Shown: in pieces, positions 1 through 64,000 of the stretch
How the letters are laid out: each line of letters begins with the position of its first letter
Numbering within the stretch: the stretch's first letter is position 1
Source: Terracidiphilus sp.
Lineage (GTDB): Bacteria; Acidobacteriota; Terriglobia; Terriglobales; Acidobacteriaceae
Assembly (NCBI GenBank): GCA_050010795.1
Contig: JBEKKI010000008.1
Span: 38,222-102,221, forward strand
Direction: 5' to 3'
Length of the DNA: 64,000 nucleotides
Made by a program: the position numbers and the translations under genes
Notes under the pieces: generated by a model
The model's database searches: none
Told to the model about the DNA's origin: nothing
Seen by the model: only the letters and a program-made list of their open reading frames with translations

Positions 1-1509
1 GGCTACCCGCCCGCTGACTTCCTTGAGAAGCCCAGCTTTCTCGACCGCTGCCGTCGAGCTATCGACGAGCTTGCCGCCGCCACGCGCGACCTGCCGACGG
101 CCGTCCTTGCCGGCGTAGCTCTGCCCGCTAGTGGCGAAGATGGAAAGCCTGCATTCAACTCCGCCGTGCTTGTTTGCGGCGGCCGCCTTTTGCTTGAGCA
201 GCGCAAGCGGCTCCTGCCCTTCTACGACGTCTTCGATGAACAGCGCTACTTTTCCGCGTCCGGTCCGCAGAAAGTGATCGATTTCGAAGGCGTTCGCCTG
301 GCCGTGACTATTTGCGAGGACGCCTGGAACGACAAAAACTTCTGGCCGCGCCGCCTCTACACCGTCGATCCCATGGAAGAACTGATGCGCCAGAATCCCG
401 CGCTCCACATCAACATCTCTTCTTCGCCTTTTTGGCACTCCAAGCGCACCATCCGCCGCGAGATGCTCGCCGCTATCGCTCGACGCGATGCGATTCCCGT
501 GCTGATGTGCAACCAGGTTGGCGGCAACGACAGCCTCATTTTCGACGGCTCCTCGCTGGCCCTCAACGCGCGCGGAGAACTCATCGCCCAGGCCGCCTCG
601 TTTGAAGAAGACCTCGTCGTCGTCGATCCTTTCCGCGCTTCGCCTGTTCCGATCCCCGGCGACGACGCGACCGAGGCGGCATATCGCGCCCTCGTCCTGG
701 GTACACGCGACTACGTGCGCAAGTGCGGCTTTCGCAAGGCTATCGTCGGCTTGAGCGGCGGCATCGACTCGGCGCTTGTCGCCGCCATCGCCACTGAGGC
801 TCTTGGCACAGAGAATGTGATCGGCGTCGGCATGCCCAGCCCCTATTCCTCTTCGGGCTCCATCGAAGACAGCCGCCGCCTGGCCGCGAATCTCGGCATT
901 CGCTTTGAGACCATCAGCATCAGCGCGATGTTCCAGGAATTCAAACACGCGCTTGCGCCGCTCTTCGCAGGAACGAACGAAGACATCACGGAAGAGAACA
1001 TTCAGCCGCGCATTCGCGGCACGGTTCTTATGGCCCTCTCCAACAAATTCGGCGCCCTGGTGCTCACCACCGGCAACAAATCGGAGATGGCTGTGGGTTA
1101 TTGCACCCTCTACGGCGATATGGTCGGCGCTCTCGCCGTCATCGGCGATCTGGTCAAAACGCGGGTGTATGCCATATGCAATTGGCTCAACCGAGACCAA
1201 GAAAAAATCCCCGCCGCCATTCTCTCCAAGCCGCCCTCGGCCGAACTGCGGCCCGGCCAGATGGATACCGACTCGCTGCCGCCCTACGACATCCTCGATC
1301 CGATCGTCGAGGCTTACGTCGAGCGCTACGAGACTCCGGAACGTATCGCAAAGGAGCGAGGTTTCCCTCTCGAACTCGTCCAACAAGTGGTGCGCCTGAT
1401 CGAGCGCTCGGAGTACAAGCGCCAACAGGCTGCGCCGGTCCTGAAGGTGACCTCAAAGTCTTTCGGCATGGGCCGCAGGTTCCCCATTGCCGTAAAGGTC
1501 CAAGTGTGA
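1..1509 (+). CDS. nadE: Glutamine-dependent NAD+ synthetase, 5'-truncated by the window edge
   Basis: Frame is open from base 1 (GYPPADFLEKP...). Nitrilase-type domain (RKRLLPFYDVFDE, ICEDAW) followed by NAD synthase domain (GLSGGIDS, ENIQPRIRG, TGNKSE, YCTLYGD, KPPSAEL). Confidence 0.96.
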   Translation, partial: GYPPADFLEKPSFLDRCRRAIDELAAATRDLPTAVLAGVALPASGEDGKPAFNSAVLVCGGRLLLEQRKRLLPFYDVFDEQRYFSASGPQKVIDFEGVRLAVTICEDAWNDKNFWPRRLYTVDPMEELMRQNPALHINISSSPFWHSKRTIRREMLAAIARRDAIPVLMCNQVGGNDSLIFDGSSLALNARGELIAQAASFEEDLVVVDPFRASPVPIPGDDATEAAYRALVLGTRDYVRKCGFRKAIVGLSGGIDSALVAAIATEALGTENVIGVGMPSPYSSSGSIEDSRRLAANLGIRFETISISAMFQEFKHALAPLFAGTNEDITEENIQPRIRGTVLMALSNKFGALVLTTGNKSEMAVGYCTLYGDMVGALAVIGDLVKTRVYAICNWLNRDQEKIPAAILSKPPSAELRPGQMDTDSLPPYDILDPIVEAYVERYETPERIAKERGFPLELVQQVVRLIERSEYKRQQAAPVLKVTSKSFGMGRRFPIAVKVQV

Positions 1510-1567
1510 CCATCGCAGCGTTATAAGCTAGGGGAAGGGAGTTTTCCCGCCTCCAAAGGAGAATCGC

Positions 1568-2632
1568 TTGACTCGTCTGTCCAACCGTTTCCTCGGCGCC
1601 GCCGCGCTGATTGCTTTATTCGTTCCCGCGCTTCAACTTGTCGCGCAGCAACATGTTCCGCCCGCGCCCGATACCAACGCCCCTACGCCCTCCGCAGCAC
1701 CGCAGGATCAGCAGACCGCCCCGCCCGCTGCGGGCCAGGAAGCACCAAGGCCCTCCGCACCGGCCCCTTCGGGTCCGCCCGCATTTCCCAAGCCCGACCC
1801 CGCCAACTTCACCGCCGCCGCGCCCACAAAGGACGTCGTTGACGCCTTTCTGACGGCCAATTGGGGCTACGACTCCAACCGCGTGTGGCAGGTTCAGGCC
1901 ATCCTCAAGACCGCCGTTGACGGATACAGCAAGGTGATCGTGCTGGTTGCCGACAAGACAGGCACGCAGCGCCAGCCGCAGATCCTCTCGTTTATTACTC
2001 TTCCCGATGTAAAGCACATCATCACCGGCGACGACATCATCAACTTCGGCGAGCACCCGTTTGCCGACGCGCGCCAGAAATTGGAGCAGCGCGCCGACGG
2101 GCCCTATCGCGGTGCCGCATCGAAAGATCTGGAGTTCGTTGAGTTCGCCGATTTTCAGTGCCCGCATTGCAAAGAGGCGCAGGTCAACATGGACAAGCTC
2201 GTCACCGATTATCCCAAGGCGCGGATTGTTTTTCAGAACTTTCCCATTCCGGCTCTCCATCCGCAGTCAATGATTGCGTCGGAGTACAGCATCTGCATCA
2301 CCAAATTGGGCGGCAGTTCGGCGTTCTTCCAGTTCGCTTCGGCGGTTTTTGACGGCCAGGATGGCCTTGCCACTCCTGACGGCGCCACGCTCACGCTCAA
2401 CAGCGCCGTCACCAAGGCCGGCCTCGATCCCGCCAAGGTTTCGGCGTGCGCAACCACTCCCGAAGTCAAGGCCCAGGTCGATGCTTCCGTTCAGTTGGGC
2501 AAGGATGTGGGCATTAACGAAGTGCCCACGCTCATGGTGAACGGCCGCGCGATTCCCGCCAACGCGCCCTACGATGTGCTGAAGAAGATCATCGATTACC
2601 AGATCAAAGCCGACGGCGTCGCCGGTCAGTAA
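1568..2632 (+). CDS. Exported DsbA-family thioredoxin-fold protein
   Basis: Signal peptide, Pro/Ala-rich linker, FADFQCPHC active site, EVPTL cis-Pro loop. Confidence 0.88.
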   Translation: MTRLSNRFLGAAALIALFVPALQLVAQQHVPPAPDTNAPTPSAAPQDQQTAPPAAGQEAPRPSAPAPSGPPAFPKPDPANFTAAAPTKDVVDAFLTANWGYDSNRVWQVQAILKTAVDGYSKVIVLVADKTGTQRQPQILSFITLPDVKHIITGDDIINFGEHPFADARQKLEQRADGPYRGAASKDLEFVEFADFQCPHCKEAQVNMDKLVTDYPKARIVFQNFPIPALHPQSMIASEYSICITKLGGSSAFFQFASAVFDGQDGLATPDGATLTLNSAVTKAGLDPAKVSACATTPEVKAQVDASVQLGKDVGINEVPTLMVNGRAIPANAPYDVLKKIIDYQIKADGVAGQ

Positions 2633-2645
2633 TCACTCCAAATCG

Positions 2646-2680
2646 GCTTGCCTGTCCCGGCCTTACCGGGGCGGGCAAGC
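2646..2680. terminator. GC-rich hairpin between convergent genes
   Basis: gcttgcctgtcccgg ... ccggggcgggcaagc. No clear U tract. Confidence 0.5.
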
Positions 2681-2720
2681 GCCCGCCTCGCCCGCGAAGG
2701 ATTCTGCGGGGGACTTTCGT

Positions 2721-4769
2721 CTATTGCGTATTCGTGATCTCTACGCGCATCATCTCCGTGTGCCCCGCTGCCTGCGTACCGCGAATCACATGCGGCGTCA
2801 TCACAATCACCAGCGTCGCGTAGTTCTTTTGCAGGTCCTTGTCGGTCACGTTATTCAGCCCCGGAATCTCGCTGAGCCCCGGCGTTCCACTGATGGCCAG
2901 GCTCTGCGATTTGTCCATCTCCGTCGCCACCACCGTCGCCTCGCCTTGCCTCAAGGTCACTACGCCGGAGTACGCGCGGTTGTCGAGTACCGGGTCGCCA
3001 TCGATCGATTGTCCCGTGAGTCCATCGAGCTTGAAGTCGATGGTCAACGCGACATCGTTGTTGCGCAACACCCTTGGGTTGACCTTCAGCGTGAGGCCCA
3101 GGTCCTGGTATTGCACCATCGGTATGGCCGGCACGGCCGATGTCAGCGACGAGAGCAGCGACGACAGGCCGCTCGAGCTCCCCGCGCCTGTGAGTCCCGG
3201 AATCTTCGGCAAGCCGCTCGGCAGGCCGGAATATGTAGAAGTCTGAATCGGATACCGTTCGCCTTCCTTGATGGTCTGGTCCTGCCCGTCCTCCAGGCGA
3301 AGCTCGATTTGGTCCAGTTCCCGCGAGTCCGACGTATTCAGGTTCAGGTGGAAGTTCAGGTTGCCCGGCACCAGCGCCGACTCCGTCAGCCCTCCGCCAA
3401 ACAACGCAAACCCGCTCGAGAGCAGCGGGCTCGATACCTGCCCTGAAGCGATCAGAATGCCCAGAATCGCCAGCGGATCGTTGGCCGAAGCCAGGCCCGA
3501 CGAGATGATCTGTTGCACCAGTGCCGCGTTCTGGCTCAAGAGGGACTGCTCTTCGGCAAAAACGTTGAAGGCCGAGATGCTTGGCGGCAACTGCACTCCC
3601 GTGTTGCGCTCGCCAGTGTGCACCACCTGGATCAGGCGCACATCAAGCAGCACCTCGCTGTGCCCGTCAAGCAAGCTCCTAAGCGTGGCATTCAGCGCGT
3701 CTACGGTGGATGCCGGCGCCCGCACTGTCATCGTGTGTTCTGACGGCGAAAGGTGGACTTCTTGCGCCGCGAACACGTTCTTGGCCACCGATTGGGCCTC
3801 GTTCATTTCGTCACCGCTCAGCCCGGCCAGGTAAATCGTCTCCGTCTCCTGCCGCATGAGGCGGTCCCGGTTTTCGCGCGTGTCACTGGCCACCAGCACG
3901 TGATGCGCATCCAGCGGAACGAAAAACGTGTGCGTTTCCATTCCCAGAATGCGCGCGGCATCCTCGAAGCTCACGTTGTCCACATCCAGCCGCATCGCGC
4001 CCGGTTTCACGCTGTCATCCAGCATGGCCGTCACGCCGTAAGCCTTGAAGACCTGCTCGATGAGCTGTCTTTGATCCGTGCGCACATGAAAGCTGTGCGG
4101 CGCCGGCCCCGCCAGAACCGGCTCAGCGCTTCCGATCTTGCCCGATGCCTGCGCGTTGGGAGACGCGGGCTGCGCCCGCACCGCCTCATCCGCCATCTCG
4201 TCGAGATGCTGGCTGACCTCGGAATTCGTGGGATCGAGCGCAAGCGCGCGTGCCAGGGCCGCGCGCGCGGCCGCTTCGTTGCCGAGCAGCCGGTCCCTGG
4301 CAGCTTCCTGGATCAGCGCTGTTACCTCGTGGCTTCGCGCCACCTGCGCCGCCATCGGGTAGTTGACATTCCCGGAATCGAGCTTGGCGGCGCGCTCGAA
4401 TCCCTCCATCGCCTCTTGAAATTGGCGATTCAAAAACAATTTGCTCGATTCGAGATAGAGCTTCGCTGCCCGTCTCTGATCGCTAGTGCGCGGCTCCTTT
4501 TCCGGCTTGGCAGGAGCAGGAATCTCGGTGGCCGCTGGCGCCGCTTCCTGGCCGCCCGCCGCCGCGCCAGATCCCGTAGCGCCGGATTCAGGTCCGGCAG
4601 TGGTGCTGGCCTCGTGGCCCGCACTTCCTCCGGGTGCGCTCGCGCCTGCTGCCTGCGCCATCAAGCCGCACGGAAGCGCCGCCAGCACCAACCCGGCAAC
4701 CCACAGCCCGCCTTCCGCCCGCATGCATATGCGCGCCCACGCCGCCTTTGGCTCGAGTCGCTTCCTCAT
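2721..4769 (-). CDS. Secretin (GspD/PilQ-like) with N-terminal TPR region
   Basis: Signal peptide, TPR-like helices, N-domain (LDVDNVSFEDAARIL) and secretin core (IKEGERYPI, YQDLGLTLKVNP, TLVIVMTPHVIR). Confidence 0.85.
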   Translation of the reverse strand: MRKRLEPKAAWARICMRAEGGLWVAGLVLAALPCGLMAQAAGASAPGGSAGHEASTTAGPESGATGSGAAAGGQEAAPAATEIPAPAKPEKEPRTSDQRRAAKLYLESSKLFLNRQFQEAMEGFERAAKLDSGNVNYPMAAQVARSHEVTALIQEAARDRLLGNEAAARAALARALALDPTNSEVSQHLDEMADEAVRAQPASPNAQASGKIGSAEPVLAGPAPHSFHVRTDQRQLIEQVFKAYGVTAMLDDSVKPGAMRLDVDNVSFEDAARILGMETHTFFVPLDAHHVLVASDTRENRDRLMRQETETIYLAGLSGDEMNEAQSVAKNVFAAQEVHLSPSEHTMTVRAPASTVDALNATLRSLLDGHSEVLLDVRLIQVVHTGERNTGVQLPPSISAFNVFAEEQSLLSQNAALVQQIISSGLASANDPLAILGILIASGQVSSPLLSSGFALFGGGLTESALVPGNLNFHLNLNTSDSRELDQIELRLEDGQDQTIKEGERYPIQTSTYSGLPSGLPKIPGLTGAGSSSGLSSLLSSLTSAVPAIPMVQYQDLGLTLKVNPRVLRNNDVALTIDFKLDGLTGQSIDGDPVLDNRAYSGVVTLRQGEATVVATEMDKSQSLAISGTPGLSEIPGLNNVTDKDLQKNYATLVIVMTPHVIRGTQAAGHTEMMRVEITNTQ

Positions 4770-5506
4770 GCCGCACCCGGCGCCATCGCCATCAGGTCAG
4801 CCAGCGAGGAAACGCACGCCTCAGGCTGGCAGCGCAGCAACTCTTCAAAGCTGCTCCTCCCTGTGGCCACCGCAATGACTGAAAGAAAGTTGGCGCGCGC
4901 CGCCTCGATGTCGCGCGGTGTATCCCCCACCACACAGATCCGGGCTCCGTTCCCCGCCAGCTCTCTCGCTTTTCGCGCCGCATGCCCAATCAGCTCGGAG
5001 CGGATTGGAAAATGGTCGCTGAATCCGCCAAAGTGAAACCACTCGCGCAGCCCCGCCTTCTCAATCTTGATCCAGCCAATCGCCTCCAGGTTCCCTGACG
5101 CCACGCCCAGCAGCCGCCCGCGGCGGGCCAGATGCCGAAGCACGTCCTCGACCCCCGGCGTCAGCTCCGGGTCCAGCTCCTGGCGCCGTTCTGCCACTGA
5201 GCTCCGCATCGCTTCAAGGATGGCGTCGTAGTGCTGTTCCAAAACCCGGTCGGGAATCCCTGCCTGCCGGCACGCCTCGCGCAGAATGGCAGTATCCGTA
5301 CTGCCGTGGATCAGGACCCCGGCCAGCGTGATCTCGAATCCCGTCACTCGCGCGACGCTTGCGGCTACCGATTCGTAGTGCACACGGTCCCGGCTGCGCA
5401 TCAGCGTCCCATCAATATCGAAGAGATAGGCGTCCTGCGCGTCCCAGACGAAATCCGTCTCGATTTCGATGCGGGCTGCGGTTCTCGGTTTTGCTTTTTG
5501 CATCAT
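4766..5506 (-). CDS. HAD-superfamily hydrolase
   Basis: FDIDGT motif I, ASGN motif II, VGDTPRDI motif IV. ATGA overlap with the secretin start. Confidence 0.9.
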   Translation of the reverse strand: MMQKAKPRTAARIEIETDFVWDAQDAYLFDIDGTLMRSRDRVHYESVAASVARVTGFEITLAGVLIHGSTDTAILREACRQAGIPDRVLEQHYDAILEAMRSSVAERRQELDPELTPGVEDVLRHLARRGRLLGVASGNLEAIGWIKIEKAGLREWFHFGGFSDHFPIRSELIGHAARKARELAGNGARICVVGDTPRDIEAARANFLSVIAVATGRSSFEELLRCQPEACVSSLADLMAMAPGAA

Positions 5507-5519
5507 TCAGGGCAGCGGG

Positions 5520-5807
5520 TCAGCCCTGGCGGTAGCCTTGGCGAAACGCGCTATATACAGGACGCTCACTCCGCGGCGGGCGCTTGATTTCGGCGCGAAC
5601 CTCGGCCAGGTCCAGCCCCAGCTCAGCCATCGCCCGGCTCAGCGTGTTGCGATGCATGCCCAATTCTTCCGCCGCCTTGCACTGGTTTCCCCGGTGCGCA
5701 GCCAGCACTTCGCGCAGAAACTGACGCTTGAACTCGCGCACCGCCTCGTCGTAGCGAACGCCACTCGAGTGCATTTGCGTCACCAGGCTTTCCAGTTCTC
5801 GTTTCAC
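5520..5807 (-). CDS. Small Fis-family helix-turn-helix protein
   Basis: GNQCKAAEELGMHRNTLSR is a Fis/NtrC-type (HTH_8) motif. Confidence 0.85.
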   Translation of the reverse strand: MKRELESLVTQMHSSGVRYDEAVREFKRQFLREVLAAHRGNQCKAAEELGMHRNTLSRAMAELGLDLAEVRAEIKRPPRSERPVYSAFRQGYRQG

Positions 5808-5875
5808 CGGCCCCTCTTGCTAAAAAAGTGATGGATTAGTCTAAACCGTCCCCCACGGTCTATCAGCACATCAAA

Positions 5876-6418
5876 TCACGATACACCCTCTGAGTGCATC
5901 CATTCTGGCGATTCGTGCTCAAGCAAAAGTAATCCTTTTCGCACTCGTTCGCCGAGGTCACCCGGAGTTACTTTCGTGCTCACATTCAGCGCACCGAAGA
6001 ACAGCTTTGGTAACTTGGCTTCGGCCATCCAACGCTGCCCTGGGAAGAACGCCACTGTCACCAGAATGCAGATCATCACCAGGACTGCTCCCTGCGCGAA
6101 CCCCAAAACCGCTCCCGCCAAGCCATCGATGCATCCCAGTCCGATCTTGTGAGCCGTCTTCGAAATGAATCCCCCAATCAAATTGGCCGCCGCCATCACC
6201 AGCAGCGCAATAAGCAAAAACGCGATCGTATTCGCCACCATGTCGATCTTCACAATCGGCTTGAAGACCACCGCAAGTTGCGCGTAGTTCCAGGCGGCAA
6301 TGGCCAGCCCGAAAACCAATCCCGCCAGCGAACAGAAAGTGCGGAGAAACCCCTGCGCAAGCCCGCCAAATGTGGCTAGCGCCAGCACCGCCAGGATCAC
6401 CCAATCTACCCACGTCAT
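5876..6418 (-). CDS. cvpA: CvpA-family membrane protein
   Basis: MTWVDWVILAV start, GLAQGFLR, four hydrophobic segments, DGLAGAVLGF. Adjacent to a purine biosynthesis gene. Confidence 0.88.
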   Translation of the reverse strand: MTWVDWVILAVLALATFGGLAQGFLRTFCSLAGLVFGLAIAAWNYAQLAVVFKPIVKIDMVANTIAFLLIALLVMAAANLIGGFISKTAHKIGLGCIDGLAGAVLGFAQGAVLVMICILVTVAFFPGQRWMAEAKLPKLFFGALNVSTKVTPGDLGERVRKGLLLLEHESPEWMHSEGVS

Positions 6419-6457
6419 AACTCGCTCCGCGTAAGCCTATGGGCCCGCTCAAAATAC

Positions 6458-7351
6458 CTACGATCCCAGCTCCTGCCCGGTCAACCGGCTAAAGGCTTCA
6501 AGATACTTCTGCCGCGTCCGCTCCACAACTTCATCCGGCAAACTCGGAGCGGGCGCCTGCTTGTTCCAGCGGATTTCTTCCAGGTAGTCGCGTACAAACT
6601 GCTTGTCAAACGATGGCTGCGCCCCTCCCGGCTTCCAGGCCTTTCCTTCCCAGAAACGCGACGAATCGGGCGTCAATACCTCATCGGCAAGGATAATCCC
6701 TCCGGCGATTTTGCCAAACTCAAATTTTGTGTCCGCAAGAATCAGCCCGCGGCTTTCGGCGTGCTCCACTGCGCGCTGGTAGATTTTCAGCGTCAACCGC
6801 CTGAGCTCCGCGGCCTCCTGCGCCCCGACCAGATTCTCCACGGCCGAATAGGGGATGTTCTCGTCATGCTCGCCGTCCTGGCTCTTCGTCGCAGGCGTAA
6901 AAATCGGCGCAGGCAGCCGCGACCCATCCTGCAGGCCCGGCGGCAGCTTGATTCCGCACACCGTTCCCGATTCCTTGTACTCCTTCCACCCCGATCCCGC
7001 CAGATACCCGCGCACCACGCACTCCACCGGGAACATGGCGGCGCGCTTCACCAGCATCGAACGCCCCGCCAGTTGATCGCAGTATGGCTGAAGGATCGCC
7101 GGAAACTCCTTCACGTCCGCCGTGAGGAGGTGATTGGGGACGATCGGCTTCAGCTTCTCGAACCAGAACAGCGAAATCTGTGTCAGGATTCTGCCCTTGT
7201 CCGGAATCCCCGATCCCAGAACGTGATCGAACGCTGAAATCCGGTCCGTGGCCACCAGCAGGAGCGCGTCGCCTACGGCGTACAAGTCGCGCACCTTGCC
7301 TCGCCCCAGCAACGGCACGTCACCAAGGCTCGTTTTCAGCAGAGCTGCCAT
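6458..7351 (-). CDS. purC: SAICAR synthetase
   Basis: GKVRDLY, ATDRISAFD, ECVVRGYLAGSG, ADTKFEFG, DEVLTPDSSRFW, FDKQFVRD. Confidence 0.98.
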   Translation of the reverse strand: MAALLKTSLGDVPLLGRGKVRDLYAVGDALLLVATDRISAFDHVLGSGIPDKGRILTQISLFWFEKLKPIVPNHLLTADVKEFPAILQPYCDQLAGRSMLVKRAAMFPVECVVRGYLAGSGWKEYKESGTVCGIKLPPGLQDGSRLPAPIFTPATKSQDGEHDENIPYSAVENLVGAQEAAELRRLTLKIYQRAVEHAESRGLILADTKFEFGKIAGGIILADEVLTPDSSRFWEGKAWKPGGAQPSFDKQFVRDYLEEIRWNKQAPAPSLPDEVVERTRQKYLEAFSRLTGQELGS

Positions 7352-7696
7352 GCGGAATCTCCCCTGAGGAATCGAATCTCAGATTTTCGAGCCGAAAACT
7401 CACTTTGTCAACCATGATCGCGGCCGTACGCAGACCCATGGTTCGCCCCCTGGAATATCTTATATCCCGCTCCCTTTGTAGGGCCTCACCTTCATGTCAG
7501 GCCCGGAATGGCGGGTATTCCCGGCCTTTTCCCTTGATACAGACTCCTGTGACGGTCGTCACGGACCGCCGTCTCCGCATCGGTGACACTGTGACTGTCA
7601 ACATGGTTCGGAGGGTGTGTAAGAAAGCCCTCTTTGAGCCGGGCGACACGAGGCAGCAGTGGAAAGGGGAAGCCGCGGCTAGTCTCGTTTAATGCA

Positions 7697-7749
7697 GGGA
7701 TCACCAGTAGCCGCGCGCTACCGACCTCCAGTGCCGGCTACTGGTCCCC
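7697..7749. repeat. Imperfect palindrome (REP-like hairpin)
   Basis: ggga-tca-ccagtagccg ... cggctactgg-tccc. Confidence 0.6.
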
Positions 7750-7779
7750 GTCTTTATCTTGTGTAATTTGACCTACAAG

Positions 7780-7818
7780 CGCCTCCGAAGCGAAGGTTTC
7801 CTTCGGGGGCGATTTTTT
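7780..7818 (+). terminator. Intrinsic terminator oriented on the + strand
   Basis: Stem cgcctccgaag / cttcgggggcg followed by a-tttttt. Confidence 0.7.
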
Positions 7819-7867
7819 GCGCTCTATCCATGAGTCATCACCTGCGACAGCCCTGGACCGAGCGCCG

Positions 7868-8062
7868 CTACGCCGAGTCACGCTGCAACATCTTCTCGAT
7901 CCGCCGGTCCGGGATCAGCCACACCAGCGCTATAAAGACAAAGATGCCCTGAGCGGCCCAGCGGTTGACGAACGCCAGCGGTATGGCGAGGGCATAAAGC
8001 ACCACTGACAACTTCCCTTTGCGGTCCTTCCCGATGGCCTTCGCCAGCAGAGATTCCGTTGC
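7868..8062 (-). pseudogene. C-terminal remnant of a TMEM175/DUF1211-family K+ channel gene
   Basis: SLLAKAIGKDRKGKLSVVLYALAIPLAF...IALVWLIPDRRIEK resembles the bacterial TMEM175 C-terminus. The N-terminal ~130 aa including the DAVFAI motif is absent. Confidence 0.75.
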
Positions 8063-8118
8063 GATTCTCCCGCGCTTGAGAGGAACGCTTGTATTCTCTG
8101 CTGCGTATGATGCCGTGT

Positions 8119-9072
8119 ATGAGTCTTCAGCGCAAAGTCCTTCTGGGTGTAGGCGTCGCCGTGACCATCTGGCTCGTCCTGTGTGCGGTTGCGGGAATAA
8201 TTGCCGCAGAAGGGGTCTTGCATCCTGCACGCCGCGCGCTCACTCAGAGTGATGAGGCGCGAGCGACTGAGATTGCCGAAAACCACCACGCCGCCCTCGA
8301 GCAGGTGGAGATCTCTGCAGATGACGGCACCGTTCTTCGCGCCTGGTACATTCATCTCGCAGACGGTAATGGCGACGCGGTGATTCTGCTCCACGGTCAG
8401 GCAGACAATCGCGCCGGGCTGCTCGGCCCCGCCGATCTGATGCTGCGCTACGGCTACGCTGTGCTTTTGCCAGACGCACGGGGGCAGGGAACGAGCGATG
8501 GCGAATTTGCCACTTATGGCATCATGGAAGCCTCCGACATCTGGCTCTGGTCCAAATGGCTTGCGCAAGCGCAGGCCCCGCGCTGCATCGATGCGCTCGG
8601 AGAATCGATGGGCGCTGCGCAACTCCTCGAGTCGCTGAAAATGGAGCCTGGGTTCTGTGCGGTTATTGCCGAATCGTCCTTTGCCAATTTCCGCGAAGCA
8701 TCCTACGACCGCATTGGAGAATGGTTCGATGCCGGCCCGTGGCTCGGGCGAACCGTCTTGCGCCCCGTCGTCGAGTTCGGCCTCATCTACGCGAGTTTGA
8801 AATACGGTGTCGAGCTCTCCCAGGACGATCCGGCTCAAACTGTCGCCGCAAGCCACATCCCAGTGCTTCTTATCGATGGGCTTCTCGACAACAACCTCCC
8901 ACCCTACAACTCTGAGATGATCCTCGCCGAAAGTCGAGGCCGGAATCCCAACGTTGTGCTTTGGGAACCTCCCGACGCCGGCCACTGCGGAGCGTTTGCA
9001 GCCGAGCCCGCCGAGTTCGAACGCCGCGTCATCATCTGGTTTCAAGACCATCAGGTGTTCTCAAGAATGTAG
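8119..9072 (+). CDS. Membrane-anchored alpha/beta hydrolase
   Basis: N-terminal TM helix, LLHG, GESMG nucleophile, D (DGLLD) and H (AGHC). Start placed at ATG 8119, 7 nt after TATGAT; the ORF track starts at 8089. Confidence 0.88.
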   Translation: MSLQRKVLLGVGVAVTIWLVLCAVAGIIAAEGVLHPARRALTQSDEARATEIAENHHAALEQVEISADDGTVLRAWYIHLADGNGDAVILLHGQADNRAGLLGPADLMLRYGYAVLLPDARGQGTSDGEFATYGIMEASDIWLWSKWLAQAQAPRCIDALGESMGAAQLLESLKMEPGFCAVIAESSFANFREASYDRIGEWFDAGPWLGRTVLRPVVEFGLIYASLKYGVELSQDDPAQTVAASHIPVLLIDGLLDNNLPPYNSEMILAESRGRNPNVVLWEPPDAGHCGAFAAEPAEFERRVIIWFQDHQVFSRM

Positions 9073-9504
9073 CGATTTAGATTTCAAGGAAACGACAGCC
9101 AACTGCTTTCACCCCTGACGGCAACACGAGTTTCTGCATCCAATCCATACAATAAGTGGATGCGGCGCCGGCCCGGCGGCAAGCCCGGACAAGGACTCAA
9201 CTCCTTGCTTTTCATCCACTTCCTTGGGCCCCAGATCGCTTGCCGCATCCCGGCAGCCGCGCTCGCCATGCAGGAACAATTCCGCTCGCGAACGTTCGGC
9301 GATGCTGTGCGTCGAATGTATAGGCCAGGCCGCTGATGATAAAATCGAACTCTGCCCGCATGATTCTGCCGGCCTGGTTTTAGATAACATCTTTCTGCAG
9401 TTCCTTCTTGCCTTGCTGAAAGACCTTCAACGATCATTTCTTGAGGTGAATGCATCCGAGCGCGCGACAGCTCGCCGCGATGTTTTGACGCGAGGGCTCT
9501 AGAC

Positions 9505-10455
9505 ATGTCCGACTCCCCCGACCAGGCGCTTTTTAGTTTGCTGCCTATATCCAATGAAGGCCGCACGCGTGCCTTCGTGACCAGTTCCATTGTCAACCTG
9601 GCCATGCTCGGCATCGCTCTTTACGTTGGCGCGACAGCCAGGCAGGTCATCGAACAACATTACGAGGAGACTGTGCTGGTCATGCCCAGCCTTCCGCCTC
9701 CGGTGAAGTTCCACCAGCCACGCCCGGTCGCGCCGCCAAAGATCAAACTGCCGCCGCCCCGAATCGAGCAGCCCAAGCCGGTCCAGATGGAAGCCAGGCT
9801 GGCCGCGCCGCCGATGCCGCACGTTAGGCCTCAGATCAAGTTGACCCCACAGGTCAGGCCCGCGCTTGCTTCGGCCATGCCTGCGCAAAACAAGCTGGTC
9901 CGGCCCTCAACCAGGCCGGTTCATCTCGGCGACACATTCGGCGTCGTCCCGAACCCCAACGCGGTTCGTCCGGCTACCGTTGCTGCCATCGGCAATCCTT
10001 ATGGCGGCATGGAGGGTCCGGCGGTTGCGCCTCATGGCGTTGTGCGATCCACCGGAATTGGTGACAGCACTCGATTCGGCTCCGGCGGCGGAGGCGGTTA
10101 TCCAGGTGGTGGCAGAGTCGCATCCGTCAGCATGCCTGGCACCACGCCAGTCGCCGCCATGCCGCCCACCTACTCTACGCCTGAGCAGTCCACGCGCATC
10201 GAGGTGCTCTCCAAGCCGCCGGCGCGGTACACAGCCGAGGCAAGGCAGTTGCGCATCGAAGGTGACGTCGTGCTCAGCGTTACGTTTCTTGCGAGCGGGC
10301 AGATCGTCGTTCACGGCGTGCTGCACGGGTTGGGTCATGGGCTCGACGAGGAAGCCGTTCGCGAGGCTCAGCAGATCCGCTTCCGTCCCGCTTCTGTCGG
10401 CGGCCGTGCCGTTGACGTTACGACCCGGATCACCATCACTTTCCAGCTAGCTTAG
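9505..10455 (+). CDS. tonB: Energy transducer TonB
   Basis: N-terminal TM, Pro-rich segment, C-terminal domain YTAEARQLRIEGDVVL...GLGHGLDEEAV...RFRPA. Confidence 0.88.
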   Translation: MSDSPDQALFSLLPISNEGRTRAFVTSSIVNLAMLGIALYVGATARQVIEQHYEETVLVMPSLPPPVKFHQPRPVAPPKIKLPPPRIEQPKPVQMEARLAAPPMPHVRPQIKLTPQVRPALASAMPAQNKLVRPSTRPVHLGDTFGVVPNPNAVRPATVAAIGNPYGGMEGPAVAPHGVVRSTGIGDSTRFGSGGGGGYPGGGRVASVSMPGTTPVAAMPPTYSTPEQSTRIEVLSKPPARYTAEARQLRIEGDVVLSVTFLASGQIVVHGVLHGLGHGLDEEAVREAQQIRFRPASVGGRAVDVTTRITITFQLA

Positions 10456-10464
10456 TCGGCGAAT

Positions 10465-11073
10465 TCAATGCGGCCGCCCCGGCAGCACAAAGTGCTCTTC
10501 GCATCGCGGCTCGTAGTTGTCGCCCGCCATGATGATCGGGCTTGTGAAGTGCGCCGGCTTGCCGTCCACCAGCCGTTGCGGATACAGCGCCTTTGCTCCG
10601 CAACTGCAATACGCCACCAGCTCGGTGATATTGCCCGCGTAGGTCCGAACCAGCCACGAGAGATCGAGCATTTCGCCGAACGGCATGCCGCGAAAATCCA
10701 GCTCCAGCCCCGAAACCATCACGTCGTAGCCCGAGTCGAGCAGCCGCTTGGTGAATAGAAAGAGATCATGGACGAACTGACCCTCGTCCAGCGCGATGCA
10801 CTCGATGCGCTTGCCGATCCTCTGCTCCGTCGCCGCGATGATGGGCAGCACCGTCCACGGATCGCTGGAAGGGAACTCGACCGCTTCCATTTTCCCGCAG
10901 CCATTGCGGTTGCGGCTCTCCACCAGCCCGGCCGCCGCTTTGGTGTCGGCGCTGGGCTTTAGCAGCATCACGGTTTGCTTGGCGTATTCGCGCCGCGTCT
11001 CGATCCGGCGCAGCAGCTCCGCGGTCTTGTTGCTCCGCATCGGCCCGACAATCATTTCCAGCTTGCCAAGCAC
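10465..11073 (-). CDS. tdk: Thymidine kinase (TK1 type)
   Basis: GPMRSNKT P-loop (atypical), LDEGQF, GLELDFRGMPF, Zn ligands CSC...CEEH. Confidence 0.9.
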   Translation of the reverse strand: MLGKLEMIVGPMRSNKTAELLRRIETRREYAKQTVMLLKPSADTKAAAGLVESRNRNGCGKMEAVEFPSSDPWTVLPIIAATEQRIGKRIECIALDEGQFVHDLFLFTKRLLDSGYDVMVSGLELDFRGMPFGEMLDLSWLVRTYAGNITELVAYCSCGAKALYPQRLVDGKPAHFTSPIIMAGDNYEPRCEEHFVLPGRPH

Positions 11074-11144
11074 GGGTTTCTCCGGTGAACGGAGGACAGC
11101 GAACTGTGAGCGGCCGTTGCGCTTCTGCCTTGTCTGACGCCACT

Positions 11145-11179
11145 CCCTGATCCCTGTTCCCTAATCCCTATTCCCTGCT
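11145..11179. repeat. Five CCCTRWT heptamers directly after the smc stop
   Basis: ccctgat ccctgtt ccctaat ccctatt ccctgct. Confidence 0.85.
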
Positions 11180-11183
11180 TTTC

Positions 11184-14100
11184 TCACGCCGTCGCCCTCT
11201 GCGCCTCGCGATGATGCCCCAGCCGCACGCTCACAACCTTCGACACGCCCGGCTCCTGCATGGTCACGCCGTAGATCATGTCCGCCGCCTGCATCATGCG
11301 CTTGGAGTGCGTCACAATCAGGAACTGCGTGTCGCGGCCGAGCGAGCTCAGCAGGTCGGCGAACCGGCCCACATTTGTCTCGTCCAGCGCGGCATCCACC
11401 TCGTCGAGCACGCAGAACGGGCTCGGCCTGAACTGGAAGATGCCCACCAGCAGCGCCAGCGCTGTAAGCGATTTTTCGCCGCCCGAGAGCAGCAGCACGT
11501 TCTGCAACTTTTTGCCCGGCGGCGACACCACGATGTCGAGCCCGCTCTCATCCTGGTTCATCTCGTCGCTGACGCGCAGGAACGCCTGCCCGCCCTGGAA
11601 CAACCGCGCAAATACCTTGCCGAAATTCTCGTTGATGTGGGTCAGCGCCTCGTCGAACTTGGTGCGCGAAATCTGATCGATCTCTTTGATCGTCTCCTGC
11701 GTGTTCTCAATTGACTCGATCAGGTCTTGCCGCTGCGCCATCAGGAATCCGTGGCGCTCCGCCGTCTCCTTGTACTCATCGAGCGCCATCATGTTCACCG
11801 GACCCATCTGTTCCAGCCGCTGCCGCAGTCCGCGGCACGTCTCTTCCTCCGCGGCCAGCTCCTCTCCGGCCAGTCTTCCCATCTCCGCATCGGCGCGCAG
11901 CACCTGCGCCTCCACGTTCACCTCCGCCAGGCAGCTCGCTTCTAGATATTCGAGATCGGAGTGCAGCTTGGCCAACTCGCTCGAACGCGCCGCGCGGTCC
12001 TCCCGCAACTGGTCCAGCGCCGCGCGCCCGCTCTTCAGTTGCGTCTCCAGCTCGGCCAACTGCTGCCGCAGCGCTATCGCCTGCTCCGCAATCGTCTGCG
12101 CCGCAGCCAGCGCGTCATTCCGCCCCGCCGTCAGCTCCGCCTGCCGCTCGACAAGCTCCGTGTTTTCGTTTACGCGCTGTTCGCGCTCTGCCGTCGCGGC
12201 AGTGCGCTGCTGCTCAATCGCCTGCAATCGCCGGTCCAGATCGGCAAACTGACGGTCGATGCGCTGGAACGCCGCCTCCGCCCCGCGCCGCCGCTCTTCC
12301 AGACCGGCCAGCTCGGCCGTCATCTGCGCCGCTTCCTGCTGCAGTGTCTCCCGCTTCAGCCGCAGCGTTTCCAGTTGCGCCTGCTGTGCCGTTTGGCTGC
12401 TCTCGGCCTGCGCGTGTTCAGTCTCCAGCCGTGCCGCCTCGCCGCGCTTCTCCGCGATCGACTGCCGTCTTGCTTCGCGCGCGTCCTTGTTGCGAGCCGC
12501 CTGCGCCTCCCACTCCTGCAAGCGCCGCTCGATGCGCTGCGCCTCGGCCTCCATCTGCTTCAACGCCGCGCCCAGGTTGGCCGCGTCGCTCTCCGCCTGC
12601 CGCCGGCCCTCGCCATGAGACTCAAGCTGCGCCGTCAGCTCCTCGATCTCCCGCGTCAGCGTTTCGGCATCCTTCTCCGCCTGCGCCAGTTCCTGCTCCA
12701 GCTTCGCCAGCCGCCCGTCGGTTTCGCGCAGATCACGCTTCAGCGCCAGCGGGCCCTCGCTCGCCGCCTTGCCGCCCGTTACCGTCGAGCGGTGGAAGCA
12801 CTCGCCCTCCGGCGTCAGGAAGTATGCCCACGTATACCGCAGCGCCAGTTGCTGCGCCTCGATGGCGTTCTCCGCCAGATACCCATGCCGCAGCTTGGGC
12901 AGTACCCCTTCAAGCGACCGGCCAAACCCGTTCAGCACCTTGATCGCATCGCGAAGCGCTGTCAGTCCCGGCTCTTTCACCGGCCCCTCGCCCTTATCGA
13001 AAAGCTCGCCCTGCGCGTCCGAGTGGATCAGGAACGTAGCCCGTCCATCGCTGGTTTTCAGCACGCGCACGCCTTCTTCCGCCGCGCCCCAGCTTTCCAC
13101 CACCACGTAGTTCAGCTCTTCGCGCAGAAACTCGTCCACGATGCCTTCGTACTCGCCGCTCACCTCCAGAAAGTCCGCCAGCGTCCCCACCGGCGCGACC
13201 GCCGGCCCCAGCGCTCCCGGCTTCAGCAGCTTCCGCACCGTGTCCGTCGCGTATCCGTGATTGCGAATCAGCGCCGTCAGCGAATCGCGCCGCCCCACAA
13301 CCGCGGCCTGCTCGCCGCGCAGTTGGTTCGCCAGCGCTCTGCGCGCTGCTTCGTCCGCCCGCCTGGCCTGCAGGCTCTCGCGCAATCCCGCGATCCGTTC
13401 TTCCAGCCCCTTCTGGGCGGCATCGGCAGTCTCAAAGCGCAGCCGCGACTCGCCGATTTGTGCGCCCAGCCGCTCCAACTCGCCGTGCGCCTGGCTCATC
13501 TCGCCGTCCAGCCGCTCCGCTTCGCGCTCCAGTGCCGCCAGGCTCTCTTCGCCCTGCACAATGGAATTCCGCGCATTCCCCGCCAGCGCGAGCAAATGCA
13601 TCGCGTGGCGGCGGCCCGCCTCCAGATCCCGCTCCGATGTATAAACCTCTTCGGCTGCGGCCCGCGCCTCCTGCTGCCTTGCCTCCACCTTCGCGTGGAA
13701 CTCCCGTGCCTCGCCGGCCGCCGTCTCCAGAAAGTTCCGCTGCTGCGTCCGTTCCTCTTCGATCCCGGCCATCTGCGTGCGCAGTTGCTCCATCTCCGCG
13801 CCCGACGCTGCAACGCGCGCATCCAGCTCGCTCACGCGCTCCGTATTGCCGCGCTCGCGCGCTGTCGCCCGCTCCAGCTCAACGGCCGCCTCGCTCGCCC
13901 TGGCGCGCGCCGCCTCGCCTTCGCCGTCCAGCTCGTATCCCCGTTCCGTCAGGGCGTGCTGGGTCGTTTCCTGGTTGCCAATTGTCTCCACCGAGTCATC
14001 GATGCGCTCCGTCAGCGCGGCAATTTCCTGCTCGAGCCGTGACTGGTCGGCATCCATCGTGGCCATGCGGCTGGCCAGCACCACACGCAGGCGTCCGCGC

Positions 14101-15029
14101 AGCTCTTCGCGCACCGCGGCATACCGTTCCGCCTTGGCCGCCTGGCGCTTCAGGCTGTTCATCTGCCGTGTCACTTCCTCAAAGATGTCGTCCACGCGCG
14201 CCAGGTTCTGCTTCGCGCTCTCCAGCCTCAACTCCGCCAGCCGCTTCCTCGTCTTGAAGCGCGTCACCCCGGCAGCTTCTTCGATGATGGCCCGGCGCTC
14301 GTAGGGCTTCGAGCTCAGCAGTTGTCCAATTCGCTCCTGCCCGATGATGGCGTAGCTCTCCGGCCCCAGCCCCGTGCCCATAAAGAGGTCCTGGATGTCG
14401 CGCAGCCGGCACAGCTTGCCGTTCAGCAGATACTCGCTCTCGCCCGTGCGGAACAGCCGCCGCGTGATCATCACCTCGCCCTTCTGCGGCGTGCTGTGAA
14501 ACTTCCGGCGCCGGATTTTCAGCACCACTCCCTGGGGCGCGGCGTTCTGTTCCCCACCTTCGCCCTGCGGCGCCTGCGCCGGAGCGACATTCTCGCCTGC
14601 CGCCTCCTCAATCATCTGTCCCGGTTGTTCGCCGGCTGCAATTTCTTCCGCTTCACTCGCGCGCTGCCGCCTAATCTCGTCCTCGTCCCAGTCCGGCGGT
14701 CCCTCGCGATCGATTTCCACCTCCGCCTCAACCGGTACCGGCCCTTCGTAGGCCTCGGGATCGATCATGGTCAGCGTCACCTCTGCCATTCCCAGCGGTT
14801 TGCGTTCGCGCGTTCCGGCAAAGATCAGGTCCTGCATGTGCGAGCCGCGCAGCGACTTGGCGCTCTGCTCGCCCAGCACCCAGCTCACGCCGTCCAGGAT
14901 GTTCGACTTCCCGCACCCGTTTGGCCCCACCACCACGGCAATCCCCGTGCCCGCCACCGTCACTTCCGTCCGGTCGCAAAAGCTTTTGAATCCGAGGATG
15001 TGAATCTTCTTTAGTTTCAGCATGTTCAC
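11184..15029 (-). CDS. smc: Chromosome segregation protein SMC
   Basis: GPNGCGKSN Walker A, long coiled coils, hinge region, LSGGEKS signature, LDEVDAALD Walker B. Confidence 0.97.
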   Translation of the reverse strand: MNMLKLKKIHILGFKSFCDRTEVTVAGTGIAVVVGPNGCGKSNILDGVSWVLGEQSAKSLRGSHMQDLIFAGTRERKPLGMAEVTLTMIDPEAYEGPVPVEAEVEIDREGPPDWDEDEIRRQRASEAEEIAAGEQPGQMIEEAAGENVAPAQAPQGEGGEQNAAPQGVVLKIRRRKFHSTPQKGEVMITRRLFRTGESEYLLNGKLCRLRDIQDLFMGTGLGPESYAIIGQERIGQLLSSKPYERRAIIEEAAGVTRFKTRKRLAELRLESAKQNLARVDDIFEEVTRQMNSLKRQAAKAERYAAVREELRGRLRVVLASRMATMDADQSRLEQEIAALTERIDDSVETIGNQETTQHALTERGYELDGEGEAARARASEAAVELERATARERGNTERVSELDARVAASGAEMEQLRTQMAGIEEERTQQRNFLETAAGEAREFHAKVEARQQEARAAAEEVYTSERDLEAGRRHAMHLLALAGNARNSIVQGEESLAALEREAERLDGEMSQAHGELERLGAQIGESRLRFETADAAQKGLEERIAGLRESLQARRADEAARRALANQLRGEQAAVVGRRDSLTALIRNHGYATDTVRKLLKPGALGPAVAPVGTLADFLEVSGEYEGIVDEFLREELNYVVVESWGAAEEGVRVLKTSDGRATFLIHSDAQGELFDKGEGPVKEPGLTALRDAIKVLNGFGRSLEGVLPKLRHGYLAENAIEAQQLALRYTWAYFLTPEGECFHRSTVTGGKAASEGPLALKRDLRETDGRLAKLEQELAQAEKDAETLTREIEELTAQLESHGEGRRQAESDAANLGAALKQMEAEAQRIERRLQEWEAQAARNKDAREARRQSIAEKRGEAARLETEHAQAESSQTAQQAQLETLRLKRETLQQEAAQMTAELAGLEERRRGAEAAFQRIDRQFADLDRRLQAIEQQRTAATAEREQRVNENTELVERQAELTAGRNDALAAAQTIAEQAIALRQQLAELETQLKSGRAALDQLREDRAARSSELAKLHSDLEYLEASCLAEVNVEAQVLRADAEMGRLAGEELAAEEETCRGLRQRLEQMGPVNMMALDEYKETAERHGFLMAQRQDLIESIENTQETIKEIDQISRTKFDEALTHINENFGKVFARLFQGGQAFLRVSDEMNQDESGLDIVVSPPGKKLQNVLLLSGGEKSLTALALLVGIFQFRPSPFCVLDEVDAALDETNVGRFADLLSSLGRDTQFLIVTHSKRMMQAADMIYGVTMQEPGVSKVVSVRLGHHREAQRATA

Positions 15030-15381
15030 TCCGGGTCGATGGGCCCTATCCTATCTCTCTATCGGCACCCCTCCGCGCCCTGGCACAACTCCGCCCGCGC
15101 GGCGAACCTGACCACTTTATCTAAGACTCTACGGACGCTCGACCGCAGGGTCAACGCTGATAAAAGGTGCCTTTGTGGATAAGGGGGTCGAATCTCTTTA
15201 GCGCCCGCTGATTCGATCGTGCAGCACGATTCCGCCTGCGAAAAACCCGCGCCTGGGCGGAAATTCGCGCTCAAAATTGCGCAACACGCGCGCTCAGGAT
15301 CGTAACATCCAATTGACAGCATTCCATCGCACCGTGAAACTGTCGAAGCAAATTCTCAATCTCGTTTTCGAGGGTTCCTCC

Positions 15382-16857
15382 ATGCAAAAAGCTATCCGAT
15401 CCGCAGCCCTCGTTGCCGCCTTTTCGTACGCTTTCTCGCTCGCGGCGCAGCAGCAACCGTCTCCGCTCGCACCCTTCATCAAAGTCAATGCTCCCGTGCT
15501 CGTGCTAAACCACGTTACTCTCATCGACGGCACTGGGACCACGCCTCGGACCGACATGCGCATCGACATCGCGGGTGGCAAGATCGTCGCCGTCCAACCC
15601 TCCGCTCTGTCCCATGTATATCCGCTCAATGCAAAGGTTCTCGATCTCACCGGCAAGACCGTCATTCCCGGCCTGGTCGGCATGCACGAGCACTTGTTCT
15701 ATCCACTGTCGCAGCGGCCTGAAGGCGGTGCGGCCTTCTACGGTGAAATGCCCGATAGCGCGCCGCGTCTTTACCTGTCCGCCGGTGTCACCACCGCGCG
15801 CACTGGCGGAAGCGTCGAGCCCTACACCGATCTCGAACTGAAAAAGCAGATTGATGCGGGCCTCGTAGCCGGGCCCACGCTCGACGTCACTGGGCCGTAC
15901 CTTGAAGGCAAGGGTACCTTCGCCGTCCAGATGCATCAACTCGCCGACGCCGCCGACGCGGGCCGGATGGTGGACTTTTGGGCCTCAGAAGGCGCCACTT
16001 CCTTCAAGGCCTACAACTACCTCACGGCCGATGAGCTCAAATTGGCCATTCACCACGCCCACTTTCAAAGCCTCAAGATCACCGGCCATCTCTGCTCCAT
16101 CGGATTCACGCAGGCAGCCCAGATGGGCATCGACAATCTCGAGCACGGAATCATCGTTGACACCGAGTTCTACCCCGGCAAACTGCCCGACGCATGTCCC
16201 GACACCCGCGAGGCCGAACAATGGATGGCATCGAGCCTCAACATCGATGGCCCCGAGGTGCAGAACTTGATCCGCGCGCTCGTCGACCATCGCGTTGCCG
16301 TCACTTCCACCCTCGCCGTTCTCGAGACCTTCGTTCCCAATCGCCCGCCCATGCAGGTTGAAGCTGCGCCGCTCAAGACTCTTACCCCAGAAGCCGCCAG
16401 AAGCTTCCTCGCCACGCGCGCCGTCATCGCCGATCCGCCAGGGAATCCGAATCGGCAGCGCGCGGACTACGCCAAATTACTTCAAATGGAAATGCACTTT
16501 GAGCGCAGGTTCGCCGCCGCCGGCGGCATGCTCATGGCCGGCTGCGATCCCACCGGCTACGGCGGCGTCGTTCCCGGCTTCGGCGATCAACGCAATATCG
16601 AATTGCTCGTTGAAGCCGGCTTCACGCCGGTTGAGGCCATACGTATCGCCACGCTCAACGGCGCAATCTACATGGGCAAGGAATCGACCATCGGCTCCAT
16701 CGCGCCGGGCAAGGCCGCCGACCTCGTCGTCCTCGGCGGAAATCCCGATCTGGATATCCGGAACATCGAAAAGGTCGAGACCGTATTCAAGGCTGGCATC
16801 GGTTACGACCCCGCCAGCCTGATTCAGTCCGTGACCGGCCTGGTCGGCCTGCGATAA
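15382..16857 (+). CDS. Exported metal-dependent amidohydrolase
   Basis: Signal peptide MQKAIRSAALVAAF, GKTVIPGLVGMHEH, GSIAPGKAADLVVL. Confidence 0.88.
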   Translation: MQKAIRSAALVAAFSYAFSLAAQQQPSPLAPFIKVNAPVLVLNHVTLIDGTGTTPRTDMRIDIAGGKIVAVQPSALSHVYPLNAKVLDLTGKTVIPGLVGMHEHLFYPLSQRPEGGAAFYGEMPDSAPRLYLSAGVTTARTGGSVEPYTDLELKKQIDAGLVAGPTLDVTGPYLEGKGTFAVQMHQLADAADAGRMVDFWASEGATSFKAYNYLTADELKLAIHHAHFQSLKITGHLCSIGFTQAAQMGIDNLEHGIIVDTEFYPGKLPDACPDTREAEQWMASSLNIDGPEVQNLIRALVDHRVAVTSTLAVLETFVPNRPPMQVEAAPLKTLTPEAARSFLATRAVIADPPGNPNRQRADYAKLLQMEMHFERRFAAAGGMLMAGCDPTGYGGVVPGFGDQRNIELLVEAGFTPVEAIRIATLNGAIYMGKESTIGSIAPGKAADLVVLGGNPDLDIRNIEKVETVFKAGIGYDPASLIQSVTGLVGLR

Positions 16858-17018
16858 GCCCGGCCACCAGCCGCCTCACAATCTCGCGCCGCCTGAAAGA
16901 ACCCGCCGCCGGGCTTGAACCGCCAGGAAGCGCTCTTCGGTCGGAGGTTTCTTTTTCCAACCGTCAAAACTCGTCCACGCGATCCTCAGCGCCGATCGTT
17001 CCAGGCTCCTATACTTAA

Positions 17019-19274
<2,256 letters not shown>

Positions 19275-19297
19275 TCTCGAACCCGTCTCCGCGCTAG

Positions 19298-19328
19298 AGG
19301 CCCATCCAATTCGGATGGGCCTTTGCTT
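19298..19328 (+). terminator. katG intrinsic terminator
   Basis: aggcccatcc-aattc-ggatgggcct followed by ttgctt. Confidence 0.75.
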
Positions 19329-19364
19329 CTGCGTCGCGCTCGCATCGAGTGCTAAAATCAATCA

Positions 19365-19461
19365 GTGCCGGGTCCTACGCGACGTAATCCCGCCAACCCC
19401 GCCAGGTCCGGAAGGAAGCAACGGTAACGGGCTCATACGGGCGCAGTAGGTAACCCGGTAC
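19365..19461 (+). ncRNA. ffs: Signal recognition particle RNA (small bacterial 4.5S type)
   Basis: Conserved helix-8 motif CCAGGTCCGGAAGGAAGCAAC, terminal pairing gtgccggg/cccggtac, TAAAAT -10 just upstream, T-tract after. Confidence 0.93.
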
Positions 19462-19545
19462 ATTTTTTACGTTCTTCTTCACCCTTGACGCTTTTGTGTG
19501 GCGAGCCGGCTCCCCACCGGTGTGTGCGCCGCAAGGAGAAATGCA

Positions 19546-20562
19546 TTGAGCCTTACCGTTCGCCCTGTGGTGGGCCGCCGCGCCAAAATTTCGGCGCTCG
19601 GTACGTACGTGCCTCCCGACGTAATCACCAATCAAGACCTCGAAAAAATGGTGGAAACAAGCGACCAGTGGATCACGGAGCGCACCGGGATCAAGACGCG
19701 ACACAAGCTCGCCGCCGGTCTCGGCGTCAGCGACATGTGCACTGAGGCGGCCAAAAAATGTCTCGCCGCGCGCGGCATCGGCCCCGCCGACCTCGAGGTC
19801 ATCATCGTGGGCACAGTTACGCCCGACATGATGTTTCCCTCCACGGCCTGTCTGGTGCAAAACAAGATCGGCGCCACAGGTGCTTGGGGCTTCGACGTCT
19901 CCGGCGGCTGCTCTGGCTTCGTCTATGCGCTCCTCGCCGGCATCAATCTGGTCGAAAGTGGCGCTTATAGCAAGGTTCTGGTGTGCGGCTTCGACGCCAA
20001 CACGCGAATGACCGATTACACCGACCGCACCACCTGCGTCCTCTTCGGCGACGGCGGAGGCGCGGTGCTCATCGAGCCAGCCGCGGAAGGCGAAATCGGC
20101 TACATCGACTCCGTCAACGAGATCGACGGCTCCGGCGGCGTCAGCCTGAACCTGAAGGGCGGGGGCAGCCTCAATCCCTCCACGCACGAAACGGTCGACA
20201 AGAAGTGGCACTACATCTATCAGGACGGGCCCGCCGTCTACAAATTCGCCGTGCGCAAAATGGTAGAGGCCTCCGCCAAGCTTCTTGAGCGGAACGGCGT
20301 CACCGGTAAGGATCTCGGCTGCTTCATTCCCCACCAGGCCAACAAGCGCATCATCACCTCCACCGCTGACCGCCTGGGTCTGGACCCGTGCCGCGTCATC
20401 ATCAACATCGAAAAGTACGGCAACACTTCCGCAGGCACCCTTCCCCTCGCCATGGAGACAGCCATCGAGCAAGGCAAGCTCAAAAAGGGCGATCTGGTCC
20501 TGCTGGCCGCTGTCGGCGCCGGCTTTACGGTGGGCACCGTCCTGCTGCGCTGGGAAATCTGA
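19546..20562 (+). CDS. fabH: Beta-ketoacyl-ACP synthase III
   Basis: [14 protein letters not shown] (Cys), HQANKRI (His), YGNTSAG (Asn). TTG start after aaggag. Confidence 0.95.
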
Positions 20563-20565
20563 AAG

Positions 20566-20714
20566 ACAGCTTTCAGCTCTCAGCTTTTAGCTTTCATCTG
20601 TCAGGTGCCCATCCCTTGCGCCGCTTTTGAGCAAGGGTGAGATACCACCACGGACAACTCCCCGACTCTGAAAGCTGAAGGCTTTCACCCGGGAGGCTAG
20701 AAGCGAACAGCTAT
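20566..20714. repeat. Composite REP-like element: CAGCTTT heptamers, a palindrome, then inverted heptamers
   Basis: cagcttt cagctct cagcttt tagcttt; ggtgcccatcccttgc...gcaagggtgagatacc at 20604-20646; then aaagctgaaggct / gctagaagcgaacagcta. Confidence 0.7.
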
Positions 20715-20785
20715 CCCGTCATATACTGTGCTCCACAAACGCCGGATTCCGGCGTTCGCTGGACGATTCACCCCGGAGGGCGATC

Positions 20786-21418
20786 ATGGATGTGGCAATT
20801 ACCGCCAGAAAAGGAAGGATCTCCAGGGGTCTGCGCGAGCAGGCCGAAGAGGGGATGGAGCGAATCGGCCGCGTTCTAGGCCGCACGGCGCGAGCCAGCA
20901 TCACGTTCAGCACGCAGCGCCACCTCTACATCGTCGAACTCACCGTCCAGGCCCGCACGCAGAAGATCGCCGCCACCGGCAAGGGCGACTCCCAGGTCTC
21001 CGCGCTCCGCGAAGCGATGGCGCACGCCGAGCATCAGGCCCACCGCTACCGCGACCGGCGCATGGTCAGCAATCGCCTGCCCAAGGTCGACAAGGTACTC
21101 ACGGCGCCGCCCGTCGCGCGGCCCAAGGCGCGCATTGACCCCGCGGTCGAATCGGACGAAAACAGCTCGGCTGGCCCTGCCGGCAAAGCCCGCGCGGCCA
21201 TCGCCGTTCATTCGTTCCCAGCTCGCGCCACGGTTGTCGAGCCTCATATCCTCAAAAGCGGCGAGGCCATCGCGCTCAGACCCATGACCATTGAGGAGGC
21301 TGTGAAAGACGCCGAGTTCCGCGACCGCGATCTGCTCATCTTCCGCACCGTCGCAGGAGATACGTTTGTGCTGCATCGCCGCCGCGATGGTCAAATGGAG
21401 TTGGTAGAGATCCCGTAG
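20786..21418 (+). CDS. hpf: Long-form ribosome hibernation promoting factor (HPF/RaiA)
   Basis: S30AE-like N-domain and C-terminal RPMTIEEAVKDAEFRDRDLLIFR...VLHRRRDG. Confidence 0.88.
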   Translation: MDVAITARKGRISRGLREQAEEGMERIGRVLGRTARASITFSTQRHLYIVELTVQARTQKIAATGKGDSQVSALREAMAHAEHQAHRYRDRRMVSNRLPKVDKVLTAPPVARPKARIDPAVESDENSSAGPAGKARAAIAVHSFPARATVVEPHILKSGEAIALRPMTIEEAVKDAEFRDRDLLIFRTVAGDTFVLHRRRDGQMELVEIP

Positions 21419-21874
21419 ACGGTGGTTGCGTCTGTTTTGCGCCGCCGTTTCTTGTTCGGGCCGTTTTTCCCGCGCGTGCCACGCTGCTGCGCCCATTGTG
21501 CCGTGGCCGTCGATTGCCGCGTCGATCGCACGCCGCGCGGCGCGAAAACCCTGCACGAACTGGGGCGGTTATCCGGTTACCATAGGACCAAGCCACAACC
21601 GCTAAGTGGCTTTTTCCTCAAAAAGAAGCCACCCTGCATGGCGCTGGCGATGCCCCGCACGAACTGGCGAACCGAACTACAACCGGTCTCATAAATGCCT
21701 CTGCTGCATCGTGAGCATGTATGGGACCCAACAACAGGGTAGGTCCCATGATTCTAGCGAGCTGACGGGGATGGTTTATGAGACCGGTTCTAGGCATTAC
21801 GAACGACTTTGGTTGCACCCGTTGACCGCTTTTGGGGATGGTGATAAGCCGCTCCGAAATCTACGATCCGGAGT

Positions 21875-24016
21875 ATGGCGACAACTCCTTCAGCGGCCGG
21901 CCCGGCGCCGGAAGGGAAGCGTTCGCAAAAAGAGATTCCGGCCGGCCATGCGGAGGCCATTCGATTGAACGCTTTCGAAAACGCGAACCCTGATGCACAG
22001 CGCGCCGTTCTCGACGGCTTGCCGGTTCTCGTTTTCCTCGAGCGAGACGGAAAGATCCTCTTTGCCAACGCTGAAGCGCGCCGTTTGCTCGGCGGCGACG
22101 AGGGCGAGTGGACTCCCTGCCCGGTCGAGGATGTTCTTTGGGGACTGTTCCCCGGCACGGCCGAGCCGCAAACGCAATTGACCGGCACCGAGACCGGCCA
22201 CCCGTTCCACGCCACCATCCCGGCCCACGGCGGCCGCATGATCTCCATCGAAGGCACCTACAGCGTTCTCAATCCTCAGTCGCGCGAGGCCGTCATCGTC
22301 GCCCATCCCAGCGATCGTAGTCGCGCTCCCCGGTCTCGCCTCATGGAAGACGTGCTGGCCAGTCTCCCCGAGGCCGTCGCCATCGAATATGAGAATCATG
22401 TGCTCTACACCAATCCGGCGTTTACGCGCATGTTCGGCTACACGCCTGAGGAAGCCGCGGGCGGAAGCCTTCGCGACCTCGTCGTGCCTGAAACGCGCCG
22501 GGACGAGCATGTGGGCCTGCTCAAGGCCGTTGACGATCACGGCCTGGCAACAACCGAGACGGTGCGCAGCAACAAGGCTGCCGAGCTTGTCGACGTCAGC
22601 CTGCAGATCGCCCCTCTGCTCGTTGACAAAAGCAGGGTCGGCTACGTTTACACCTTTCGCGACATCGGCGTGCATAAACAGACTGAAGAAAAACTGCAGC
22701 ACGATGCCATGCACGACGTGCTTACGGGCCTGCCCAACAGGGCGCTGTTTCTTGACCACGTCAATCTCACGCTCAATCGCCGCCTGCGCAATCCTGAGCA
22801 GGGATGTGGCGTTCTTTACGTCGACCTTGATGAGTTCAAGGAAGTCAACGACAGTCTGGGCCACGCCGCGGGCGACGCGTTGCTCGTGGCCGTCGCCGGC
22901 CGGCTTCGATCCTCGCTGCGTCCGCAGGACTCTGCCGCGCGCCTGGGCGGCGACGAGTTTGCCGTTCTGGTCGAAGGCATTCTTTCCGCATCCGATCTCG
23001 AGATCGTTGCCAACCGCATCCTGCACGAACTGGAGCGGCCCTTTGAAATCTTCGGGCGCGAAGTCCGCGCCGGCGCCAGCATCGGCGGCGCGCTGGCCGG
23101 GCCCGACCATGTCTCGTCCGATCTTCTGCTTCGTGACGCCGACGTTGCCATGTACCGCGCCAAGCAGGCCGGCGGCGCCCGCTTTGAGATCTACGACAAG
23201 CACCTCGAAGTCGCGATCTCCAGCCATCAGGAGCGCGAGCGCGAGCTTCGCTCCGCCGTCAACAAGCGTCAGTTCGTATTCCAGTACCAGCCCATTTTCA
23301 ACCTCTCCACGGGAATGTTGGAGGGGTTCGAGACCCTGTTCAGCCTGCGCCATGGCGGCGGCGCCGCAGACAGCTTTAACGACCTGCTGGCCTTTGCCGA
23401 AGACACTGGCCTGTCTATCCAGTTGGGAAAGGAAGTCCTCGACGCGGTCTGCGCCCAATTGCGCATCCTGAACGATCGCCTGCCCGAGCAGGAACTCATG
23501 CTGACCGTCAACCTCGCGCGCCGTCAGCTCTACCATCCCGACCTCATCGCGCATCTGATGAAGGCATTCGCCACCAGCGGAGCCGACCCCTCGCGCCTTA
23601 TCATTGAAGCGCCCGAAAGTGCGTTCAACGAGAATCCTGATGCGGCGCTGGCCATCCTGCAGCGCCTGGCCGATTGGCAGGTGCGCACGGCCATTGATGA
23701 TTTCGGCAGCAGACTCGCGCCGCTCAGCCACCTGGTTCATCTTCCCGTCGCCATGATCAAGCTCGCGCCCCGGCTCACGGTGTCAGCGCTTTCATCCGGC
23801 CGTCAGCTCGCTGTGCTTGAATCGCTGGTTCGCCTCGGCAACACGCTGGGTTTGCAAATCGTCGCCCAGGGAATCGAAACCTCGCAGCAACTCACCGCGC
23901 TTTCCCGCATGGGATGCTCTTTGGGCCAGGGCCCGCTCCTCTCCCCTCCGCTGGACCCCGAACGCGCCATCGAGCTTGCTGCGACAGGCTATTGGGCATT
24001 CGCGCCGGGAACCTGA
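21875..24016 (+). CDS. PAS-PAS-GGDEF-EAL protein with a degenerate EAL domain
   Basis: Two PAS-like regions, HDVLTGLPNR, RPQD I-site, RLGGDEF. EAL-domain motifs are altered. Confidence 0.92.
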   Translation: MATTPSAAGPAPEGKRSQKEIPAGHAEAIRLNAFENANPDAQRAVLDGLPVLVFLERDGKILFANAEARRLLGGDEGEWTPCPVEDVLWGLFPGTAEPQTQLTGTETGHPFHATIPAHGGRMISIEGTYSVLNPQSREAVIVAHPSDRSRAPRSRLMEDVLASLPEAVAIEYENHVLYTNPAFTRMFGYTPEEAAGGSLRDLVVPETRRDEHVGLLKAVDDHGLATTETVRSNKAAELVDVSLQIAPLLVDKSRVGYVYTFRDIGVHKQTEEKLQHDAMHDVLTGLPNRALFLDHVNLTLNRRLRNPEQGCGVLYVDLDEFKEVNDSLGHAAGDALLVAVAGRLRSSLRPQDSAARLGGDEFAVLVEGILSASDLEIVANRILHELERPFEIFGREVRAGASIGGALAGPDHVSSDLLLRDADVAMYRAKQAGGARFEIYDKHLEVAISSHQERERELRSAVNKRQFVFQYQPIFNLSTGMLEGFETLFSLRHGGGAADSFNDLLAFAEDTGLSIQLGKEVLDAVCAQLRILNDRLPEQELMLTVNLARRQLYHPDLIAHLMKAFATSGADPSRLIIEAPESAFNENPDAALAILQRLADWQVRTAIDDFGSRLAPLSHLVHLPVAMIKLAPRLTVSALSSGRQLAVLESLVRLGNTLGLQIVAQGIETSQQLTALSRMGCSLGQGPLLSPPLDPERAIELAATGYWAFAPGT

Positions 24017-24077
24017 ATCCGGCTGCGCCGCGCCTCTGCCCCGCCACCTGCTCTCTGGGCTTGGTTTCCGGTGTAGC

Positions 24078-25016
24078 ATGAAACAAATGTCGCCCCGCAA
24101 GCCCCCGCGCCGAGCCCAGAAATCGAGACTGGCATCTCCCCGGCATAAGAAGCCGGGCCTGCCGGCCAAGGAACTGGTCATCGTCACCGGAATCTCCGGT
24201 GCCGGTAAAGCGTCGGCCCTCAAAGCCTTTGAAGACCTCGGATTTCATTGCGTCGACAATTTGCCGCTCGAGCTGCTGCCGCATTTCGCCGGCCTCGTCG
24301 GCAAATCCTCTGAGGTGGAGCGTGCCGCCATCGTCGTCGACGTCCGCGAGGGCGCTACGCTCGATCGCCTCCCCGAGATTCTGAAGAGCATCAAGAAACT
24401 GCTCCGAACCCGCGTGGTCTACCTCGACGCTCAGGACGCAGTGCTCGTCCGCCGCTACTCTGAGACGCGCCGCCCGCATCCTCTCGGCCGGTCTGAGACG
24501 GTTGCACGCTCCATCGTCGAAGAGCGCCAGCTCCTCGATCCCATCCGCAACGTTGCCGACACGCTCATCGACACCTCGAACTTCAATGTTCACGAGCTGC
24601 GCGCCGACATTCTTGCCCGCTTCGGCCACCAGGAAGAAAGCAAGCGCCTGCTCGTCTCCTGCCTCAGCTTCGGCTTCAAAAACGGCGTTCCCCTCGATGC
24701 CGACATGGTCTTCGACGTGCGCTTCCTCCCCAACCCCCACTTCGTTCCGGAGTTCCGCAAAAAGACCGGCCTCGATCCCAAGGTTGCCGCCTACGTTCGT
24801 GGATTCAGGCAGACGAGGGAGTTCCTCGATCGCGTCACCAAGCTGATGCTTTACCTTCTTCCGCACTATGTTGAAGAAGGGAAGAGCTACCTCACGATCG
24901 CATTCGGCTGCACCGGCGGCCAGCATCGCAGCGTCATGATGGCCGAGGAACTCGCCCAGCGCCTGCGCAAGGCCGGCTACCAGGTCAAGGCGCTCCATCG
25001 CGACATCGTTCGTTGA
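24078..25016 (+). CDS. rapZ: RNase adapter RapZ (YvcJ)
   Basis: TGISGAGKA, CVDNLP, RRYSETRRPHPL, SFGFK, FDVRFLPNP, GCTGGQHRSV. Start may be 24087. Confidence 0.96.
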   Translation: MKQMSPRKPPRRAQKSRLASPRHKKPGLPAKELVIVTGISGAGKASALKAFEDLGFHCVDNLPLELLPHFAGLVGKSSEVERAAIVVDVREGATLDRLPEILKSIKKLLRTRVVYLDAQDAVLVRRYSETRRPHPLGRSETVARSIVEERQLLDPIRNVADTLIDTSNFNVHELRADILARFGHQEESKRLLVSCLSFGFKNGVPLDADMVFDVRFLPNPHFVPEFRKKTGLDPKVAAYVRGFRQTREFLDRVTKLMLYLLPHYVEEGKSYLTIAFGCTGGQHRSVMMAEELAQRLRKAGYQVKALHRDIVR

Positions 25017-25029
25017 AGCGCGACTTTGA

Positions 25030-25078
25030 GTAGCGCCGGTCTCCAGATCGGCTGTCGTGCGGGCGTCCTCGCCCGCAC
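25030..25078. repeat. GTAG-type REP doublet
   Basis: gtagcgccggtctccagatcggc followed by gtgcgggcgtcctcgcccgcac. Near-identical copy at 27829. Confidence 0.75.
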
Positions 25079-25084
25079 CTGTCG

Positions 25085-26026
25085 TCACCGGCTCCCCAGC
25101 CCATCCATCCACCGCGTCATCGCATCCTCGTATTGCCGCTCGGCATCCTTCGCTGGATTCACCCACACGATCATCTTGCGCGGCGCAACCTTGTCATACG
25201 CCTCCGGCTGTCTCTCCGCGCCTTGCTGCTCAAGCCACAGCAGCGGCACCCGCACCGCCCCTGCAGCCGCATCCAGATCGTAGCGGTCCCGCACCAGCAG
25301 CCGCGCCGGAACCATCCGCGCCCGCGCATCTCCGAAGATCGCGCTCAACGGATCTGCCACGGGCGACTCCGCAATGACTCCGGCCAATTCGGAATGCGCT
25401 GCCGCTACTTCCAGCGCCAGGTTGGCGCCAAGCCCCGCGCCGTCCAGCACAATCGAGCCCGCGGCTACGTGCCTTGTTCCATCGAGGTATTCGAGCGCCC
25501 ATTCCGCATCCTGGCGCCAGTGCGCCTCGCTGGGCTTTGAAAACTCGCTCTGCCCGTAACCGCGATAGTCGAAGGCCATCACGTTCGCGCCCGCCGCATG
25601 CAGCCGCGCCAACTCGTCTATCGTGTCTCCCAGGTTGCCGTTTTGTCCGTGCAGATAGACCACGGTGAACCGCGCGTACCGTGATCCCGGCGCCGCGGGA
25701 ATCCACCATCCCTTCAGCCGCGGCACGCCTGTATCCGTCACGGCGAAAGCAATCGAATCGAAGGCCAGTCCCGCGCTGGCCGGCGTTCGTTCCACCACCA
25801 CCGCCGGATGATAGAGCAGTTGCCAGTTCCCCTGCCAAAAAAGCAGGCACAAGGCCAGCCATCCGCAAACGGCCGCTGCCGCAATCGATCCGCCCACCGC
25901 CAGCGCGAGCCATCGGCCCGAAACAAGCGGGTGCTCCGCGCCGCTTTCACTCCCGCGGGCAGCTCCCTTCGCGCCCGGCACGTCCCTTCGCGACACGATC
26001 TCGAGCTTTGGCTTCTTGCGCGACAT
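25085..26026 (-). CDS. Membrane-anchored alpha/beta-hydrolase-fold protein, probably non-catalytic
   Basis: TM helix, LKGWWIP, YLHGQNGN, FDYRGYGQS. Nucleophile elbow reads GAGLG. Confidence 0.85.
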   Translation of the reverse strand: MSRKKPKLEIVSRRDVPGAKGAARGSESGAEHPLVSGRWLALAVGGSIAAAAVCGWLALCLLFWQGNWQLLYHPAVVVERTPASAGLAFDSIAFAVTDTGVPRLKGWWIPAAPGSRYARFTVVYLHGQNGNLGDTIDELARLHAAGANVMAFDYRGYGQSEFSKPSEAHWRQDAEWALEYLDGTRHVAAGSIVLDGAGLGANLALEVAAAHSELAGVIAESPVADPLSAIFGDARARMVPARLLVRDRYDLDAAAGAVRVPLLWLEQQGAERQPEAYDKVAPRKMIVWVNPAKDAERQYEDAMTRWMDGLGSR

Positions 26027-26161
26027 GCTTGCGGCCGATTTCTTCTCCGCTTCAACCTACGGAATCACTTCCATCCTAATTGCATTTGCCTGTCATCCTC
26101 TCACCGCGCTCAGGTGTATATTTCTCCTTGGTGTGAACGCTTACATTTTCGAAAGGAGAAC

Positions 26162-27823
26162 ATGATGGCCACAGGGTTCTATGAAGTCACGAAGCCGGCA
26201 GCGAACGAAGATCTTTTGATTACCAGCGGCGATCTGCGCCAATCGGCCAACCAAGTGTGCTGGCCCGCCCAGCGCGACATGGAAGAGAAACTCACCGCAG
26301 CGTTCGCCCTAAAGGGCTGCAAGCTCGTCCGCGCCCACGCGTACGACGACAAAGTGAAGCACGGCTTCATCTCCTCGCAGCGGCAGGGCATGGATGTTTT
26401 TATGAATATTCACCCTCAGTCGCGTCTTGTCTTCGCCACCGCCGCGTGGCAGTACAGCCATCATGTCCTTCCCGGCCTGCGCAGCCACCAGGGCCCCATC
26501 CTCACCGTGGCCAACTGGTCCGGCCAGTGGCCCGGCCTCGTCGGCCTGCTCAATCTCAACGGCTCGCTCGTCAAGGCCGGCAAGCCATTCTCCTCCATCT
26601 GGAGCAAGGACTTTACCGACGAATACTTCCGGAAAGCTCTCGACGAATGGCTTCGCTCTGGCAAAATCACGCACGACCTTTCGCACGTTCGCCCGCTCGA
26701 CACAAGCAAGCTGCCCGTCGACAGCTCGAAGCTCGGCGCCTCGCTCGCCGCCGATCTCAAACATCGCAAGGCCATCATGGGCGTCTTCGACGAAGGATGC
26801 ATGGGCATGTACAACGCCATCATCGACGACGAGCTTCTCAATCGCGCCGGCATCTTCAAGGAGCGCCTCAGCCAGTCCGCGCTCGTCGCCAAAATGCGCA
26901 CAGTTACCGATGCCGAAGCACAAGCGGTCTACGACTGGCTCGTCGCCAAAGGCGTCAAATTCGCCTTCGGCAAAGACGCCGCAACAGAACTAACGCTCGA
27001 TCAGGTCCTCGGCCAGTGCAAAATGTACATCGCCGCCGTCCGTATCGCGCACGAATTTGGCTGCGACGCCGTCGGGATTCAATATCAGCAGGGACTCAAA
27101 GACATGGTGCCGGCCTCCGACCTTGCTGAAGGCATGTTGAACAACTCCGTTCGCCCGCCCGTCTTCGCAGAGGGAACCAACGATGAGTTGTTTGCCGGCG
27201 GTCCGCTCCCGCACTTTAACGAAGTCGACGAGTGCGCCGGAGTCGATGCCTTGATCACCAACCGCGTCTGGAAAGCGCTCGGCCTCGATCCCTCCACCAC
27301 GCTCCACGATGTGCGCTGGGGCGAGCACTACAAGGGCGCTGATTCGAAAGGGTCCGGAAATATCGACGACTTCGTCTGGCTGCTGCAGATTTCCGGCGCC
27401 GCGCCCGCCAATCACTTTGCTGGCGGCTACGCGGGCGCAACCAGCGAGCGCCAGCCCGCCATGTATTTCCCGCTCGGCGGCGGATCACTCAAAGGCATTG
27501 GCAAGCCCGGCGAGATTGTCTGGAGCCGCGTCTTCGTCGAGGGCGGCGTTCTCCACGTCGATCTAGGCCGTGGCACCGTCGTGAGTTTACCCGCTGCCGA
27601 AACCGAGCGCCGCTGGCGTGAAACCACGGTCCAGTGGCCCATCGTCCACGCCATCCTGCACGGCGTGAGCCAGAATCAGATGATGGCTCGCCACCGCGCC
27701 AACCACGTCAACGTGGCCTACGCTCCTTCGCCCGAAGTCGCCGCTAAGGCCCTGGCCACCAAGGCCGCCATGTTCGCCGAACTCGGCATCCACGTCCACC
27801 TCTGCGGCATTACGCAAGCCTAA
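26162..27823 (+). CDS. L-fucose/L-arabinose isomerase-family protein
   Basis: ANWSGQWPGLVG, GIQYQQG, HFNEVDECAG, DVRWG, MARHRANH. RBS aaggag. Confidence 0.75.
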   Translation: MMATGFYEVTKPAANEDLLITSGDLRQSANQVCWPAQRDMEEKLTAAFALKGCKLVRAHAYDDKVKHGFISSQRQGMDVFMNIHPQSRLVFATAAWQYSHHVLPGLRSHQGPILTVANWSGQWPGLVGLLNLNGSLVKAGKPFSSIWSKDFTDEYFRKALDEWLRSGKITHDLSHVRPLDTSKLPVDSSKLGASLAADLKHRKAIMGVFDEGCMGMYNAIIDDELLNRAGIFKERLSQSALVAKMRTVTDAEAQAVYDWLVAKGVKFAFGKDAATELTLDQVLGQCKMYIAAVRIAHEFGCDAVGIQYQQGLKDMVPASDLAEGMLNNSVRPPVFAEGTNDELFAGGPLPHFNEVDECAGVDALITNRVWKALGLDPSTTLHDVRWGEHYKGADSKGSGNIDDFVWLLQISGAAPANHFAGGYAGATSERQPAMYFPLGGGSLKGIGKPGEIVWSRVFVEGGVLHVDLGRGTVVSLPAAETERRWRETTVQWPIVHAILHGVSQNQMMARHRANHVNVAYAPSPEVAAKALATKAAMFAELGIHVHLCGITQA

Positions 27824-27828
27824 AGGAT

Positions 27829-28012
27829 GTAGCGCCGGTCTCCAGACCGGCTGTACTAGCGGCGTCCTCGCCGCCAGCAGGTTGCGCCATCCTTGCGGCG
27901 TCTATCGCCGCCAGCAGGTTGCCCCATCCTTGTGGCGCTTTTTGTCGCAGAATGGGGTCGCACAAGTCCCAACTCACCCCGACCGAGCTGAAAGCTAGAA
28001 GCTAGAAGCTGC
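27829..28012. repeat. REP cluster (BIME-like) plus GCTAGAA heptamers
   Basis: gtagcgccggtctccagaccggc; duplicated cgccgccagcaggttgc(g/c)ccatccttg; palindrome ccccatcc...atgggg at 27917-27957; gctgaaa gctagaa gctagaa. Confidence 0.75.
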
Positions 28013-28015
28013 CTT

Positions 28016-29425
28016 TTACTGCCGCATCTCCTCCGCCGTCATCGCTTCCGCCATCTCCCGCGCCGCCGGAATGATGCCCATCTCCTCGTAAATCGGTCGC
28101 ACCACGCGCCGTAGCGCCGGCATCCGCGTAACAAACCACCCCGCGCCCAGCACCACCGCGAGTCCATTGATAAGCACCGTCCACTGTGCGCCGGTCAACA
28201 CCGGTCCTGCCACAACCCAAAGCGGCGTCGCCGGAATCAGATGCGCCATGGCTCCTGCCAGCAGGCTGCCGAACGGCGCCATCCCCACGAAAGCCATCGT
28301 GTAGTAGCTCATCACGCGCCCGCGCTTGTCTTCGCTCGTCAGCGTCTGGATGATGGTGTTGCTCGCCGCCATTCCCTGCATCATGCCCATGCCCGCGATC
28401 AGCACCATCGCCATCGAAAGCCAAAAAGAGTTCGAGATCCCAAAGCCAACCAGCCCCAGCCCGAAAACCCCCGCGGCCAACGGAATCATGCGAATCAGCC
28501 CGCGCACGCTCTTGCGCGCCGCCAGCGACAGCGCCGAAATCAGCGCACCCACGCCCATCGCTCCCATCAGAAAGCCCAGCGTGTGTGGCCCGCCGTGCAG
28601 CACGCTCGCCGCGAAAATCGGCATCAGCACCACAAACGGCATACCCATCAGGCTCACCACGGAAAACAAAAGCAGAATCGTCCGGATGGGCAGGAATCCC
28701 GACACATAGCTCCAACCCTCCTTCATCTCATAAAAAGTCGATGTGGCCGCGCGACGCACAGCGGGCGCATCAAGCCGCATCATCACGAGCGACGCAATCA
28801 CCGCAATGTAGCTGACGCCGTCGATCAGGAAGCACCAACCCTCGCTCGTGGCCGCTATCAGCATCCCGGCCAGCGACGGTCCGATCAGCCGCGCCATGTT
28901 TACCATCGACGAGTTGATTGCAATGGCGTTGCCCAGATCGGCGCGGTTGCCCACCATCTGCACCATGAACGCCTGCCGCCCCGGCATGTCGAAGGCGTTG
29001 ATGATGCCCTGCATCACGCTCAGAATCAGGATCAGCTCGATGGTGATGTGCCCTGAAAGCGTCAGTGCCGCCAGTAGGAGCGACTGGATCATCGCCAGCG
29101 TCTGCGTCCACACCAGCACCTGCCTGCGATCCAGCCGATCCACCCAGACGCCGGCGAACGGCGCAAACAGAAATGTCGGAATCTGCCCCGCAAAGCTCAC
29201 CGTGCCCAGCAGCAGCGCCGACTTTGTCAGCCGGTATACCAGCCAGGCAGTCGCAATGCGCGTCATCCACGTGCCGACCAAAGAGATGGTCTGCCCGCCG
29301 AAAAAAAGCCTGAAGTTGCGGTGCCGGAGCGCGCGCCACGCGTGCGAAACGCTTGGCGCTGTGTCTGTATTCGTTTCCCGCGCGGTCCCGTTTGGTCGCA
29401 TCTCACTCCATCTTCCTTTGCTCAT
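28016..29425 (-). CDS. MFS transporter (DHA3-like)
   Basis: LRHRNFRLFFGGQ, AGVWVDRLDRRQ, about 12 TM segments, RGRVMS. Confidence 0.92.
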   Translation of the reverse strand: MSKGRWSEMRPNGTARETNTDTAPSVSHAWRALRHRNFRLFFGGQTISLVGTWMTRIATAWLVYRLTKSALLLGTVSFAGQIPTFLFAPFAGVWVDRLDRRQVLVWTQTLAMIQSLLLAALTLSGHITIELILILSVMQGIINAFDMPGRQAFMVQMVGNRADLGNAIAINSSMVNMARLIGPSLAGMLIAATSEGWCFLIDGVSYIAVIASLVMMRLDAPAVRRAATSTFYEMKEGWSYVSGFLPIRTILLLFSVVSLMGMPFVVLMPIFAASVLHGGPHTLGFLMGAMGVGALISALSLAARKSVRGLIRMIPLAAGVFGLGLVGFGISNSFWLSMAMVLIAGMGMMQGMAASNTIIQTLTSEDKRGRVMSYYTMAFVGMAPFGSLLAGAMAHLIPATPLWVVAGPVLTGAQWTVLINGLAVVLGAGWFVTRMPALRRVVRPIYEEMGIIPAAREMAEAMTAEEMRQ

Positions 29426-29464
29426 CCCTCTCTTGTACAGTTGACGTAGGCATAGGCTTTCTTA

Positions 29465-31582
29465 TTGACCGTGGTTTCTAATTCGAATCAGCTGGCAGAG
29501 CTGCTCCGTTCTGTCTTCGGCTTCACAACATTTCGTCCCGGCCAAGAGCCCGTATGCCACGCCGCCGTCGCTGGCCGCGATCTGCTGCTTGTGATGCCCA
29601 CGGGGGCAGGGAAGTCGCTTTGTTACCAGTTGCCGGCCGTCGCGCGCGGCGGAACGGCCCTCGTCGTTTCACCGCTCATCTCTCTCATGGACGATCAATC
29701 GGCCAAGCTTTCCGCGCTCGGCCTTCGCGTTGCACGCATCCATTCAGGCATCGATCGAGCGCATTCGAGGAAAGCATGCGCCGATTACCTTGCGGGAGCG
29801 CTTCAATTCCTATTTATCGCACCAGAACGCTTGCGGGTGCCGGGTTTCGCTGAGATGCTGGCAAAACACAAGCTGGCGCTTATCGCCATCGATGAGGCGC
29901 ACTGCATTTCGCAATGGGGCCACGACTTCCGCCCCGACTACCGAATGCTGGGCCAGTATCTGCCCGCTTTGCGCGGCAAGCCCGATCCGGCGCCCGTTCT
30001 TGCTCTTACTGCCACCGCGACTCCCGCTGTGCAGAAAGACATCATTGCGCAACTGGGAATGGCGAAGCCGCTCGCGTTTGTTCACGGTTTCCGCCGCGAG
30101 AATCTGGCCATCGAAGTTGCCGAGGTCCCCGTGCCGGAGCGCGCTCCGGCCATTTACAAGCTCTTGTCCGATCCTGCGCGCCGCCCGGCCATCGTTTACG
30201 CGACATCTCGGAAGCAGTCGGAATCTCTTGCATGGGATCTTCTACGCGCCATGCCCGCGGCGGCGTATCACGCTGGCCTTGATGCGGCGACCCGCGAACG
30301 TGTGCAGACCGCTTTCCAATCTGGTGAACTCCAAGTGGTGGTTGCCACCATCGCTTTCGGCATGGGCATCGACAAGCCGAATATTCGGACCGTCGTTCAC
30401 GCTGGTTTGCCTGGAAGTCTCGAAAGTTACTACCAGGAGATCGGCCGCGCTGGGCGCGATGGCCAATCGAGCAGAACTTTCCTGATGCACTCCTACGCTG
30501 ACCAGCGTACACACGATTTCTTCCTCAGTCGCGACTATCCTCCCATCGAACACCTCACCTGTGTCTTCGAAATGCTGAAAGCGCAGCCGCAGCGGGTGGA
30601 AGACTTGCGGGCAAAGTCGAAGCTGGATGAAGAGGAATTCGACAAGGCGCTTGAAAAGCTGGAGATCCATCAGGGTGCCCGTGTCGACTTCGGAGGAACC
30701 GCGACCCTCGGCCGATCGGACTGGAAGAAGACCTACTCCATTCAGATGCGCGTCCGCGCCGAGCAATTGGATAAGGTCGTGCGATTCGCAGAATCGTGTC
30801 AGTGCCGTATGTCAGCGCTGGTGCTGCATTTTGGCGACGCGGAAGATGCGGACCGGCAATGCGGGAAATGTGACGTGTGTGACCCAGCGGGAACAGTACT
30901 GCGCCAGTTTCGGCATGCCACCGTGACAGAACGCCGCATCGCGCAGCAGATTGTGGATGAACTTCGGAGCATCGACTTTAGAGCCGCCGGCACGCTGCAC
31001 AAGAGCCTCGACCTCGTCGGCAGAATGAGCCGCAAGGAATTCGATGCTCTGCTCGCAGCTATGGTTCAAGCGGGCGTCATCGAAATCGAAGAGGACGAGT
31101 TTGAGAAGAACGGCGAGAGCATTCGCTTTCGGAAGGTGCGGTTGACGTCGGCAGGGTATGATCTGCGGCCGGCCGCGACTTTGACGCTCATGGTCGGCGA
31201 CGGCATTGTTGAAGGGTTCCGGTCTGTTTCTGCGACGTCGACCCGCGCTCGGCGGGCGCGCCCGCTCGCCGATCGCTCAGCGGTAAAGGCGCAACTGGAT
31301 GTGCCCCTCGCCGCTGCAACCCCTGAATCGGAACGCCTCGCTGCGCGTTTACGTGAATGGCGGACCACAGAAGCGAAGCGTCAGGGTGTCCCGGCCTACG
31401 TGGTCTTGCATGATCGCACACTCAGTGCGGTGGCGCTTGCACGGCCTGCAAATTCTGCCCAGCTGCTTGCGATCGTTGGCGTCGGCCCAGCGAAGGTAGA
31501 AAAGTATGGTGCGGCTATTCTGCAACTGTGTGCATCGGAAACAGCGCCTATACCGAATCTGCAATCGCGTGATCAGCCTTGA
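29465..31582 (+). CDS. recQ: RecQ-family helicase with HRDC domain
   Basis: MPTGAGKSLCYQLP, IDEAHCISQWGHDFRPDY, ATIAFGMGIDK, YYQEIGRAGRDG, Zn ligands CQCR...CGKCDVC, C-terminal HRDC. Confidence 0.95.
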   Translation: MTVVSNSNQLAELLRSVFGFTTFRPGQEPVCHAAVAGRDLLLVMPTGAGKSLCYQLPAVARGGTALVVSPLISLMDDQSAKLSALGLRVARIHSGIDRAHSRKACADYLAGALQFLFIAPERLRVPGFAEMLAKHKLALIAIDEAHCISQWGHDFRPDYRMLGQYLPALRGKPDPAPVLALTATATPAVQKDIIAQLGMAKPLAFVHGFRRENLAIEVAEVPVPERAPAIYKLLSDPARRPAIVYATSRKQSESLAWDLLRAMPAAAYHAGLDAATRERVQTAFQSGELQVVVATIAFGMGIDKPNIRTVVHAGLPGSLESYYQEIGRAGRDGQSSRTFLMHSYADQRTHDFFLSRDYPPIEHLTCVFEMLKAQPQRVEDLRAKSKLDEEEFDKALEKLEIHQGARVDFGGTATLGRSDWKKTYSIQMRVRAEQLDKVVRFAESCQCRMSALVLHFGDAEDADRQCGKCDVCDPAGTVLRQFRHATVTERRIAQQIVDELRSIDFRAAGTLHKSLDLVGRMSRKEFDALLAAMVQAGVIEIEEDEFEKNGESIRFRKVRLTSAGYDLRPAATLTLMVGDGIVEGFRSVSATSTRARRARPLADRSAVKAQLDVPLAAATPESERLAARLREWRTTEAKRQGVPAYVVLHDRTLSAVALARPANSAQLLAIVGVGPAKVEKYGAAILQLCASETAPIPNLQSRDQP

Positions 31583-32837
31583 TATTTGCGCCGCTCCAGG
31601 CCTTCTTCGCCGTCCACGGCTCAGCCGGGGCACTCCAGAACTCATCCGTCGCGTCCAGGCCCAGCGGCAGCCACGCCGCTGCGCAAAAGTAGCAGCTTCC
31701 CGTCGATACGTAACTTTCTCCGATCGCCGGCTGGTGTCCGGCAAATCCAATCGTCAGCCAGCCTTTGCTGTCGAAGGTGCCCGCGGCATCGATCATTCGC
31801 GTCATCACGGAGGTCATCGCGCTCCGCACCTGCGCGGGAGAGACGCCGTCCGGCAGGTCGCGCCGCCACGCCATCTCCGCCAGGTGGTGCAGCGTTCCAA
31901 ACCGGTAGGCCAGCGAGCGGCCGATGGGCGGCAGTGTGCCCTCGGGGCTGATCAGCCGCTCCTGGATCGCCGCATAGCGCCTCGCCCGCTCCTCCACCGC
32001 CTTGCGCAAAAACGCCCAACGATCGGTGATGGTCTGCACCGCATCCAGAATACTCAGCAGCATTGGATGGATTACAAAACTGTTCAAGTAGTCCCAGTGG
32101 AACTCCGGTCCGTCGCCGTAAGCCCCGTCGCCCTTGTACCATTCCTGCACCTGCCGCAGCGCGTAGTCGATGCGCACCGTGTCCCACGGCTGCCCGTATT
32201 TGCAGAAACACGCCTCGATCATTGCGCTGAAGAGCAGCCAGTTGTTGAACCCCGGCTGCAGTTTGCGTGTCTTTGCGAGCGCTTGCACAAGGTTGTCTTT
32301 GGTCGCCGCGTCCAGCTTGGTCCACAGTTCGCCGGGCGCGCGCGCAAGGGCCAGCGCAAGAACCCCCGCGTCCACCAGCGACTGCTGATTGGTGCCGAAG
32401 TTCAATGCGTCGGGCGAGTGTGGATCGGTGCCATACCGTATCGCCAGCCGCGCCCACTCGCGGTAGCGGTCGCGCAACGCTTCCTCGGCGGGATCGTTGC
32501 CTGGCTCAGCTTCCAGCCACGGCGCCAAACCGGACAGCAGCCGCGCCACGGCTTCCAGATGCATCGACTCCCGTCGCGCCTCCTCAAACCCCGGAGCGGC
32601 CTCCACGGGCATCGTCGCGCGCAGCTTCTGCTGGCTCATCGCCTCAAGCACCGGCTGTGACACGCGCTCCACAATGGCCAACCATTTCGCCCGGTCATTC
32701 CGGCCTGACTCGCTTGCCGGCGCCTCCCTGCTTCGCCCCTCGCCTTGTGCGGCCGCGCCCGCCTGCAACGGCGCTGAAGCCAGCAACGTGCTCTTCAGAA
32801 AGTTCCGCCGCGTCGATCGCGATCCCATTCCGCTCAC
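31548..32837 (-). CDS. Tat-exported DUF2264-family protein
   Basis: RRNFLK Tat motif, HLEAVARLLSG, NNWLLF, WYKGDGAYGDG, GRSLAYR, YVSTGSCY. Confidence 0.85.
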   Translation of the reverse strand: MSGMGSRSTRRNFLKSTLLASAPLQAGAAAQGEGRSREAPASESGRNDRAKWLAIVERVSQPVLEAMSQQKLRATMPVEAAPGFEEARRESMHLEAVARLLSGLAPWLEAEPGNDPAEEALRDRYREWARLAIRYGTDPHSPDALNFGTNQQSLVDAGVLALALARAPGELWTKLDAATKDNLVQALAKTRKLQPGFNNWLLFSAMIEACFCKYGQPWDTVRIDYALRQVQEWYKGDGAYGDGPEFHWDYLNSFVIHPMLLSILDAVQTITDRWAFLRKAVEERARRYAAIQERLISPEGTLPPIGRSLAYRFGTLHHLAEMAWRRDLPDGVSPAQVRSAMTSVMTRMIDAAGTFDSKGWLTIGFAGHQPAIGESYVSTGSCYFCAAAWLPLGLDATDEFWSAPAEPWTAKKAWSGANIKADHAIADSV

Positions 32838-33223
32838 TCTTTCGCTGCTTGTGCGGCCAGCGCTTCAACCGCGCCAATCGCCTGCATCAATTCCGCAGGC
32901 ACGTTATGACGGCTGCGCAGATAGGCAGGTGAGTTATATGAGATCCAGGTCTTCCCGCCTTTGTCTTCCCATACAAGGATTTTCAGCGGCAGATCGATGG
33001 CGATGCTCGGCGCCGCCAGCATCACCGGCGTGCCCGCCTTCGGGCTCCCGAAGATCACCAGCTTGGTGGGCCGCATCTTCATGCCCACCTTCTCCGCTTC
33101 GCCGCTATGGTCCACCAGCGCGAACAGCGTCACGCCCTTCGCCGCGAGAATGTCGCGCAGCTTTTCTACAGTTGCATCCACCGAATGATGGCTTGCGATG
33201 TCGACGATTCCTTGTCCGCCCAT
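32834..33223 (-). CDS. DUF302-family protein
   Basis: FALVDHSGEAEKVG, VIFGSP, IDLPLKILVWED. Start 7 nt after TATGAT. Confidence 0.9.
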   Translation of the reverse strand: MGGQGIVDIASHHSVDATVEKLRDILAAKGVTLFALVDHSGEAEKVGMKMRPTKLVIFGSPKAGTPVMLAAPSIAIDLPLKILVWEDKGGKTWISYNSPAYLRSRHNVPAELMQAIGAVEALAAQAAKE

Positions 33224-33264
33224 GATCGACATCATACGGCAGCCAATCATCTCGGGCCGCGCGA

Positions 33265-33795
33265 TCAGGCGACGCGCTCGATCACCACCGACTCCAGCAC
33301 CACCGCCTTGTGCGGCTTGTCCTGCGTGTTGCGCGCCACTTTCGAGATCTTCACCACGATCTCCTGCCCCTCCACCACCTCACCAAAGATCGTGTGGTTG
33401 CCCGTGAGCCAATCGGTCGGCGCCACCGTAATAAAGAACTGGCTGCCGTTCGTGTTTGGCCCAGCATTCGCCATCGCCAATTTCCCCGGCTTGTCGAACT
33501 TGTGCGGTGAGCCCTTGGTCTCATCCTCGAAGCGGTAGCCCGGCCCGCCCATTCCGGTGCCTGCCGGATCGCCGCCCTGGATCATGAAGTCGGGAATCAC
33601 GCGGTGAAAAATTGTGCCGTCGTAGAGCCTGTTCTTCGACTTCGCGCGCGTGACCGGATGCGACCATTCCTTCGCGCCCTCCGCCAGCTCAATGAAGTTC
33701 TTTACAGTGATAGGCGCCTCGGCCTCGAAAAGTCTGACGGTGATCTTTCCCTCCGTCGTGGAAAAAACTGCGTAAGTTCCTGCTGCATGTGCCAT
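33265..33795 (-). CDS. Cytoplasmic cyclophilin-type peptidyl-prolyl isomerase
   Basis: YDGTIFHRVIPDFMIQGGDP, LAMANAGPNTNGSQFF, HTIFGEV. Confidence 0.95.
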   Translation of the reverse strand: MAHAAGTYAVFSTTEGKITVRLFEAEAPITVKNFIELAEGAKEWSHPVTRAKSKNRLYDGTIFHRVIPDFMIQGGDPAGTGMGGPGYRFEDETKGSPHKFDKPGKLAMANAGPNTNGSQFFITVAPTDWLTGNHTIFGEVVEGQEIVVKISKVARNTQDKPHKAVVLESVVIERVA

Positions 33796-33839
33796 GGGTT
33801 CTCCTGATTTTCCCTGATCTCTGTTCTCTGATCTCTGTC

Positions 33840-34541
33840 TTACGGCAGCGCCGACTTCGGCGGCATCGGCTCGCCTTCGCGCACAATCCAAACCTTCTCC
33901 AGCAACACCGGAGTCAGCGGCCTGTCGTTCCCATCGCGAGGCACGCGCGCAATGGCCTTCACCACCGAAACGCTGGCATCATCGCACTGGCCAAATAGCG
34001 TGTAATTCTGATTCAGCGAGTCGTACGCCTGCTCGGTGATGAAGAATTGGCTGCCGTTCGTGTTCGGCCCGCTGTTGGCCATTGCCAGCCGCCCCGGCCG
34101 ATCGAAATTCAGACTAGGATCGAACTCATCGTTGAACACGTAGCCGGGATTGCCGGTCCCCGTGCCCGTCGGATCGCCGCCCTGGATCATGAACTCCGGA
34201 ATCACGCGATGAAAGATCGTGCCGTCGTAATACGGCTTGTGGCGCTCGACCTTTTTCGTCGCGGGATCGGTCCAGTCCTTCGTGCCTTCCGCCAGCCCGA
34301 TAAAGTTGGCCACCGCATGCGGCGCCTGCTTTTCATAAAACTGGCAGGTGATCCGTCCCATCGAGGTGTCCATCACCACCCGCGGCCCATTGGGAACCGT
34401 CATCGCCTCGGTGGTTGCTTGCGGCGCATCGGGAATTCCCTGGCTCGCGGGCGCCGACTGTTGCGCAAACACGGCAAAGGCCGCTCCGGCAATTCCGGCC
34501 GCGGCCAGGGCAGAGAAGAGAATCGTGCGCTGAGTTTTCAT
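33840..34541 (-). CDS. Exported cyclophilin-type peptidyl-prolyl isomerase
   Basis: Signal peptide, YDGTIFHRVIPEFMIQGGDP, LAMANSGPNTNGSQFF. Confidence 0.95.
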   Translation of the reverse strand: MKTQRTILFSALAAAGIAGAAFAVFAQQSAPASQGIPDAPQATTEAMTVPNGPRVVMDTSMGRITCQFYEKQAPHAVANFIGLAEGTKDWTDPATKKVERHKPYYDGTIFHRVIPEFMIQGGDPTGTGTGNPGYVFNDEFDPSLNFDRPGRLAMANSGPNTNGSQFFITEQAYDSLNQNYTLFGQCDDASVSVVKAIARVPRDGNDRPLTPVLLEKVWIVREGEPMPPKSALP

Positions 34542-34598
34542 ACCAGGTTTGAGGTTAAATCATGCGGCTTCCTCGCTGCCAGCTTCCGCTCGATCGTG

Positions 34599-34667
34599 CT
34601 AAAAGCTGATAGCTGAGAGCCGAAAGCTGTCTTCTATTCCCTAATCCCTGTTTCCTGATCCCTGTCT
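34599..34667. repeat. Adjacent GCTGANA and CCCTRWT heptamer tracts after the DUF1501 stop
   Basis: gctaaaa gctgata gctgaga gccgaaa gctg; ccctaat ccctgtt tcctgat ccctgtc. Confidence 0.8.
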
Positions 34668-34669
34668 CC

Positions 34670-35926
34670 TCACACCAGCCGCAGAAAGCCGGACTTGCGC
34701 AACGCTGCTCCCGGAAACACCGTCTCCAGATTCTCCGCGCCCAGTGTGTGTGTCACCACTTCGCCCAGCACCTCGCGGTAGTCCGTTGTCAGCGCCAGGT
34801 CGCGGCCCTGGTTTAGCTGATCGTCGTCGAGCCCCGGCCACTTTCCATACACTTTGCCGCCTTTTACTTGCCCGCCCAGCACGAACATCGCGTTCGCGTG
34901 CCCGTGATCCGTGCCACCTGTCCCGTTTTCGCGCGCCGTGCGCCCAAACTCAGACATCGTCGCCAGCGTCACATTGCCCGCCTCGTCGCCCATGTCGCGC
35001 CAGAACGCCGCAATACTGGCCGAGAAATCCGTCAGCCGGTTCGCAAGCTGCCCGTTTACGCCGCCTTGATTCTGGTGCGTGTCCCATCCTGTCACGTCGG
35101 TAAACGCAGCCTCCACGCCCAGGTTCGCCTTCAGCAGCTGCGCAATCTGCCGCATGCTGTTGCCGAATTCAGTGCTCGGATACTCGACGCCCACCGCCGG
35201 CACGTACTGCGCGGGATTCGCCGCGCGCAGCATCTTCACCGCCTCAAACGTCTCATCGCCCGCGGCGTGAAAGATTTTGTCGCCCGAGTCCGCATACATC
35301 GCCTCGAACGCGCTCGCCGCAGGCGACTGCACCGGCCCACGCCCCGCCACGCTGAATGTATTTACATTGCTGATCGCAATCGCAGGAATCTTTCCCGCCA
35401 GCGTCCGCGGCACTTCCGCTCCCAGCGCTAGCGCACGAAACGCCGTATGCTCCCGGTCATGCCGTCCACAGTTGCACGCGTCTTCCGCCTGCAGCGCGCG
35501 ATTCAACCAGCCGTCCTCGGTGTTCTTCACGCCCGGAGTGCCCGACTCCATATAATCCTGCGCGTCAAAGTGTGAACGGCTCATGTCCGGCGACCCACAC
35601 GCGTGCACAATCGCCAGATGTCCCTGTTGGAAAAGCGGCTTGAACGCCCCCAGCGACGGATGCAGCCCGAAGAATCCATCGAGATCCAGAACCTGGTTCT
35701 GCGGGATTGCGATGCTCGGCCGCATCCGGTAGTAGTTTTTCTCGGCATACGGCACGACCACGTTCAACCCGTCCGCCGCGCCGCGCTGGAAGATCACCAC
35801 CAGCCTCTGTCCTTGAGCGCCGGCCGTCTGCGCCAGCACTGAATGCACCAGGAAATTCGGCATCGCCGTCGTGCCCGCTACGGCCAGCGCGCCCCTGTGC
35901 AGGAAAAATCTCCGGTTTATCCGCAT
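34670..35926 (-). CDS. Tat-exported DUF1501-family protein
   Basis: RRFFL Tat motif, FQRGAADGLN, RSHFDAQ, GWDTH, SEFGRT, GTDHG. Confidence 0.93.
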   Translation of the reverse strand: MRINRRFFLHRGALAVAGTTAMPNFLVHSVLAQTAGAQGQRLVVIFQRGAADGLNVVVPYAEKNYYRMRPSIAIPQNQVLDLDGFFGLHPSLGAFKPLFQQGHLAIVHACGSPDMSRSHFDAQDYMESGTPGVKNTEDGWLNRALQAEDACNCGRHDREHTAFRALALGAEVPRTLAGKIPAIAISNVNTFSVAGRGPVQSPAASAFEAMYADSGDKIFHAAGDETFEAVKMLRAANPAQYVPAVGVEYPSTEFGNSMRQIAQLLKANLGVEAAFTDVTGWDTHQNQGGVNGQLANRLTDFSASIAAFWRDMGDEAGNVTLATMSEFGRTARENGTGGTDHGHANAMFVLGGQVKGGKVYGKWPGLDDDQLNQGRDLALTTDYREVLGEVVTHTLGAENLETVFPGAALRKSGFLRLV

Positions 35927-35951
35927 ACTCCAATTCCTCAGCTATATGTCC

Positions 35952-35996
35952 CTAACTCCGCCCGCTCCGCTAACTCCGCTAACGCCGCTAACTCAG
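35952..35996. repeat. Five CTAACTCCG-type 9-mers between DUF1800 and DUF1501
   Basis: ctaactccg cccgctccg ctaactccg ctaacgccg ctaactcag. Confidence 0.8.
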
Positions 35997-36005
35997 CTGG
36001 CCCCG

Positions 36006-38303
36006 CTATCTCCTCTGAAACTCGGGGCTACCCATCAGCAATCCCGCCAGCAGTTGATTTTCCCGCTCATATGCATCGGCTGCCGGCGCGCGATTTGCTC
36101 TCCGCGCCACAACCGGCGTCTCCATCGCTCCGTTCTGCGCGTTCTGCTTCTCAAACTCCTGGAGCGCCGCCGCTCGCGTCGTTGCGCTCACTCCGCCGGG
36201 CAGCAAAACCTGCTCCAGTCGCGCCTCTTCGCTTTCCGGCGTCGGCACCACCTGCTCGGCCGGCGCATCGCTGTCCAGCGCGCTCATGTCCAGCTCTGGC
36301 GCCCATTCCACGGTGATTCCCGGCAGTCGGTTCGCGGCCAACGCCAGCGCGAAGTTCATCCGGTCCACCAGCGCGCCCGTGCTAACCCAGTCGGCCTCGT
36401 CCCACTTGTAACCCACCGGCGGAATGCATCCGTACAGCGGCATTCCCATCTGCCGCAGTTGATTCACCACCGGCAAATAGTTCTCCACGTCCGCATTGCT
36501 TGCCCGCACCGCGCTCACCACAAATTCAATCGGAGTCTTCACCTTGGCCCGGTCGTCGGTCTTGGCCCAGAATTCCGGCGAGTGGAACAGCGTTTTCAGC
36601 ACCGTCGGAATATCGCCGTCGCTTGCCATGTACGCCTTCGCCATGCGGTCCATGAGCGCCTGCGGCGGGTCGTCGCTCACAAATCGGATTGCCAGCTGGC
36701 GCGAGATGAACTGCGCTGTCGCCGGCCGCGTCGCCAAAAAGTGCAGCAGCTCGCGGCCTTCCATCTCGCCGTTCTCCTTGATCTTCACGCCCATCACTTT
36801 CTTCGTGCCCGGCTCATGCCGGTTTTCGTTGAACTCGAATCCGCCGCCGAACTGCGGCCGATTCACTCCCCAGCCCGTCAGCACCCGCGCTACCTGGATC
36901 ACGTCGGCCTGCGTGTATCCGCCATTCACGCCCACGGTGTGCAATTCCATCAGCTCGCGCGCATAGTTCTCGTTGATGCCCGGCGGATCTTGCCGCTTCG
37001 CATTCGGCCGTCGCGCCTCCGCCATCTTCATGCGCCCCGCCGCCGGCGAGTCCGGCCCCACGCTCTGCGCGTTGTCCAGGTAGATCATCATCGCCGGGCT
37101 GTGCGCCACCGCTTCCAGCAGGTCCTCAAACTTGCCCAACGCATGCGGCCGTATCGTGTCTCGCTCGTAGCTCACCAGGTAAGACGGCATCTGCTCGTTC
37201 TTACGCAGATAAATGTTGAAGTGATTCAGCCAGAAGTCCGTCATCACTTCCTGCAACTGCGCTTTCGAATAGATGTCGCGAGCCAGCCGCTCGGCAAACA
37301 GCTCCTGCACCACCGTCTGTTCGGGATGTTCCAAATCCTCGACTGACTCCTTCAGGTCCGGGCTCATATTAGCCACCAGCGCCGCGCGCTGCGCCGGCTT
37401 TAGCGATTTCATAAAGCTCTCGAACTCTTCGGGCCGCATGTTTTGCAGCCGCCGCACGCGATCCTCCGGCGCCAACGCCAGTGTCCACCGGATCTGCGCC
37501 TCATCCGCTTCATCCCGCACCGGTGCGCGGTTCGCGTCCGCTGGCGCCATCGCATTCGCCTCTCCCGCCACCGCGGGTGCACCAGGTCCCGATTCTGGGA
37601 CCTGGGAGGGCAACGCCATTCCGCCGCTCGCGTCCATACTCTTGTCAGCGCCCTCATTGGCGCTCGTCGCGGCAGGTTCGCCGCTCGCTGCACCGTTCAT
37701 TCCCAGACTTGCCGCGTTACCTCCACTTGCCGTCGTCGCCGCCAGCTTCTCTGCCTGCGCCTGCTTCCTAAGTTGAAAGCGGTAAATCTGATTCTCATAC
37801 ACCGCGTGCAGAGTGCCCGTCTGGGGAATCTCGATCTTTCCGTCCGCGGCCATGCGAATCATTGCATTGCTGGGCATTCTGTACATCAGGTCCTGCGTGC
37901 CCCACTGCATCGCGGGATACTGCGCCAGCCGAGCATTCAGGTCCGCCTCGTCGATCGCTGCTGAATGCAGTTGCTCATCGAACCACTTATCGAGCCCCAT
38001 CTTCTTCACTGCTTCCACGTCGCCGGGCTTCGGCCCAAACGTGAACCGCTCCAGCGCGTGAAGAATGCGCTCGTCGCCCTGCAGCTCGCCTGAAGCATAT
38101 TCCTGCCTGTGCTTTGCCCGCGTTGGCGCCTGGCCGCCCTCCGCCTCCTGCGCCAGTCCCATCGGAGCAGGGAAGCAAAGGATCGAGCACAGCACAGCGG
38201 CGACCGTCTTCGACGCCGCCTCGTGCACCGGCCCGTACATCGCCGCGTGCGACAACTTCATCGTTTGCGCTCCTGGCAGGGGGATAGCCGTGCATGGCTG
38301 CAC
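36006..38303 (-). CDS. DUF1800-family protein
   Basis: HALERFTFGP, TDFWLNHFNI, SPAMMIYLDN, NENYARELMELHT, GSPEFQRR. Start may be the later MKLSH. Confidence 0.93.
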   Translation of the reverse strand: MQPCTAIPLPGAQTMKLSHAAMYGPVHEAASKTVAAVLCSILCFPAPMGLAQEAEGGQAPTRAKHRQEYASGELQGDERILHALERFTFGPKPGDVEAVKKMGLDKWFDEQLHSAAIDEADLNARLAQYPAMQWGTQDLMYRMPSNAMIRMAADGKIEIPQTGTLHAVYENQIYRFQLRKQAQAEKLAATTASGGNAASLGMNGAASGEPAATSANEGADKSMDASGGMALPSQVPESGPGAPAVAGEANAMAPADANRAPVRDEADEAQIRWTLALAPEDRVRRLQNMRPEEFESFMKSLKPAQRAALVANMSPDLKESVEDLEHPEQTVVQELFAERLARDIYSKAQLQEVMTDFWLNHFNIYLRKNEQMPSYLVSYERDTIRPHALGKFEDLLEAVAHSPAMMIYLDNAQSVGPDSPAAGRMKMAEARRPNAKRQDPPGINENYARELMELHTVGVNGGYTQADVIQVARVLTGWGVNRPQFGGGFEFNENRHEPGTKKVMGVKIKENGEMEGRELLHFLATRPATAQFISRQLAIRFVSDDPPQALMDRMAKAYMASDGDIPTVLKTLFHSPEFWAKTDDRAKVKTPIEFVVSAVRASNADVENYLPVVNQLRQMGMPLYGCIPPVGYKWDEADWVSTGALVDRMNFALALAANRLPGITVEWAPELDMSALDSDAPAEQVVPTPESEEARLEQVLLPGGVSATTRAAALQEFEKQNAQNGAMETPVVARRANRAPAADAYERENQLLAGLLMGSPEFQRR

Positions 38304-38531
38304 GGCTCGACCTTACATCCAGTTCAGACGCCATCTTGCCGCGAAAGTTGTGGTTCGGCGGGCCCCACCAGGCGTCGGGCTCCAAACTCTGCCCGACCCA
38401 GTCGAACGGCCGCCCAGCGATCGCACATTGGGCAAGCCCTGTTTCAACAGCAATTTAGTTTTGTTTGATTGAACCTGATTGAAGGTGGGATTCGCCGCCC
38501 GATTTGATTGATTCCTGACCCCGGACCCCTG

Positions 38532-38768
38532 TTACTTCGCCTTCCTGCATCGCTCCATGATCGCGTTGTGCAGCCGGTCGCTCACTTCGGCGGGTAGTTC
38601 GTAGATCTCGTGGCAGCGGAAAATCTCGATCGTCTTACGCGTCGTGTTCAGGACCACTTCGCAGTGTCCGCACTTCTTCAGGTGCGCTTCAATCTCCGAT
38701 CGCGTCTCGACGGCCATCGACTCGTCGATCACGTCGTCGAGGATTTCGAGAAACTCAGTGCAGGTCAT
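38532..38768 (-). CDS. Soluble zinc-binding anti-sigma factor (ZAS, zf-HC2)
   Basis: HLKKCGHC (HxxxCxxC). ATGA overlap with the sigma gene. No TM segment. Confidence 0.9.
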   Translation of the reverse strand: MTCTEFLEILDDVIDESMAVETRSEIEAHLKKCGHCEVVLNTTRKTIEIFRCHEIYELPAEVSDRLHNAIMERCRKAK

Positions 38769-39430
38769 TTCTCAGCTCCGATCCCTTGCGGCGAGCCGCT
38801 TGCCTGCACCGCCTGCGTTGCCTTCCTGCCGAAGTAGCGCGTCAACCGCTCGCGCAATTGCAACCGCGCGCGCAACAGGCGAGACTTCACGGCCGGAACA
38901 CTCAACCCCAGCGTCTCGGCCGTCTCCTCGGTCGAGAGTCCGTCCACGTCGCGCAGCGCAAACACCACGCGGAATCCCTGCGGTAAGCCCTGGATCGTCT
39001 TGCGCAGAATCTCCGCCAGTTCCGCCTGGCTGTAGTTCTGCTCCGGATTGGGCGCCCAATCGGCGAAGTCGCGGGGTACGCTGCCTTCTTCGGTCCTCAC
39101 GTCCTCGTCCATCGAGACCAGCCTGCCCGTGCGCCGCTTGCGCAGCCGCATCAGGCTCTCGTTCACCGCGATTCGCACCAGCCATGTATAGAACTTTGAA
39201 TTCCCCTGAAATTGATCAAGCTTCTCGTACGCCTTCAGAAACGCGTCCTGCATCACGTCTTCGGCATCTTCACGGTTCTGCGTAATGTGCTGCGCAATCC
39301 TGAAGATCTGCCGCTCGTACTTGCGCACCAGCGTGTCGTAAGCCGAGACATCGCCGCCGCGAACCCGTTCCACCAGGGCCACGTCGGGATGCTGCTCGTT
39401 TTGTCCCTCAATCGATTGGATGGTTGACAT
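38765..39430 (-). CDS. ECF RNA polymerase sigma factor
   Basis: EDAEDVMQDAFLKAY, FYTWLVRIAVN, STEETAETLGLSVPAVKSRLLRAR. Confidence 0.95.
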   Translation of the reverse strand: MSTIQSIEGQNEQHPDVALVERVRGGDVSAYDTLVRKYERQIFRIAQHITQNREDAEDVMQDAFLKAYEKLDQFQGNSKFYTWLVRIAVNESLMRLRKRRTGRLVSMDEDVRTEEGSVPRDFADWAPNPEQNYSQAELAEILRKTIQGLPQGFRVVFALRDVDGLSTEETAETLGLSVPAVKSRLLRARLQLRERLTRYFGRKATQAVQASGSPQGIGAEK

Positions 39431-39644
39431 GGGACTTAGTTCCAGAAAAATGCCGCGAAAGTCGCGCCGGCGTTCGCCTTTAAGATTCGCCTTGGCAGGC
39501 CGGGGATGGCTTGAGACCGCCCGTAAAAGATGAGTGTATCGGACCCGGCGGCCACCAGCCAAACCGCGCGCGGCGCAAATCTCCGGTTACGCCACTGGTT
39601 CCCCGCCTGCTGCGGTTGCGTCCAATTCGGCATAAAGTGGAATT

Positions 39645-42008
39645 ATGCTTGGCTTTTCCTCCCCTGCGCCCCTCTCACGGGCTTTGGCCGCCCTGCTTTC
39701 GTTGTTGATAGCGGCTTCACCGCTCGCGCCGCAGTCCGCCGCTCCGCCCGATGCGGGCCAATCCGGCTCCCCGGCCTCCCATCGAACCGCATCCGATCGG
39801 GCGACAACCTCAAAAAAGAAGACTCCCCCGAAACACAAGCCGGCGCATCGCTCCAGCCGCGCTTCGCGCATTGCGCGCACCGCTCGCATCCGGCGGGCCT
39901 TCGTCGCCTCGAAGGAACTGCAGCCGATGACCCAGCAGTTGGCCACGCTGCGCATGCCCCAGGCTTACGCGGCAGTCACCGCCTACGCGCACAGCCACAC
40001 CGGCGACGCCGCTGCTGCGGCTTATCTCGCGCTGGGCCACGCCTATATCCTCGATAAGCGCTATGCCGAAGCCGAATCGGCTCTCGCCCAGGCGCGGCGC
40101 GCCGACGGCGAACTTGCCGACTACTCTGACTTTCTTGCCGCAGAGGCAAGTCACTCGGCAGGCGACGATGCCGCCGCCGAATCGATCCTGCACGGATTCA
40201 CCGACCGCTATCCCGAGAGCATCTTTGTCGATCAGGCGCCCGAGCTTGAAGCCAACGTCCTCCTGGCCATGAACAAACTCACCGCCGCCCGGCAGGTGCT
40301 TGCCGACGCCGCGGGCACTGCAGCCGTTGATCGCCCCGGCTTTCAACTCGCTGAAGGGGAGGTTGAGCAGGCACTCGGCCTGCAACAGCCGGCAATCGAC
40401 ACTTTCAAGCGTGTCCTGCTTGAGCATCCCTTGAGCCCTGAAGCGCAGACCGCGCGCGCCAAGCTCACCCAGGCGGGCGCCGAGGCAACACTGACCGTCG
40501 CCGACCTGCGCAGCCTGGCTGATGCCTTCTACAAAGCTGGCCGCTACGATGAGGCTTCGGAGCAGTTCCGCGTTCTGGCGCGCGAGCCCGGGCTCGACGC
40601 CCAAACCCGCAGCAGCTTTGCCGTGTCTGAAGCCGCCTGTCAGTTGAAGCTGAAACGTCTGACCCCTGCCCAGGTGCAGGCTCTGCCCGACACTCACGAC
40701 GAGAACGGCGCCCACCGTCTCGACCTGCTGATGGAGCTTGCGCGCGAACGCGACGACACCGCCGATCAACAGCGCATCGTCTCGGAAATGGAGTCCCGCT
40801 TCCCTCATAGCCCCTGGCTCGCTGACGCGCTCTTCTCCAGCGGCAACATGTACCTGCTCAAGCGCGATTACCCCACGGCGATCCAGTACTACGGCGACCT
40901 CGCCACACGCTTTCCTGGCGAAACGAACGCCGCGGCGGCGCACTGGCGCTCCGGTTGGCTCAGCTACCGTCTGGGACTCTTCAAGGATGCCGAGCGCATC
41001 TTCGACGAACAGATTCGTCTCTATCCCGGCGCCGCCGAGACCGTCTCAGCGCTCTACTGGCGCGGACGCCTCTACGAAACGCTGGACCATAACCCGGCAT
41101 CGGCGGCAGCCAACTACCGCACCATCGCGCGCGTCTACCAGCATTTTTTCTACGCGCAGATGGCGCGCCGGCGCCTCGCCGCGTTGGGAGCCGCGCAAAC
41201 CGCATCCGACCCGCAGCTGGATCAGTTTCAGCCCATGCCTTTACCGCACCTTGTGGACACATTCCCCGCGGACAGCCCCCACCTGGCCAAGGCCCGCCTG
41301 CTCGCCAATGCAGGCTTGAATGAGTACATTGCTCAGGAGATCAAGGCCGACCCCAGCTCCTCCTCCTGGAGCGCCCTGGCCGAGGCGCAGATTTACTCCT
41401 CCTACGGCGAGACGTATCGCGCCGTTCGGGCCCTCAAGCGGGCTTTGCCCGGTGCGGCTTCCGCCTCCATCCAATCCATTCCCCTCGCCTATTGGCGCAT
41501 TCTCTTTCCCGAGCCCTGGTGGGACACGATCCAGGCCGAGTCGGCCAAAAACAATCTCGATCCTTACCTGGTCGCCTCGCTCATCCGCCAGGAATCCGAG
41601 TTCGATCCCACTGCAATCTCCTACGCCAATGCCTATGGCTTGATGCAACTGCTGCCCTCGGTGGGAAGAAAGTTGGCCCGCGAGGAGGGCATATCCAGCT
41701 TCCAGACCTTCCAGCTACTCGATCCCGCCATGAACATTCGCCTCGGAACGCGCTATCTTCGCCAGACGCTCGATCACTTCGGCGGCGTGCAGGAGTACGC
41801 ACTTGCCGCCTACAACGCGGGCGATAGCCGTGTAGCCGATTGGCAGGCGGCCGGCCCCTATTCCGGTATCGACGAATTCGTCGAGTCTATCCCCTTTACG
41901 CAAACTCGCGAGTACGTCGAAGCCATCCTGCGCAACGAGGAGACCTACAAAGCGATCGACGATTTTGCCCGCGCTCATCAGGCCGAGGCCTCCGCATCCG
42001 TGCGCTAG
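39645..42008 (+). CDS. slt: Soluble lytic murein transglycosylase with TPR superhelix
   Basis: Signal peptide, TPR repeats, LIRQESEF (catalytic Glu), AYGLMQLLP, LAAYNAG, ETREYV-like TREYV. Confidence 0.92.
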   Translation: MLGFSSPAPLSRALAALLSLLIAASPLAPQSAAPPDAGQSGSPASHRTASDRATTSKKKTPPKHKPAHRSSRASRIARTARIRRAFVASKELQPMTQQLATLRMPQAYAAVTAYAHSHTGDAAAAAYLALGHAYILDKRYAEAESALAQARRADGELADYSDFLAAEASHSAGDDAAAESILHGFTDRYPESIFVDQAPELEANVLLAMNKLTAARQVLADAAGTAAVDRPGFQLAEGEVEQALGLQQPAIDTFKRVLLEHPLSPEAQTARAKLTQAGAEATLTVADLRSLADAFYKAGRYDEASEQFRVLAREPGLDAQTRSSFAVSEAACQLKLKRLTPAQVQALPDTHDENGAHRLDLLMELARERDDTADQQRIVSEMESRFPHSPWLADALFSSGNMYLLKRDYPTAIQYYGDLATRFPGETNAAAAHWRSGWLSYRLGLFKDAERIFDEQIRLYPGAAETVSALYWRGRLYETLDHNPASAAANYRTIARVYQHFFYAQMARRRLAALGAAQTASDPQLDQFQPMPLPHLVDTFPADSPHLAKARLLANAGLNEYIAQEIKADPSSSSWSALAEAQIYSSYGETYRAVRALKRALPGAASASIQSIPLAYWRILFPEPWWDTIQAESAKNNLDPYLVASLIRQESEFDPTAISYANAYGLMQLLPSVGRKLAREEGISSFQTFQLLDPAMNIRLGTRYLRQTLDHFGGVQEYALAAYNAGDSRVADWQAAGPYSGIDEFVESIPFTQTREYVEAILRNEETYKAIDDFARAHQAEASASVR

Positions 42009-42212
42009 CTTTTCAACCTCGGCCCCGTCTAAGAGGAATCCGCCTTGCCACTATGCGGCATGAATTCGGATTGACTTCCGGATCGGCGTCCGGCAACACT
42101 GTGCTTGACCAGAGCATCGAAATCCGGTATGACCTAGGCACCTGCTGTTTGAACAAAACAGAGCCCGGCGGGATCAGGTCGCGGCTCGGTTACATCAGTC
42201 CTGGAGGGAACG

Positions 42213-42476
42213 ATGTCAGCCGACTTGCAATTTCTGGAAGAATGGATCCCCGAACGCATGGACCCAGGAACGATTTTTGTGCTTGAGAATCAGGCCAAAC
42301 TCGGCCAGGCACAGAATCCATTCGTAGCCGTGATGTCGTGCCCGCGCTGCGGCACGTTGGGGCTCATCACACGCCGTCAGCTCTACGGCGGTGAGGCGAT
42401 GATCTGCGGGGGCGACTCCTGCGCAGCCGAATACAGGCTCGATGGCGAAGCCATCTGCTACCGGCCGGCGCAATAA
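42213..42476 (+). CDS. Small hypothetical Cys-containing (Zn-ribbon-like) protein
   Basis: RBS ggaggg, plausible codon usage, CPRC and CGGDSC pairs. Confidence 0.72.
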   Translation: MSADLQFLEEWIPERMDPGTIFVLENQAKLGQAQNPFVAVMSCPRCGTLGLITRRQLYGGEAMICGGDSCAAEYRLDGEAICYRPAQ

Positions 42477-42561
42477 CCTCGCTGCCTGATGACGGGGACG
42501 CTGGAGCGAAGATCCTGCGCTTCGCCCAATCCATGAGCCCTAACCCCTGATCCCTGTCTTT

Positions 42562-44094
42562 CTACTGCTGCAGCGTGTAGTCCGCCTTGGTGGTCTTGGC
42601 GCCCGCCTGCTCCGGTGTGGGCAGTTGCGTGCGATCCCATCCCCCGCCCAGCGCCTGCACCAGCTCGACGGCAGAGGTCATCTCCTCCACGTGAAGCGCG
42701 TTCAGCGTCTCCTGGTTGTTGAGCAGCGTGGTTTGCGCAATCACCACGTCGACATATGGATCGACGCCCGCGTTATATCGCACCAGTTCCAGGCTGAGAT
42801 AATCCTGCGCGTCTTTTACTGCATCCTGCTGGTGGAGAATCTGCTGGCTGTAGGTTCGAGTGGCTGCCATTGAGTCCTCCACCTGCTGGAATGCAATCAG
42901 AGTCGTCTGGCGGTATGCGGCCAGGTCCGCGTTGTATTGAGCAACATACTGGTGCAGTTCCGCGCGATAGAGCCATCCGTCAAAGATCACCTCTGAAACG
43001 GATGGGCCGATCGACCAGACGCGGCTCGGCCAGCTGAACAGGTTGGTCAACGTCGAGCTCTGGAATCCGCCATTTGTGCCGATCGTCACTTGCGGAAAGA
43101 ACGCGCCGTACCCGATGCCGATCGTCGCATTCGCCTCTGCCAGCGTCCGCTCCGCAGCCGCGATGTCGGGCCGGCGTTCAACCAGCTGCGAAGGTACGCC
43201 GGTGGGAATGGGAGGCGGCGCGTAAAGCATCGGCTTCACGGCGATGGAGAAATCGCTCGGCACTTTGCCCAGCAGCATGGCAATCGCATGTTCATACTGT
43301 GCGCGCAGCAAACCCGCGTTGGTCGCGGCCGCCTCAGCGGATTCCAGCGTGGTTTTGGCCTCGGCTACGGAAATGTAATCGCCAATGCCGGTATCGAATT
43401 GCGCTTGGTTGTATTCCAGCGATTTTTGGTCAGCTGCGACCGTTTGATTCAGGATCTGCTGCAGCATGTCCTGCCCGCGAATCTCGAAGAAATACTCGGC
43501 CAGGCTCGCCTGTTCCGTCAGCTTTTCAGTTTGAAGATCGGCGGCGCTTACCTGCGCGGCGTATTCCGCTCCGCGCACTTCGTTGCGAATCTTGCCCCAG
43601 AAATCCGGCGTCCACGAAACTTCAATCGGAGCATTCCAAAGCGTTGACTGTTTGCCGACGTTGGCTTGGGTGGAGTTGCTCAGAGTTCCGGAACTCTTCG
43701 ACCGGTTCCACGAAGGGTTCGCCGTGATCGTCGGCCAGTACTGCGCGCGGGCCTCAGCAATCACCGCACGGGCCGCCATGTAATTCTCAAAGTACAGTTT
43801 CAGGTTCTGGTTGTCGATGTTAAGCTGCTCTTCCAGTGTGTTCAGCTCCGCATCGCCAAAAACCTCCCACCAGTTGCCGCGGATCATCGCGTCCTGCGGG
43901 CTCGCCACCTTCCATCCATCGGCGTCGTGGAAATTGACAGTGGACTCCTTGTAGTTCGGCGCGGTCACCGCCGTTGGCACGGGCGCGTGATAGTGCGGGC
44001 CCACGCGGCATCCGCTCAGCGGCGCCAGCAGCCCAAGTGCGCACGCGGTCAGTAAAGCCGGAACTCGGTGATTTCGCTCAGACATGGTCAGCAT
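42562..44094 (-). CDS. RND efflux outer-membrane lipoprotein (NodT family)
   Basis: Lipobox LSGC, WWEVFGDAELN, LVERRPDIAAAER, LVQALGGGW. Confidence 0.95.
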   Translation of the reverse strand: MLTMSERNHRVPALLTACALGLLAPLSGCRVGPHYHAPVPTAVTAPNYKESTVNFHDADGWKVASPQDAMIRGNWWEVFGDAELNTLEEQLNIDNQNLKLYFENYMAARAVIAEARAQYWPTITANPSWNRSKSSGTLSNSTQANVGKQSTLWNAPIEVSWTPDFWGKIRNEVRGAEYAAQVSAADLQTEKLTEQASLAEYFFEIRGQDMLQQILNQTVAADQKSLEYNQAQFDTGIGDYISVAEAKTTLESAEAAATNAGLLRAQYEHAIAMLLGKVPSDFSIAVKPMLYAPPPIPTGVPSQLVERRPDIAAAERTLAEANATIGIGYGAFFPQVTIGTNGGFQSSTLTNLFSWPSRVWSIGPSVSEVIFDGWLYRAELHQYVAQYNADLAAYRQTTLIAFQQVEDSMAATRTYSQQILHQQDAVKDAQDYLSLELVRYNAGVDPYVDVVIAQTTLLNNQETLNALHVEEMTSAVELVQALGGGWDRTQLPTPEQAGAKTTKADYTLQQ

Positions 44095-44104
44095 CCTTCA
44101 TCGA

Positions 44105-47100
44105 TTACGAGGTCGCTCCCTCTGCCGTCGAGGGCAGCGCGTCGTGTGTCCGCCCCAGCGCTCGCAGGCGCAGGCGGTCCATCATCAGGTAGATAACGGG
44201 TGTGGTGTAAAGCGTCAGCGCCTGGCTCAACAGCAATCCGCCCACGATGGTGATGCCCAGCGGCCTGCGCAGTTCCGAGCCGGTGCCTGTCCCAAAGGCC
44301 AGCGGCAGCGCTCCGCAAATGGCCGACATGGTCGTCATCATGATGGGGCGGAAGCGAAGCAGGCACGCCTCAAAAATCGCCTCACGTGTTGTCTTGCCTT
44401 CGTTGCGCTCGGCCTGCAGCGCGAAATCGATCATCATGATCGCATTCTTCTTCACAATGCCAATAAGCAGAATGATTCCGATAATCGAGATCACGTTCAG
44501 GTCGATGTGAAACAGCATAAGAGCCAGCATGGCCCCAACGCTGGCCGAGGGAAGCGTGGAAATGATCGTCAACGGGTGAACCAGGCTCTCGTAGAGAATC
44601 CCCAGGACAATAAAGACCGCAAGCAATGCGGTGGCCACAAGATACTTCTCGCTTGATAGCGAATCCTGGTAGGCCTGCGCGGTTCCCGCGAAAAATCCGC
44701 GCACCGACGATGGCATCCCCAGCCTCTGCTCCATCTGCGTCACCTCTCGCGTCGCATCGCTCAATGAAGCGCCACTCTTCAAATTGAATGACACGGTGGC
44801 CGAGGGGAAGAGTCCGGTGTGCGGCACCTGCAGCGGCGTCGTATTCGTGCTCTGCTTCATCACGGTGGCCAGCGGCGCCATCGCGTTGAGTCCCGCGGAT
44901 GCCGACCTGTTTGTCGTGAAATAAATATTGTTCAGGTCCGACGGATCCTGCCAGTATTGCGGCGCAACTTCCATCACTACGTAGTACTGATTCAGCTGCG
45001 TGTAGATCACCGAAACTTCTGATTGGCAGAAGGCGCTGCAAAGTGAACTATTGAGCGACGATGGAGTTTGCCCCAGCCGCGCCGCGGTTATGCGATCGTA
45101 GTTCAGCATCTCCTGCAGGCCGCCATTCTGCTGGTCGGTGTTCACATCGGTCAGATCGGGCAGCCTCTGCATGTTCTGATAAAGGATCGGCCCCCAGTGC
45201 GACAGGTCGTCGATGTTGTCGGACTGAATCGTGTATTGATAAAGCGCATTCGAGCCGCGCCCGCCTATGCGCAGATCCTGGGCCGGCTGCAATATGCCCG
45301 TGGCAAGCGGCAGCCGGTTCATCTTCGGCCGAAGGCGATTGATCACGTCCATCGCCGAAGTCTGACGCTCATCGCAATTCGGTGCGCTTTCTTTGCACTT
45401 GGTTCCCAGCGCTTTGAGCGCAACGAACATGAAGCCGCCATTCCCGCTGCCCGTGTAAGCCATGACGTGGGCCACGGCGGGATCGGCCTTCACAATGTTG
45501 ACGTACGACAGGGTCGAGAAGCTCATAAAGGGGAAGGAAGCGTCCTGCGGTCCCTGCAACCCTCCCATGATGACGCCTGTGTCCTGCTGCGGGAAGAACC
45601 CGGTGGGGATCCTGTAAATCACGAGCCCATTCAGCGCGATGGTGAGAAGCAGCACCACCAGAGTCAGGCCCGGATTATCCAGCACCCACAGCAGCGAATG
45701 ACGGTAAATGGAGATCATGCCGTCGAACATCTTTTCGCTGGCCCGGTAAAGCCAATTGTGCTTTTCGCCTTCTTTGTGCGCTCTCAGCACGTGCGCGCAC
45801 ATGCAAGGCGTCGTTGTGAGCGAAATGACCATCGAAATCAGAATGGCCGTCGACAGGGTCACCGCAAATTCCCTGAAAAGGCGCCCGATGATTCCTCCCA
45901 TCATCAGGATGGGAATAAAGACGGCGATCAGCGACATGCTGATTGAAAAGACGGTGAAACCGATCTCCTGCGCTCCCTGCAATGCTGCCGCAAACGGCTC
46001 CATCCCGGCTTCCAGGTGCCGCGTGATGTTTTCCATTACCACGATCGCATCGTCAACAACGAATCCCGTGGCGATGGTGAGCGCCATCAGCGACAGGTTG
46101 TCGAGCGTGTAGCCGAGCAGGTACATCATGGCGAAGGTGCCGATGAGCGAAACCGGAACAGCCACACTGGGAATCAGCGTGGCGCGCGGACTGCGCAGGA
46201 AGACGAAGACCACCAGGATCACAAGGCAGACGGACCCTACAAGCGTTTTCTCAACGGTGTTGACCGAGGCGCGAATCGTGGTGGTGCGGTCGAGAACGAC
46301 GGTGGTCTTGATGCCCTGCGGCATCACCGCTTCGAGAAACGGCAATTGCGCCTTGACGCGATCGACGGTCTGAATGATGTTGGCTCCGGGCTGACGGAAG
46401 ATGACGAGGACGACCCCTCTCCTTCCGTCCACGTAGCCCGCGGAACGCAGATTCTGCGTCGAATCCTCCACGTCGGCGACATCGGAAAGCCGGACAGCTG
46501 CTCCATTGTGATAGCCCACGATCAGTGGCCGGTAGTCGGCAGCCTCCGAGATCTGATCGTTGGTGAGAATATCCTCGCTCACGCCGTTGTTCGAGAATTG
46601 GCCGCGTGGCTCGTGCGAGTTCTGCAGGCTCAGCACCGATCGCACGCCGCCGAGCGTCAGCCCGAAGCTTTCCAGCTTGGTGGGATTGACCTCTACGCGG
46701 ACCGACGGCGTGGCGGCGCCCTGCACTCCCACCTGCCCGACGCCCTGAATCTGCGAGAGCTTTTGCGCCAGGATCGTCGAGGCAAGGTCGTAGAGCTTCG
46801 TCACCTCGTATTTATCCGATGTCAGACTCACGAGCATGATGGGTGAATCGGCGGGGTTCACCTTACGGTAAGAAGGATTGGAGGGCAGATTTGCCGGAAG
46901 ATACGTTCGCGCCGCGTTGATAGCGGCTTGCACATCCCGCGCCGCGCCGTCGATGTTCCGGCTCAGGTCGAACTGCATGGTGATGTTGGTCGAGCTGAGC
47001 GAACTCGACGAGGTCATCTCCGTGATGCCTGCGATGTGGCTGAATTGGCGCTCCAGCGGCGTGGCCACTGAGGCTGCCATGATCTGTGCGCTCGCGCCCG

Positions 47101-47254
47101 GCAGTCCGGCCTGGACGCTGATCGTCGGAAAATCCACCTGCGGCAGCGGCGCCAGCGGCAGCACCACGAACGCAATCGCGCCCACGATGGCTACGGCAGC
47201 CGTGAGCAGCGTAGTGCCCACGGGGCGCCGGATGAATGGCGCCGACAGGTTCAT
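44105..47254 (-). CDS. mdtC: RND transporter permease, MdtC-like
   Basis: FIRRPVGTTLL, GFVVDDAIVVMENI, GIVKKNAIMMIDF, RFRPIMMTT. Confidence 0.92.
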   Translation of the reverse strand: MNLSAPFIRRPVGTTLLTAAVAIVGAIAFVVLPLAPLPQVDFPTISVQAGLPGASAQIMAASVATPLERQFSHIAGITEMTSSSSLSSTNITMQFDLSRNIDGAARDVQAAINAARTYLPANLPSNPSYRKVNPADSPIMLVSLTSDKYEVTKLYDLASTILAQKLSQIQGVGQVGVQGAATPSVRVEVNPTKLESFGLTLGGVRSVLSLQNSHEPRGQFSNNGVSEDILTNDQISEAADYRPLIVGYHNGAAVRLSDVADVEDSTQNLRSAGYVDGRRGVVLVIFRQPGANIIQTVDRVKAQLPFLEAVMPQGIKTTVVLDRTTTIRASVNTVEKTLVGSVCLVILVVFVFLRSPRATLIPSVAVPVSLIGTFAMMYLLGYTLDNLSLMALTIATGFVVDDAIVVMENITRHLEAGMEPFAAALQGAQEIGFTVFSISMSLIAVFIPILMMGGIIGRLFREFAVTLSTAILISMVISLTTTPCMCAHVLRAHKEGEKHNWLYRASEKMFDGMISIYRHSLLWVLDNPGLTLVVLLLTIALNGLVIYRIPTGFFPQQDTGVIMGGLQGPQDASFPFMSFSTLSYVNIVKADPAVAHVMAYTGSGNGGFMFVALKALGTKCKESAPNCDERQTSAMDVINRLRPKMNRLPLATGILQPAQDLRIGGRGSNALYQYTIQSDNIDDLSHWGPILYQNMQRLPDLTDVNTDQQNGGLQEMLNYDRITAARLGQTPSSLNSSLCSAFCQSEVSVIYTQLNQYYVVMEVAPQYWQDPSDLNNIYFTTNRSASAGLNAMAPLATVMKQSTNTTPLQVPHTGLFPSATVSFNLKSGASLSDATREVTQMEQRLGMPSSVRGFFAGTAQAYQDSLSSEKYLVATALLAVFIVLGILYESLVHPLTIISTLPSASVGAMLALMLFHIDLNVISIIGIILLIGIVKKNAIMMIDFALQAERNEGKTTREAIFEACLLRFRPIMMTTMSAICGALPLAFGTGTGSELRRPLGITIVGGLLLSQALTLYTTPVIYLMMDRLRLRALGRTHDALPSTAEGATS

Positions 47255-50200
47255 GCATTCTCCGTGCCCGGCTTGGCTTCAGCGCGGGCCGTCCGCGAAA
47301 GGTGGTGTCCCATCATGCGCTGGCCGAGCCGGTCAAAGAAGATGTAGATCACCGGCGTGGTGTAGAGAGTGAGTAATTGGCTCAGGATCAGCCCCCCAAC
47401 CATCGCAATGCCCAACGGCCGGCGCAGCTCCGAACCCAGCCCTGTTCCGGCCGCCAGCGGAATACCTGCCAGCAGAGCGGCCATCGTCGTCATCATGATG
47501 GGGCGGAATCGCAAAACGCTGGCCTCGTAAATCGCTTCTGTTGAATCCATGCCGCGCTGGCGCTCGGCCTCCAGGGCAAAGTCCACGATCAGAATTCCAT
47601 TTTTGTTCACGATGCCGATCAGCAGAATGATGCCGATGATGCCCACCGCGTTCAGATCCTGCCGGCAGACGATAAGCGCCAGCAGCGCGCCCACGCCCGC
47701 CGACGGCAGCGTCGAAAGAATCGTCACCGGATGAATGAAGCTTTCGTACAGAACGCCGAGCACGATGTAAACGGTAACCAGCGCGGCGAGAATCAGCAGC
47801 GCTTGGTTGGAAAGCGAATTGCGAAACGACGCCGCAGTCCCCTGAAAATCGGATTGCAGGCTGGCGGGGAAGTGGAGGTTCTTGACTACTTTCTCGATGT
47901 CGCTGATCGCCGTGCCCAGCGACGCGTTCGGCGCAAGATTAAATGAAACCGTAACCGACGGAAACTGCCCTTGATGGTTGATCGAAAGAGCCTCGGTAGT
48001 GTCGTGGACCTGCGTAAAGGCGCTCAGGGGAATGGCGTTCGTGCCAGCCGAAGAAGATGCCGTGTTGGGCGATCCGACGCCCGTCGCGCCGCGCGCCAGA
48101 ACCGACGCCGGGGCGCTCAAAGCCTGCGAAGAAGGCGTATAGCGCACTGAAGTCGTCAATGCATTCGATCCCGCCGACGCCGATGCCGACGAGGAGAACG
48201 ACGTTGCTGCGCCCGCCCCCGTCGCCCCCGACGAGGCGTTCGACTGAATGTAGAGATCGCCCAGCTTGCTCGGATCCTGCTGCCACTCCGGCGCCGCCTC
48301 CAGCACCACGTGATACTGATTCAGCTGCGTGTAAAGTGTGCTGATCTGCCGTTGGCCGAACGCATCGTAAAGCGTGTTGTCGACGGTCGTCGGCGCAATG
48401 CCCAGCCGCGACGCGGTCACGCGGTCGATCGACATCTGTATCGCTTTGGCGCCGGTCTGCTGATCCGTCGCCACGTCTTCCAGCTCGGGCAGTTTCTCGA
48501 GCTGCGCGGTAAACTTGTCCGTCCAGGAATTCAGCTCGTCCGTGTCGGGATCCTCGAGCGTGTACTGATACTGCGTCCGGCTCACGCGGTCGTCCACCGT
48601 GATGTCCTGCACCGGCTGCATGTAAAGGCGCATCCCGTGCACCTGGCTCAGGTTCTTCTGCAGCCTGCGGATCACATCCGACGCGCTGATGTGCCGCTCC
48701 TCGATGGGCTTCAGGTTGATCGAAATGCGTCCGCTGTTCAGCGTGGTGTTGATTCCGTCGGCGCCGATGAACGACGACAGGCTCTCCACCGCCGGATCCT
48801 GAAGAATGGTCTGCGCCAGCTCCCGCTGCTTCTCGCTCATGGCGTTGAACGAGATCGACTGTGATGCCTGCGAAATTCCCTGGATTACTCCCGTATCCTG
48901 CACCGGGAAGAATCCCTTGGGAATTTCGATGTAGAGGACGATCGTGAGCACCAGCGTGGCCACGGCCACCAGCAGCGTAATCGGTTGGTAGCGCAGCACA
49001 ACCTTCAGCGTGCGCCCGTAGAACGCAATCAGTCCGTTCACCGCGCGCTCCGACGCCTGGTAGATGCGGCCCTCCTGCTCCTTGGGTTTGTGGCGCAGAA
49101 TGCGCGAGCACATCATGGGAGTCAGGGTGAGCGAGACCACCGCTGAAATTACGATCGTGACGGCCAGCGTGATCGCGAATTCGCGGAACAGCCGCCCCAC
49201 AACATCGCCCATGAAGAGCAGCGGAATCAGCACCGCCACCAGCGAAACGGTCAGCGACATGATGGTGAAGCCGATCTGGCCCGCGCCGGTCAGCGCGGCC
49301 TCCAGCGGCGGCATGCCCGACTCGAGGAACCGGCTGATGTTCTCGATCATCACGATGGCGTCGTCCACCACAAAGCCCGTGGAAATCGTCAGCGCCATCA
49401 GCGACAGATTGTCCAGCGAATAGCCCAGCAGGTACATCACGGCAAAGGTGCCGATCAGCGAAAGCGGAACCGCCACGCTGGGTATGATCGTGGCCCGCAG
49501 GCTGCGCAGGAACAGAAAAATCACCATCACAACCAGCACGATCGTCAGCATCAGCTCGAACTCCACGTCGTGCACCGACGACTGAATGCTGGTGGTCATG
49601 TCGGTCAGAGTCGTCACCTTGATTGACGCCGGCAGATTGGCTTCAAGTTGCGGCAGCACCTTCTGAATGGCGTTCACTACCGTGATCGTGTTCGCGCCCG
49701 GTTGCCGTTGGATGTTCAGAATGACAGCCGGCGTCATATCCATCCATGCCGCCTGCTTGCTGTTCTCAACTCCGCTCAGCACGTTGGCCACGTTCTTCAC
49801 GAACACCGGCGCGCCGTTGCTGTAGGCGATCACCACGTTCTTGTAGTCGTCGGGACTGGTGATCTGGTCGTTGGCGTCAATCTGGTAGTCCTGGCGCGGT
49901 CCATCGAAGTTGCCCTTCGCCGAGTTCACGCTGGCCTGGGTCAGGGCCGTGCGCACATCCTCCATGTTCAAACCGTAGGCCGACAACGCCACTGGGTTCA
50001 CCTGGATGCGCACTGCGGGCTTCTGCCCGCCGCTGATGCTCACCATGCCCACGCCGTTCAGCTGCGAGAGCCGCGGTGCCAGCCGCGTGTCCACCATGTC
50101 CTCCACTTGTGACAGCGGCAGAGAGTCTGACGTGATGGCCAGCGTCAGAACGGGTGCGTCGGCGGGATTGGTCTTTGTGTACACCGGCGGCACCGGAATG

Positions 50201-50565
50201 TCCGAAGGAAGGAACGTCTGCCCGCCGTTGATCGACGACTGCACCTCTTCTTCGGCAACGTCGAGGCCGAGCGAGAGGCTGAATTGAAGAACGATGACCG
50301 AGACGCCGCCCGCGCTGGTCGACGTCATCTGGCTCAGCCCCTGCATCTCGCCAAACTGGCGCTCCAGCGGCGCAGTGATCGTCGTCGCCACCACGTCGGG
50401 GCTCGCCCCAGGATAAAAAGTCACCACCTGGATCGTCGGATAGTCCACCTGCGGCAGGGCCGACACAGGCAGTTGAAAGAATGCAACCAGTCCCGCAAGC
50501 AGAATTGCGGCCATCAGAAGCGACGTTGCGACCGGCCGCAGAATGAATGGTCGCGATGGACTCAT
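47251..50565 (-). CDS. mdtB: RND transporter permease, MdtB-like
   Basis: MSPSRPFILRPVATSLLM, LPQVDYPTIQV, GFVVDDAIVMIENI, RFRPIMMTT. Confidence 0.93.
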   Translation of the reverse strand: MSPSRPFILRPVATSLLMAAILLAGLVAFFQLPVSALPQVDYPTIQVVTFYPGASPDVVATTITAPLERQFGEMQGLSQMTSTSAGGVSVIVLQFSLSLGLDVAEEEVQSSINGGQTFLPSDIPVPPVYTKTNPADAPVLTLAITSDSLPLSQVEDMVDTRLAPRLSQLNGVGMVSISGGQKPAVRIQVNPVALSAYGLNMEDVRTALTQASVNSAKGNFDGPRQDYQIDANDQITSPDDYKNVVIAYSNGAPVFVKNVANVLSGVENSKQAAWMDMTPAVILNIQRQPGANTITVVNAIQKVLPQLEANLPASIKVTTLTDMTTSIQSSVHDVEFELMLTIVLVVMVIFLFLRSLRATIIPSVAVPLSLIGTFAVMYLLGYSLDNLSLMALTISTGFVVDDAIVMIENISRFLESGMPPLEAALTGAGQIGFTIMSLTVSLVAVLIPLLFMGDVVGRLFREFAITLAVTIVISAVVSLTLTPMMCSRILRHKPKEQEGRIYQASERAVNGLIAFYGRTLKVVLRYQPITLLVAVATLVLTIVLYIEIPKGFFPVQDTGVIQGISQASQSISFNAMSEKQRELAQTILQDPAVESLSSFIGADGINTTLNSGRISINLKPIEERHISASDVIRRLQKNLSQVHGMRLYMQPVQDITVDDRVSRTQYQYTLEDPDTDELNSWTDKFTAQLEKLPELEDVATDQQTGAKAIQMSIDRVTASRLGIAPTTVDNTLYDAFGQRQISTLYTQLNQYHVVLEAAPEWQQDPSKLGDLYIQSNASSGATGAGAATSFSSSASASAGSNALTTSVRYTPSSQALSAPASVLARGATGVGSPNTASSSAGTNAIPLSAFTQVHDTTEALSINHQGQFPSVTVSFNLAPNASLGTAISDIEKVVKNLHFPASLQSDFQGTAASFRNSLSNQALLILAALVTVYIVLGVLYESFIHPVTILSTLPSAGVGALLALIVCRQDLNAVGIIGIILLIGIVNKNGILIVDFALEAERQRGMDSTEAIYEASVLRFRPIMMTTMAALLAGIPLAAGTGLGSELRRPLGIAMVGGLILSQLLTLYTTPVIYIFFDRLGQRMMGHHLSRTARAEAKPGTENA

Positions 50566-51803
50566 GGAGTGGCCCCGCTCGCTGAGATCGGAATCGTCAC
50601 CTTCGAGATCACGATGTCTGATCCGTCCATCAGCTTCTGGAAGCTGCTGTTTGCCACCACGTCTCCGGGATTGATCCCCGTTACCGCAGTGTTGCCTCCG
50701 TCGGAGATTCCCGACTTTACGGTCTTCATCGCCGCCTTGTTGTTCTGGATCAGGTAAACGAAGTCAGCTGCGCCGTTGTGCTGGATCGCTGAAGCAGGAA
50801 CGAGCGTCTGGTTATCCAGCGTCTTCACCAGCAGGCGCGTATTCACAAATTCATTGGGGAAGAGCATTCCATTCGGGTTGCTGAATTCCGCGCGCAGCTT
50901 CACCGTCCCCGTCACCGTGTCGATCTGGTTATCCACGGTGATTAACCGCCCCTTTGCCAGAAGCGTCTGCTGCGTGCGGTCATATGCCTCCACCGTCAGC
51001 GGCTTGCCGCCGCGCATCTGTTCCAGCACTTCCGGCAGGTTGTCTTCCGCCAGCGTGAAGATCACGGTGATCGGCTGGATCTGCGCAACTGTCAGCAGCG
51101 GCGTGCTCGAGTTGGCCGTCACCAGGTTGCCCGGATCCACCAGCCGCAATCCCACGCGCCCGTCGATCGGAGAAGCGATGTGGCAGAACGCCACTTGAAC
51201 TTCGTCATACTGCACGTTTCCCTGGTCGTTCTTCACGGTGCCTTGATTCTGCAGCACCACCTTCTCCTGGTCCTCCAGCGTTTGCCGTGGGATCGCGTTC
51301 TTCGCCCACGCATCCTGGTAGCGTTTCAGGTCCATCTGCGCTTCGGCCAGCAGATTCTGGTCGCGATCCAGCGCGCCTTGCGCCTGCGCCAGTTGCGCCG
51401 CGTAAGGCCGCGAGTCGATATCGATGAGCGGATCGCCTTTATGAACGCTCTGCCCCTCGCGATAGTGGACAGCCGTGATCACGCCCGTCACCTGCGCGGT
51501 GATGGTGTCGAGGTTCGTCGGTGTCACTGTTCCGATGGCGTCAAGATAAACGCCGATGGAGCCCGCCTTGGCCGTGGCCACCGTAACGGGTACGGGCCCT
51601 CCCATTGCGGCCCCGCCTCGGCGAACGCCTCCCGCGCCCGCGGTGGCAGATGCGCTCGCGCTATGCTGCCTCCACACCCACACGAACAGCAGCGCAAAAA
51701 GCAGGAGAATAATCACCCAGATCCAGCGGTGGCGGCGTTTTTTTGTGGAATCTTCGGGCGCTTGCCCGGCGGCAGGATGCGATGCAAACAAAGGTTGATC
51801 CAT
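50562..51803 (-). CDS. mdtA: RND membrane fusion protein, MdtA-like
   Basis: TM anchor, SPIDGRVGLRLVDPGN, DNQIDTVTGTVKLRA. Confidence 0.92.
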   Translation of the reverse strand: MDQPLFASHPAAGQAPEDSTKKRRHRWIWVIILLLFALLFVWVWRQHSASASATAGAGGVRRGGAAMGGPVPVTVATAKAGSIGVYLDAIGTVTPTNLDTITAQVTGVITAVHYREGQSVHKGDPLIDIDSRPYAAQLAQAQGALDRDQNLLAEAQMDLKRYQDAWAKNAIPRQTLEDQEKVVLQNQGTVKNDQGNVQYDEVQVAFCHIASPIDGRVGLRLVDPGNLVTANSSTPLLTVAQIQPITVIFTLAEDNLPEVLEQMRGGKPLTVEAYDRTQQTLLAKGRLITVDNQIDTVTGTVKLRAEFSNPNGMLFPNEFVNTRLLVKTLDNQTLVPASAIQHNGAADFVYLIQNNKAAMKTVKSGISDGGNTAVTGINPGDVVANSSFQKLMDGSDIVISKVTIPISASGATP

Positions 51804-52101
51804 CGTCTTTTTGTCTCGTTTGTTTGACTAAAACCACTCGGCTTAATAAGGACATTTTCTCACAATCGAATTGGCGTCAGACTGTGCAGGCCGTCACGCT
51901 TGCATCGCACGCCCGATTCGAGAATGCGGTCCTGGATGCGGAATCGCCGGTCGATTCAGAGCAGGCCGCGGTTCAGGTTTGGCGCGGCAACTTCAGTCCG
52001 TCCAGGCATAACTCAACCTGCCGCGCACAGGCACGTAATTCTATGGACGTGGCAACCCGTCGAATAGTTGCAGAACGTGCTCGCGACTGGGAATCAGCCG
52101 C

Positions 52102-52200
52102 TCATTTTCGCAAAATCGACCCGGCTGCCATCGCATGGTAAACCCCGCCATCGACCACAGCGATCCCGTTGATCAGCACATGCTCGACGCCCGCCGGATT
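52102..52200 (-). pseudogene. C-terminal 32-codon remnant of an amidohydrolase (D-aminoacylase-like)
   Basis: Not in the ORF track. Translates NPAGVEHVLINGIAVVDGGVYHAMAAGSILRK*, matching the P-GI-HVLVNG-VV-DG---G--LR tail of that family. No start codon and no catalytic barrel. Confidence 0.7.
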
Positions 52201-53170
52201 ACGCAAAATCCAGGGAAGTCCTTCGCCAGGGGGAGACGATGTGGGTACCTCCATTGCCGATTACCGCACTCGCTACGTTCTCCACGGAGGTGATAATGCA
52301 CTCCTCGCCTCGGTTTTCGAGGAAGTCGATTGCCGCCTGGATTTTCGGCCCCATCGACCCCGGTGGGAATTGGCCTGCCGCCAGATACTCGCGCGCCTGG
52401 TCCATGGTGATCGTGTCGAGCCATTTCTGGCTGGGCCGGCCATAGTCGAGCGCTACGCGATCAACTGATGTAACAATGACGAGCTTGTGAGCGCGCACGT
52501 GCGTCGCCAGCATGCTTGATGCCAGGTCCTTGTCGACAACGGCTTCCACACCCACTAAACGATCGTCTTCCCAGGCCACCGGAATCCCCCCGCCTCCGCA
52601 GGCGATCACGACGACGCCGGCGTCGAGCAGCGATGAGATCGCTTCGGCCTCTAGAATTTGCATCGGGAGTGGCGAAGGCACGACGCGACGGTAGCGTCCC
52701 GGAGAGACTTCGCGCATGATCCAGTCTGGCCTGTCGCTGCGGATGCCGGCCAGCTCGCTCGCGTCATAAAAAGACCCGATCGGCTTGCTCGGATGCTGGA
52801 AGTCCGGGTCGTCGCGATCCACGAGCACCTGGGTGATCAGCGTAGCCACTTCGCGCTTGATTCCCTCGCGACGGAACAACTCGCAAACCAGCCGCTGGAT
52901 CATGTAGCCCATGCCGCCCTGGCAATCGGCGTCGCAGGTGTCGAGCGGCAAGCGCGGAACGCGCCGCTCGCCCTCCTCGACGCGAATCAGGATGTTGCCG
53001 ATCTGCGGTCCGCTGCCGTGGGTGATGGCGATTCGTGAACCGGCGTGGAACAGGGGCTTGAGATGCTCGAGCGTCTCCGCAGTGTGGGCAAACTGCAAGG
53101 GAATGGTGCCGGGTTCGCCGGGCCTGGTAATGGCGTTACCGCCCAGGGCGATCACAAGAGTTTCGGTCAT
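52199..53170 (-). CDS. arcC: Carbamate kinase
   Basis: IALGGNAI, THGSGPQIG, QGGMGY, RRVVPSP, CGGGGIPV, EAVVDKDLAS, FPPGSMGPKI. Confidence 0.96.
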   Translation of the reverse strand: MTETLVIALGGNAITRPGEPGTIPLQFAHTAETLEHLKPLFHAGSRIAITHGSGPQIGNILIRVEEGERRVPRLPLDTCDADCQGGMGYMIQRLVCELFRREGIKREVATLITQVLVDRDDPDFQHPSKPIGSFYDASELAGIRSDRPDWIMREVSPGRYRRVVPSPLPMQILEAEAISSLLDAGVVVIACGGGGIPVAWEDDRLVGVEAVVDKDLASSMLATHVRAHKLVIVTSVDRVALDYGRPSQKWLDTITMDQAREYLAAGQFPPGSMGPKIQAAIDFLENRGEECIITSVENVASAVIGNGGTHIVSPWRRTSLDFA

Positions 53171-53174
53171 GGTC

Positions 53175-54203
53175 TTAAGATCCTGTCATCTCGTAAACAA
53201 CTTCTTGGTCCGACATCGTCAGTGCCATGATCGCCTTGGCGGTATGCAGGCGGTTTTCCGCTTCCTGGTACACCACAGATTGCGGGCCATCGATGACATC
53301 GTCCGTCACCTCGTTGCCCCGATCGGCGGGCAGCGGATGCATGTACAGAGCATTCTCCGCAGCCAATTTCATGCGCTCGTTGTTGCAAATCCAGTGCCGG
53401 TATCCCTCGGCGATCCGCAGGGACTCCTTGGGGTTCGTTCCCATGGTGTCGAGACAGCCCCAGCTCTTGGGAATCACGATGTCAGCGCCGCGAAACGCGT
53501 CGTCCATGTTGTCCACGATCTCGAACTTGGTTCCGGCGCGCCGCGCGTTCTCTCGCGCCGCCTCCACCGTCTCCGGCATCAGCGCGTACTCGGGTGGATG
53601 CGCCAGCACCACGTCCAGTCCAAAGCGCGGCATCAACATGATCAGTCCTTGCGGCACGCTGAGCGGCTTGGCGTAGCTCGGCGCATACGCCCACGATACC
53701 GCCAGCTTGCGTCCGCTCAGGTTCCGTCCGAGTTTCTCGCGGATTGTCATCAGGTCGGCCAGCGTCTGGCAGGGATGGTCGATGTCGCCCTGCATATTGA
53801 TCACCGGCACATCCGCCCAGCGCGCAACTTCGCGCATGTACGCGTTGCCCTCGCCCGGAATCAGGTCGTGACGGATGGCGATCGCGTGCCCGTAGCTGGA
53901 GAGAATGATTCCTGTGTCCTTCGCGCTTTCGCCATGCGAGACCTGCATGACATCGGTGGTCAAAAAATGGGCGTGGCCGCCAAGCTGCGTGATTCCCGCC
54001 TCAAACGAGTTGCGCGTGCGCGTGGATTTGTCGAAGAACATCAGAAAGATGGTCTGATCGGGCAAATAACGATGCGGAACGCGCCCTTTGAACTTGCGCT
54101 TCAAATCGGCGGATACGTCGAGCAGGATTTCGATCTCTGCTTCGCTGTATTCTTCCGTAGTGATGTAGTCCTTGCCCTTAAAGAGCGCCTTTCTCGTTTC
54201 CAA
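53175..54203 (-). CDS. ygeW: YgeW-like knotted carbamoyltransferase
   Basis: KSTRTR, HPCQTLAD, MHPLPADRG, and the YgeW-type loop SWAYAPSYAKPLSVPQG. Confidence 0.82.
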   Translation of the reverse strand: METRKALFKGKDYITTEEYSEAEIEILLDVSADLKRKFKGRVPHRYLPDQTIFLMFFDKSTRTRNSFEAGITQLGGHAHFLTTDVMQVSHGESAKDTGIILSSYGHAIAIRHDLIPGEGNAYMREVARWADVPVINMQGDIDHPCQTLADLMTIREKLGRNLSGRKLAVSWAYAPSYAKPLSVPQGLIMLMPRFGLDVVLAHPPEYALMPETVEAARENARRAGTKFEIVDNMDDAFRGADIVIPKSWGCLDTMGTNPKESLRIAEGYRHWICNNERMKLAAENALYMHPLPADRGNEVTDDVIDGPQSVVYQEAENRLHTAKAIMALTMSDQEVVYEMTGS

Positions 54204-54236
54204 CGCACACCTCTTCCTCGATAGCCTTCATTCCGT

Positions 54237-55463
54237 TCAGCCATTCTCGCCTTCGAGCGTCGTGACGTACGCCAGGGGGAAGGCAGCATAGAACTGCGCC
54301 GCTTCCACCAGGTGGCGGATCGGGACGCGTTCGATGACACTATGCGCGACGTCTTCTTCACCGGGACCGAAGCCGATGGTCGGCACGCCCATCATTCCCA
54401 TCGAGCCGACGCCGTTGGTGCTGAAGGTCCACTTGTCCACAACTGGATCGGCGTTGTGGAGCGTTCGATACGCCGCCACGGCCGAGCGCACGAGCAAATG
54501 GTCTTCTTCGAGCACCCACGTTGGATAGTACTTCTGCATCGGATACGTGAGTCCGGTATAGCTGGGCGTCTCGTACTGCAACACCTCGATCTCCGCGCCT
54601 TGCGCCGCCGGCAGGGCTTTCACCTCGGCGACCGCGCTCTCGAGCGTCTCCCCGGCGGTCAGCCGGCGGTCAAGATGGATGGAGCATGCGCCCGGCACCG
54701 CGCACAGGGAAGGAGACATCGAGCGAATCTCGGTGACGGCGATTGTTCCCTTGCCGAGAAACGCATCGTCGCGCAAACGCGTGTTCAACTCCTCGATCTG
54801 CGCGATCATCGGGACTATCTTGTAAATCGGATTGTCGCCGCGCTCCGGCGCGCTGGCATGACACGAACGTCCGCGTATGTGAACCTCGATCTCCATGCGT
54901 CCGCGGTGTCCGCGGTACACGCGCAGATTGGTTGGCTCCGTGAGCACTACGCAGTCCGGCCGGATACCGTCCTCCTTGAGAATGTAGACCCACGCCAGGC
55001 CGTCGCAGTCTTCTTCCTGCACCGATCCCACGATCCACAAAGTGTAGTCGCCTTCCAGTTCCAAATCCTTGATCATCTTGCCCGCGTAAACCATGCTGGC
55101 CATGCCGGCGCGTTGATCGCTGGCGCCGCGTCCGTAGATGAAACCGTCCTCCACTTTGCCCTTGTACGGGTCCCAGGCCCATTCCTTCGGATCGCCAACG
55201 CCGACGGTGTCGGTGTGCGCGTCCATCATGATCACGTGTTTGCCTGAGCCGATGCGTCCCAGCACGTTGCCTATGGCATCAATGCGGATTTCGTCGAAGC
55301 CCACGCATTCCATCTCCTGCTTGATGCGCTGAACCACGGGACCTTCGTGGGAACTTTCGCCGGGAATGGCGACTAGGTCGCGCAGAAAGCGGACCATGTC
55401 CGCTTCCAGCGCGTTTGCGGCGGCGAGTAAACGGGCGGAGTCAATCGTAGTTTTATCAGGCAT
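54237..55463 (-). CDS. ygeY: YgeY-family M20 hydrolase
   Basis: MDAHTDTVG, GRGASDQRAG, VQEEDCDG, RGHRGRMEI, KWTFSTNG, GFGPGEE. Confidence 0.92.
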   Translation of the reverse strand: MPDKTTIDSARLLAAANALEADMVRFLRDLVAIPGESSHEGPVVQRIKQEMECVGFDEIRIDAIGNVLGRIGSGKHVIMMDAHTDTVGVGDPKEWAWDPYKGKVEDGFIYGRGASDQRAGMASMVYAGKMIKDLELEGDYTLWIVGSVQEEDCDGLAWVYILKEDGIRPDCVVLTEPTNLRVYRGHRGRMEIEVHIRGRSCHASAPERGDNPIYKIVPMIAQIEELNTRLRDDAFLGKGTIAVTEIRSMSPSLCAVPGACSIHLDRRLTAGETLESAVAEVKALPAAQGAEIEVLQYETPSYTGLTYPMQKYYPTWVLEEDHLLVRSAVAAYRTLHNADPVVDKWTFSTNGVGSMGMMGVPTIGFGPGEEDVAHSVIERVPIRHLVEAAQFYAAFPLAYVTTLEGENG

Positions 55464-55492
55464 GTTGATGACCTGCTGTTCGCGTTCTTGAT

Positions 55493-58078
55493 TCAGCACG
55501 GTTGTAATGCTCCTTTCTTGTTGCGACTGCGGCTGTAAGGCGTGTCGGCGAGCGGCAGGCTCGTGCGCAGCTTTCCGTCCCGCTGCCAATACGCGCACGC
55601 AATGGCCGGCGCCGTCGGAATGCTCACAATTTCGCCGATGCCCTTGGCGCCGTACGCCAACTCGGCCCGGTTCTTCTCGATAATCCGGCACTCGATCTCC
55701 GGCGTCTCGGTCGAGCGCAGAAGGCCGATCGTTCCGAACTTGACTGCAGGTGCGCCATTCTTTACAGCGAACTCTTCGGTCAGCGCATAGCCCATCCCCA
55801 TCACCACGCCGCCTTCGATCTGCCCCTCCACGCCATTCGGATTGATGGCCCGCCCTACGTCGTGCGCTGCCACCACCTTCATCACTTTGCCTGCCTCGTC
55901 AAGCAGCACCACCTGCGTCGCGTATCCGTACGATACGTGGCTCATGCGGTGCGGCTTGTCGCTCGTCATCGGGTCGGTCACGCAGTCGTACTCGCCGTGG
56001 AACTCTTGGCCCTCCAATTCCGCCAGCGCGTGACGGTTCAACTGCCGCCTAAGCTCGAGCGCCGCCCTTCGCGCCGCCTCGCCCGTAATCGTTGTCTGCC
56101 GCGAAGCAGTGCTGGTGCCGCTGTCCGGCGTCACGCTGGTGTCAGGCGCATGCACCGTGAGCATTGACTTGTCGACGCCCGCCGTTTCCGAGACAATCTG
56201 CAGCACCACCGTCGCGATCCCTTGACCCATGCACGCCGCGCTGGTCGAGATCGTCACCCGTCCGCCCTCCACTTTCAGCTTCACGCGGCCTACGTCCTTC
56301 ACCCCCACGCCCTTGCCTGTGTTCTTGAACGCGCACGCAATCCCCGCGTCGGGATGCGCATCGATCACGTCCTTCACGGCGAGCAGTGTCTCCTTCAGCG
56401 CCGTCCCCTCATCGGCGATCTGCCCGTTTGAAAGCACGCCGCCCGCCTCGATCGCGTTGCGGTAACGAATCTCCCACGGCGAAATTCCTGCCGCGTGCGC
56501 CAGCAGATTCAGGTTGCTCTCCATCGCGAAACACGTCTGTGTCACGCCGAACCCGCGCATCGCGCCCGACGGAATGTTGTTGGTGTAGATCGCCCGTCCC
56601 TCGATGTCGACATTCTCGATCCGGTACGGTCCAGCCGCGTGCGTGCACGCCCGCTGCAGCACCGGCCCGCCCAGCGACGCATACGCTCCCGTATCTGCCA
56701 CAATCCGCACCCGCGCCGCGGTCAGCTTGCCGTTCTCATCGCACGCCGTCGTGCATTCAATCTCCATCGGGTGCCGCTTGGGATGCACGCGCAGGCTCTC
56801 ATCGCGGCTCAGGGTCAGCTTCACGGGCCGTCCGCTCTTCCAGGCCAGCAGCGCCGCGTGATGCTGAACCGACATGTCTTCCTTCCCGCCAAACCCTCCG
56901 CCAACGAACTTGCTAACGACCCTCACCTTCTCGCCTTCCACTCCCAGCGTCCGCACAATCTCGCGATGATCGTCGTACACGCTTTGTCCCGCGGTATACA
57001 CCGTCAGCGATCCGGGCGCTCCCGGCACGGCCAGCGCACTCTCCGGCTCCAGAAACGCATGCTCCTGCCGCGGCGTGGAATAGCGCTGCGTCACCACATG
57101 CCTGGCCGCAGCAATCGCCCGCTCCGCATCGCCCCGCTTCAACACCGTCGTCGCCAGCACATTTCCTTCGAGATGCAGCTGCGGCGCTCCCTCAGCTAAT
57201 GCCGCCTGCGGTGAAAGCAGCGGCTCGCGCTCTTCGTATTCCACGCGGACAAGCTCGATCGCCTTCCTCGCCGCCTCCTTCGTTGTTGCCGCCACCAGGG
57301 CGAGCGCATCGCCCACGTATCGCGTCTCTTCTCCTTCGGCAATCATCACCGGCCAGTCGTAGACCACGTGCCCCAGCATTCGCTCGCCCGGCACGTCGCG
57401 CGCCGTCAGCACAATTTCAACGCCGGGCAGCGCCCGCGCCGCCGCCGCATCGATCCGCTTCACCAGCGCCCGCGGAAACCTCGCCCGCAGCACGGCGCCA
57501 TGCAACATGCCCTCCACGTGCATGTCATCGACAAATTCGCCCGTCCCCAGCAGCTTCTCTTTTGCTTCCGCACGCACCGTGCGCTCGCCCACGCGCGCTC
57601 CCGCCGCCTCCACGTCATGCACCCTGCCGTTGGCCAGAGCCCCCGCAGCCAGTTGAATCGCCCGCTCCACCTTCGCGTATCCCGTGCAGCGGCACAGGTT
57701 GTAGCGGATCGCCGACTTCACCTCCGCCGCTGTCGGCGCGGGATTCGCGTCCAGCAAAGCCTTCGCGCTCATCACCATGCCCGGCATGCAGAATCCGCAC
57801 TGCACCGCGCCCACTTCGCCGAAGGCCCACGCATACACCTCGCGCTCCCGCGGCGAAAGCCCCTCCACCGTCATCACCGATTTCCCGTGTACCCTGGCCA
57901 CAGTGAGCGTGCACGCGCGTGCCGCCTTGCCGTTCACGATCACGGAGCACGACCCGCACACTCCGTCGCCGCATCCGTTTTTGACTGAAGTCAGGCGCGC
58001 GTCCTCGCGCAGGTATTCGATCAGACTCTTGTCCGTCTCTGCCGCGGCCTCCCGCTGGTTTAGCGTGAAGCGGAACAT
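55493..58078 (-). CDS. Single-chain molybdenum hydroxylase (2Fe-2S plus Mo domains), selenium-dependent xanthine dehydrogenase type
   Basis: CGDGVCGSC, VQCGFC, CRCTGY, QEHAFLEPE, GGGFGGKED, AMRGFG, GAKGIGE. No FAD domain. Confidence 0.9.
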   Translation of the reverse strand: MFRFTLNQREAAAETDKSLIEYLREDARLTSVKNGCGDGVCGSCSVIVNGKAARACTLTVARVHGKSVMTVEGLSPREREVYAWAFGEVGAVQCGFCMPGMVMSAKALLDANPAPTAAEVKSAIRYNLCRCTGYAKVERAIQLAAGALANGRVHDVEAAGARVGERTVRAEAKEKLLGTGEFVDDMHVEGMLHGAVLRARFPRALVKRIDAAAARALPGVEIVLTARDVPGERMLGHVVYDWPVMIAEGEETRYVGDALALVAATTKEAARKAIELVRVEYEEREPLLSPQAALAEGAPQLHLEGNVLATTVLKRGDAERAIAAARHVVTQRYSTPRQEHAFLEPESALAVPGAPGSLTVYTAGQSVYDDHREIVRTLGVEGEKVRVVSKFVGGGFGGKEDMSVQHHAALLAWKSGRPVKLTLSRDESLRVHPKRHPMEIECTTACDENGKLTAARVRIVADTGAYASLGGPVLQRACTHAAGPYRIENVDIEGRAIYTNNIPSGAMRGFGVTQTCFAMESNLNLLAHAAGISPWEIRYRNAIEAGGVLSNGQIADEGTALKETLLAVKDVIDAHPDAGIACAFKNTGKGVGVKDVGRVKLKVEGGRVTISTSAACMGQGIATVVLQIVSETAGVDKSMLTVHAPDTSVTPDSGTSTASRQTTITGEAARRAALELRRQLNRHALAELEGQEFHGEYDCVTDPMTSDKPHRMSHVSYGYATQVVLLDEAGKVMKVVAAHDVGRAINPNGVEGQIEGGVVMGMGYALTEEFAVKNGAPAVKFGTIGLLRSTETPEIECRIIEKNRAELAYGAKGIGEIVSIPTAPAIACAYWQRDGKLRTSLPLADTPYSRSRNKKGALQPC

Positions 58079-59466
58079 TTTGCATGCTCCTCTTGAACGG
58101 CCGGCCGGTGTGCGCAAATCTTCTCGTTATACTCGCGCACCTTGGCGTATTGCGCGTCCCAAAAGCTCTGGCTGCGCATCGAGTCGAGAAACTCCTTCGT
58201 GTAACCGAACTTCAGCCAATCGTTTTCCTTTTGCTTGAAGAGCCGCTCTTTCGTCTCCGCCTTGCGAAAGTCAAAGACCTCGTCGCTTGACGCGTCGAGA
58301 AAGATGTCGCTCGCCCAACGGTCCAGCACCGTTGGTGTCAGCTCCAGGTAGCGGCCCTCCAGGTCGCGCAGCACGGAGTGGTAACGGTCAAACCCATCCG
58401 TTGCCACCGTCACCACGTTGTCCCCTGGGCCCAGCCGCAGATATTTCGCCAGCTTGATCGCGCCCAGCACGTTGCACACGCCCGACGGCCCGAACAGTTC
58501 CCGCAGTCCCAGCGCAAACTCCCGTTCCACGCCCATCCGCACCATGGTCTCCAGTCCGTCGTGGAAGATCTTCACGCCCTGCACCGTCTCTTCGTCCCTG
58601 ATCAGAATCACGAAGTCGGTATTGAGCACGTTGTGAATCAGCGTGCACATCTTGTCGCCGATGCCCTCGATGCGATGCTGCCCGCGGCCTCCGGTCGCCA
58701 GCGTGGAGCACTCATACGGCTCCAGTGCGGCCACCTTCGCCTCTGGAAACATCGCCTTGATCTGATCGCCCGCTGCAATCGTCCCCGCCGAGCCCGGCGC
58801 CGAGACAAAACCCGCGATCCGCCCGTTGCCCACGCCCTTTACCGCATCAGCTGCGCTCCCGCCCGTGACGTGCCGGTGAAACCGGTAGTTCGGGAACAGC
58901 TCGAATTGCGCCAGCGCCTTGTTTTTGGGGTTCTTCATCAGCTCGCGCGTTTTTTCGAGCGTCAGGATCACGTCCGACTCCGTGCCCGGCGTCAGCTCCA
59001 GTTCTCCTCCGTACTTCCTGATGCGCTCGTAACGCTCCTTGCTCATGTTGTCCGGCATGATCACGATCGCGCGGAAGCCCAGCAGCTTCGAGATGTACGC
59101 GGTCCCAATGCCGAAATTGCCCGTCGACGGCCCCAGTATCGTGTGCTCGCCCGGCACGATCTCTCCATCCACCAGCGCTTCCATCAGCGTCGAGTACGCC
59201 GCGCCTACCTTGTGCGAACCGGAAGGAAATCGGTTCCCGAGCATCACCACCACGTTCGCGGCCACGCCCGTCAGCGCCGAGGGCAGCACCACCTTCCGCA
59301 TCTCGTTGGCCGCATCGCGCCAGTTGATGTTGAACAGATTGATCGGATCGAGCTCGTCCTTGTCGAGCGCCTCAAGCGCCCTTGCGCGCACGCTCTTATC
59401 GATCAATCCCGGGTTGAGCATCTCGTCGTAACTGGGACCCATCGGAACTTTCGCCATCGTTCTCAC
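58060..59466 (-). CDS. Fold-type-II PLP enzyme (cysteine-synthase-like) of unknown function
   Basis: PSGSHKVG (PLP Lys), STGNFG, PGSAGT phosphate loop, HRIEGIG. C-terminal extension of roughly 90 aa. Confidence 0.82.
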   Translation of the reverse strand: MRTMAKVPMGPSYDEMLNPGLIDKSVRARALEALDKDELDPINLFNINWRDAANEMRKVVLPSALTGVAANVVVMLGNRFPSGSHKVGAAYSTLMEALVDGEIVPGEHTILGPSTGNFGIGTAYISKLLGFRAIVIMPDNMSKERYERIRKYGGELELTPGTESDVILTLEKTRELMKNPKNKALAQFELFPNYRFHRHVTGGSAADAVKGVGNGRIAGFVSAPGSAGTIAAGDQIKAMFPEAKVAALEPYECSTLATGGRGQHRIEGIGDKMCTLIHNVLNTDFVILIRDEETVQGVKIFHDGLETMVRMGVEREFALGLRELFGPSGVCNVLGAIKLAKYLRLGPGDNVVTVATDGFDRYHSVLRDLEGRYLELTPTVLDRWASDIFLDASSDEVFDFRKAETKERLFKQKENDWLKFGYTKEFLDSMRSQSFWDAQYAKVREYNEKICAHRPAVQEEHAKCSASR

Positions 59467-59547
59467 TTTCCCTTCCTTCTATCCGACCTAAATCCTTAAA
59501 TCGCAGTGGGTGCCACAGGTCTCGATTTTGAGACCTGGGTTATAAAG

Positions 59548-60804
59548 TCAACTCGCCGCTGCCGCAGCCACCGCTTCCCGAACCTCATCCATCTCCGGCC
59601 GCACCGCAATCGGGCGGCCCACGGCGCGCATCGCGCTTTGCACGTCCTTCAATCCATTCCCCGTCATCACCAGAACCGCGCTCTCGCTGTGGCCTATCAC
59701 GCCCGACGCGACGGCCCGCCGCACGCCCGCCGCACAAGCCACACCCGCGGGTTCGCCAAACACGCCCGTTCTTCGTGCCACGAGCGTCATCGCTTCAAGA
59801 ATCTCTGCGTCCGATACCGCGATGAACGCGCCGCCCGACTCGTTGACGGCGCGCATGCCTTTGGCAAAGTTCCGCGGATGCCCCACGGCGATCGAATCGG
59901 CAAGCGTGTTCCCCTCACATGGCGTGAGCGCGCTTCGATCGCGCCACGCCGTAACAAACGGCTGGCAGCCCTCGGCCTGCACTCCCAGAACACGCGGCAG
60001 GCGCTCCAGAATCCCCAATCGGCACATTTCCCTCAGCCCCGACCACACGCCGCCGATCGTGCATCCATCGCCCACCGATACCACCACCCAATCGGGAAAT
60101 CTGCCGTCCCCGATCCGCGAAAACTGCTCCGCCATCTCCAGCGAAACTGTCTTCTTGCCCTCGATCAGGTATGGGTTCACGGCGCAGTTGCGGTTGTACC
60201 AGCCGAACTCCGCGCTGGCATTCATGCACAGTTCCCATGCCTCGTCGTATGTGCCCTGCACCTGGAAAACTCGCGCTCCGTACACCAGCAGTTGCGCCAC
60301 CTTGGCCTCCGGCGCGCGTGCCGGAACAAAAATCGTCGCCGCAATCCCCGCTGCCGCCGCCATGCCTGCCAACGACGACGCTGCGTTGCCTGTCGACGCG
60401 CACGTCACCTGCGCCGCCTTCCGCTCCAGCGCCTTCACCACGCCCAGCGCGCTCGCGCGATCCTTGAACGACGCCGTCGGGTTCCGTCCCTCATCCTTCA
60501 CCCAGCACCGCGCCACTCCCAATTCGCTCGCCAGCCGCGGCGCATCGTAGAGCGGTGTCCAACCCACCTGCAGGTGCGGAATCAACTCCGGCGACGCCAC
60601 GGGCAGCAGCGGCAGATAGCGCCACATCGAAAGCTCGCTATTTCCCTTGAGCGTGTCCGCATTCAGCTCCCGCCGCACCGCTTCGTAGTCGTACTCCACA
60701 TCCAGAATGCCCTCGTGATATCCGCAGGCAGGGCAGTAGTATTCCGCCTCCAGTGTCGAGTACGTTCGCCCGCAATGAATGCATCTGAGTCCCGTAACGT
60801 GCAT
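59548..60804 (-). CDS. Threonine-synthase-like PLP enzyme with N-terminal Zn ribbon
   Basis: CIHC/CPAC, VGWTPL, NPTASFKDR, ASTGNAASS, SVGDG, EPAG, TGNGLKD. Confidence 0.85.
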   Translation of the reverse strand: MHVTGLRCIHCGRTYSTLEAEYYCPACGYHEGILDVEYDYEAVRRELNADTLKGNSELSMWRYLPLLPVASPELIPHLQVGWTPLYDAPRLASELGVARCWVKDEGRNPTASFKDRASALGVVKALERKAAQVTCASTGNAASSLAGMAAAAGIAATIFVPARAPEAKVAQLLVYGARVFQVQGTYDEAWELCMNASAEFGWYNRNCAVNPYLIEGKKTVSLEMAEQFSRIGDGRFPDWVVVSVGDGCTIGGVWSGLREMCRLGILERLPRVLGVQAEGCQPFVTAWRDRSALTPCEGNTLADSIAVGHPRNFAKGMRAVNESGGAFIAVSDAEILEAMTLVARRTGVFGEPAGVACAAGVRRAVASGVIGHSESAVLVMTGNGLKDVQSAMRAVGRPIAVRPEMDEVREAVAAAAAS

Positions 60805-60850
60805 CGGTCTCTCTCCGTATCTACGGCGCGCCTCCGGCTCGGGAGCCCGC

Positions 60851-61945
60851 TTACCGAGGCATCGTGATCGCCCGCAGCTTGCAGCGCGTAATGCACAGCC
60901 CGCACTTCGCGCACTTCTCCTCGTCGATTTCCACGATCCTCGCGTTCTTGTCCATGCGAATCGCGCCATACCCGCAGCTCTTCTCGCAGATCCCGCAAAG
61001 AGCGCAGTGCTCCATATTCACTTTCGGCGCGGTCTCCATGTGTGGTGCGCCGCATTGCCGCATCATGCGCACCGTGAGCCCGCTGATCTCGTCCACTGAC
61101 TTGTAATCATGCTCGTCGAGAAACTCATTCAGCTCGCGAGCGATCCTCCCGTACACCGTCGGCCCGCGCAGAATCGCCTCCGTGCACACCTCGACGGCCA
61201 GCGCGCCTGCCATCAGCATCTCCGCCGCGTCGCGCCCGTTGCTGATGCCGCCCACGCCGACAATCGGAATCTTCACCGCCCGCGCCGCGTCGTACACGCA
61301 GCGCAGTGCCAGCGGCTTGATCGCAGTGCCCGACAGCCACCCGAACCCGTCCTTGCTCCCCATCAGCGGCAGCCCGGTTTCGATGTCGATGCTCAGGCAC
61401 GGCCCGAATGAGTTGATCATCACCAGCGCATCCGCGCCCGCATCCTCCAGCGCCAGCGCCAGCTCCTGGATGTTCGGGTGCGGGCTCAGCTTCATGAACA
61501 CCGGCACATCCACCGCTTCCTTGGCCGCGCGCAGCGCATCGATGATCGGCCCGATATTCGTTCCCACATAGTGCGTCGAAAGCTCCAGCGCATCGGCAAA
61601 CGGCTTCACCATGGGCGCCAGCTCCCGGATCTGCCTGGCCGTGTACCCCAGGCCCACAATCACCGGCAGGCCCGTCGCCCGCGCCAGCTTGTACTCGGAT
61701 TCGATCCACTGTTCTTTGGGTAGCTCTGACCACAGTTCGGCGTTCAAGAATCCGCCGCGAATCTCCGCCATGCATGGCTGCGGCACCTCGGCCGGGGCGG
61801 CGGAAATGGTTTTGGTCACGAGCCCGCCGGCGCCGCCGCTCGCAGCCGCCTCGAGCGCTGCGCCGTCTTTCGAAGGCGGTCCTGCCGCAGGCAGAATCGG
61901 ATTCCTGAATTCCAGACCGCAGATATTGACGCGTAGATTTGCCAT
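60851..61945 (-). CDS. PreA/DHODH-like FMN TIM-barrel protein with C-terminal 2x[4Fe-4S]
   Basis: FRNPILPAAGP, VTKTI, MKLSP, LSGTAIKPLALR, GVGGIS, CALCGICEKSC and CAKCGLCITRC. Confidence 0.88.
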   Translation of the reverse strand: MANLRVNICGLEFRNPILPAAGPPSKDGAALEAAASGGAGGLVTKTISAAPAEVPQPCMAEIRGGFLNAELWSELPKEQWIESEYKLARATGLPVIVGLGYTARQIRELAPMVKPFADALELSTHYVGTNIGPIIDALRAAKEAVDVPVFMKLSPHPNIQELALALEDAGADALVMINSFGPCLSIDIETGLPLMGSKDGFGWLSGTAIKPLALRCVYDAARAVKIPIVGVGGISNGRDAAEMLMAGALAVEVCTEAILRGPTVYGRIARELNEFLDEHDYKSVDEISGLTVRMMRQCGAPHMETAPKVNMEHCALCGICEKSCGYGAIRMDKNARIVEIDEEKCAKCGLCITRCKLRAITMPR

Positions 61946-62105
61946 CGCGCTTTCCGTTCAACTGAGGTTCCGAACGCCGTGGATGGCCCGGCGTCCCGCC
62001 ATCGAAGTTGACCCGTGCCCAGGGTGAGGGCAGTCCGCGGCGTCGAGAGGCCCCTTGCGCCGCGGAAGTGTAGAACTATTGTCTTGCACTTTGCCTTCGC
62101 GCCAA

Positions 62106-62147
62106 TGTGATTTGAATCACGACACTTAGCGGCAGCCTTGCTAGAAT
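62106..62147 (+). promoter_or_regulatory. CRP/FNR-like palindrome plus extended -10 of the ssnA promoter
   Basis: TGTGA-tttgaa-TCACG at 62106-62121; TGcTAGAAT at 62139-62147; ATG at 62155. Confidence 0.62.
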
Positions 62148-62154
62148 CCCCAGC

Positions 62155-63498
62155 ATGGCGGAGTCTGCCAATTTGCTGGTCGGCAACGGCCGCGTCATCA
62201 CCCACGACGACGGCCAGCCCTTCCTCGAGAACGGCTGCATTGCCATCCAGGACGGCCTCATCGCCGCCGTCGGCCCCACCGCCGAAATCGTGCCCGCCAA
62301 TCCCGACGCGCGTTTTCTCGATGCGCAGGGCCGCATCATCATGCCCGGCCTTATCAATGCTCATACGCATCTCTACAGCGCCTTCGCCCGCGGCATGGCG
62401 CTCAAGGATGATGCCCCCGGTAATTTCATGCAGATTCTCGAGCGCCTCTGGTGGCGGCTCGACAAAGCTCTCACCCTCGACGACGTCTACTGGAGCGCCA
62501 TGGCCGGCATGGTCGAGTGCATCCGCAACGGCGTCACCACCGTCTTCGACCACCACTCCAGCCCCCACGCCGTTCGCGTCAGCCTTTTCCGCATCGCCGA
62601 GGCCGCGCGGCAAACCGGCCTCCGCGCCTGTCTCTGCTATGAAGTCTCCGACCGCGACGGCGCAGAGATTGCCACGCAGGGCATCGAGGAGAATCGCGCA
62701 TTCCTCGAGACCTGCATCCGCCGGCCTGAAAGCCTCATCCGCGGCCTCTTCGGCCTGCACGCCTCGTTCACTCTGGGCGACGCGACTCTTGCCCAATGCC
62801 GCGAGGCTGCCGCCGATCTCGGCGCCGGATTCCACGTGCACACCGCGGAAGCTCTTTCAGACGTCGACCATTGCCTCCGCGAGCACAACATAGGAGTAGT
62901 CGAGCGCTGGCGCCAGCGCGGCATCCTCGGCCCGCACACGCTCGCTGCGCATTGTGTCCACGTCAGTGAGCGCGAAATCGATCTCCTGCGCGAGTCAAAA
63001 ACCGCGGTCGTGCACAACCCGCAATCCAACATGGCCAACGCGGTTGGCTGCGCGCCGGTCCTCGAAATGATGCGCCGCGGCACCCGCGTCGGCCTCGGCA
63101 CTGACGGCTACACCGCGGACATGTTCGAGTCTATGAAGGCTGCCTCGCTTCTCCAGAAGCATCACTCCGGCGATCCGCGCGCCGCATGGTCCGAGCCGCC
63201 GCTCATGCTCTTCCGCGAAAACTCGGGCCTAGCGTCGGAACATTTCGGCCAGCCCGTCGGCACGCTCACGCCCGGCGCTGCCGCCGACATCATCCTCGTC
63301 GACTACGACCCGCCCACGCCGATCGACGCCGCCAACCTTTCCGGCCACATCTTTTTTGGCCTGACGGGCCGCGCCGTCTCCACCACCATCGTCGGCGGCC
63401 GCATCCTGATGCACAACCGCAAACTCCTCACCATCGACGAAAGCGAAGTGATGGCCCACGCCCGCGCCGCCGCCGCCGAAGTCTGGAAGCGGTTCTAG
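62155..63498 (+). CDS. ssnA: Amidohydrolase SsnA
   Basis: MPGLINAHTHLYSAFARG, LWWRLDKAL, DHHSS, LCYEVSDRDG, FGLHASFTL, GFHVHTAE, HNPQSNMANAVG, GTDG. Confidence 0.93.
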   Translation: MAESANLLVGNGRVITHDDGQPFLENGCIAIQDGLIAAVGPTAEIVPANPDARFLDAQGRIIMPGLINAHTHLYSAFARGMALKDDAPGNFMQILERLWWRLDKALTLDDVYWSAMAGMVECIRNGVTTVFDHHSSPHAVRVSLFRIAEAARQTGLRACLCYEVSDRDGAEIATQGIEENRAFLETCIRRPESLIRGLFGLHASFTLGDATLAQCREAAADLGAGFHVHTAEALSDVDHCLREHNIGVVERWRQRGILGPHTLAAHCVHVSEREIDLLRESKTAVVHNPQSNMANAVGCAPVLEMMRRGTRVGLGTDGYTADMFESMKAASLLQKHHSGDPRAAWSEPPLMLFRENSGLASEHFGQPVGTLTPGAAADIILVDYDPPTPIDAANLSGHIFFGLTGRAVSTTIVGGRILMHNRKLLTIDESEVMAHARAAAAEVWKRF

Positions 63499-63533
63499 CT
63501 CGCCCTTTTCGCTATTCCCTATTCCCTGTCCCT

Positions 63534-64000
63534 TGTCATCCTGAGCGAGTCGCATGGGTGACGAGCCGAAGGACCTGCATTTGCTTTTCGTTCTTGTTCT
63601 TGCGGCTAGGGTGGGAGTCTGTCCACTGACCCCCTGACCCCTGATCTCTGATCTCTGATCTCTGATCTCTGTACACCTGTCATCCCGAGCGCAGCGGTTT
63701 GGGGCCCCGGATTCGCAACGCGAATATGGGGCAAGCGGAGCCGAAGGACCTGCTTTTGCTTTTCGCTCTTGTTCTTGCGGCTAGGGTGGGAATCTGTCCC
63801 CTGACCCCTGACCTCTGAACTCTGTACACCTGTCATCCCGAGCGTAGCGGTTTGGGGCCCCGGACTCGCAACGCGAATATGGGGCAAGCGGAGCCGAGGG
63901 ACCTGCATTTGCTTTTCGTTCTTGTTCTTGCGGCTAGGGTGGGAATCTGTCTACTGACCCCTGACCCCTGATATCTGATCTCTGTACACCTGTCATCCCG
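63534..64000. repeat. Tandem array of composite 144-160 bp units, continuing past the window end
   Basis: Units start with tgtcatcc at 63534, 63678, 63831 and 63991. Shared blocks: gagccgaaggacctgc, ttgcttttcg(t/c)tcttgttcttgcggctagggtggga, ctgacccctg and (ctgatct)n. Confidence 0.92.

Follow-up and report, generated by a model that had tools for sequence, protein, structure and literature searches.

A probable mosaic form of the reductive urate-degradation pathway in a peat Acidobacteriaceae bacterium, with two PLP enzymes in the probable role of YgeX

The canonical anaerobic urate pathway, known from gut Bacillota or an Enterobacterium, comprises a molybdenum hydroxylase, SsnA, YgeY, and a YgeW-type carbamoyltransferase with a carbamate kinase that yields ATP, together with YgfK, YgfM, HyuA, YgeX, yqeB, yqeC, mocA, a permease, and a sigma-54 regulator. 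[quoted passage not shown] The architecture of UacX is shared by the ferredoxin-dependent PydAc (PMC7332683). The locus described here comes from a peat Acidobacterium and shares the first group of canonical enzymes, but it has a UacX-type reductase for YgfK, a pair of PLP enzymes (here P-Thr and P-Cys) for YgeX, and a carbamoyltransferase of a shorter subfamily than YgeW, and it lacks all the other components listed. With the C. difficile variant it has in common a PF01180 FMN/Fe-S reductase without an FAD domain beside ssnA and an Xdh without an FAD subunit; it differs in carrying a carbamoyltransferase/kinase module instead of UacY and in being without YgeX and HyuA. Sister acidobacterial and Sporomusa clusters additionally have UacY and an in-cluster D-hydantoinase. 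We consider it probable, from family assignments and gene context, that the locus encodes a mosaic form of reductive urate degradation via 2,8-dioxopurine, with the PLP pair replacing YgeX. An earlier note on this DNA had proposed a variant of the anaerobic urate pathway outside gut anaerobes, and family scores and cluster content bear this out. Its description of the variant as uncharacterized applies to the PLP pair, for which the literature searched offered no description; the replacement of YgfK by UacX is not new, because it has been published for C. difficile. The pathway is thus an already known one in variant form, and a probable YgeX substitute that recurs in hundreds of species is its new part.

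The window, that is, the whole stretch of 64,000 nucleotides analyzed, contains the cluster at positions 52199 to 63498. A minus-strand operon encodes, in order, a PreA-like protein, a ThrC-like and a CysK-like PLP enzyme, a single-chain Se-type Xdh, YgeY, a YgeW-like protein, and carbamate kinase, and is divergent from ssnA; all eight genes have the order and strands first reported for them. Operon spacing is tight, and gene calls are identical on eight public contigs. The span given previously (52102 to 63498) holds at its ssnA end, but its first 97 nt, past the arcC stop, contain no gene. The closest loci by sequence match belong to Acidobacteriaceae/Terracidiphilus (= Occallatibacter) MAGs, in agreement with the assignment to an apparent Acidobacterium. 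The sequence also occurs in peat and wetland metagenomes, and a single 154-nt contig accounts for its metatranscriptome matches. Next to ssnA is an insertion containing a 153-bp tandem repeat along with three orphan genes.

SsnA, the Se-type Xdh, YgeY, and carbamate kinase each score above a curated family cutoff. The Xdh (861 aa; 55493..58078, minus strand) reaches 1341 bits against TIGR03311 (cutoff, 830) and only 210 bits against the XdhD-type model TIGR03313. Its domains are [2Fe-2S] and molybdopterin, and tblastn of the window found no FAD subunit near it, ygfM included. [quoted passage not shown] The PreA-like gene (364 aa; 60851..61945, minus strand) combines PF01180 (DHO_dh/FMN barrel) with Fer4 and two [4Fe-4S] motifs and has no FAD/NAD(P)H partner. 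It scores below the PreA and PyrD cutoffs, is only 26 to 28% identical to the true PreA of acidobacterial Pyd operons, and lies adjacent to, or divergent from, ssnA in 39 of 80 loci. Domain architecture and position, the two features by which it was matched to C. difficile UacX (Q181U4), suggest that it is of the UacX type; presumably it would dearomatize 2,8-dioxopurine in place of YgfK, probably with reduced ferredoxin. By homology, SsnA (447 aa; 62155..63498, plus strand; 36% identical to the E. coli protein; NF005540, 621 bits against a cutoff of 444; TIGR03314, 599 bits) would be the amidohydrolase that opens the pyrimidine ring of the reduced 2,8-dioxopurine to give a ureidomethyl-hydantoin, a role similar to that of PydB, the dihydropyrimidinase of the Pyd pathway (PreT/PreA = PydA, PydB, PydC).

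Membership of UacX in the pyrimidine-reductase superfamily, and a window without hyuA, ygeX, a urate permease, or a conventional XDH, could indicate that the cluster degrades a heterocycle other than urate, as the earlier note had allowed. We regard this as very improbable, since SsnA, the Se-type Xdh, and YgeY lie well above equivalog cutoffs; moreover, sister acidobacterial clusters whose core proteins are 63 to 87% identical contain a D-hydantoinase, XdhABC-like genes, and a permease resembling UacT.

The ThrC-like and CysK-like PLP enzymes are P-Thr and P-Cys, respectively. P-Thr (418 aa; 59548..60804, minus strand; PALP, 247 bits) begins with a Cys4 zinc ribbon and passes threonine-synthase models (TIGR00260, 208 bits against a cutoff of 167; NF006050, 304 against 303). 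P-Cys (465 aa; 58060..59457, minus strand; PALP, 89 bits) has cysK as its best NCBIfam match, at 138 bits against a cutoff of 351. In both proteins the PLP lysine is preserved, as is the carboxylate loop, and they share folds, PLP lysine motifs (SFKDR and SHK), and Asn loops (STGN) with class I ThrC (Thermus 1UIM, Aquifex 2ZSJ) and CysK; in contrast to those enzymes, both genes are embedded in catabolic purine clusters. DpaL/YgeX (TIGR03528, NF006058) is likewise a fold-type II PLP enzyme with the same cluster position and the same proposed reaction, but it is one protein, whereas the pair consists of two, one of the ThrC branch and one of the CysK branch. The NF006058 model (cutoff, 276) gives 62 bits for P-Thr and 26 for P-Cys, and P-Thr is the best, though weak, match to E. 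coli YgeX in the window (25 to 26% identity).

The threonine-synthase scores of P-Thr would suit a noncatabolic role for the pair, either in cysteine, selenocysteine, or threonine supply or as an S/Se donor for maturation of the molybdenum hydroxylase, with a canonical ygeX located elsewhere. CysK-type enzymes can use selenide, and in Moorella-type loci the pair adjoins yqeC, mocA, and yqeB. We consider this very unlikely. P-Thr carries Ala, Leu, Asp, and Thr where ThrC has S155, R160, N188, and N191 (Thermus numbering), of which the first three are reportedly phosphate ligands, a finding attributed to Omi et al. in 2003. Five of five solved ThrCs retain the Arg and a G-N-x-G-N loop; P-Thr has lost the Arg, Ser, and Asn invariant among these five and gained an Asp, and its Leu (at R160) and GDGCT loop are at least 98% conserved among 70 family members. 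P-Cys, for its part, is far under every cysteine-synthase cutoff. It retains the Schiff-base Lys (SGSHK), Asn loop (STGNFG), and Gly loop, bears a conserved N-terminal extension of about 50 aa and a C-terminal one of about 100 aa, and is at least 98% identical at 191 of its 465 positions across 83 sequences from several phyla; its AF2 model (pLDDT, 72) resembles O-acetylserine sulfhydrylases over the core only. Nor does genomic context favor a role in hydroxylase maturation: 13 of the 51 P-Cys loci flanked on each side by at least 8 kb have no molybdenum hydroxylase nearby, several being deacylase and PLP modules alone, and in 7 of the 51 the pair is found together with yqeB/yqeC, which it therefore does not replace.

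The distribution of the pair points instead to a substitute for YgeX. The P-Cys family has at least 557 loci in GTDB species-representative genomes, and our census took the 80 closest to the P-Cys of the window; more distant members may occur together with ygeX. Among the 51 well-flanked loci, P-Thr accompanies P-Cys in 49 and at least one purine-cluster marker is present in 45; E. coli-type YgeX had no match in 83 loci (E ≤ 1e-10). Inside urate clusters the pair occurs in Acidobacteriota, Negativicutes, Moorella, and other Bacillota. Among Bacillota, clusters that otherwise resemble that of E. coli, and that also contain hyuA, ssnA, and ygfK, have the order ygeW-P-Cys-yqeA-P-Thr-ygeY, where E. 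coli, whose cluster contains neither PLP gene, has ygeW-ygeX-ygeY; Negativicutes carry four-gene modules (P-Thr-UacY-M20-P-Cys) without any molybdenum enzyme. The PLP and PreA-like genes thus do occur with ssnA, ygeY, and ygeW in other genomes, and the objection foreseen in the earlier note, a lack of such co-occurrence, therefore fails. P-Thr and P-Cys form one conserved pair, which, judged by this context, appears to stand in for ygeX only, and does so in many phyla.

A new PLP chemistry, acting earlier or otherwise than YgeX, would be an alternative. It might be beta-elimination of urea or carbamate straight from albizziin or 3-amino-2-ureidopropionate, or beta-replacement that turns the C3N2 skeleton into serine or cysteine instead of pyruvate. 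CysK-fold enzymes perform beta-replacement with ureido compounds and 2,3-diaminopropionate (DAP) precursors, the matches include O-ureido-L-serine synthase (3x43) and SbnA, and two enzymes exceed the needs of DAP elimination, for which YgeX alone is enough in E. coli. An Fe-S serine dehydratase adjoins one acidobacterial cluster. Stand-alone pairs lie beside unrelated genes, namely, a sigma-54 activator, FAD oxidases, and (amino-acid) ABC transporters, so the substrate of the pair may be broader than, or other than, DAP. We nevertheless think such chemistry unlikely, since YgeY-family hydrolases and a YgeW/UacY-type enzyme occur with the pair in most clusters; with both ureido groups already covered by these, DAP is the expected product, and ygeX is the sole canonical function systematically missing. 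The job of YgeX, conversion of DAP to pyruvate and ammonia, is therefore most likely that of the pair, as comparative genomics suggests for this fifth and last step. One enzyme may deal with D/L stereochemistry or with one isomer and the other with the alpha,beta-elimination, although this division of labor is a guess.

DAP itself would arise in the fourth step from the products of a 3.3-kb cassette (52199..55500, minus strand). YgeY (420 aa; 54237..55499, minus strand; TIGR03526, 581 bits against a cutoff of 321) is an M20 ureido-hydrolase 58% identical to that of E. coli. The label "YgeW-like" is acceptable though loose: the carbamoyltransferase (342 aa; 53175..54203, minus strand; OTCace_N and OTCace) shares 40% identity with E. 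coli YgeW, reaches only 250 bits with the YgeW model (cutoff, 453), and also falls below the OTC, AOTC, and PTC cutoffs. Its subfamily (47 to 55% identity) occurs with YgeY and YqeA in clusters of Moorella, Izemoplasmatales, and other Bacillota. Carbamate kinase (323 aa; 52199..53170, minus strand) passes NF009007 (330 bits; cutoff, 266) and is under the TIGR00746 cutoff (351 against 358). By homology, the carbamoyltransferase is presumed to phosphorolyze one ureido group to carbamoyl phosphate, from which the kinase would form ATP, and YgeY would hydrolyze the other. DNA identity to loci L011, L013, and L025 is 90 to 99% in the cassette versus 64 to 86% in the flank, with a jump at about 55,400 to 55,600 and a collapse at 52,200, and at conserved four-fold codons the third position is 70 to 90% identical in it versus 29 to 67% in the other five genes. 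The cassette DNA is 92 to 98% identical to that of sister species, compared with 70 to 84% in the flanks, and such near-identity indicates that the cassette spread recently. Sister clusters have a second YgeY-family M20 gene and UacY at this position, a hydrolytic module that the ATP-yielding cassette seems to have replaced. The 97 nt past the arcC stop may hold a remnant of the 3' end of such an amidohydrolase: tblastn with Sporomusa UacY residues 498 to 528 gave a weak 31-aa match to a possible UacY-type C terminus (52105..52197, minus strand; 55% identity; E = 6.7e-5), which also aligned with acidobacterial UacY C termini and was not detected downstream of arcC in sister loci.

The third step, hydantoin to 2,3-diureidopropionate, would need an enzyme encoded outside the window. 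A tblastn search (E ≤ 1e-3) of the window and 10 kb beyond ssnA, in which the queries were proteins of E. coli K-12 plus a HyuA-like protein from Sporomusa, gave no match to hyuA, ygfK, ygfM, yqeB, yqeC, mocA, xanQ, or uacT, and for ygeX only the weak match to the ThrC-like gene, in keeping with the reported absence of hyuA, ygfK, and ygeX. The window also has no permease, sigma-54 regulator, conventional XDH, or Pyd operon. Of the missing roles proposed earlier for the three unassigned enzymes, those of YgfK (UacX type) and YgeX (PLP pair) fit, whereas none of the three replaces HyuA. In sister Acidobacteria a dihydropyrimidinase lies inside the cluster or in a full Pyd (pyrimidine-degradation) operon abutting it, which may lend the enzyme; supply in trans, most plausibly by PydB as in those genomes, is the simplest reading for the present one. 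Loss of the hydantoinase could also mean that the cluster is incomplete, nonfunctional, and decaying, its tail replaced by an efflux operon: no hyuA lies in the 52 kb to one side or in the 10 kb to the other, and there is the insertion beside ssnA. We give this little credence, given eight of eight intact ORFs, the recent spread of the cassette, and a hyuA-less layout retained in about 17 acidobacterial species, where amino-acid identity well above synonymous-site identity argues for purifying selection.

Upstream of ssnA, a promoter scan located a probable promoter (62107..62147, plus strand), its function being inferred only. It comprises a CRP/FNR-type palindrome, GTGATttgaATCAC, at 62107 to 62120 and a -10-like TAGAAT at 62142 to 62147, 8 nt from the ssnA ATG (62155). 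The GTGAT-N4-ATCAC palindrome and an ATTCTAG box are at least 80% conserved across 31 acidobacterial intergenic regions.

The reductive urate pathway was worked out in two 2025 studies, among them that of Li et al. (PMC12507026). In the resulting scheme, urate is reduced to 2,8-dioxopurine by XdhD-YgfM or the clostridial single-chain XdhAC, YgfK dearomatizes 2,8-dioxopurine, SsnA opens the pyrimidine ring to give ureidomethyl-hydantoin, and HyuA opens the hydantoin to 2,3-diureidopropionate. The ureido groups are then removed through phosphorolysis by YgeW, with ATP formed by carbamate kinase, and through hydrolysis by YgeY, and YgeX (DpaL, a 2,3-diaminopropionate ammonia-lyase) converts 2,3-diaminopropionate to pyruvate and ammonia. 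In C. difficile, UacX takes the place of YgfK and the hydrolase UacY that of YgeW and YqeA; the remaining pathway genes, ygeX and hyuA included, are conserved (PMC12507026). So far the pathway has been portrayed as belonging chiefly to host-associated Bacillota and Enterobacteria. By gene content, the Terracidiphilus locus is a genuine member of this cluster family, in which redox enzymes of the clostridial type are joined to an energy-conserving 3' tail of the E. coli type, with no dedicated hydantoinase and with a pair of PLP proteins in place of YgeX.

The gene set was established from ORF listing and translation and from gene calls on eight public contigs with an identical ssnA product. 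On the minus strand, a tight operon (spacing from a 19-bp overlap to a 90-bp gap) encodes a dihydroorotate dehydrogenase-like protein with two [4Fe-4S] motifs (60851-61945, 364 aa), the ThrC-like PLP protein P-Thr (59548-60804, 418 aa), the CysK-like PLP protein P-Cys (58060-59457, 465 aa), a single-chain 2Fe-2S/MoCo Xdh (55493-58078, 861 aa), YgeY (54237-55499, 420 aa), a carbamoyltransferase (53175-54203, 342 aa), and a carbamate kinase, arcC (52199-53170, 323 aa). The ssnA gene (62155-63498, 447 aa) diverges from it on the plus strand. Gene content and order are as an earlier note had read them from the sequence, and ORF calls, curated HMMs, and tblastn agree with it that hyuA, ygfK, and ygeX all lack a copy in the window. 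Searches by tblastn with E. coli K-12 proteins (E ≤ 1e-3) over the window and 10 kb past ssnA gave no match to hyuA, ygfK, ygfM, yqeB, yqeC, mocA, xanQ, or uacT. The window likewise contains no selD, yqeB, or yqeC, and no permease or regulator for the cluster was found elsewhere within it.

Scores against curated models leave no doubt about the predicted families of four of these proteins. SsnA, whose family (IPR017700/TIGR03314) served as the marker of the urate cluster in Li et al. (PMC12507026), reached 621 bits against NF005540 (cutoff 444) and 599 bits against TIGR03314 (cutoff 455.5). Xdh, with fused 2Fe-2S and MoCo domains, scored 1341 bits against the selenium-dependent XDH family TIGR03311 (cutoff 830), YgeY 581 bits against TIGR03526 (cutoff 321), and carbamate kinase 330 bits against NF009007 (cutoff 266). 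Xdh supplies the cluster's Mo hydroxylase (XdhD or XdhAC/DOPDH type), with urate as its putative substrate. Ureido cleavage, assigned elsewhere to a YgeY-type M20 peptidase with YgeW/YqeA or UacY, is represented by YgeY, an OTCace-family transferase, and the kinase. The transferase is 40% identical to E. coli YgeW and shorter (342 versus 396 aa). It falls under the YgeW cutoffs of TIGR03316/NF005538 (233 bits, cutoff 500, and 250 bits, cutoff 453), as well as under those of the OTC, AOTC, and PTC models; its context, with YgeY and carbamate kinase, is the same as that of YgeW. The earlier note was right to see here a pathway variant outside gut anaerobes. In the literature searched, we found no publication on the pathway in Acidobacteria, although a search does not prove absence. 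That the cluster is common in peat and wetland Acidobacteriaceae points to anaerobic turnover of purines or urate as a source of nitrogen and energy in waterlogged soils.

The earlier note had proposed that three enzymes in the operon to which no role was assigned fill some of the roles of missing pathway members as likely non-orthologous replacements, or else that the cluster handles a different heterocycle. For the PreA-like protein, the replacement is real but was already published for C. difficile (PMC12507026). UacX, an FMN/Fe-S protein of family PF01180 that lacks the FAD domain, resembles the ferredoxin-dependent PydAc and is defined operationally by PF01180 next to ssnA (PMC12507026). 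The PreA-like gene encodes a PF01180 protein with two [4Fe-4S] motifs, diverges from ssnA, and lies in a window in which tblastn detected no YgfK (IPR017701); it would accordingly be classed as UacX under that definition, and its architecture and position fit such a role. An identity as PreA itself was rejected. The protein scored 179 bits against NF006183 (cutoff 335) and shares only 26 to 28% identity with true PreA from the pyrimidine operons of Acidobacteria, and a tblastn search of the window with ygfT found no PreT/GltD-like partner.

The testable novelty of the locus is the P-Thr/P-Cys pair. No protein in the window attains the NF006058, TIGR03528, or TIGR01747 cutoff for DpaL/YgeX, and the sole match to E. 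coli YgeX in the window and the 10 kb past ssnA is a weak one to P-Thr (25% identity, E = 6e-7). P-Thr exceeds the threonine synthase cutoffs of TIGR00260 (208 bits, cutoff 167) and NF006050 (304 bits, cutoff 303). At the level of residues, positions invariant in the solved ThrCs are replaced: relative to Thermus ThrC, S155 is Ala, R160 is Leu, and N188 is Asp. The P-Thr family has N-A...L and G-D-G-C-T where ThrC has N-S...R and G-N-x-G-N (Thermus N154, S155, R160, N188); conservation among family members is at least 98% for the Leu and for the GDGCT loop, and the Arg and G-N-x-G-N are kept in all five solved ThrCs compared. In the Thermus ThrC structure described by Omi et al. in 2003, S155, R160, and N188 reportedly hold the phosphate of O-phosphohomoserine. 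With Leu in place of Arg and Asp in place of Asn, the site would suit a substrate that bears a distal ammonium group, diaminopropionate for example.

P-Cys retains the Schiff-base lysine, Asn loop, and glycine loop of CysK, and was rejected as CysK or CysM on scores far below cutoff (TIGR01139, 138 bits, cutoff 351; TIGR01136, 139 bits, cutoff 344). AlphaFold2 modeling from 16 close homologues was unusable (pLDDT 45.6), and a 71-sequence alignment raised the pLDDT to 72. In Foldseek, the latter model retrieved only generic O-acetylserine sulfhydrylases (TM ~0.7 to the target, covering the core only), confirming a CysK-like fold for the predicted structure. Two conserved extensions of ~50 and ~100 residues had no match in Foldseek, and the comparison yielded no more specific clue to function.

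The P-Cys family is strongly conserved. The best 120 database matches are all at least 79% identical, Sporomusa among them, and a scan of one genome per species returned at least 557 loci. Identity of at least 98% holds at 191 of 465 positions across 83 sequences drawn from Acidobacteriota, Negativicutes, Moorella, Syntrophaceticus, Symbiobacterium, and Izemoplasmatales. Neighborhoods were surveyed by tblastn with window, E. coli, and Sporomusa HyuA/UacY proteins in the closest 80 of the at least 557 loci, with counts restricted to the 51 having at least 8 kb of flank on each side. P-Thr was present in 49 of these 51, a YgeY-family protein in 40, a Mo hydroxylase in 38, YgeW or a related carbamoyltransferase in 34, and SsnA in 31. 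At least one purine-cluster marker was found in 45/51, and this co-occurrence upholds the view that the PLP genes belong to the cluster. E. coli-type YgeX was found in none of the 83 P-Cys loci (E ≤ 1e-10), and the 40-kb urate region of E. coli has neither P-Thr nor P-Cys. In Bacillota with E. coli-like clusters, which also encode HyuA, SsnA, and YgfK and whose YgeW, YgeY, and YqeA are 66%, 70%, and 50% identical to those of E. coli, the order ygeW-P-Cys-yqeA-P-Thr-ygeY stands where E. coli has ygeW-ygeX-ygeY. Negativicutes carry four-gene modules, P-Thr-UacY-M20-P-Cys, without any Mo enzyme. This pattern says that P-Thr and P-Cys are a predicted functional pair, acting downstream of the ureido-cleaving enzymes and occupying the place of YgeX.

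P-Thr and P-Cys form a two-gene PLP module that would replace YgeX and is apparently new to the literature. Neither 2025 pathway study mentions them, and in the literature searched we found no publication tying cysteine synthase-like or threonine synthase-like genes to ssnA/ygeY/ygeW clusters, with the caveat that searching cannot prove absence. For the supposedly universal final step by YgeX, at least several hundred species would use two genes instead. Li et al. counted a PF00291 neighbor of any kind as YgeX (PMC12507026); P-Thr and P-Cys would both pass at that level, and Pfam-based surveys of genome neighborhoods would silently score the alternative as YgeX. Pathway intermediates have been proposed to be R/D-configured, and YgeX is unusual in taking both D- and L-diaminopropionate, according to the 2025 literature. 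A stereochemical division of labor, as racemase and lyase or as D- and L-specific enzymes, is a reasonable hypothesis for the pair, which gives experiments a direct way into the stereochemistry of diaminopropionate-type intermediates, flagged in that literature as an open question. A wider reading, which we consider less likely than not, takes the ThrC-fold/CysK-fold pair as a widespread two-enzyme PLP system, so far undescribed, that would complete anaerobic purine breakdown in its last step or steps. The pair would either resolve D-configured intermediates in another way than YgeX (as a racemase and a lyase, or as two lyases specific for D and L forms) or carry out new β-elimination or β-replacement chemistry on diaminopropionate or ureido-alanines, and the acidobacterial architecture that lacks hyuA would work without a dedicated hydantoinase.

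Bare P-Thr/P-Cys pairs without any purine gene occur at five related loci (L042, from Lucifera butyrica, L044, L046, L061, and L077). Neighbors of the Lucifera pair are a sigma-54 activator, FAD oxidases of the DAO/Pyr_redox type, an aldehyde dehydrogenase, and an ABC transporter of the branched-chain amino acid type, a setting that suggests a further, amino acid-like substrate for the pair. One locus binned as 'Candidatus Saccharimonadales' (L024, DATLJC010000078.1) carries an acidobacterial-type cluster with a P-Cys 82% identical to that of the window, and its placement is probably a binning error. A single 154-nt metatranscriptome contig maps inside P-Cys at 100% identity; the RNA runs were otherwise almost empty.

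One role that the three enzymes do not cover is that of HyuA: none of them is an amidohydrolase, and the enzyme is thus not replaced within the cluster. No HyuA-type hydantoinase (IPR011778/TIGR02033) was detected in the window or 10 kb past ssnA by tblastn with E. coli HyuA and the Sporomusa HyuA-like protein (E ≤ 1e-3). The window's only other amidohydrolase (15277-16857, 526 aa) is Xaa-Pro-dipeptidase-like rather than a hydantoinase. Clusters of Acidobacteriaceae fall into four architectures. The window type (a), seen in ~17 species, has no hydantoinase within 10 kb and is followed by an RND operon; MAGs that carry it include one encoding P0007, a P-Cys 98% identical to that of the window, and the species representatives CAWCWB01, CAWDPG01, and CAVSYW01. 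In (b), also found in Sporomusa, a D-hydantoinase lies between P-Cys and Xdh, and the tail consists of a second YgeY-family M20 peptidase and UacY; (c) resembles (b) minus the in-cluster hydantoinase, and (d) joins a (c)-like backbone to the window's ygeY-carbamoyltransferase-kinase tail. Types (c) and (d) have a full reductive pyrimidine operon (PreT, PreA, PydB, PydC, and a class III aminotransferase) lying convergently at the 3' end, with a PydB scoring 506 bits against TIGR02033 (cutoff 393).

In E. coli and C. difficile, HyuA opens the rings of ureidomethyl-hydantoin and of 5-ureido-dihydrouracil alike (PMC12507026). Since HyuA opens both ring types, the simplest explanation of (a), (c), and (d) is that the dihydropyrimidinase of a Pyd operon would fill its role in trans. 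Reductive pyrimidine operons are common among soil Acidobacteria; a metagenome scan with acidobacterial PydB had 422 relatives, and the best 80 of them did not include the contig of the window. In sister peat Acidobacteria, mocA and yqeB often lie upstream of the pyrimidine operon beside the cluster. Purine and pyrimidine genes form a catabolic super-cluster at the related peat loci L091, L096, L100, L102, L105, and L109, and at L020, L025, and L027.

The tail of the cluster has a different history from the rest. The window's SsnA, UacX, P-Thr, P-Cys, and Xdh share 63 to 87% of their amino acids with the sister-species proteins, and its YgeY, carbamoyltransferase, and kinase share 87 to 96%. 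Third positions of conserved four-fold codons agree in 29 to 67% of cases in the first five genes and in 70 to 90% in the other three. In a sliding-window DNA comparison with the related loci L011, L013, and L025, identity rises abruptly from 64-86% to 90-99% at the Xdh/ygeY junction (~55,500), also against L025 with its UacY-type backbone, and falls abruptly at the arcC stop (52,199). This contrast indicates that the 3.3-kb ATP-conserving tail (52199-55500) spread far later than the rest of the cluster diverged. By these identities, the ygeY-carbamoyltransferase-kinase block is a recently exchanged cassette among peat Acidobacteriaceae, standing in place of an M20-UacY tail. Hydrolytic (UacY) and ATP-conserving (carbamoyltransferase and carbamate kinase) tails are at present being swapped between species as cassettes. 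The M20 peptidase that accompanies UacY (13978-15171 in L020, and equivalents) is only 32 to 37% identical to the window's YgeY and yet passes the NF009555 YgeY-family cutoff (493 versus 321 bits), so that there are two YgeY subfamilies, each bound to one tail type. Just past the arcC stop, 31 aa on the minus strand (52105-52197) resemble the C terminus of a UacY-type amidohydrolase in one short, weak match (55% identity, E = 6.7e-5). The stretch may be what is left of the replaced UacY module; sister loci gave no such match.

The closest relatives of every cluster gene are in MAGs of Acidobacteriaceae/Terracidiphilus (the genus is now named Occallatibacter), and DNA of the window occurs in metagenomes from peat and wetlands. 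An MdtABC-type RND efflux operon follows arcC, and the remainder of the window carries housekeeping genes (KatG, SMC, PurC, RecQ, cyclophilins, an ECF sigma factor, and others). Downstream of ssnA (63641-64000 and on; 11487-12246 in locus L001) is a 153-bp tandem repeat of 4.8 copies with 93% matches. An ENA assembly of the same contig is ~313 bp shorter at this repeat, so that copy number varies between assemblies. Three Pfam-less genes follow (444, 405, and 203 aa); their absence from sister loci indicates an insertion beside ssnA, and for want of such conservation they were ruled out as pathway genes.

Upstream of ssnA, a CRP/FNR-like palindrome, GTGATttgaATCAC (62107-62147 region), is centered ~40 nt before the likely transcription start, and a -10-like TAGAAT lies 8 nt ahead of the ATG, a predicted position that suggests a near-leaderless transcript. 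Both elements are conserved to at least 80% across 31 acidobacterial loci. No riboswitch was found near the cluster at Rfam gathering thresholds. The only Rfam hit, a bacterial small SRP RNA (RF00169, 71 bits), lies elsewhere in the window, at 19366-19463 on the plus strand. On the opposite strand, a 365-aa ORF without a Pfam match (19375-20472) overlaps the RNA gene with its 3' end.

Follow-up and report, generated by a model that had tools for sequence, protein, structure and literature searches.

The window (the whole 64-kb stretch of DNA analysed here) carries a run of minus-strand genes that encode, in this order, a UacX/PreA-like flavoprotein, a ThrC-like PLP protein, a CysK-like PLP protein, a selenium-dependent xanthine dehydrogenase family protein (XDH), YgeY, a YgeW-like carbamoyltransferase and a carbamate kinase (ArcC). 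The gene for SsnA is divergent from this run, and an efflux operon that includes a membrane-fusion protein (the MFP-RND operon) lies downstream. A short relic frame is located between arcC and this operon (Table 1). Its genes mark the cluster as a variant of the one for reductive (2,8-dioxopurine) urate degradation (PMC12507026; bioRxiv 10.1101/2025.04.24.650524). Related genomes are Terracidiphilus and Acidobacteriaceae MAGs from peat and soil.

Table 1. Features of the locus, with positions in the window
Feature	Position	Strand	Basis
Membrane-fusion protein (MFP) gene of the RND efflux operon, right backbone flank	50562..51803	-	Pfam HlyD families; synteny with the intact-amidohydrolase genomes L110-L112
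Intergenic DNA upstream of the MFP gene	51804..52101	-	Aligns with relatives
TGA closing the relic frame	52102..52104	-	Alignment with relatives
uacY' relic, last 31 codons (about residues 500-530) of a D-aminoacylase-type amidohydrolase	52105..52197	-	Translation, tblastn, relics of relatives, DNA alignment
Junction of the 522-bp deletion specific to the window; contains the new arcC stop TAA (52199-52201)	52198..52204	-	Alignment, blastn
arcC, carbamate kinase, 323 aa	52199..53170	-	NF009007; C-termini of 80 orthologues
ArcC native C-terminal extension SPWRRTSLDFA, motif W-x3-S/N-L/M-x-F	52202..52234	-	C-termini of orthologues
Putative swapped-in cassette, ygeY + ygeW-like + arcC	52199..55469	-	Identity to L021, identity profile, pair medians
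ygeW-like carbamoyltransferase gene, 342 aa, cassette	53175..54203	-	OTCace_N and OTCace domains
ygeY, M20 hydrolase, cassette; start taken as ATG 55463	54237..55463	-	TIGR03526, alignment
ygeYb' relic, first 8 codons VLNQEREQ, start mutated to GTG; left junction	55476..55499	-	Alignment with L110-L112 (MLTHEREQ...)
Selenium-dependent xanthine dehydrogenase family gene, left backbone flank	55493..58117	-	TIGR03311, 1341 bits

YgeY scores 581.7 bits with TIGR03526, for which the cut-off is 321.5. ArcC passes the cut-off of NF009007 (329.8 bits vs 266) and is just below that of TIGR00746 (351 vs 358). The carbamoyltransferase contains both domains of the OTCase fold and is called ygeW-like by context only, its scores being below the YgeW cut-offs (249.8 vs 453 for NF005538 and 233.3 vs 500 for TIGR03316; NCBIfam YgeW models match at 4.6e-74). 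As in the YgeW + YqeA module of E. coli and gut anaerobes, the genes for the carbamoyltransferase and the carbamate kinase are adjacent and lie beside ygeY in a urate cluster. Unlike that module, the window has a carbamoyltransferase of 342 aa that stays under the curated cut-offs, an ArcC with a clade-specific C-terminal extension, and a cluster that includes no HyuA or YgeX gene.

On the minus strand, in a frame other than that of arcC, an open stretch runs from about 52260 to the TGA at 52102-52104. The translation of 52197..52105 is PAGVEHVLINGIAVVDGGVYHAMAAGSILRK, followed by the TGA. When the intact 536-aa amidohydrolase of the congener G021 was used as the tblastn query, 16 of these 31 residues (52%) were identical to its residues 500-530, with an E-value of 5.9e-5 against the whole window and 1e-8 locally. 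Longer remnants stand at the identical position in five relatives and, over the same stretch, share 52-68% identity with the relic (E down to 7e-10); the flanking DNA aligns colinearly on both sides. The relic frames of the relatives continue for 3-6 codons beyond the TGA of the window, so this TGA may not be the original stop. An earlier reading of the window, made from the sequence only, had proposed that an unannotated frame ending at 52102 encodes a D-aminoacylase-type C-terminus. Both matches bear this out, and the synteny check downstream of arcC that it called for indeed finds longer amidohydrolase remnants at the identical position in relatives.

The homologous 31 codons start just 3' of the arcC stop. 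The first ~21 residues of the open frame (52198-52260) are the 3' end of arcC read out of frame; they are non-homologous and match the relatives solely because the arcC DNA is conserved. Thus the suggestion that the ArcC tail overlaps the remnant holds for the open frame and fails for the homologous codons, which lie outside arcC.

A GC-rich open frame might merely resemble the C-terminus of an amidohydrolase. The stretch is just 31 residues long, and the 52-aa peptide alone has no match in Pfam and only chance matches, to BLIP-II (E > 1), among PDB sequences. This peptide is too short for profile searches. Since it matches nothing in either database on its own, the evidence for the relic comes from orthologues and synteny. 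The E-values against the window and the relics of relatives, together with the exactly syntenic site between colinear flanks, make a chance resemblance hardly conceivable; synteny already refutes it.

The similarity of the relic to a protein of PF07969 (Amidohydro_3) is significant. The relic corresponds to the final beta-strands of D-aminoacylase (1M7J) and N-acyl-D-glutamate deacylase (3GIP), with the pattern G-I-x-x-V-x-V-N-G...G...G-x-x-L-R. Unlike in these enzymes, the catalytic barrel is wholly absent: a complete TIM-barrel with metal-binding residues is not there, as only the last 31 of ~536 codons are left. Residues 1-499 have no homologue in the window or in the rest of the genome, which is 99.6% complete. 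The relic is a gene fragment, not a member enzyme, and presumably has no function now.

The window ArcC ends with ...GTHIVSPWRRTSLDFA* (minus strand ...GNGGTHIVSPWRRTSLDFA-TAA). The sequence-only reading took the tail SPWRRTSLDFA for an odd product of fusion with the remnant. However, the same kind of tail is found in orthologues. ArcC proteins of Terracidiphilus end with ...GTHIV(A/S)PWRRTSLDFA(EVSGGAR), that of Bryobacteraceae (78% identity) with ...APWGRANLEFSQ, and those of Terriglobia (62-70% identity) with ...AAWGNRSLAFNAP, ...ASWGHRSLAFPLPQP and ...GFWAGGQLMFPP... A tail of the W-x3-S-L-x-F type is kept in orthologues of 62-95% identity, many of them from genomes without an amidohydrolase relic. 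The W, L/M and F positions persist while the codons change, so the conservation is at the protein level. Judged by these orthologues, the tail is native and extends past the usual GT-x-I end. In four Terracidiphilus-like sequences (L033, L035, L058 and L064) ArcC ends with GTHIVA(P/R), directly ahead of the tail; in L033, where similarity runs on beyond the stop, the tail therefore looks dispensable.

Intact copies of the amidohydrolase gene exist in congeners. Full-length proteins, 78-100% identical to that of G021, are encoded in 13 of 301 sampled genomes of the genus. In G021 the gene (G021:C1:671463-673067) lies directly 3' of an M20 gene. The neighbourhoods of ten intact-gene genomes (G021 and nine others) have the order SsnA / PreA-ThrC-PLP2-XDH-M20-Amid in all cases where the contig extends so far, and in G272, G301 and G119 the intact gene is followed by the same MFP-RND operon as in the window. 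The full intact locus thus reads SsnA / UacX-ThrC-like-CysK-like-XDH-YgeYb-Amid-MFP-RND. As both the cluster order and the downstream operon are shared, the MFP flank being common to the two, the intact-gene loci and the window locus are orthologous. The backbone proteins PreA, ThrC, PLP2 and XDH of the ten genomes are 64-86% identical to those of the window (XDH 75-86% in both cluster types). The M20 protein encoded before the intact amidohydrolase, which we designate YgeYb, is merely 32-36% identical to the window YgeY; it passes the cut-off of NF009555 only (478.6 vs 321).

The G021 amidohydrolase belongs to PF07969 by profile search. Its best PDB matches are N-acyl-D-glutamate deacylase (3GIP/3GIQ; 2.8e-77 for 3GIP) and D-aminoacylase (1M7J), with E-values from 1e-75 to 1e-77. 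The intact amidohydrolases occur without ygeW or arcC; in particular, G021 has no arcC. According to Li and co-authors (2025, Life Metab, PMC12507026), C. difficile has a D-aminoacylase homologue, UacY, in place of YgeW and YqeA. In all ten congeners the D-aminoacylase homologue is encoded together with SsnA, XDH, UacX and YgeY, and neither YgeW nor carbamate kinase belongs to the cluster. The congener protein shares with C. difficile UacY the family PF07969 and the nearest solved structure (Bordetella 3GIP/3GIQ), and the clusters have in common SsnA, an XDH homologue, UacX and YgeY, with YgeW and carbamate kinase absent from both. By homology and gene context, the amidohydrolase of the congeners, and hence the lost gene, would be of the UacY type. 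Its substrate would differ from those of D-aminoacylase and N-acyl-D-glutamate deacylase, a ureido acid being the probable one. In contrast to C. difficile, the window keeps 31 codons only, and the intact form, found only in congeners, is likened to UacY by family and context. The hosts differ as well: they are peat-soil Acidobacteriota, a phylum absent from the SsnA-bearing phyla named in the results text of PMC12507026.

The window YgeY, YgeW-like protein and ArcC are 62-84% identical to their counterparts in clusters of Bryobacteraceae and Terriglobia, which have the order XDH'-YgeY-(Fe-S protein)-YgeW-ArcC-SsnA-PLP2. In clusters of this type (L048 2990-5005; L037, L041) a 670-760-aa protein, for which the Pfam matches are 4Fe-4S dicluster domains only, is encoded between ygeY and ygeW; it is absent from the Terracidiphilus cassette.

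Both ends of the cassette carry truncated genes. At the right junction in L015, L016, L018, L021 and L034 the arcC stop overlaps (ATGA) the start of a frame with the N-terminus M(I/N)LTNARILTLDRDNSVFDSGSVKIRKDGSIG. This N-terminus is 69% identical (E 4e-10) to the product of the ssnA gene that lies directly 3' of arcC in Bryobacteraceae, and it is fused to codon ~355 of the amidohydrolase, from where the frame continues to the gene end. At the left junction 8 codons of the resident ygeYb are retained after the XDH stop. In relatives they are followed by a 3' stub of the donor xdh' (...AVINTVYHAIGIRFRKLPVRPEDV; E from 1e-12 to 1e-14). The cassette of the window is 3.27 kb long, and the donor xdh' and ssnA' end pieces have been lost from this genome. 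The direction of the swap can be inferred from the truncated genes, resident and donor, that border the insert. A mechanically predicted 484-aa "ygeY" ORF (GTG 55691; window 55463-55691) overlaps the end of xdh. It is an artefact, because its frame reads through the 8-codon ygeYb stub, the homologous start being ATG 55463.

The following course of events is proposed. The ancestral Terracidiphilus locus would have been SsnA / UacX-ThrC-like-CysK-like-XDH-YgeYb-UacY, followed by the MFP-RND operon. A foreign segment from a Bryobacteraceae/Terriglobia-type cluster (XDH'-YgeY-FeS protein-YgeW-ArcC-SsnA) would then have overwritten ygeYb from codon ~9 and uacY up to codon ~355. Such a segment would have contained the donor xdh' 3' stub, ygeY, the ygeW-like gene, arcC and codons 1-31 of the donor ssnA, and its arrival would have left an ssnA'(1-31)::uacY'(355-536) chimera behind arcC. 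Very probably, then, the 31 codons are the leftover of a UacY-type gene that was overwritten by a ygeY-ygeW-arcC cassette, so that they mark the exchange of one module for another in a pathway that is not broken. What is shown directly is that the relic is homologous, that the locus is orthologous, where the two junctions lie, that the decay is nested and that cassette and flanks differ in divergence. We also considered the reverse course, in which a precise deletion from a ygeY-ygeW-arcC-...-uacY ancestor produced the ygeYb-uacY arrangement. It was rejected given the 32-36% identity between YgeYb and YgeY and the donor xdh' and ssnA stubs that flank the cassette.

The sequence-only reading had offered another model: an intact gene of ~1.5 kb stood behind arcC, most of it went in one deletion, by which the tail became joined to arcC, and a hydantoinase-like step was lost. 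In its favour, arcC does end at a deletion junction, no further D-aminoacylase homologue is encoded in the genome, and the cluster contains no HyuA gene. However, none of the 79 arcC loci has an intact amidohydrolase after arcC, and the intact copies follow ygeYb without any ygeW or arcC. The longest relics already begin at codon ~355, fused to the ssnA stub. The ArcC tail is kept in distant orthologues, the enzyme appears to be of the UacY type and not a hydantoinase, and HyuA is absent from both versions of the cluster, a dihydropyrimidinase being encoded on contig C33. We therefore regard the single deletion as highly unlikely. What stands of it is that the other ~500 codons are gone and that a deletion junction lies exactly at the arcC end. 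Synteny contradicts the idea that the gene once stood intact behind arcC: the insertion of the cassette would have truncated it at codon ~355, and a 522-bp deletion would have followed.

This second deletion is visible in blastn, where window position 52199 adjoins both 6972 and 7495 of L021. The alignment resolves the breakpoint to about +/-5 bp, with no clear microhomology assignable. The deletion removed ArcC residues 324-330, the arcC stop, the ssnA' stub and amidohydrolase codons 355-499. For ArcC this meant the loss of the last seven, variable residues (EVSGGAR) and the supply of a new TAA, so that the protein has 323 aa vs 330 aa in close relatives. The sister of the window on the XDH tree, L018 (support 99), retains the long relic; the deletion is therefore lineage-specific. 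In the proposed course it would be the further step that left the last 31 uacY codons; the TAA where the two sequences meet would be fortuitous.

The assembly, a MAG of 109 contigs, could hide a longer remnant or an intact gene if it were collapsed or mis-joined here. Against this, the sequence at the junction is unique and lies within a contig of 128 kb, no other contig of the assembly (99.6% complete) contains the missing 522 bp, the relic is cut by other deletions in more than 10 independently assembled relatives, and arcC is in frame with a clean stop. An assembly artefact is thus very improbable. An exact search of metagenome contigs with a 30-mer of the junction gave 0 matches; an 18-mer gave 18 matches, all by chance, which share at most 20 nt with the window.

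The fate of the chimera varies among the relatives. As a 203-aa frame it is open in L018 and L021, is interrupted by a stop in L016 and by frameshifts in L015 and L034, and carries different deletions in L017, L022, L027, L030, L031 (= G017) and the window. The spacing from arcC to the MFP gene ranges from ~0.4 to ~2.3 kb. Hairpin-rich inserts, which resemble small mobile repeats (MITE-like), split the relic of L030 (about 7190-7800). Extra DNA was also seen between ygeW and arcC (~1.4 kb; L018 4577-6001), between ygeY and ygeW (~0.6 kb; L015 and L035 4353-4968) and between arcC and the MFP gene (1.4-2.3 kb; L017, L029 and L038).

The remnant might still serve as a small protein (the 50-aa ORF at 52102-52254, or the 203-aa chimera of relatives) or as a regulatory leader of the RND operon. 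In L018 and L021 the chimera is open and translationally coupled to arcC through the ATGA overlap, and dN/dS between relics is 0.07-0.14, which looks like selection. However, the chimera is broken or deleted in most cassette genomes. Most of the catalytic region is missing from it, because it begins only at residue ~355 and the part of the intact protein to which the D-aminoacylase and N-acyl-D-glutamate deacylase chains mainly align is ~6-296. In the window, the 50-aa ORF begins with 21 residues of out-of-frame arcC, and a scan of 51700-52350 revealed no sigma-70-type promoter or intrinsic terminator. Furthermore, dS of the chimera (0.8-1.6) equals that of the flanks, while dS of the cassette is 0.06-0.39. 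The low dN/dS of the relics must therefore have been earned while the gene was whole, and the simplest reading is that the relics diverged as parts of working genes until recently. The argument that a dN/dS of ~0.1 makes the long relics functional was rejected for the same reason, as cassette dS is 4-10 times lower and most copies are broken. A present function of the remnant seems most doubtful to us.

The divergence of the cassette differs from that of its surroundings. Between the window and L021 the cassette is 93.8% identical over 3272 bp, and the flanks are 79.8% and 81.9% identical (blastn). In identity profiles, the stretch between the ygeY start and the ssnA' stub stands out with sharp bounds at 91-99%, the flanks being at 68-89%. 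Across 22 cassette genomes (231 pairs), the median DNA identity of cassette genes is 91%, and 82% at third codon positions. For PLP2, XDH, MFP and RND1 in the same pairs the medians are 76-80%, and 53-58% at third positions. The dS values of YgeY, YgeW and ArcC are those given above for the cassette (0.06-0.39), vs 0.8-1.5 for the flanking XDH and MFP. On the XDH tree, cassette genomes and intact-amidohydrolase genomes interleave, and the well-supported branches force at least 4 changes of state. The cassette thus combines low divergence against both flanks, boundaries at its own ends and a non-clade distribution of its carriers, as a horizontally spread segment would. The contrast in identity and the interleaving point to recent spread between species. 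In the window, 46715-47384 is 93.9% identical over 670 bp to L021 12300-12969, vs ~82% around, at the RND1/RND2 boundary; this suggests further recombination between these lineages outside the cassette.

Both in-situ displacement by an analogous gene and gene-specific sweeps through recombination between species are known concepts. As in these, the resident module gives way in place to an analogous enzyme module, and the new segment is far less diverged than the flanks across species. The difference is that both ends of donor and recipient genes are still visible here as stubs, so the event can be reconstructed base by base. The junctions may have arisen once, and the cassette would then have spread among diverged species by homologous recombination with crossovers near its ends. 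On balance we lean towards the view that peat-soil Terracidiphilus species are being swept by the ATP-yielding ygeY-ygeW-arcC cassette through homologous recombination, and that the purely hydrolytic ygeYb-uacY module is overwritten at identical junctions on every occasion. The ATP gained in addition per urate degraded is the likely driver.

The biochemical background comes from two studies. In the presence of HyuA, either UacY or YgeW with phosphate converts ureidomethyl-hydantoin to albizziin; UacY and YgeW give the same product and replace each other between species, UacY being the hydrolytic alternative (PMC12507026). YgeW and YqeA yield ATP from 2,3-diureidopropionate by phosphorolytic cleavage (Liu et al. 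2025, bioRxiv 10.1101/2025.04.24.650524). UacY takes the same step by hydrolysis. By analogy, the ureido-cleaving step of the lost gene is probably performed now by the YgeW-like protein and ArcC of the cassette. Because these and UacY would be alternative cleavages of the same ureido group, the pathway appears to be upgraded and not incomplete. Because YgeW with carbamate kinase would do the same cleavage and yield ATP, the chimera would be useless and so erode differently in each lineage.

The sequence-only reading had suspected that the lost gene supplied a hydantoinase-like step and that the pathway is incomplete or decaying in this strain. Neither suspicion agrees with the data. The lost gene looks like uacY instead, and another contig of this genome, C33, encodes a dihydropyrimidinase/hydantoinase (TIGR02033, 620 bits). 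All cluster genes other than the amidohydrolase are intact, and dN/dS of the cassette genes is mostly 0.1-0.25 (up to 0.66 for two ygeY pairs), to which the published interchange of UacY and YgeW may be added. The contig C33 gene is part of an operon of the reductive pyrimidine type (G000:C33:44500-49600; L120 2537-7622), which encodes a nitrilase-family amidase, a PreT-like protein, PreA and the dihydropyrimidinase. This operon could supply the hydantoinase (HyuA-like) step missing from the urate cluster.

Two annotations should be corrected: the ArcC tail is native, and the 484-aa "ygeY" ORF overlapping xdh is a read-through of the ygeYb stub. The relic alone is an ordinary remnant of a known kind, and its value is that of a marker. 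The reductive urate cluster is present in soil Acidobacteriota, and at a single locus within one genus, anaerobic urate degradation appears to have changed from the hydrolytic UacY route to the one through carbamoyltransferase and carbamate kinase. Such a swap provides independent evolutionary support for the biochemical claim of 2025 that UacY and YgeW are interchangeable. The low divergence of the cassette offers a concrete case for studying how a metabolic upgrade spreads between species. If the proposed sweep is real, the uacY stubs, including the 31 codons in the window, would be datable footprints of an ongoing, cross-species, gene-specific sweep.

Follow-up and report, generated by a model that had tools for sequence, protein, structure and literature searches.

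A CysK-like PLP enzyme, paired with a ThrC-like protein, that may take the place of YgeX in uric-acid gene clusters

What does a CysK-like PLP enzyme do among genes for the breakdown of uric acid? The question is raised by a gene, here called CysKL, in a stretch of 64,000 nucleotides from Terracidiphilus sp. (the window). The original prediction left the enzyme unassigned. It suggested either a second lyase or isomerase for 2,3-diaminopropionate (DAP) or ureido intermediates, or the mobilisation of sulfur or selenium for the molybdenum centre of a neighbouring enzyme.

The CysKL gene and its protein

The open reading frame runs over 58060..59466 on the minus strand and encodes 468 aa from a GTG. 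Translation almost certainly begins at an ATG, at 59457, giving 465 aa, because GGAAGGGAAAG precedes that ATG and the homologs begin with MAKIPFGPTY. The stop codon, TAA, occupies 58060-58062. Thousands of homologs, and identities of 67-87% across phyla, mark the gene as real, so the predicted frame stands with its start moved from 59466 to 59457. Its features are the following.

58060..59457, minus strand: CysK-like PLP enzyme (CysKL), 465 aa; an open reading frame matching Pfam PALP only
59290..59457, minus strand: N-terminal extension, aa 1-56, helical; outside every CysK alignment, pLDDT mostly >90
59209..59211, minus strand: codon for Lys83, which forms the Schiff base with PLP (motif SHKVG); aligns with the lysine of CysK SVK
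59116..59127, minus strand: S111-T-G-N114, the substrate-carboxylate ("Asn") loop; aligns with CysK TSGN
58780..58794, minus strand: G222-S-A-G-T226, the PLP-phosphate loop; aligns with CysK GTGGT
58096..58374, minus strand: C-terminal extension, aa 362-454, helical; pLDDT 71-98
58060..58104, minus strand: clade-specific tail of 14 codons and stop; read-through of the former spacer into xdhD
58087..58092, minus strand: GAGGAG ribosome-binding site of the molybdenum enzyme, read from the sequence, within the CysKL tail (codons Glu-Glu)

The three PLP motifs named in the original prediction are all present: SHK83VG, STGN and GSAGT align with SVKDR, TSGNT and GTGGT of CysK, respectively. Lys83 is nearly invariant across the family, the STGN loop is invariant in 15 orthologs and the phosphate loop is likewise invariant in the orthologs, while Ser325 lies at the pyridine nitrogen. 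Because this catalytic set of the CysK type is complete, CysKL is expected to bind a beta-substituted alpha-amino acid and to form an alpha-aminoacrylate.

CysK structures and sequences align to residues ~57-361 only, in agreement with the predicted N- and C-terminal extensions that cysteine synthases lack. An AF2 model (pLDDT 90.8 overall) confidently shows both extensions as helices. Neither aa 1-56 nor aa 362-454 has a match in Pfam or the PDB. The C-terminal extension is kept in distant long relatives, where W414, G418 and W433 are invariant.

CysKL scores far under all CysK, CysM, SbnA and CBS cutoffs, with 138.4 bits for TIGR01139 (cutoff 350.95), 138.6 bits for TIGR01136 (cutoff 344.15) and 94.7 and 86.5 bits for the CysM models (cutoffs 394-413). 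Among curated families and solved structures none covers the extensions, and the best curated model still falls below its cutoff. The enzyme is thus rightly called unassigned, and at 138 bits against cutoffs of 344-351 it is no ordinary cysteine synthase. Since its orthologs remain so similar across phyla, it forms a separate orthologous group.

That CysKL is an ordinary CysK or CysM, an O-acetylserine sulfhydrylase whose extensions are decorative, would account for two facts: the top curated models and structures for CysKL are those of CysK, and JGI pipelines label its homologs "cysteine synthase". This reading has next to no chance of being right, given 138 bits against cutoffs of 344-394, an identity of 25-31%, about 150 additional conserved residues and a catabolic context. 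An assignment as cysteine synthase is accordingly disfavoured by scores, extensions and neighbourhood alike.

A variant uric-acid cluster with a ThrC-like partner

CysKL is surrounded by the following genes.

62155..63498, plus strand: SsnA aminohydrolase, divergent; NF005540, 621 bits against a cutoff of 444
60851..61945, minus strand: UacX-like reductase of the DHODH/PydA type with a 4Fe-4S ferredoxin domain; Pfam DHO_dh and Fer4
59548..60804, minus strand: ThrC-like PLP enzyme (ThrCL), 418 aa, with N-terminal CxxC..CxxC; matched by thrC models
55493..58078, minus strand: molybdenum enzyme of the XdhD/Se-dependent XDH type with fused 2Fe-2S domains; TIGR03311, 1341 bits against a cutoff of 830, and Pfam domains
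54237..55499, minus strand: YgeY M20 hydrolase (ureido-group hydrolase), a gene call of 420 aa; TIGR03526, 581 bits against 321
53175..54203, minus strand: OTC-like carbamoyltransferase (YgeW analogue); Pfam OTCace_N/OTCace, 40% identity to E. coli YgeW
52199..53170, minus strand: carbamate kinase (YqeA analogue); TIGR00746, 351 bits

A reductive (2,8-dioxopurine or yanthine) pathway for uric acid was recently described in E. coli, C. difficile and C. sporogenes (PMC12507026; bioRxiv 10.1101/2025.04.24.650524). Read from its sequence, the cluster of the window is a variant of that pathway. Both hold XdhD-type, UacX-type (UacX being defined as PF01180; PMC12507026), SsnA, YgeY, carbamoyltransferase and carbamate kinase genes in one cluster. 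The XdhD product is probably a urate/2,8-dioxopurine oxidoreductase.

The window departs from the published pathway in several ways. Its carbamoyltransferase is OTC-like and scores below the YgeW cutoffs, in contrast to the knotted YgeW. HyuA hydantoinase, present in some related clusters, gave no tblastn match in the 64-kb window. YgeX was not found there either, the sole match of E. coli YgeX being a weak one (25% identity) to the ThrC-like gene. Finally, there are two additional PLP genes, CysKL and ThrCL, mentioned in neither PMC12507026 nor bioRxiv 10.1101/2025.04.24.650524.

ThrCL lies above the threonine synthase cutoffs (207.8 against 167.1 for TIGR00260, 304.2 against 303 for NF006050) and matches Aquifex ThrC with 222 bits. 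It keeps the lysine of the SFKDR motif and the STGN loop of ThrC, SFKDR being found in 68 of 68 partners. The GNAGN loop has become GDGCT. Arg160 of T. thermophilus ThrC, which binds the phosphate of O-phosphohomoserine, is replaced by Leu in the ThrCL of the window and in 67 of 68 partners, and both ThrC structures in the alignment have Arg at this position. With the phosphate-binding Arg missing, a phospho-homoserine substrate is disfavoured. ThrCL was also rejected as a DAP lyase by family: it matches ThrC models and only weakly resembles YgeX. Unlike ThrC, it is located in uricolytic clusters of many phyla.

Downstream of CysKL, the ATG of the molybdenum enzyme lies at 58076-58078, ahead of the CysKL stop, so that the two genes overlap by 19 nt. 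The last codons of CysKL do cover the ribosome-binding site and start of xdhD, as had been noticed. The residues concerned, 455-465, have pLDDT <50 and are predicted to be disordered.

The same overlap occurs in 13 of 29 related loci (xdhD directly follows CysKL in 35, and its start can be placed in 29 of these). In the remaining loci CysKL ends at ~451-458 aa, mostly 5-26 nt ahead of the xdhD start, and in forms of 451 aa the stop lies 23 nt ahead. The 14-aa tail is the translated spacer and ribosome-binding site, the ancestral stop having been lost. The overlap is therefore a stop-codon loss in one Acidobacteriaceae clade and no feature of the family. Elsewhere the gene after CysKL is HyuA, YqeA or YgeY, or CysKL has a ThrC-like gene as its only companion. 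For the suggested coupled expression with Xdh, this leaves an overlap that is real but confined to a single clade.

Neighbourhoods and mutual exclusion with YgeX

Neighbours within +/-10 kb were counted in 80 species-level genomes with a CysKL homolog. In 70 of the 80, ThrCL lies no more than 10 kb away in the same orientation, and in 45 it is adjacent; XdhD was found in 53, YgeY in 51 and SsnA in 46. YgeX was found within +/-10 kb at 0 of the 80 loci. Far from occupying unrelated contexts, 69/80 homologs adjoin uricolytic genes.

At the other 11 loci, where ThrCL usually accompanies CysKL, no gene within 10 kb is uricolytic; adjoining genes include, for example, those for citrate lyase or putative proline catabolism (read from N-termini only). 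More distant long relatives (44-46%) likewise stand beside a ThrC-like gene, and distant relatives also occur near F420 biosynthesis/CoA transferase and radical SAM genes.

In Bacillota the gene order is YgeW-CysKL-YqeA-ThrCL-YgeY, while in E. coli it is YgeW-YgeX-YgeY. CysKL thus fills the operon slot of YgeX, after YgeW and before YgeY. One operon without Xdh combines CysKL and ThrCL with UacY, an M20 hydrolase and an ABC transporter for amino acids. Amino-acid-type binding proteins adjoin the pair in two loci.

A second, independent sample consisted of 80 metagenome loci anchored on YgeY and ranked by similarity to the YgeY of a CysKL-type cluster. YgeX only was present in 26, CysKL in 32, both in 1 and neither in 21. 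Among the 37 loci flanked by 4 kb or more on each side, 13 had YgeX only, 19 CysKL only, 0 both and 5 neither (Fisher p = 2.4e-6). After removal of E. coli near-duplicates the counts were 6/19/0/5 (p = 7.8e-4); the loci of both samples, 80 genomes and 80 metagenome loci, are phylogenetically non-independent. A second CysKL subclade (34-40% identity) excludes YgeX in the same way. CysKL and ThrCL together are mutually exclusive with YgeX, which suggests that they serve the same metabolic step.

A role in sulfur or selenium supply was the other proposal of the original prediction. In such a role CysKL would mobilise sulfur or selenium for the labile ligand (Se/S) that the molybdenum hydroxylase carries, for instance by forming or splitting selenocysteine, and would stand in for SelD, YqeB and YqeC. 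In its favour, CysKL lies directly upstream of the "Se-dependent XDH"-type gene and overlaps it, selD, yqeB and yqeC are absent from the 64-kb window, as had been stated, and YqeC is adjacent in Moorella-type loci. Yet the overlap is an accident of one clade, and the strongest linkage is to ThrCL (70/80) and to ureido-cleaving enzymes, whereas 27/80 neighbourhoods have no XdhD. Of the selenium-related genes, only YqeC (10/80) and YqeB (2/80) occur nearby at all, SelD being found at 0/160 loci, and the operon just described has the pair, a transporter and hydrolases but no molybdenum enzyme. Exclusion of YgeX is also left unexplained, and the proposal is now highly improbable.

The pair could instead be a general catabolic or biosynthetic module for amino acids (such as D-/L-serine, threonine or a phospho-amino acid) that is often co-located with purine genes. 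The 11/80 loci free of uricolytic genes, the two loci with binding proteins and the other contexts of distant relatives would all fit. This explanation is quite unlikely, as it accounts neither for the exclusion of YgeX nor for insertion among YgeW, YqeA and YgeY, and ThrCL lacks the Arg aligned to the phosphate-binding Arg of ThrC.

Proposed function and known systems

CysKL is distinct from CysK, linked to ThrCL and to uricolytic genes, and mutually exclusive with YgeX. It probably carries out the last step of the uric-acid pathway by a route not yet described. That it does so jointly with ThrCL, the two replacing YgeX in the conversion of DAP to pyruvate and ammonia, is given an even chance; substrate, product and division of labour are all deduced. 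Of the original prediction, the suggestion of a lyase or isomerase that acts on DAP or on ureido intermediates thus has the best support, although not as a "second" DAP lyase, because the cluster of the window has no YgeX.

According to this proposal, UacX, SsnA, XdhD, YgeY, the OTC-like carbamoyltransferase and carbamate kinase of the window would deliver DAP, which CysKL and ThrCL would then convert to pyruvate and ammonia. The module would take the place of YgeX at the end of the reductive uric-acid pathway in many anaerobes. One of the enzymes may racemise a D-configured DAP while the other eliminates ammonia; alternatively, the two may form a heteromer. The pathway intermediates have been proposed to be D-configured (PMC12990295), which provides a rationale for a pair of racemase and lyase.

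Some observations run against a replacement of YgeX. One enzyme should suffice for the elimination of ammonia from DAP. Uricolytic genes are missing within 10 kb at 11/80 loci, and 5 well-flanked YgeY loci carry neither YgeX nor CysKL. The sequences nearest to CysKL are those of CysK and beta-cyanoalanine synthase, which are beta-replacement enzymes rather than eliminating lyases.

Such a beta-replacement is the core of another, unlikely explanation, in which ThrCL alone degrades DAP and CysKL acts on the same C3 skeleton, salvaging carbon with no release of pyruvate (DAP or aminoacrylate would, for example, react with sulfide to give cysteine, or with water to give serine). Two enzymes would then have two jobs, and the nearest relatives of CysKL in sequence and fold are CysK, beta-cyanoalanine synthase and S-methylcysteine synthase. 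Homologs of ThrC are able to use C3 substrates, and cysteate synthase appears in the profile scores. A purely assimilatory enzyme, however, is not expected to follow a catabolic cluster in 69/80 loci or to exclude YgeX. CysKL also sits in the slot of YgeX after YgeW and is more conserved than ThrCL (mean p-distance 0.19 against 0.28).

CysKL might also act one step earlier, on albizziin (2-amino-3-ureidopropionate), so that urea or carbamate would leave the beta-carbon directly and some of the YgeY/YgeW reactions would be skipped. The reductive pathway does pass through albizziin, an alpha-amino acid (PMC12507026), and among CysK homologs O-ureido-L-serine synthase (3x43, 75 bits) handles a ureido substituent. 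The window, lacking HyuA, may encode a pathway that differs in other respects too. This is very unlikely, since most clusters keep YgeY with a carbamoyltransferase or UacY, so that both ureido groups have dedicated enzymes, and no urease is nearby.

Returning to the joint replacement of YgeX, a bolder and rather doubtful version would make CysKL and ThrCL a previously unrecognised two-component PLP system, possibly heteromeric, with new enzymology of vicinal diamino acids and an ancient alternative to DAP ammonia-lyase. Examples would be a stereoinversion of D-2,3-diaminopropionate that is coupled to the elimination of ammonia, or a channelled transfer of aminoacrylate. If this is true, anaerobic purine catabolism would have a second branch, defined by this system and widespread in the environment.

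Among known systems, YgeX/DpaL (2,3-diaminopropionate ammonia-lyase) belongs to the same fold-type II superfamily. CysKL is not its ortholog, scoring 23.3 bits for TIGR03528 (cutoff 532) and 25.8 bits for NF006058 (cutoff 276). YgeX acts alone, whereas two PLP proteins co-occur at CysKL loci.

CysK paralogs of the SbnA and DcsD type combine the CysK fold with chemistry on DAP precursors or ureido substituents. Their matches to CysKL are weak (SbnA 65 bits, 3x43 75 bits), much below CysK itself. Unlike CysKL, they are biosynthetic, ~300-330 aa long and without a ThrC-like partner.

CysK, CysM and plant beta-cyanoalanine synthase share the fold-type II PLP core with CysKL (Foldseek TM ~0.85 to the target; 0.56-0.60 for CysK chains when normalised to the CysKL query). 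CysK and CysKL have in common the PLP lysine, the S/T-G-N loop, a Gln, the Gly-rich phosphate loop and the pyridine-nitrogen Ser, at 25-31% identity. They differ in that SVKDR of CysK is SHKVG in CysKL and GIGAGF is GIGDKM. CysK is a single domain of ~300-325 aa, while the 465 aa of CysKL include helical extensions of 56 aa at the N-terminus and ~95 aa at the C-terminus. Unlike that of CysK, the genomic setting of CysKL is catabolic, with a ThrC-like partner in 70/80 loci.

A reductive urate cluster without YgeX

The window carries a cluster for the reductive (2,8-dioxopurine or "yanthine") uric-acid pathway, which was elucidated only in 2025. The published order of enzymes is XdhD, YgfK or UacX, SsnA, HyuA, YgeW or UacY, YgeY and YgeX, with YgeX converting 2,3-diaminopropionate to pyruvate in the final step (PMC12507026; bioRxiv 10.1101/2025.04.24.650524; commentary PMC12990295). 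Here, a minus-strand operon encodes a UacX-like DHODH/ferredoxin reductase, a ThrC-like PLP enzyme (ThrCL), a CysK-like PLP enzyme (CysKL), XdhD, YgeY, an OTC-like carbamoyltransferase and carbamate kinase. SsnA lies divergently on the plus strand.

Features of the cluster and its surroundings
44105-47254, minus strand: ACR_tran-type large pump
47251-50565, minus strand: ACR_tran-type large pump
50562-51803, minus strand: RND membrane-fusion protein
53175-54203, minus strand: OTC-like carbamoyltransferase, 342 aa, 40% identical to E. coli YgeW, under the YgeW cutoffs
55493-58078, minus strand: XdhD/Se-XDH-type Mo enzyme, TIGR03311 at 1341 bits
58060-59457, minus strand: CysKL
59548-60804, minus strand: ThrCL

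No YgeX, HyuA, YqeB, YqeC or SelD is encoded anywhere in the 64-kb window. The published pathway uses a HyuA-type hydantoinase to open ureidomethyl-hydantoin, whereas the Acidobacteriaceae cluster has none; related clusters of other lineages carry a HyuA-like gene. The lack of selD, yqeB and yqeC, borne out by this search, had led the original prediction to suggest sulfur or selenium mobilisation for the Mo centre. That role is less well supported; YqeC occurs near CysKL in 10 and YqeB in 2 of 80 genome loci. The Mo enzyme itself scores as "selenium-dependent xanthine dehydrogenase", yet selD is found in 0 of 160 related loci.

The carbamoyltransferases also vary. The OTC-like form accompanies the close CysKL clade (63-87% identity), except in about 10 Bacillota loci with YgeW, and the knotted YgeW form is found with YgeX or with the distant CysKL clade. 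The two forms may attack different ureido groups or stereoisomers.

An RND efflux operon (44105-51803) lies directly downstream of carbamate kinase on the same strand. Just past the right end of the window, beyond SsnA, two open reading frames of 405 and 444 aa (1808-3025 and 3264-4598 of locus L001) have no Pfam match; they may be unrecognised components of the pathway or transporters.

Neighbourhoods and the exclusion of YgeX

The best 80 genome loci with a CysKL homologue were compared over 10 kb on either side. ThrCL is present on the same strand in 70 of them and directly adjacent in 45. XdhD is found in 53, YgeY in 51, SsnA in 46, UacX in 39, the OTC-like carbamoyltransferase in 32, UacY in 16 and YgeW in 10. 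The contexts are thus not unrelated ones: in 69 of the 80 loci, one or more uricolytic-type genes lie near CysKL. YgeX was found within 10 kb in none. The Sporomusa carbonis cluster runs SsnA, regulator, UacX, ThrCL, CysKL, HyuA-like, XdhD, YgeY, UacY. One operon, which has no Mo enzyme, is made up of the genes for an amino-acid ABC transporter, ThrCL, UacY, an M20 hydrolase and CysKL.

A second sample of 80 metagenome loci was anchored on YgeY. YgeX and CysKL almost never occur together in it.

YgeX and CysKL at YgeY-anchored loci. Loci were ranked by similarity to the YgeY of a CysKL-type cluster and are phylogenetically related; absence of YgeX refers to 10 kb.
All 80 loci: YgeX only 26, CysKL 32 (27 with visible ThrCL), both 1, neither 21; Fisher p 4.8e-7
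At least 4 kb on each side: YgeX only 13, CysKL 19, both 0, neither 5; Fisher p 2.4e-6
The same, minus E. coli near-duplicates: YgeX only 6, CysKL 19, both 0, neither 5; p 7.8e-4

The single locus with both genes has a 47%-identical CysKL in divergent orientation, cut at the contig end, and many of the loci with neither are short contigs. YgeX and ThrCL occur together in 0 of the 80. A second CysKL subclade, 34-40% identical to CysKL of the window, occupies such clusters too and behaves in the same way (L121, L103, L110, L116 and other YgeY-anchored metagenome loci), and one of its loci has YgeW and YgeY 78-82% identical to those of E. coli. YgeX has thus been replaced far outside the lineage of the window as well.

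The predicted overlap with the Xdh gene is present. The CysKL stop codon (58060-58062) lies 19 nt beyond the ATG (58076-58078) of xdhD, and the xdhD ribosome-binding site GAGGAG (58087-58092) is translated as Glu-Glu within the CysKL tail. Among related loci with xdhD directly next and a placeable start, the identical 19-nt overlap occurs in 13, all of the Acidobacteriaceae clade of the window; in the remainder, CysKL stops at 451-458 aa, mostly 5-26 nt ahead of xdhD. A 23-nt spacer and the 19-nt overlap make 14 codons, exactly the extra tail of CysKL in the window, so the overlap arose secondarily, when the stop codon was lost. The translational coupling proposed with it is plausible in this clade and tells little about function. 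The single metatranscriptome contig on the CysKL gene, of 132 nt, carries no information on co-transcription.

The 90-nt spacer between ThrCL and CysKL contains a perfect palindrome, CAGGTCTC-N6-GAGACCTG (59513-59539), in its only copy in the window. It has no Rfam match, nor did an Rfam scan of 51.5-64 kb give any. The corresponding spacer of 33 related loci lacks it, and it was therefore rejected as a conserved regulator. Its 33-nt core recurs in metatranscriptome contigs from peat whose flanks are unrelated, which suggests a palindromic element that is small and dispersed.

The two PLP enzymes

The reading frame predicted at 58060-59466 is present on the minus strand. Its start is likely the ATG at 59457, giving 465 aa, because a purine-rich ribosome-binding site precedes it and homologue N-termini (MAKIPFGPTY) match. 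The PLP motifs were also correctly predicted: in PDB alignments SHK83VG corresponds to SVKDR of CysK, S111-T-G-N114 to TSGN and G222-S-A-G-T226 to GTGGT, and the CysK Gln is retained, as is the Ser that faces the pyridine nitrogen. With this conserved catalytic set, CysKL would process a beta-substituted alpha-amino acid by way of an aminoacrylate.

That CysKL is a plain CysK is less well supported. Pfam finds only the general PALP domain. The best NCBIfam models are cysK/cysKM, at 138 bits with cutoffs of 344-351; CysM, CBS and SbnA models score lower, and YgeX-type diaminopropionate ammonia-lyase models reach 23-26 bits. An OrtB-type thiolase was considered and rejected, as it is absent among the best 25 of 28 NCBIfam matches.

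The extensions beyond cysteine synthases, another part of the original prediction, are supported by the PDB sequence matches, which are all cysteine synthases (best about 110 bits) and cover only residues ~57-361. An AlphaFold2 model built on an 18-sequence alignment is confident (pLDDT 90.8, pTM 0.91), with residues 455-465 predicted to be disordered. Foldseek matches it to the cores of CysK and beta-cyanoalanine synthase only (25-31% identity; TM ~0.85 target-normalised, 0.56-0.60 query-normalised). The helical extensions, 56 aa at the N-terminus and ~95 aa at the C-terminus, are therefore genuine and ordered, and no solved structure is related to them. Queried separately, neither has a Pfam match, and the C-terminal one has no PDB match.

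More than 7000 database proteins match CysKL, with 79-100% identity among the matches listed, and the only names that sources give to the family are "cysteine synthase" and "pyridoxal-phosphate dependent enzyme". A genome scan found at least 557 stretches encoding a relative in species-representative genomes. The best 80 of the 557 (67-87% identity) belong to Acidobacteriaceae, Negativicutes, Moorella/Neomoorella, Syntrophaceticus, Symbiobacterium and Izemoplasmatales; carriers include peat Acidobacteriaceae, Moorella-type acetogens and syntrophs.

Among 50%-identity representatives, full-length relatives with both extensions are found down to ~30% identity. The distant ones (27-49% identity in the alignment) reach no curated NCBIfam cutoff and have mixed genomic contexts. 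One of 502 aa (P0138; contigs L090/L091) is flanked by F420-biosynthesis genes and by CoA-transferase and luciferase-like (F420-type) genes. This context recalls the F420-dependent Chloroflexota variant in PMC12507026; these contigs have no uricolytic gene.

ThrCL passes the NCBI thrC cutoffs, so annotation pipelines will name it threonine synthase. The PLP lysine and STGN loop are kept, and the N-terminus has a zinc-ribbon-like CxxC...CxxC segment. Arg160 of T. thermophilus ThrC, presumably the residue that binds phosphate, is matched by Leu at the aligned site in 67 of 68 partners and by Arg in both ThrC structures of the alignment, and the GNAGN loop of ThrC has become GDGCT. Judged by these residues, ThrCL is probably not a genuine threonine synthase, and with its place in urate clusters the name is probably a systematic mis-annotation.

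ThrC-like genes also adjoin more distant long CysK-like genes (44-46% identical), one pair with overlapping stop and start, so the pairing is old. The mirror-tree correlation of CysKL with ThrCL (r = 0.87-0.95) is explained by shared ancestry, because YgeY and XdhD give similar values.

Role of the pair

Context, operon position and the exclusion of YgeX suggest that CysKL and ThrCL fill the metabolic slot of YgeX. The pair would then break down 2,3-diaminopropionate, in the simplest case into pyruvate and ammonia. The pathway intermediates have been proposed to be D-configured (PMC12990295), and YgeX is reported to be active on both isomers (PMC12507026); given both points, the pair could reasonably be a racemase-plus-lyase split or a heteromer.

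A role in beta-replacement or salvage and action on albizziin are both less well supported than the YgeX slot, and so is an unrelated amino-acid module.

The find is a non-orthologous replacement in a newly known pathway by an uncharacterised, very conserved enzyme pair, whose function is predicted. Cysteine-synthase-like or threonine-synthase-like genes are not mentioned in the pathway papers or the commentary PMC12990295. One published survey used Pfam PF00291 as a proxy for YgeX and another required a ygeX homologue, so the first would count these genes as YgeX and the second would miss such organisms. A large set of bacteria has a urate cluster with this pair in place of YgeX, and in these lineages the pathway would be complete once the pair has an assigned function. 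The pair would then offer a second choice of enzyme for engineered urate-degrading probiotics, and its role may bear on the D/L stereochemistry of the intermediates. The names "cysteine synthase" and "threonine synthase" are also flagged as systematic mis-annotations.

Several Bacillota have the gene order YgeW-CysKL-YqeA-ThrCL-YgeY, whereas E. coli has YgeW-YgeX-YgeY.

Follow-up and report, generated by a model that had tools for sequence, protein, structure and literature searches.

The threonine synthase-like (ThrC-like) protein encoded in the window (the whole 64,000-nucleotide stretch of Terracidiphilus sp. DNA analysed here) is very probably an undescribed PLP enzyme of anaerobic urate/purine breakdown and not a maker of threonine. 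Its operon represents a variant form of the cluster for the reductive (2,8-dioxopurine) urate pathway; it lacks YgeX and HyuA and carries two extra PLP enzymes, the ThrC-like protein itself and a long CysK-like protein (Table 1).

The ORF is intact, with a GGAGAG Shine-Dalgarno sequence 8 nt 5' of the ATG, and its product of 418 aa compares with 418–424 aa in the homologs. The protein matches Pfam PALP (4e-73) and lies above the cutoffs of two threonine synthase models, NCBIfam NF006050 (304.2 against 303) and TIGR00260 (207.8 against 167.1). Searched against the PDB, it hit ThrC entries down to 1e-64, with 36–40% identity to the solved ThrC structures. An AlphaFold2 model (mean pLDDT of 94.1) was used for fold assignment; ThrC structures ranked top for it in Foldseek, and fold-type II racemases were also among the structural neighbors. 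Moreover, the PLP lysine is kept as Lys in all 80 relatives compared. By PALP domain, PLP lysine and the scores on both models, the protein thus belongs to the threonine synthase sequence family. Two of the zinc-ribbon cysteines (C8 and C24) are invariant in the alignment of the ThrC-like family (alignment A1), and the other two (C11 and C27) are at least 90% conserved. Decay into a pseudogene is ruled out by the intact ORF, the invariant substitutions described below and the high-confidence model. A contig from a peat metatranscriptome matches a portion of the gene at 97% identity. As clues to function, the fusion partners in longer representative matches (inositol monophosphatase, a LeuA_dimer domain, and a histidine-kinase ATPase with a receiver) are uninformative or belong to other branches.

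Table 1. Features of the ThrC-like gene and of the surrounding gene cluster (positions in the window).
Feature	Position	Strand	Basis or remark
Carbamate kinase, YqeA-like	52199..53170	-	NF009007 329.8 vs cutoff 266; 39% identity to E. coli YqeA
Carbamoyltransferase, divergent YgeW-like	53175..54203	-	40% identity to E. coli YgeW; under YgeW and OTC cutoffs
YgeY-family M20 hydrolase	54237..55499	-	TIGR03526 581 vs cutoff 321; 58% identity to E. coli YgeY
Selenium-dependent-type xanthine dehydrogenase (XDH) homolog, 2Fe-2S and Mo-binding domains	55493..58078	-	TIGR03311 1341 vs cutoff 830; Pfam
Long CysK-like PLP enzyme, 465 aa, N- and C-terminal extensions	58060..59457	-	Pfam PALP
ThrC-like PLP enzyme, 418 aa	59548..60804	-	N-terminal zinc ribbon and fold-type II PALP domain
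VGDGCT, PLP-phosphate/substrate loop (ThrC VGNAGN); Asp246 for Asn188	60058..60075	-	D, G, C invariant in 80/80
NCAVNPYLIEGKKT, loop matching ThrC phosphate loop; Leu213 for Arg160; conserved Arg205 precedes	60148..60189	-	Alignments
STGNAAS loop; Ala141 equivalent to Thr88	60376..60396	-	Ala in 80/80 relatives
PLP Schiff-base lysine K114 (SFKDR), K61 of T. thermophilus ThrC	60463..60465	-	Alignment
Zinc-ribbon motif CxxC...CxxC (C8, C11, C24, C27), CIHCGRTYSTLEAEYYCPAC	60724..60783	-	Translation
UacX/PreA-like reductase, FMN (DHO_dh) and 2x[4Fe-4S] domains	60851..61945	-	Pfam DHO_dh, Fer4
SsnA amidohydrolase, divergently transcribed	62155..63498	+	NF005540 621.5 vs cutoff 444; 36% identity to E. 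coli SsnA

In a HMMER alignment to four solved short threonine synthases (2zsj, 1uim, 2d1f and 6cgq), the motif N-SVNP[YHV]R[IL]EGQKT of the solved enzymes aligns to NCAVNPYLIEGKKT, and R160 (1uim chain numbering) stands opposite Leu213; MAFFT agrees. The replacement of this Arg by Leu, as read in the initial annotation, is therefore upheld by both alignments. Nine relatives that were picked via ssnA, blind to the motif, have Leu or Met at the same position. In T. thermophilus numbering, the changes in the pocket are R160L, T88A, S155A/C, N188D, A189G, G190C and N191T, with a new R153 and K164; at the motif level, STGNT has become STGNA, N-S has become N-C-A, VGNAGN has become VGDGCT, and EGQKT has become EGKKT. 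A new Arg205 (motif NRN) stands at the start of the loop and a new Lys217 within the same loop. R160, T88, S155 and N188 are presumably contacts of the substrate phosphate, as in the complex of T. thermophilus ThrC with a substrate analogue (PDB 1V7C), and from the presumed constellation for the phosphate of O-phosphohomoserine (T88, N154, S155, R160 and N188) N154 alone is retained. Among the 80 relatives, which come from about nine phyla, the substitutions at T88, S155, R160 and N188 hold throughout. A88, R153, D188, G189 and C190 never vary and T191 is kept in 79; all six lie outside the pattern used to find these relatives, and so do most of the remodeled positions. Judging from these alignments, the distal substrate pocket of the family is rebuilt and was then frozen by selection, and we infer that phosphate binding was lost. 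Since Arg205, Lys217 and Asp246 were gained and the pocket was not just neutralized, the pocket may still accommodate an anion or a ureido group; Arg205 and Lys217 could even rebuild an anion site, which counts against the lyase reading given below. Compared with the short bacterial ThrC (EC 4.2.3.1; A. aeolicus 2zsj, T. thermophilus 1uim/1v7c), with which it has fold-type II in common, the ThrC-like protein keeps the PLP lysine, the carboxylate loop STGN, N154, NP..EG.KT and TGxGLKD, whereas it adds the N-terminal zinc ribbon, carries Q164K, GDGCT in place of GNAGN and an Arg before N154, has a loop one residue longer, and is found in the context of purine catabolism, not in a thr operon.

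The gene set of the pathway cluster (XDH homolog, YgfK/UacX reductase, SsnA, YgeY, carbamoyltransferase and carbamate kinase) is complete in the window, and these genes support a place for the ThrC-like gene in the diaminopropionate-forming reductive urate pathway. The XDH homolog is the probable urate/2,8-dioxopurine oxidoreductase. The same set, with either YgfK or UacX and a YgeW-type carbamoyltransferase, is found in the reductive urate clusters of E. coli, C. sporogenes and C. difficile (Li et al. 2025; Liu et al. 2025), UacX being the clostridial alternative to YgfK (Li et al.). In contrast to those clusters, the window has neither HyuA nor YgeX, and it adds the two PLP enzymes, which appear in neither paper (Li et al. 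2025; Liu et al. 2025). Using tblastn, E. coli HyuA (at 1e-3), YgfK and ThrC were not found in the window, and E. coli YgeX gave a fold-level match only and no canonical YgeX (DpaL). The next 10 kb outside the window likewise hold no Pfam-recognizable candidate for either YgeX or HyuA, and the window has no ThrA or ThrB homolog; an Rfam search near the operon returned one chance-level match only. The window-type arrangement is repeated at loci L001–L003 and L006–L038, and HyuA was found at some loci of close relatives (L014 and L095).

At least 583 ThrC-like matches were confirmed in a collection of GTDB species-representative genomes, and relatives occur in about nine phyla. The copies in Negativicutes are 65–72% identical to those in Acidobacteriaceae. 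The patchy spread suggests horizontal transfer, and the ThrC proteins with the canonical motif form a separate branch among the representatives. Forty GTDB loci anchored on the ThrC-like gene have 8 kb or more of flanking sequence to either side (the full-flank loci). Of these, 31 hold SsnA, 32 XDH, 25 YgeY, 27 the CysK-like protein, the usual partner, and two YgeX, and no ThrA or ThrB homolog was found within 8–10 kb at any of them. SsnA lies within 1.5 kb of the ThrC-like gene at 49 of 72 loci; the gene directly adjoins ssnA in most phyla, and ssnA, not XDH, is its most consistent neighbor. In Negativicutes, the ThrC-like and CysK-like genes are accompanied by an amino-acid ABC transporter, a UacY-like amidohydrolase and an M20 hydrolase, with neither XDH nor SsnA, and this setting puts the ThrC-like enzyme among the later, amino-acid steps of the pathway. 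At L125-type loci it is the sole downstream-type enzyme beside SsnA-YgfK-XDH and a purine-nucleoside-type ABC transporter; there is no CysK-like gene within 10 kb, and YgeX is also absent. At L125 itself the gene is followed by genes for a class-V aminotransferase and a D-2-hydroxyacid dehydrogenase.

Taken as a whole, these observations would be best explained by a catabolic PLP enzyme of the reductive urate/purine pathway performing a beta-elimination on diaminopropionate or albizziin, a sequence-based proposal to which we give about an even chance. The three-carbon amino acid at the end of the pathway, 2,3-diaminopropionate or albizziin (its 3-ureido precursor), would be bound as an external aldimine, and its beta-amino or ureido group would be held by Asp246, Arg205 and Lys217 in the place of the phosphate in ThrC. 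Beta-elimination would then give aminoacrylate, and its hydrolysis pyruvate and ammonia, which is the step of YgeX (DpaL) in E. coli and Clostridium. The CysK-like partner probably works alongside and may take the other enantiomer or another intermediate. A precedent for the ThrC fold acting on C3 substrates is given by the best full-length structural match with the N-terminal domain included, CapA2 of Alistipes (9k3c; TM 0.81, 21% identity), which we take to be a cysteate synthase from the name of the NCBIfam model (CysteaSynCapA). In cysteate synthases (archaeal TIGR03844; Bacteroidetes CapA) a ThrC-fold enzyme was recruited to a three-carbon substrate and beta-chemistry, and the substrate used is phosphorylated. 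The ThrC-like protein differs from them in scoring below the cutoff of TIGR03844 (91.8 against 324.9) and in its genomic context. On the other side, the published intermediates of the pathway are D-configured and the ThrC-type fold normally handles L-amino acids, which counts against a lyase for diaminopropionate or albizziin. Furthermore, SsnA is an early step of the pathway whose products have no free amine, and the fact that the ThrC-like gene is mostly glued to ssnA counts against a terminal lyase. A literature search for threonine-synthase-like proteins together with ssnA, XDH or purine degradation, or for albizziin together with PLP lyases, returned only the two pathway papers of 2025.

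The known pathway ends with YgeX turning 2,3-diaminopropionate into pyruvate (Li et al. 2025; Liu et al. 2025). The initial annotation had proposed the ThrC-like protein as a replacement for this enzyme, which is plausible but unproven. The absence of a canonical YgeX from the window and the adjoining 10 kb speaks for it. In addition, a second sample was drawn from metagenomes, with ssnA as the anchor and 8 kb or more of flanking sequence; here YgeX is present at none of the seven loci that carry the ThrC-like gene and at 11 of the 22 that do not (Fisher p = 0.026, on a small sample and without phylogenetic correction), a depletion that, like the mere two YgeX loci among the 40 above, fits a DpaL-like terminal role. 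However, the ThrC-like gene, the CysK-like gene and a true YgeX (50–52% identical to that of E. coli) all occur at loci L062 and L085, so the functions are not strictly redundant and simple replacement is not the whole story. The ThrC-like protein and DpaL/YgeX (EC 4.3.1.15) are in the same fold-type II PLP class and the same pathway clusters, but BLAST gave only 26% identity over 198 residues to E. coli YgeX, and the protein scores 61.6 on the DpaL model NF006058 (cutoff 276), so that it is not a YgeX ortholog by TIGR03528 / NF006058. D120 of E. coli YgeX (TTTDGNHG), which we assume to be the catalytic Asp or second catalytic base, acting on the D-isomer, faces ASTGNAA in the BLAST alignment, where there is no Asp.

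The place of ygeX is also claimed by the CysK-like protein. Its family measures 450–495 aa across phyla; the protein scores 138 on the cysK models (cutoffs about 350) and matches cysteine synthases in the PDB down to 1e-30, and its homologs bear merely generic database names ('cysteine synthase' or 'PLP-dependent enzyme'). In clusters of Bacteroidota and of Blastocatellia type, it is the CysK-like and not the ThrC-like gene that fills the gap between ygeW and ygeY, the slot of ygeX in E. coli; the CysK-like gene holds this slot at L042, L051, L057, L061 and L072. The CysK-like protein could then be the real stand-in for DpaL and the ThrC-like enzyme could do another job coupled to SsnA, which we consider rather unlikely. 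Such a job might be the racemization or epimerization of a D-configured C3 amino acid, a beta-replacement with water that turns diaminopropionate or albizziin into serine, or the salvage of a side product. The position beside ssnA in most phyla and the co-occurrence of the three PLP genes would suit this division of labor, as would the racemases among the structural neighbors. The reaction of threonine synthase closes with an addition of water at C-beta, and the aminotransferase and dehydrogenase at L125 would suit a route from serine via hydroxypyruvate to glycerate; these neighbors, however, come from one lineage only, and at the residue level there is no pointer to racemase activity. Moreover, the CysK-like gene likewise occurs together with YgeX (L062, L085 and L113) and is thus no more exclusive than the ThrC-like gene, and the L125-type loci hold the ThrC-like gene with neither of the two. 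We regard as unlikely, and put forward only as speculation, a reading in which the ThrC-like and CysK-like proteins form a two-enzyme PLP module marking a variant of the 2,8-dioxopurine pathway that is widespread in the environment. The ThrC-like reaction, for example a urea/carbamate beta-elimination from 3-ureidoalanine (albizziin) or a hydrolytic beta-replacement to serine, would be new to the enzyme catalogue and would bypass the D-specific HyuA/YgeX route and the canonical diaminopropionate ammonia-lyase.

A genuine threonine synthase, in which the Arg for the phosphate has merely shifted from the end of the loop to its start (R160 to R205) and the purine cluster is incidental, would account for the model scores, for the identity to solved ThrC structures and for the conserved new Arg205 and Lys217 in one loop. 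This is very improbable, because three more of the presumed phosphate ligands are replaced, one of them by Asp, the canonical-motif proteins branch separately, the spread is patchy in a manner suggesting horizontal transfer, and the gene is nearly always found in ssnA/XDH clusters in about nine phyla and never beside thrA or thrB in the full-flank loci. The view of the initial annotation that the protein is no threonine synthase has accordingly gained ground, a housekeeping ThrC being very unlikely. We also considered a non-catabolic role in maturation or cofactor supply for a selenium-dependent molybdenum hydroxylase, for example in the handling of Se or S amino acids. The neighboring XDH is of the selenium-dependent type and the beginning of its gene overlaps the end of the CysK-like gene in the window, and in Neomoorella the ThrC-like and CysK-like genes lie on either side of XDH, beside yqeB and yqeC homologs. 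Nevertheless, neither yqeB nor yqeC is present in the window cluster, ssnA and not XDH is the steadiest neighbor, and in Negativicutes the pair occurs without any XDH among amino-acid transporters and ureido-hydrolases; since the pair thus occurs without XDH, this role was rejected as scarcely credible.

It was not until 2025 that the anaerobic urate route was elucidated, in E. coli and clostridia from the gut. A version of the urate cluster in which the terminal lyase YgeX is usually missing, with two PLP enzymes conserved in its stead, is present in about nine phyla of bacteria from soil, peat, sediment and gut; databases throughout label these two enzymes 'threonine synthase' and 'cysteine synthase'. 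If the catabolic role of the ThrC-like enzyme is true, a systematic misannotation would be corrected (at least 583 matches in GTDB representatives and thousands of metagenome proteins), and the threonine synthase fold would gain a new activity. The scoring of urate degradation in metagenomes would change as well, because Pfam PF00291, via which Li et al. scored 'YgeX' in gene neighborhoods, also matches the ThrC-like and CysK-like proteins and cannot separate them from YgeX. Furthermore, alternative enzymes would become available for engineered urate-lowering strains.

The ThrC-like gene, which encodes a PLP enzyme of the threonine synthase fold, begins at an ATG with GGAGAG 8 nt upstream, 47 nt past the stop of the preceding gene; the shorter start chosen in the initial annotation is right, since the homologues are 418–424 aa long. 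The protein has a single Pfam domain (PALP, 4e-73), a zinc ribbon CxxC...CxxC in residues 8–27 and the retained PLP lysine of SFKDR. Its score on the NCBIfam threonine synthase model NF006050 (304.2) is barely over the cutoff of 303, and that on TIGR00260 is 207.8 (cutoff 167). The AlphaFold2 model, with 20 homologues as input, is confident (mean pLDDT 94.1) and is grouped by Foldseek with threonine synthases (TM on target 0.83–0.85), the top full-length match being the PDB entry for CapA2 of Alistipes (TM 0.81). Going by its NCBIfam model name we regard CapA2 as a probable cysteate synthase, which would make it a case of the threonine synthase fold serving a three-carbon substrate.

Genes of the operon, called with Pfam, NCBIfam models and comparison with E. 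coli proteins and given in their order on the minus strand, and other features in and next to the window
Feature	Position	Strand	Remarks
UacX/PreA-like FMN/Fe-S reductase	60851-61945	-	first in operon
ThrC-like PLP protein	59548-60804	-	418-residue ORF
CysK-like PLP protein	58060-59457	-	465 aa; directly downstream of ThrC-like gene
Selenium-dependent-type xanthine dehydrogenase (XDH)		-	TIGR03311, 1341 bits
YgeY		-	58% identity to E. coli YgeY
Carbamoyltransferase	53175-54203	-	40% identity to E. coli YgeW
Carbamate kinase		-	after carbamoyltransferase
SsnA			divergent from the operon; 621 bits
RND efflux system	42562-51803	-	outer-membrane factor, two AcrB-like pumps, membrane-fusion protein; directly downstream of carbamate kinase; retained in metagenome contigs with an identical ThrC-like gene (L001-L003)
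Cyclophilin-type PPIase tandem pair, then DUF1501/DUF1800 pair	33265-38303	-
~153-nt unit, three tandem copies	63563-64000		92-96% alike; starts 65 nt past ssnA stop, runs off window end
Spurious repeat-containing ORF	63606-63908	-	arises from the ~153-nt units
ORFs of 444 and 405 aa by ssnA	L001 3155-5945		past window's right end; zero Pfam matches

The gene content of this operon is that of the reductive urate pathway reported in 2025, in which an XDH homologue produces 2,8-dioxopurine, YgfK or UacX reduces it, YgeW (or UacY) and YgeY take off two ureido groups, and YgeX (DpaL) finally converts 2,3-diaminopropionate to pyruvate and ammonia. With E. coli proteins as tblastn queries, HyuA, YgfK and E. 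coli-type ThrC were not found in the window, and YgeX gave only a fold-level match, on the ThrC-like gene itself; the next 10 kb, read on a metagenome contig that carries the gene in identical form, added nothing recognisable. The remainder of the window holds unrelated housekeeping genes besides the RND system, and near the operon neither a riboswitch nor any other known RNA element turned up. Contigs of a peat metatranscriptome match stretches of the operon, the ThrC-like gene among them, at 90–97% identity. The carbamoyltransferase does not reach the curated cutoff of the model for YgeW or of those for ornithine and putrescine carbamoyltransferases; because of these scores and its low identity, it may act on another substrate than YgeW does. 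True YgeW (62–66% identity) occurs in Bacteroidota clusters.

In HMMER alignments with four solved short threonine synthases (2zsj, 1uim, 2d1f and 6cgq; 1e-64 to 1e-56), NCAVNPYLIEGKKT lies opposite N-SVNP[YHV]R[IL]EGQKT. Arg160 of the T. thermophilus chain is opposite Leu213, and MAFFT agrees, which bears out the claim that the substrate-phosphate Arg is replaced by Leu. Both alignments show that the remodelling exceeds this single change: T88A turns STGNT into STGNA; N-C-A stands in place of the N-S dipeptide, which puts A or C at S155 and lengthens the loop by one residue; VGNAGN is changed to VGDGCT (N188D, A189G, G190C, N191T); Q164K turns EGQKT into EGKKT; and an additional Arg, R205 in the motif NRN, stands at the loop start. 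On balance one Arg and three polar ligands are lost and one Asp, one Arg and one Lys are gained. We take T88, N154, S155, R160 and N188 to be the substrate-phosphate holders in the T. thermophilus ThrC-analogue complex (PDB 1V7C). Given the aligned substitutions and these ligand roles, the pocket appears remodelled, more than neutralised, and its mixed Asp/Arg/Lys character would suit a ureido group no less than a bare ammonium group.

This pocket is widespread. A search of 1.8 billion cluster representatives gave 1612 proteins at E ≤ 1e-30; among the nearest 150 representatives, nearly all carry NRN..NP.[LTM].EGKKT and few the canonical NS.NP.R[IL]EGQKT. One representative with the Leu motif (P0125, 718 aa) has an N-terminal inositol-monophosphatase-family domain, either a real fusion or an assembly artefact. 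Scanning 185,579 GTDB species-representative genomes for NP[YFL]L[VI]EGKK yielded at least 599 matches, of which at least 583 are confirmed relatives. The best 80 of these come from Acidobacteriota (Acidobacteriaceae, Blastocatellia, Thermoanaerobaculia), Bacillota (Negativicutes, Desulfosporosinus, Desulfitobacterium, Neomoorella, Halanaerobiales), Bacteroidota, Ignavibacteria, Chlorobiaceae, Myxococcota, Planctomycetota and Chloroflexia. In all of these 80, positions 88/153/188/189/190 (T. thermophilus numbering) are A/R/D/G/C, and position 191 is T in 79; every one lies outside the scan pattern. To judge from this invariance, the new pocket is under purifying selection. Nine more relatives, reached via ssnA without using the motif, likewise replace the Arg, by Leu or Met, and keep STGNA and VGDGC.

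Of 40 GTDB loci where the ThrC-like gene is flanked by at least 8 kb each way, 32 have XDH, 31 SsnA, 27 the CysK-like gene, 25 YgeY, 6 HyuA and 2 YgeX, and none has ThrA or ThrB. In 49 of 72 loci the distance to SsnA is within 1.5 kb, and the gap is often about 20 bp. On the evidence as a whole we regard the ThrC-like protein as a conserved PLP member of a widely distributed variant of the reductive purine pathway, and a role as housekeeping threonine synthase is very improbable. That it is a true threonine synthase whose Arg has migrated, with R205 as the candidate residue, is likewise unlikely.

The Acidobacteriaceae cluster exists in two versions, one with carbamoyltransferase, carbamate kinase and YgeY, the other with a UacY-like amidohydrolase and a different M20. 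They match, inside a single family, the E. coli versus C. difficile dichotomy described by Li et al. (bioRxiv 10.1101/2025.05.19.654654). In the sister clusters of the second kind (L014-L029, L089, L095) the proteins are a 532-aa Amidohydro_3 and a distant M20 (33% identity), and two of these clusters place HyuA between CysK-like and XDH. HyuA is scarce near ThrC-like genes; since some close relatives have it (L014, L095, L021), it is probably encoded at another site and has not been replaced. In 16 loci of Bacteroidota and others (e.g. L042, L048, L051, L057) the reductase position between ssnA and XDH is taken by a ~677-aa Fe-S protein with few Pfam matches and 36% identity to part of E. coli YgfK, which looks like a shortened YgfK-type reductase.

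The CysK-like family accompanies the ThrC-like gene in most phyla. Its members (450–495 aa, two main branches) share an N-terminal extension, are separate from E. coli CysK and are named only 'cysteine synthase' in databases; in the window protein both terminal extensions are conserved, and its stop overlaps the XDH start.

The initial annotation proposed that the ThrC-like enzyme replaces DpaL. The rarity of YgeX nearby stands in its favour, and in ssnA-anchored metagenome loci YgeX is found in 0 of 7 with the ThrC-like gene versus 11 of 22 without it (Fisher p = 0.026, a small sample with phylogeny ignored). Furthermore, in the L125 lineage the ThrC-like protein is the sole downstream-type enzyme next to SsnA-YgfK-XDH and a nucleoside-type transporter. 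Downstream of it (L125 1033-8226, minus strand) lie a PnrA/Bmp-type nucleoside ABC transporter, a 573-aa class-V aminotransferase and a D-2-hydroxyacid dehydrogenase, neighbours that hint at a serine/hydroxypyruvate branch. In Negativicutes the gene occurs with an amino-acid ABC transporter, a UacY-like amidohydrolase, an M20 hydrolase and CysK-like, and XDH and SsnA are absent, which places it at the amino-acid end of the pathway; a selenium-cofactor role, beside an XDH of selenium-dependent type in the window, is unlikely. Against replacement, true YgeX coexists with both ThrC-like and CysK-like in one cluster of Desulfosporosinus sp. FKB (L062) and of a Desulfitobacterium MAG (L085), the aligned ThrC-like loop offers no equivalent of YgeX D120, and the published pathway has D-configured intermediates. 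Moreover, in Bacteroidota/Blastocatellia-type clusters CysK-like lies between ygeW and ygeY, the ygeX slot of E. coli, and at one locus (L113) it stands beside YgeX without ThrC-like. The main rival is a swap of roles, with CysK-like as the lyase and ThrC-like acting as a racemase, as a serine-forming hydrolase or in some other activity tied to SsnA. We give about an even chance to the proposal that the ThrC-like enzyme would carry out terminal β-elimination on a C3 amino acid (diaminopropionate or albizziin), covering the YgeX step with CysK-like as partner.

The reductive urate pathway is already known; neither its ThrC-like and CysK-like members nor the version lacking YgeX has been described, and no report tying threonine-synthase-like proteins to the pathway was found in the literature searched. 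According to the Figure 3g legend of Li et al. (2025, bioRxiv 10.1101/2025.05.19.654654), Pfam PF00291 served to score 'YgeX' in ssnA neighbourhoods. Because PF00291 also matches both the ThrC-like and the CysK-like proteins, YgeX may be less widespread than reported. The finding is of good interest for research on purine catabolism and PLP enzymes.
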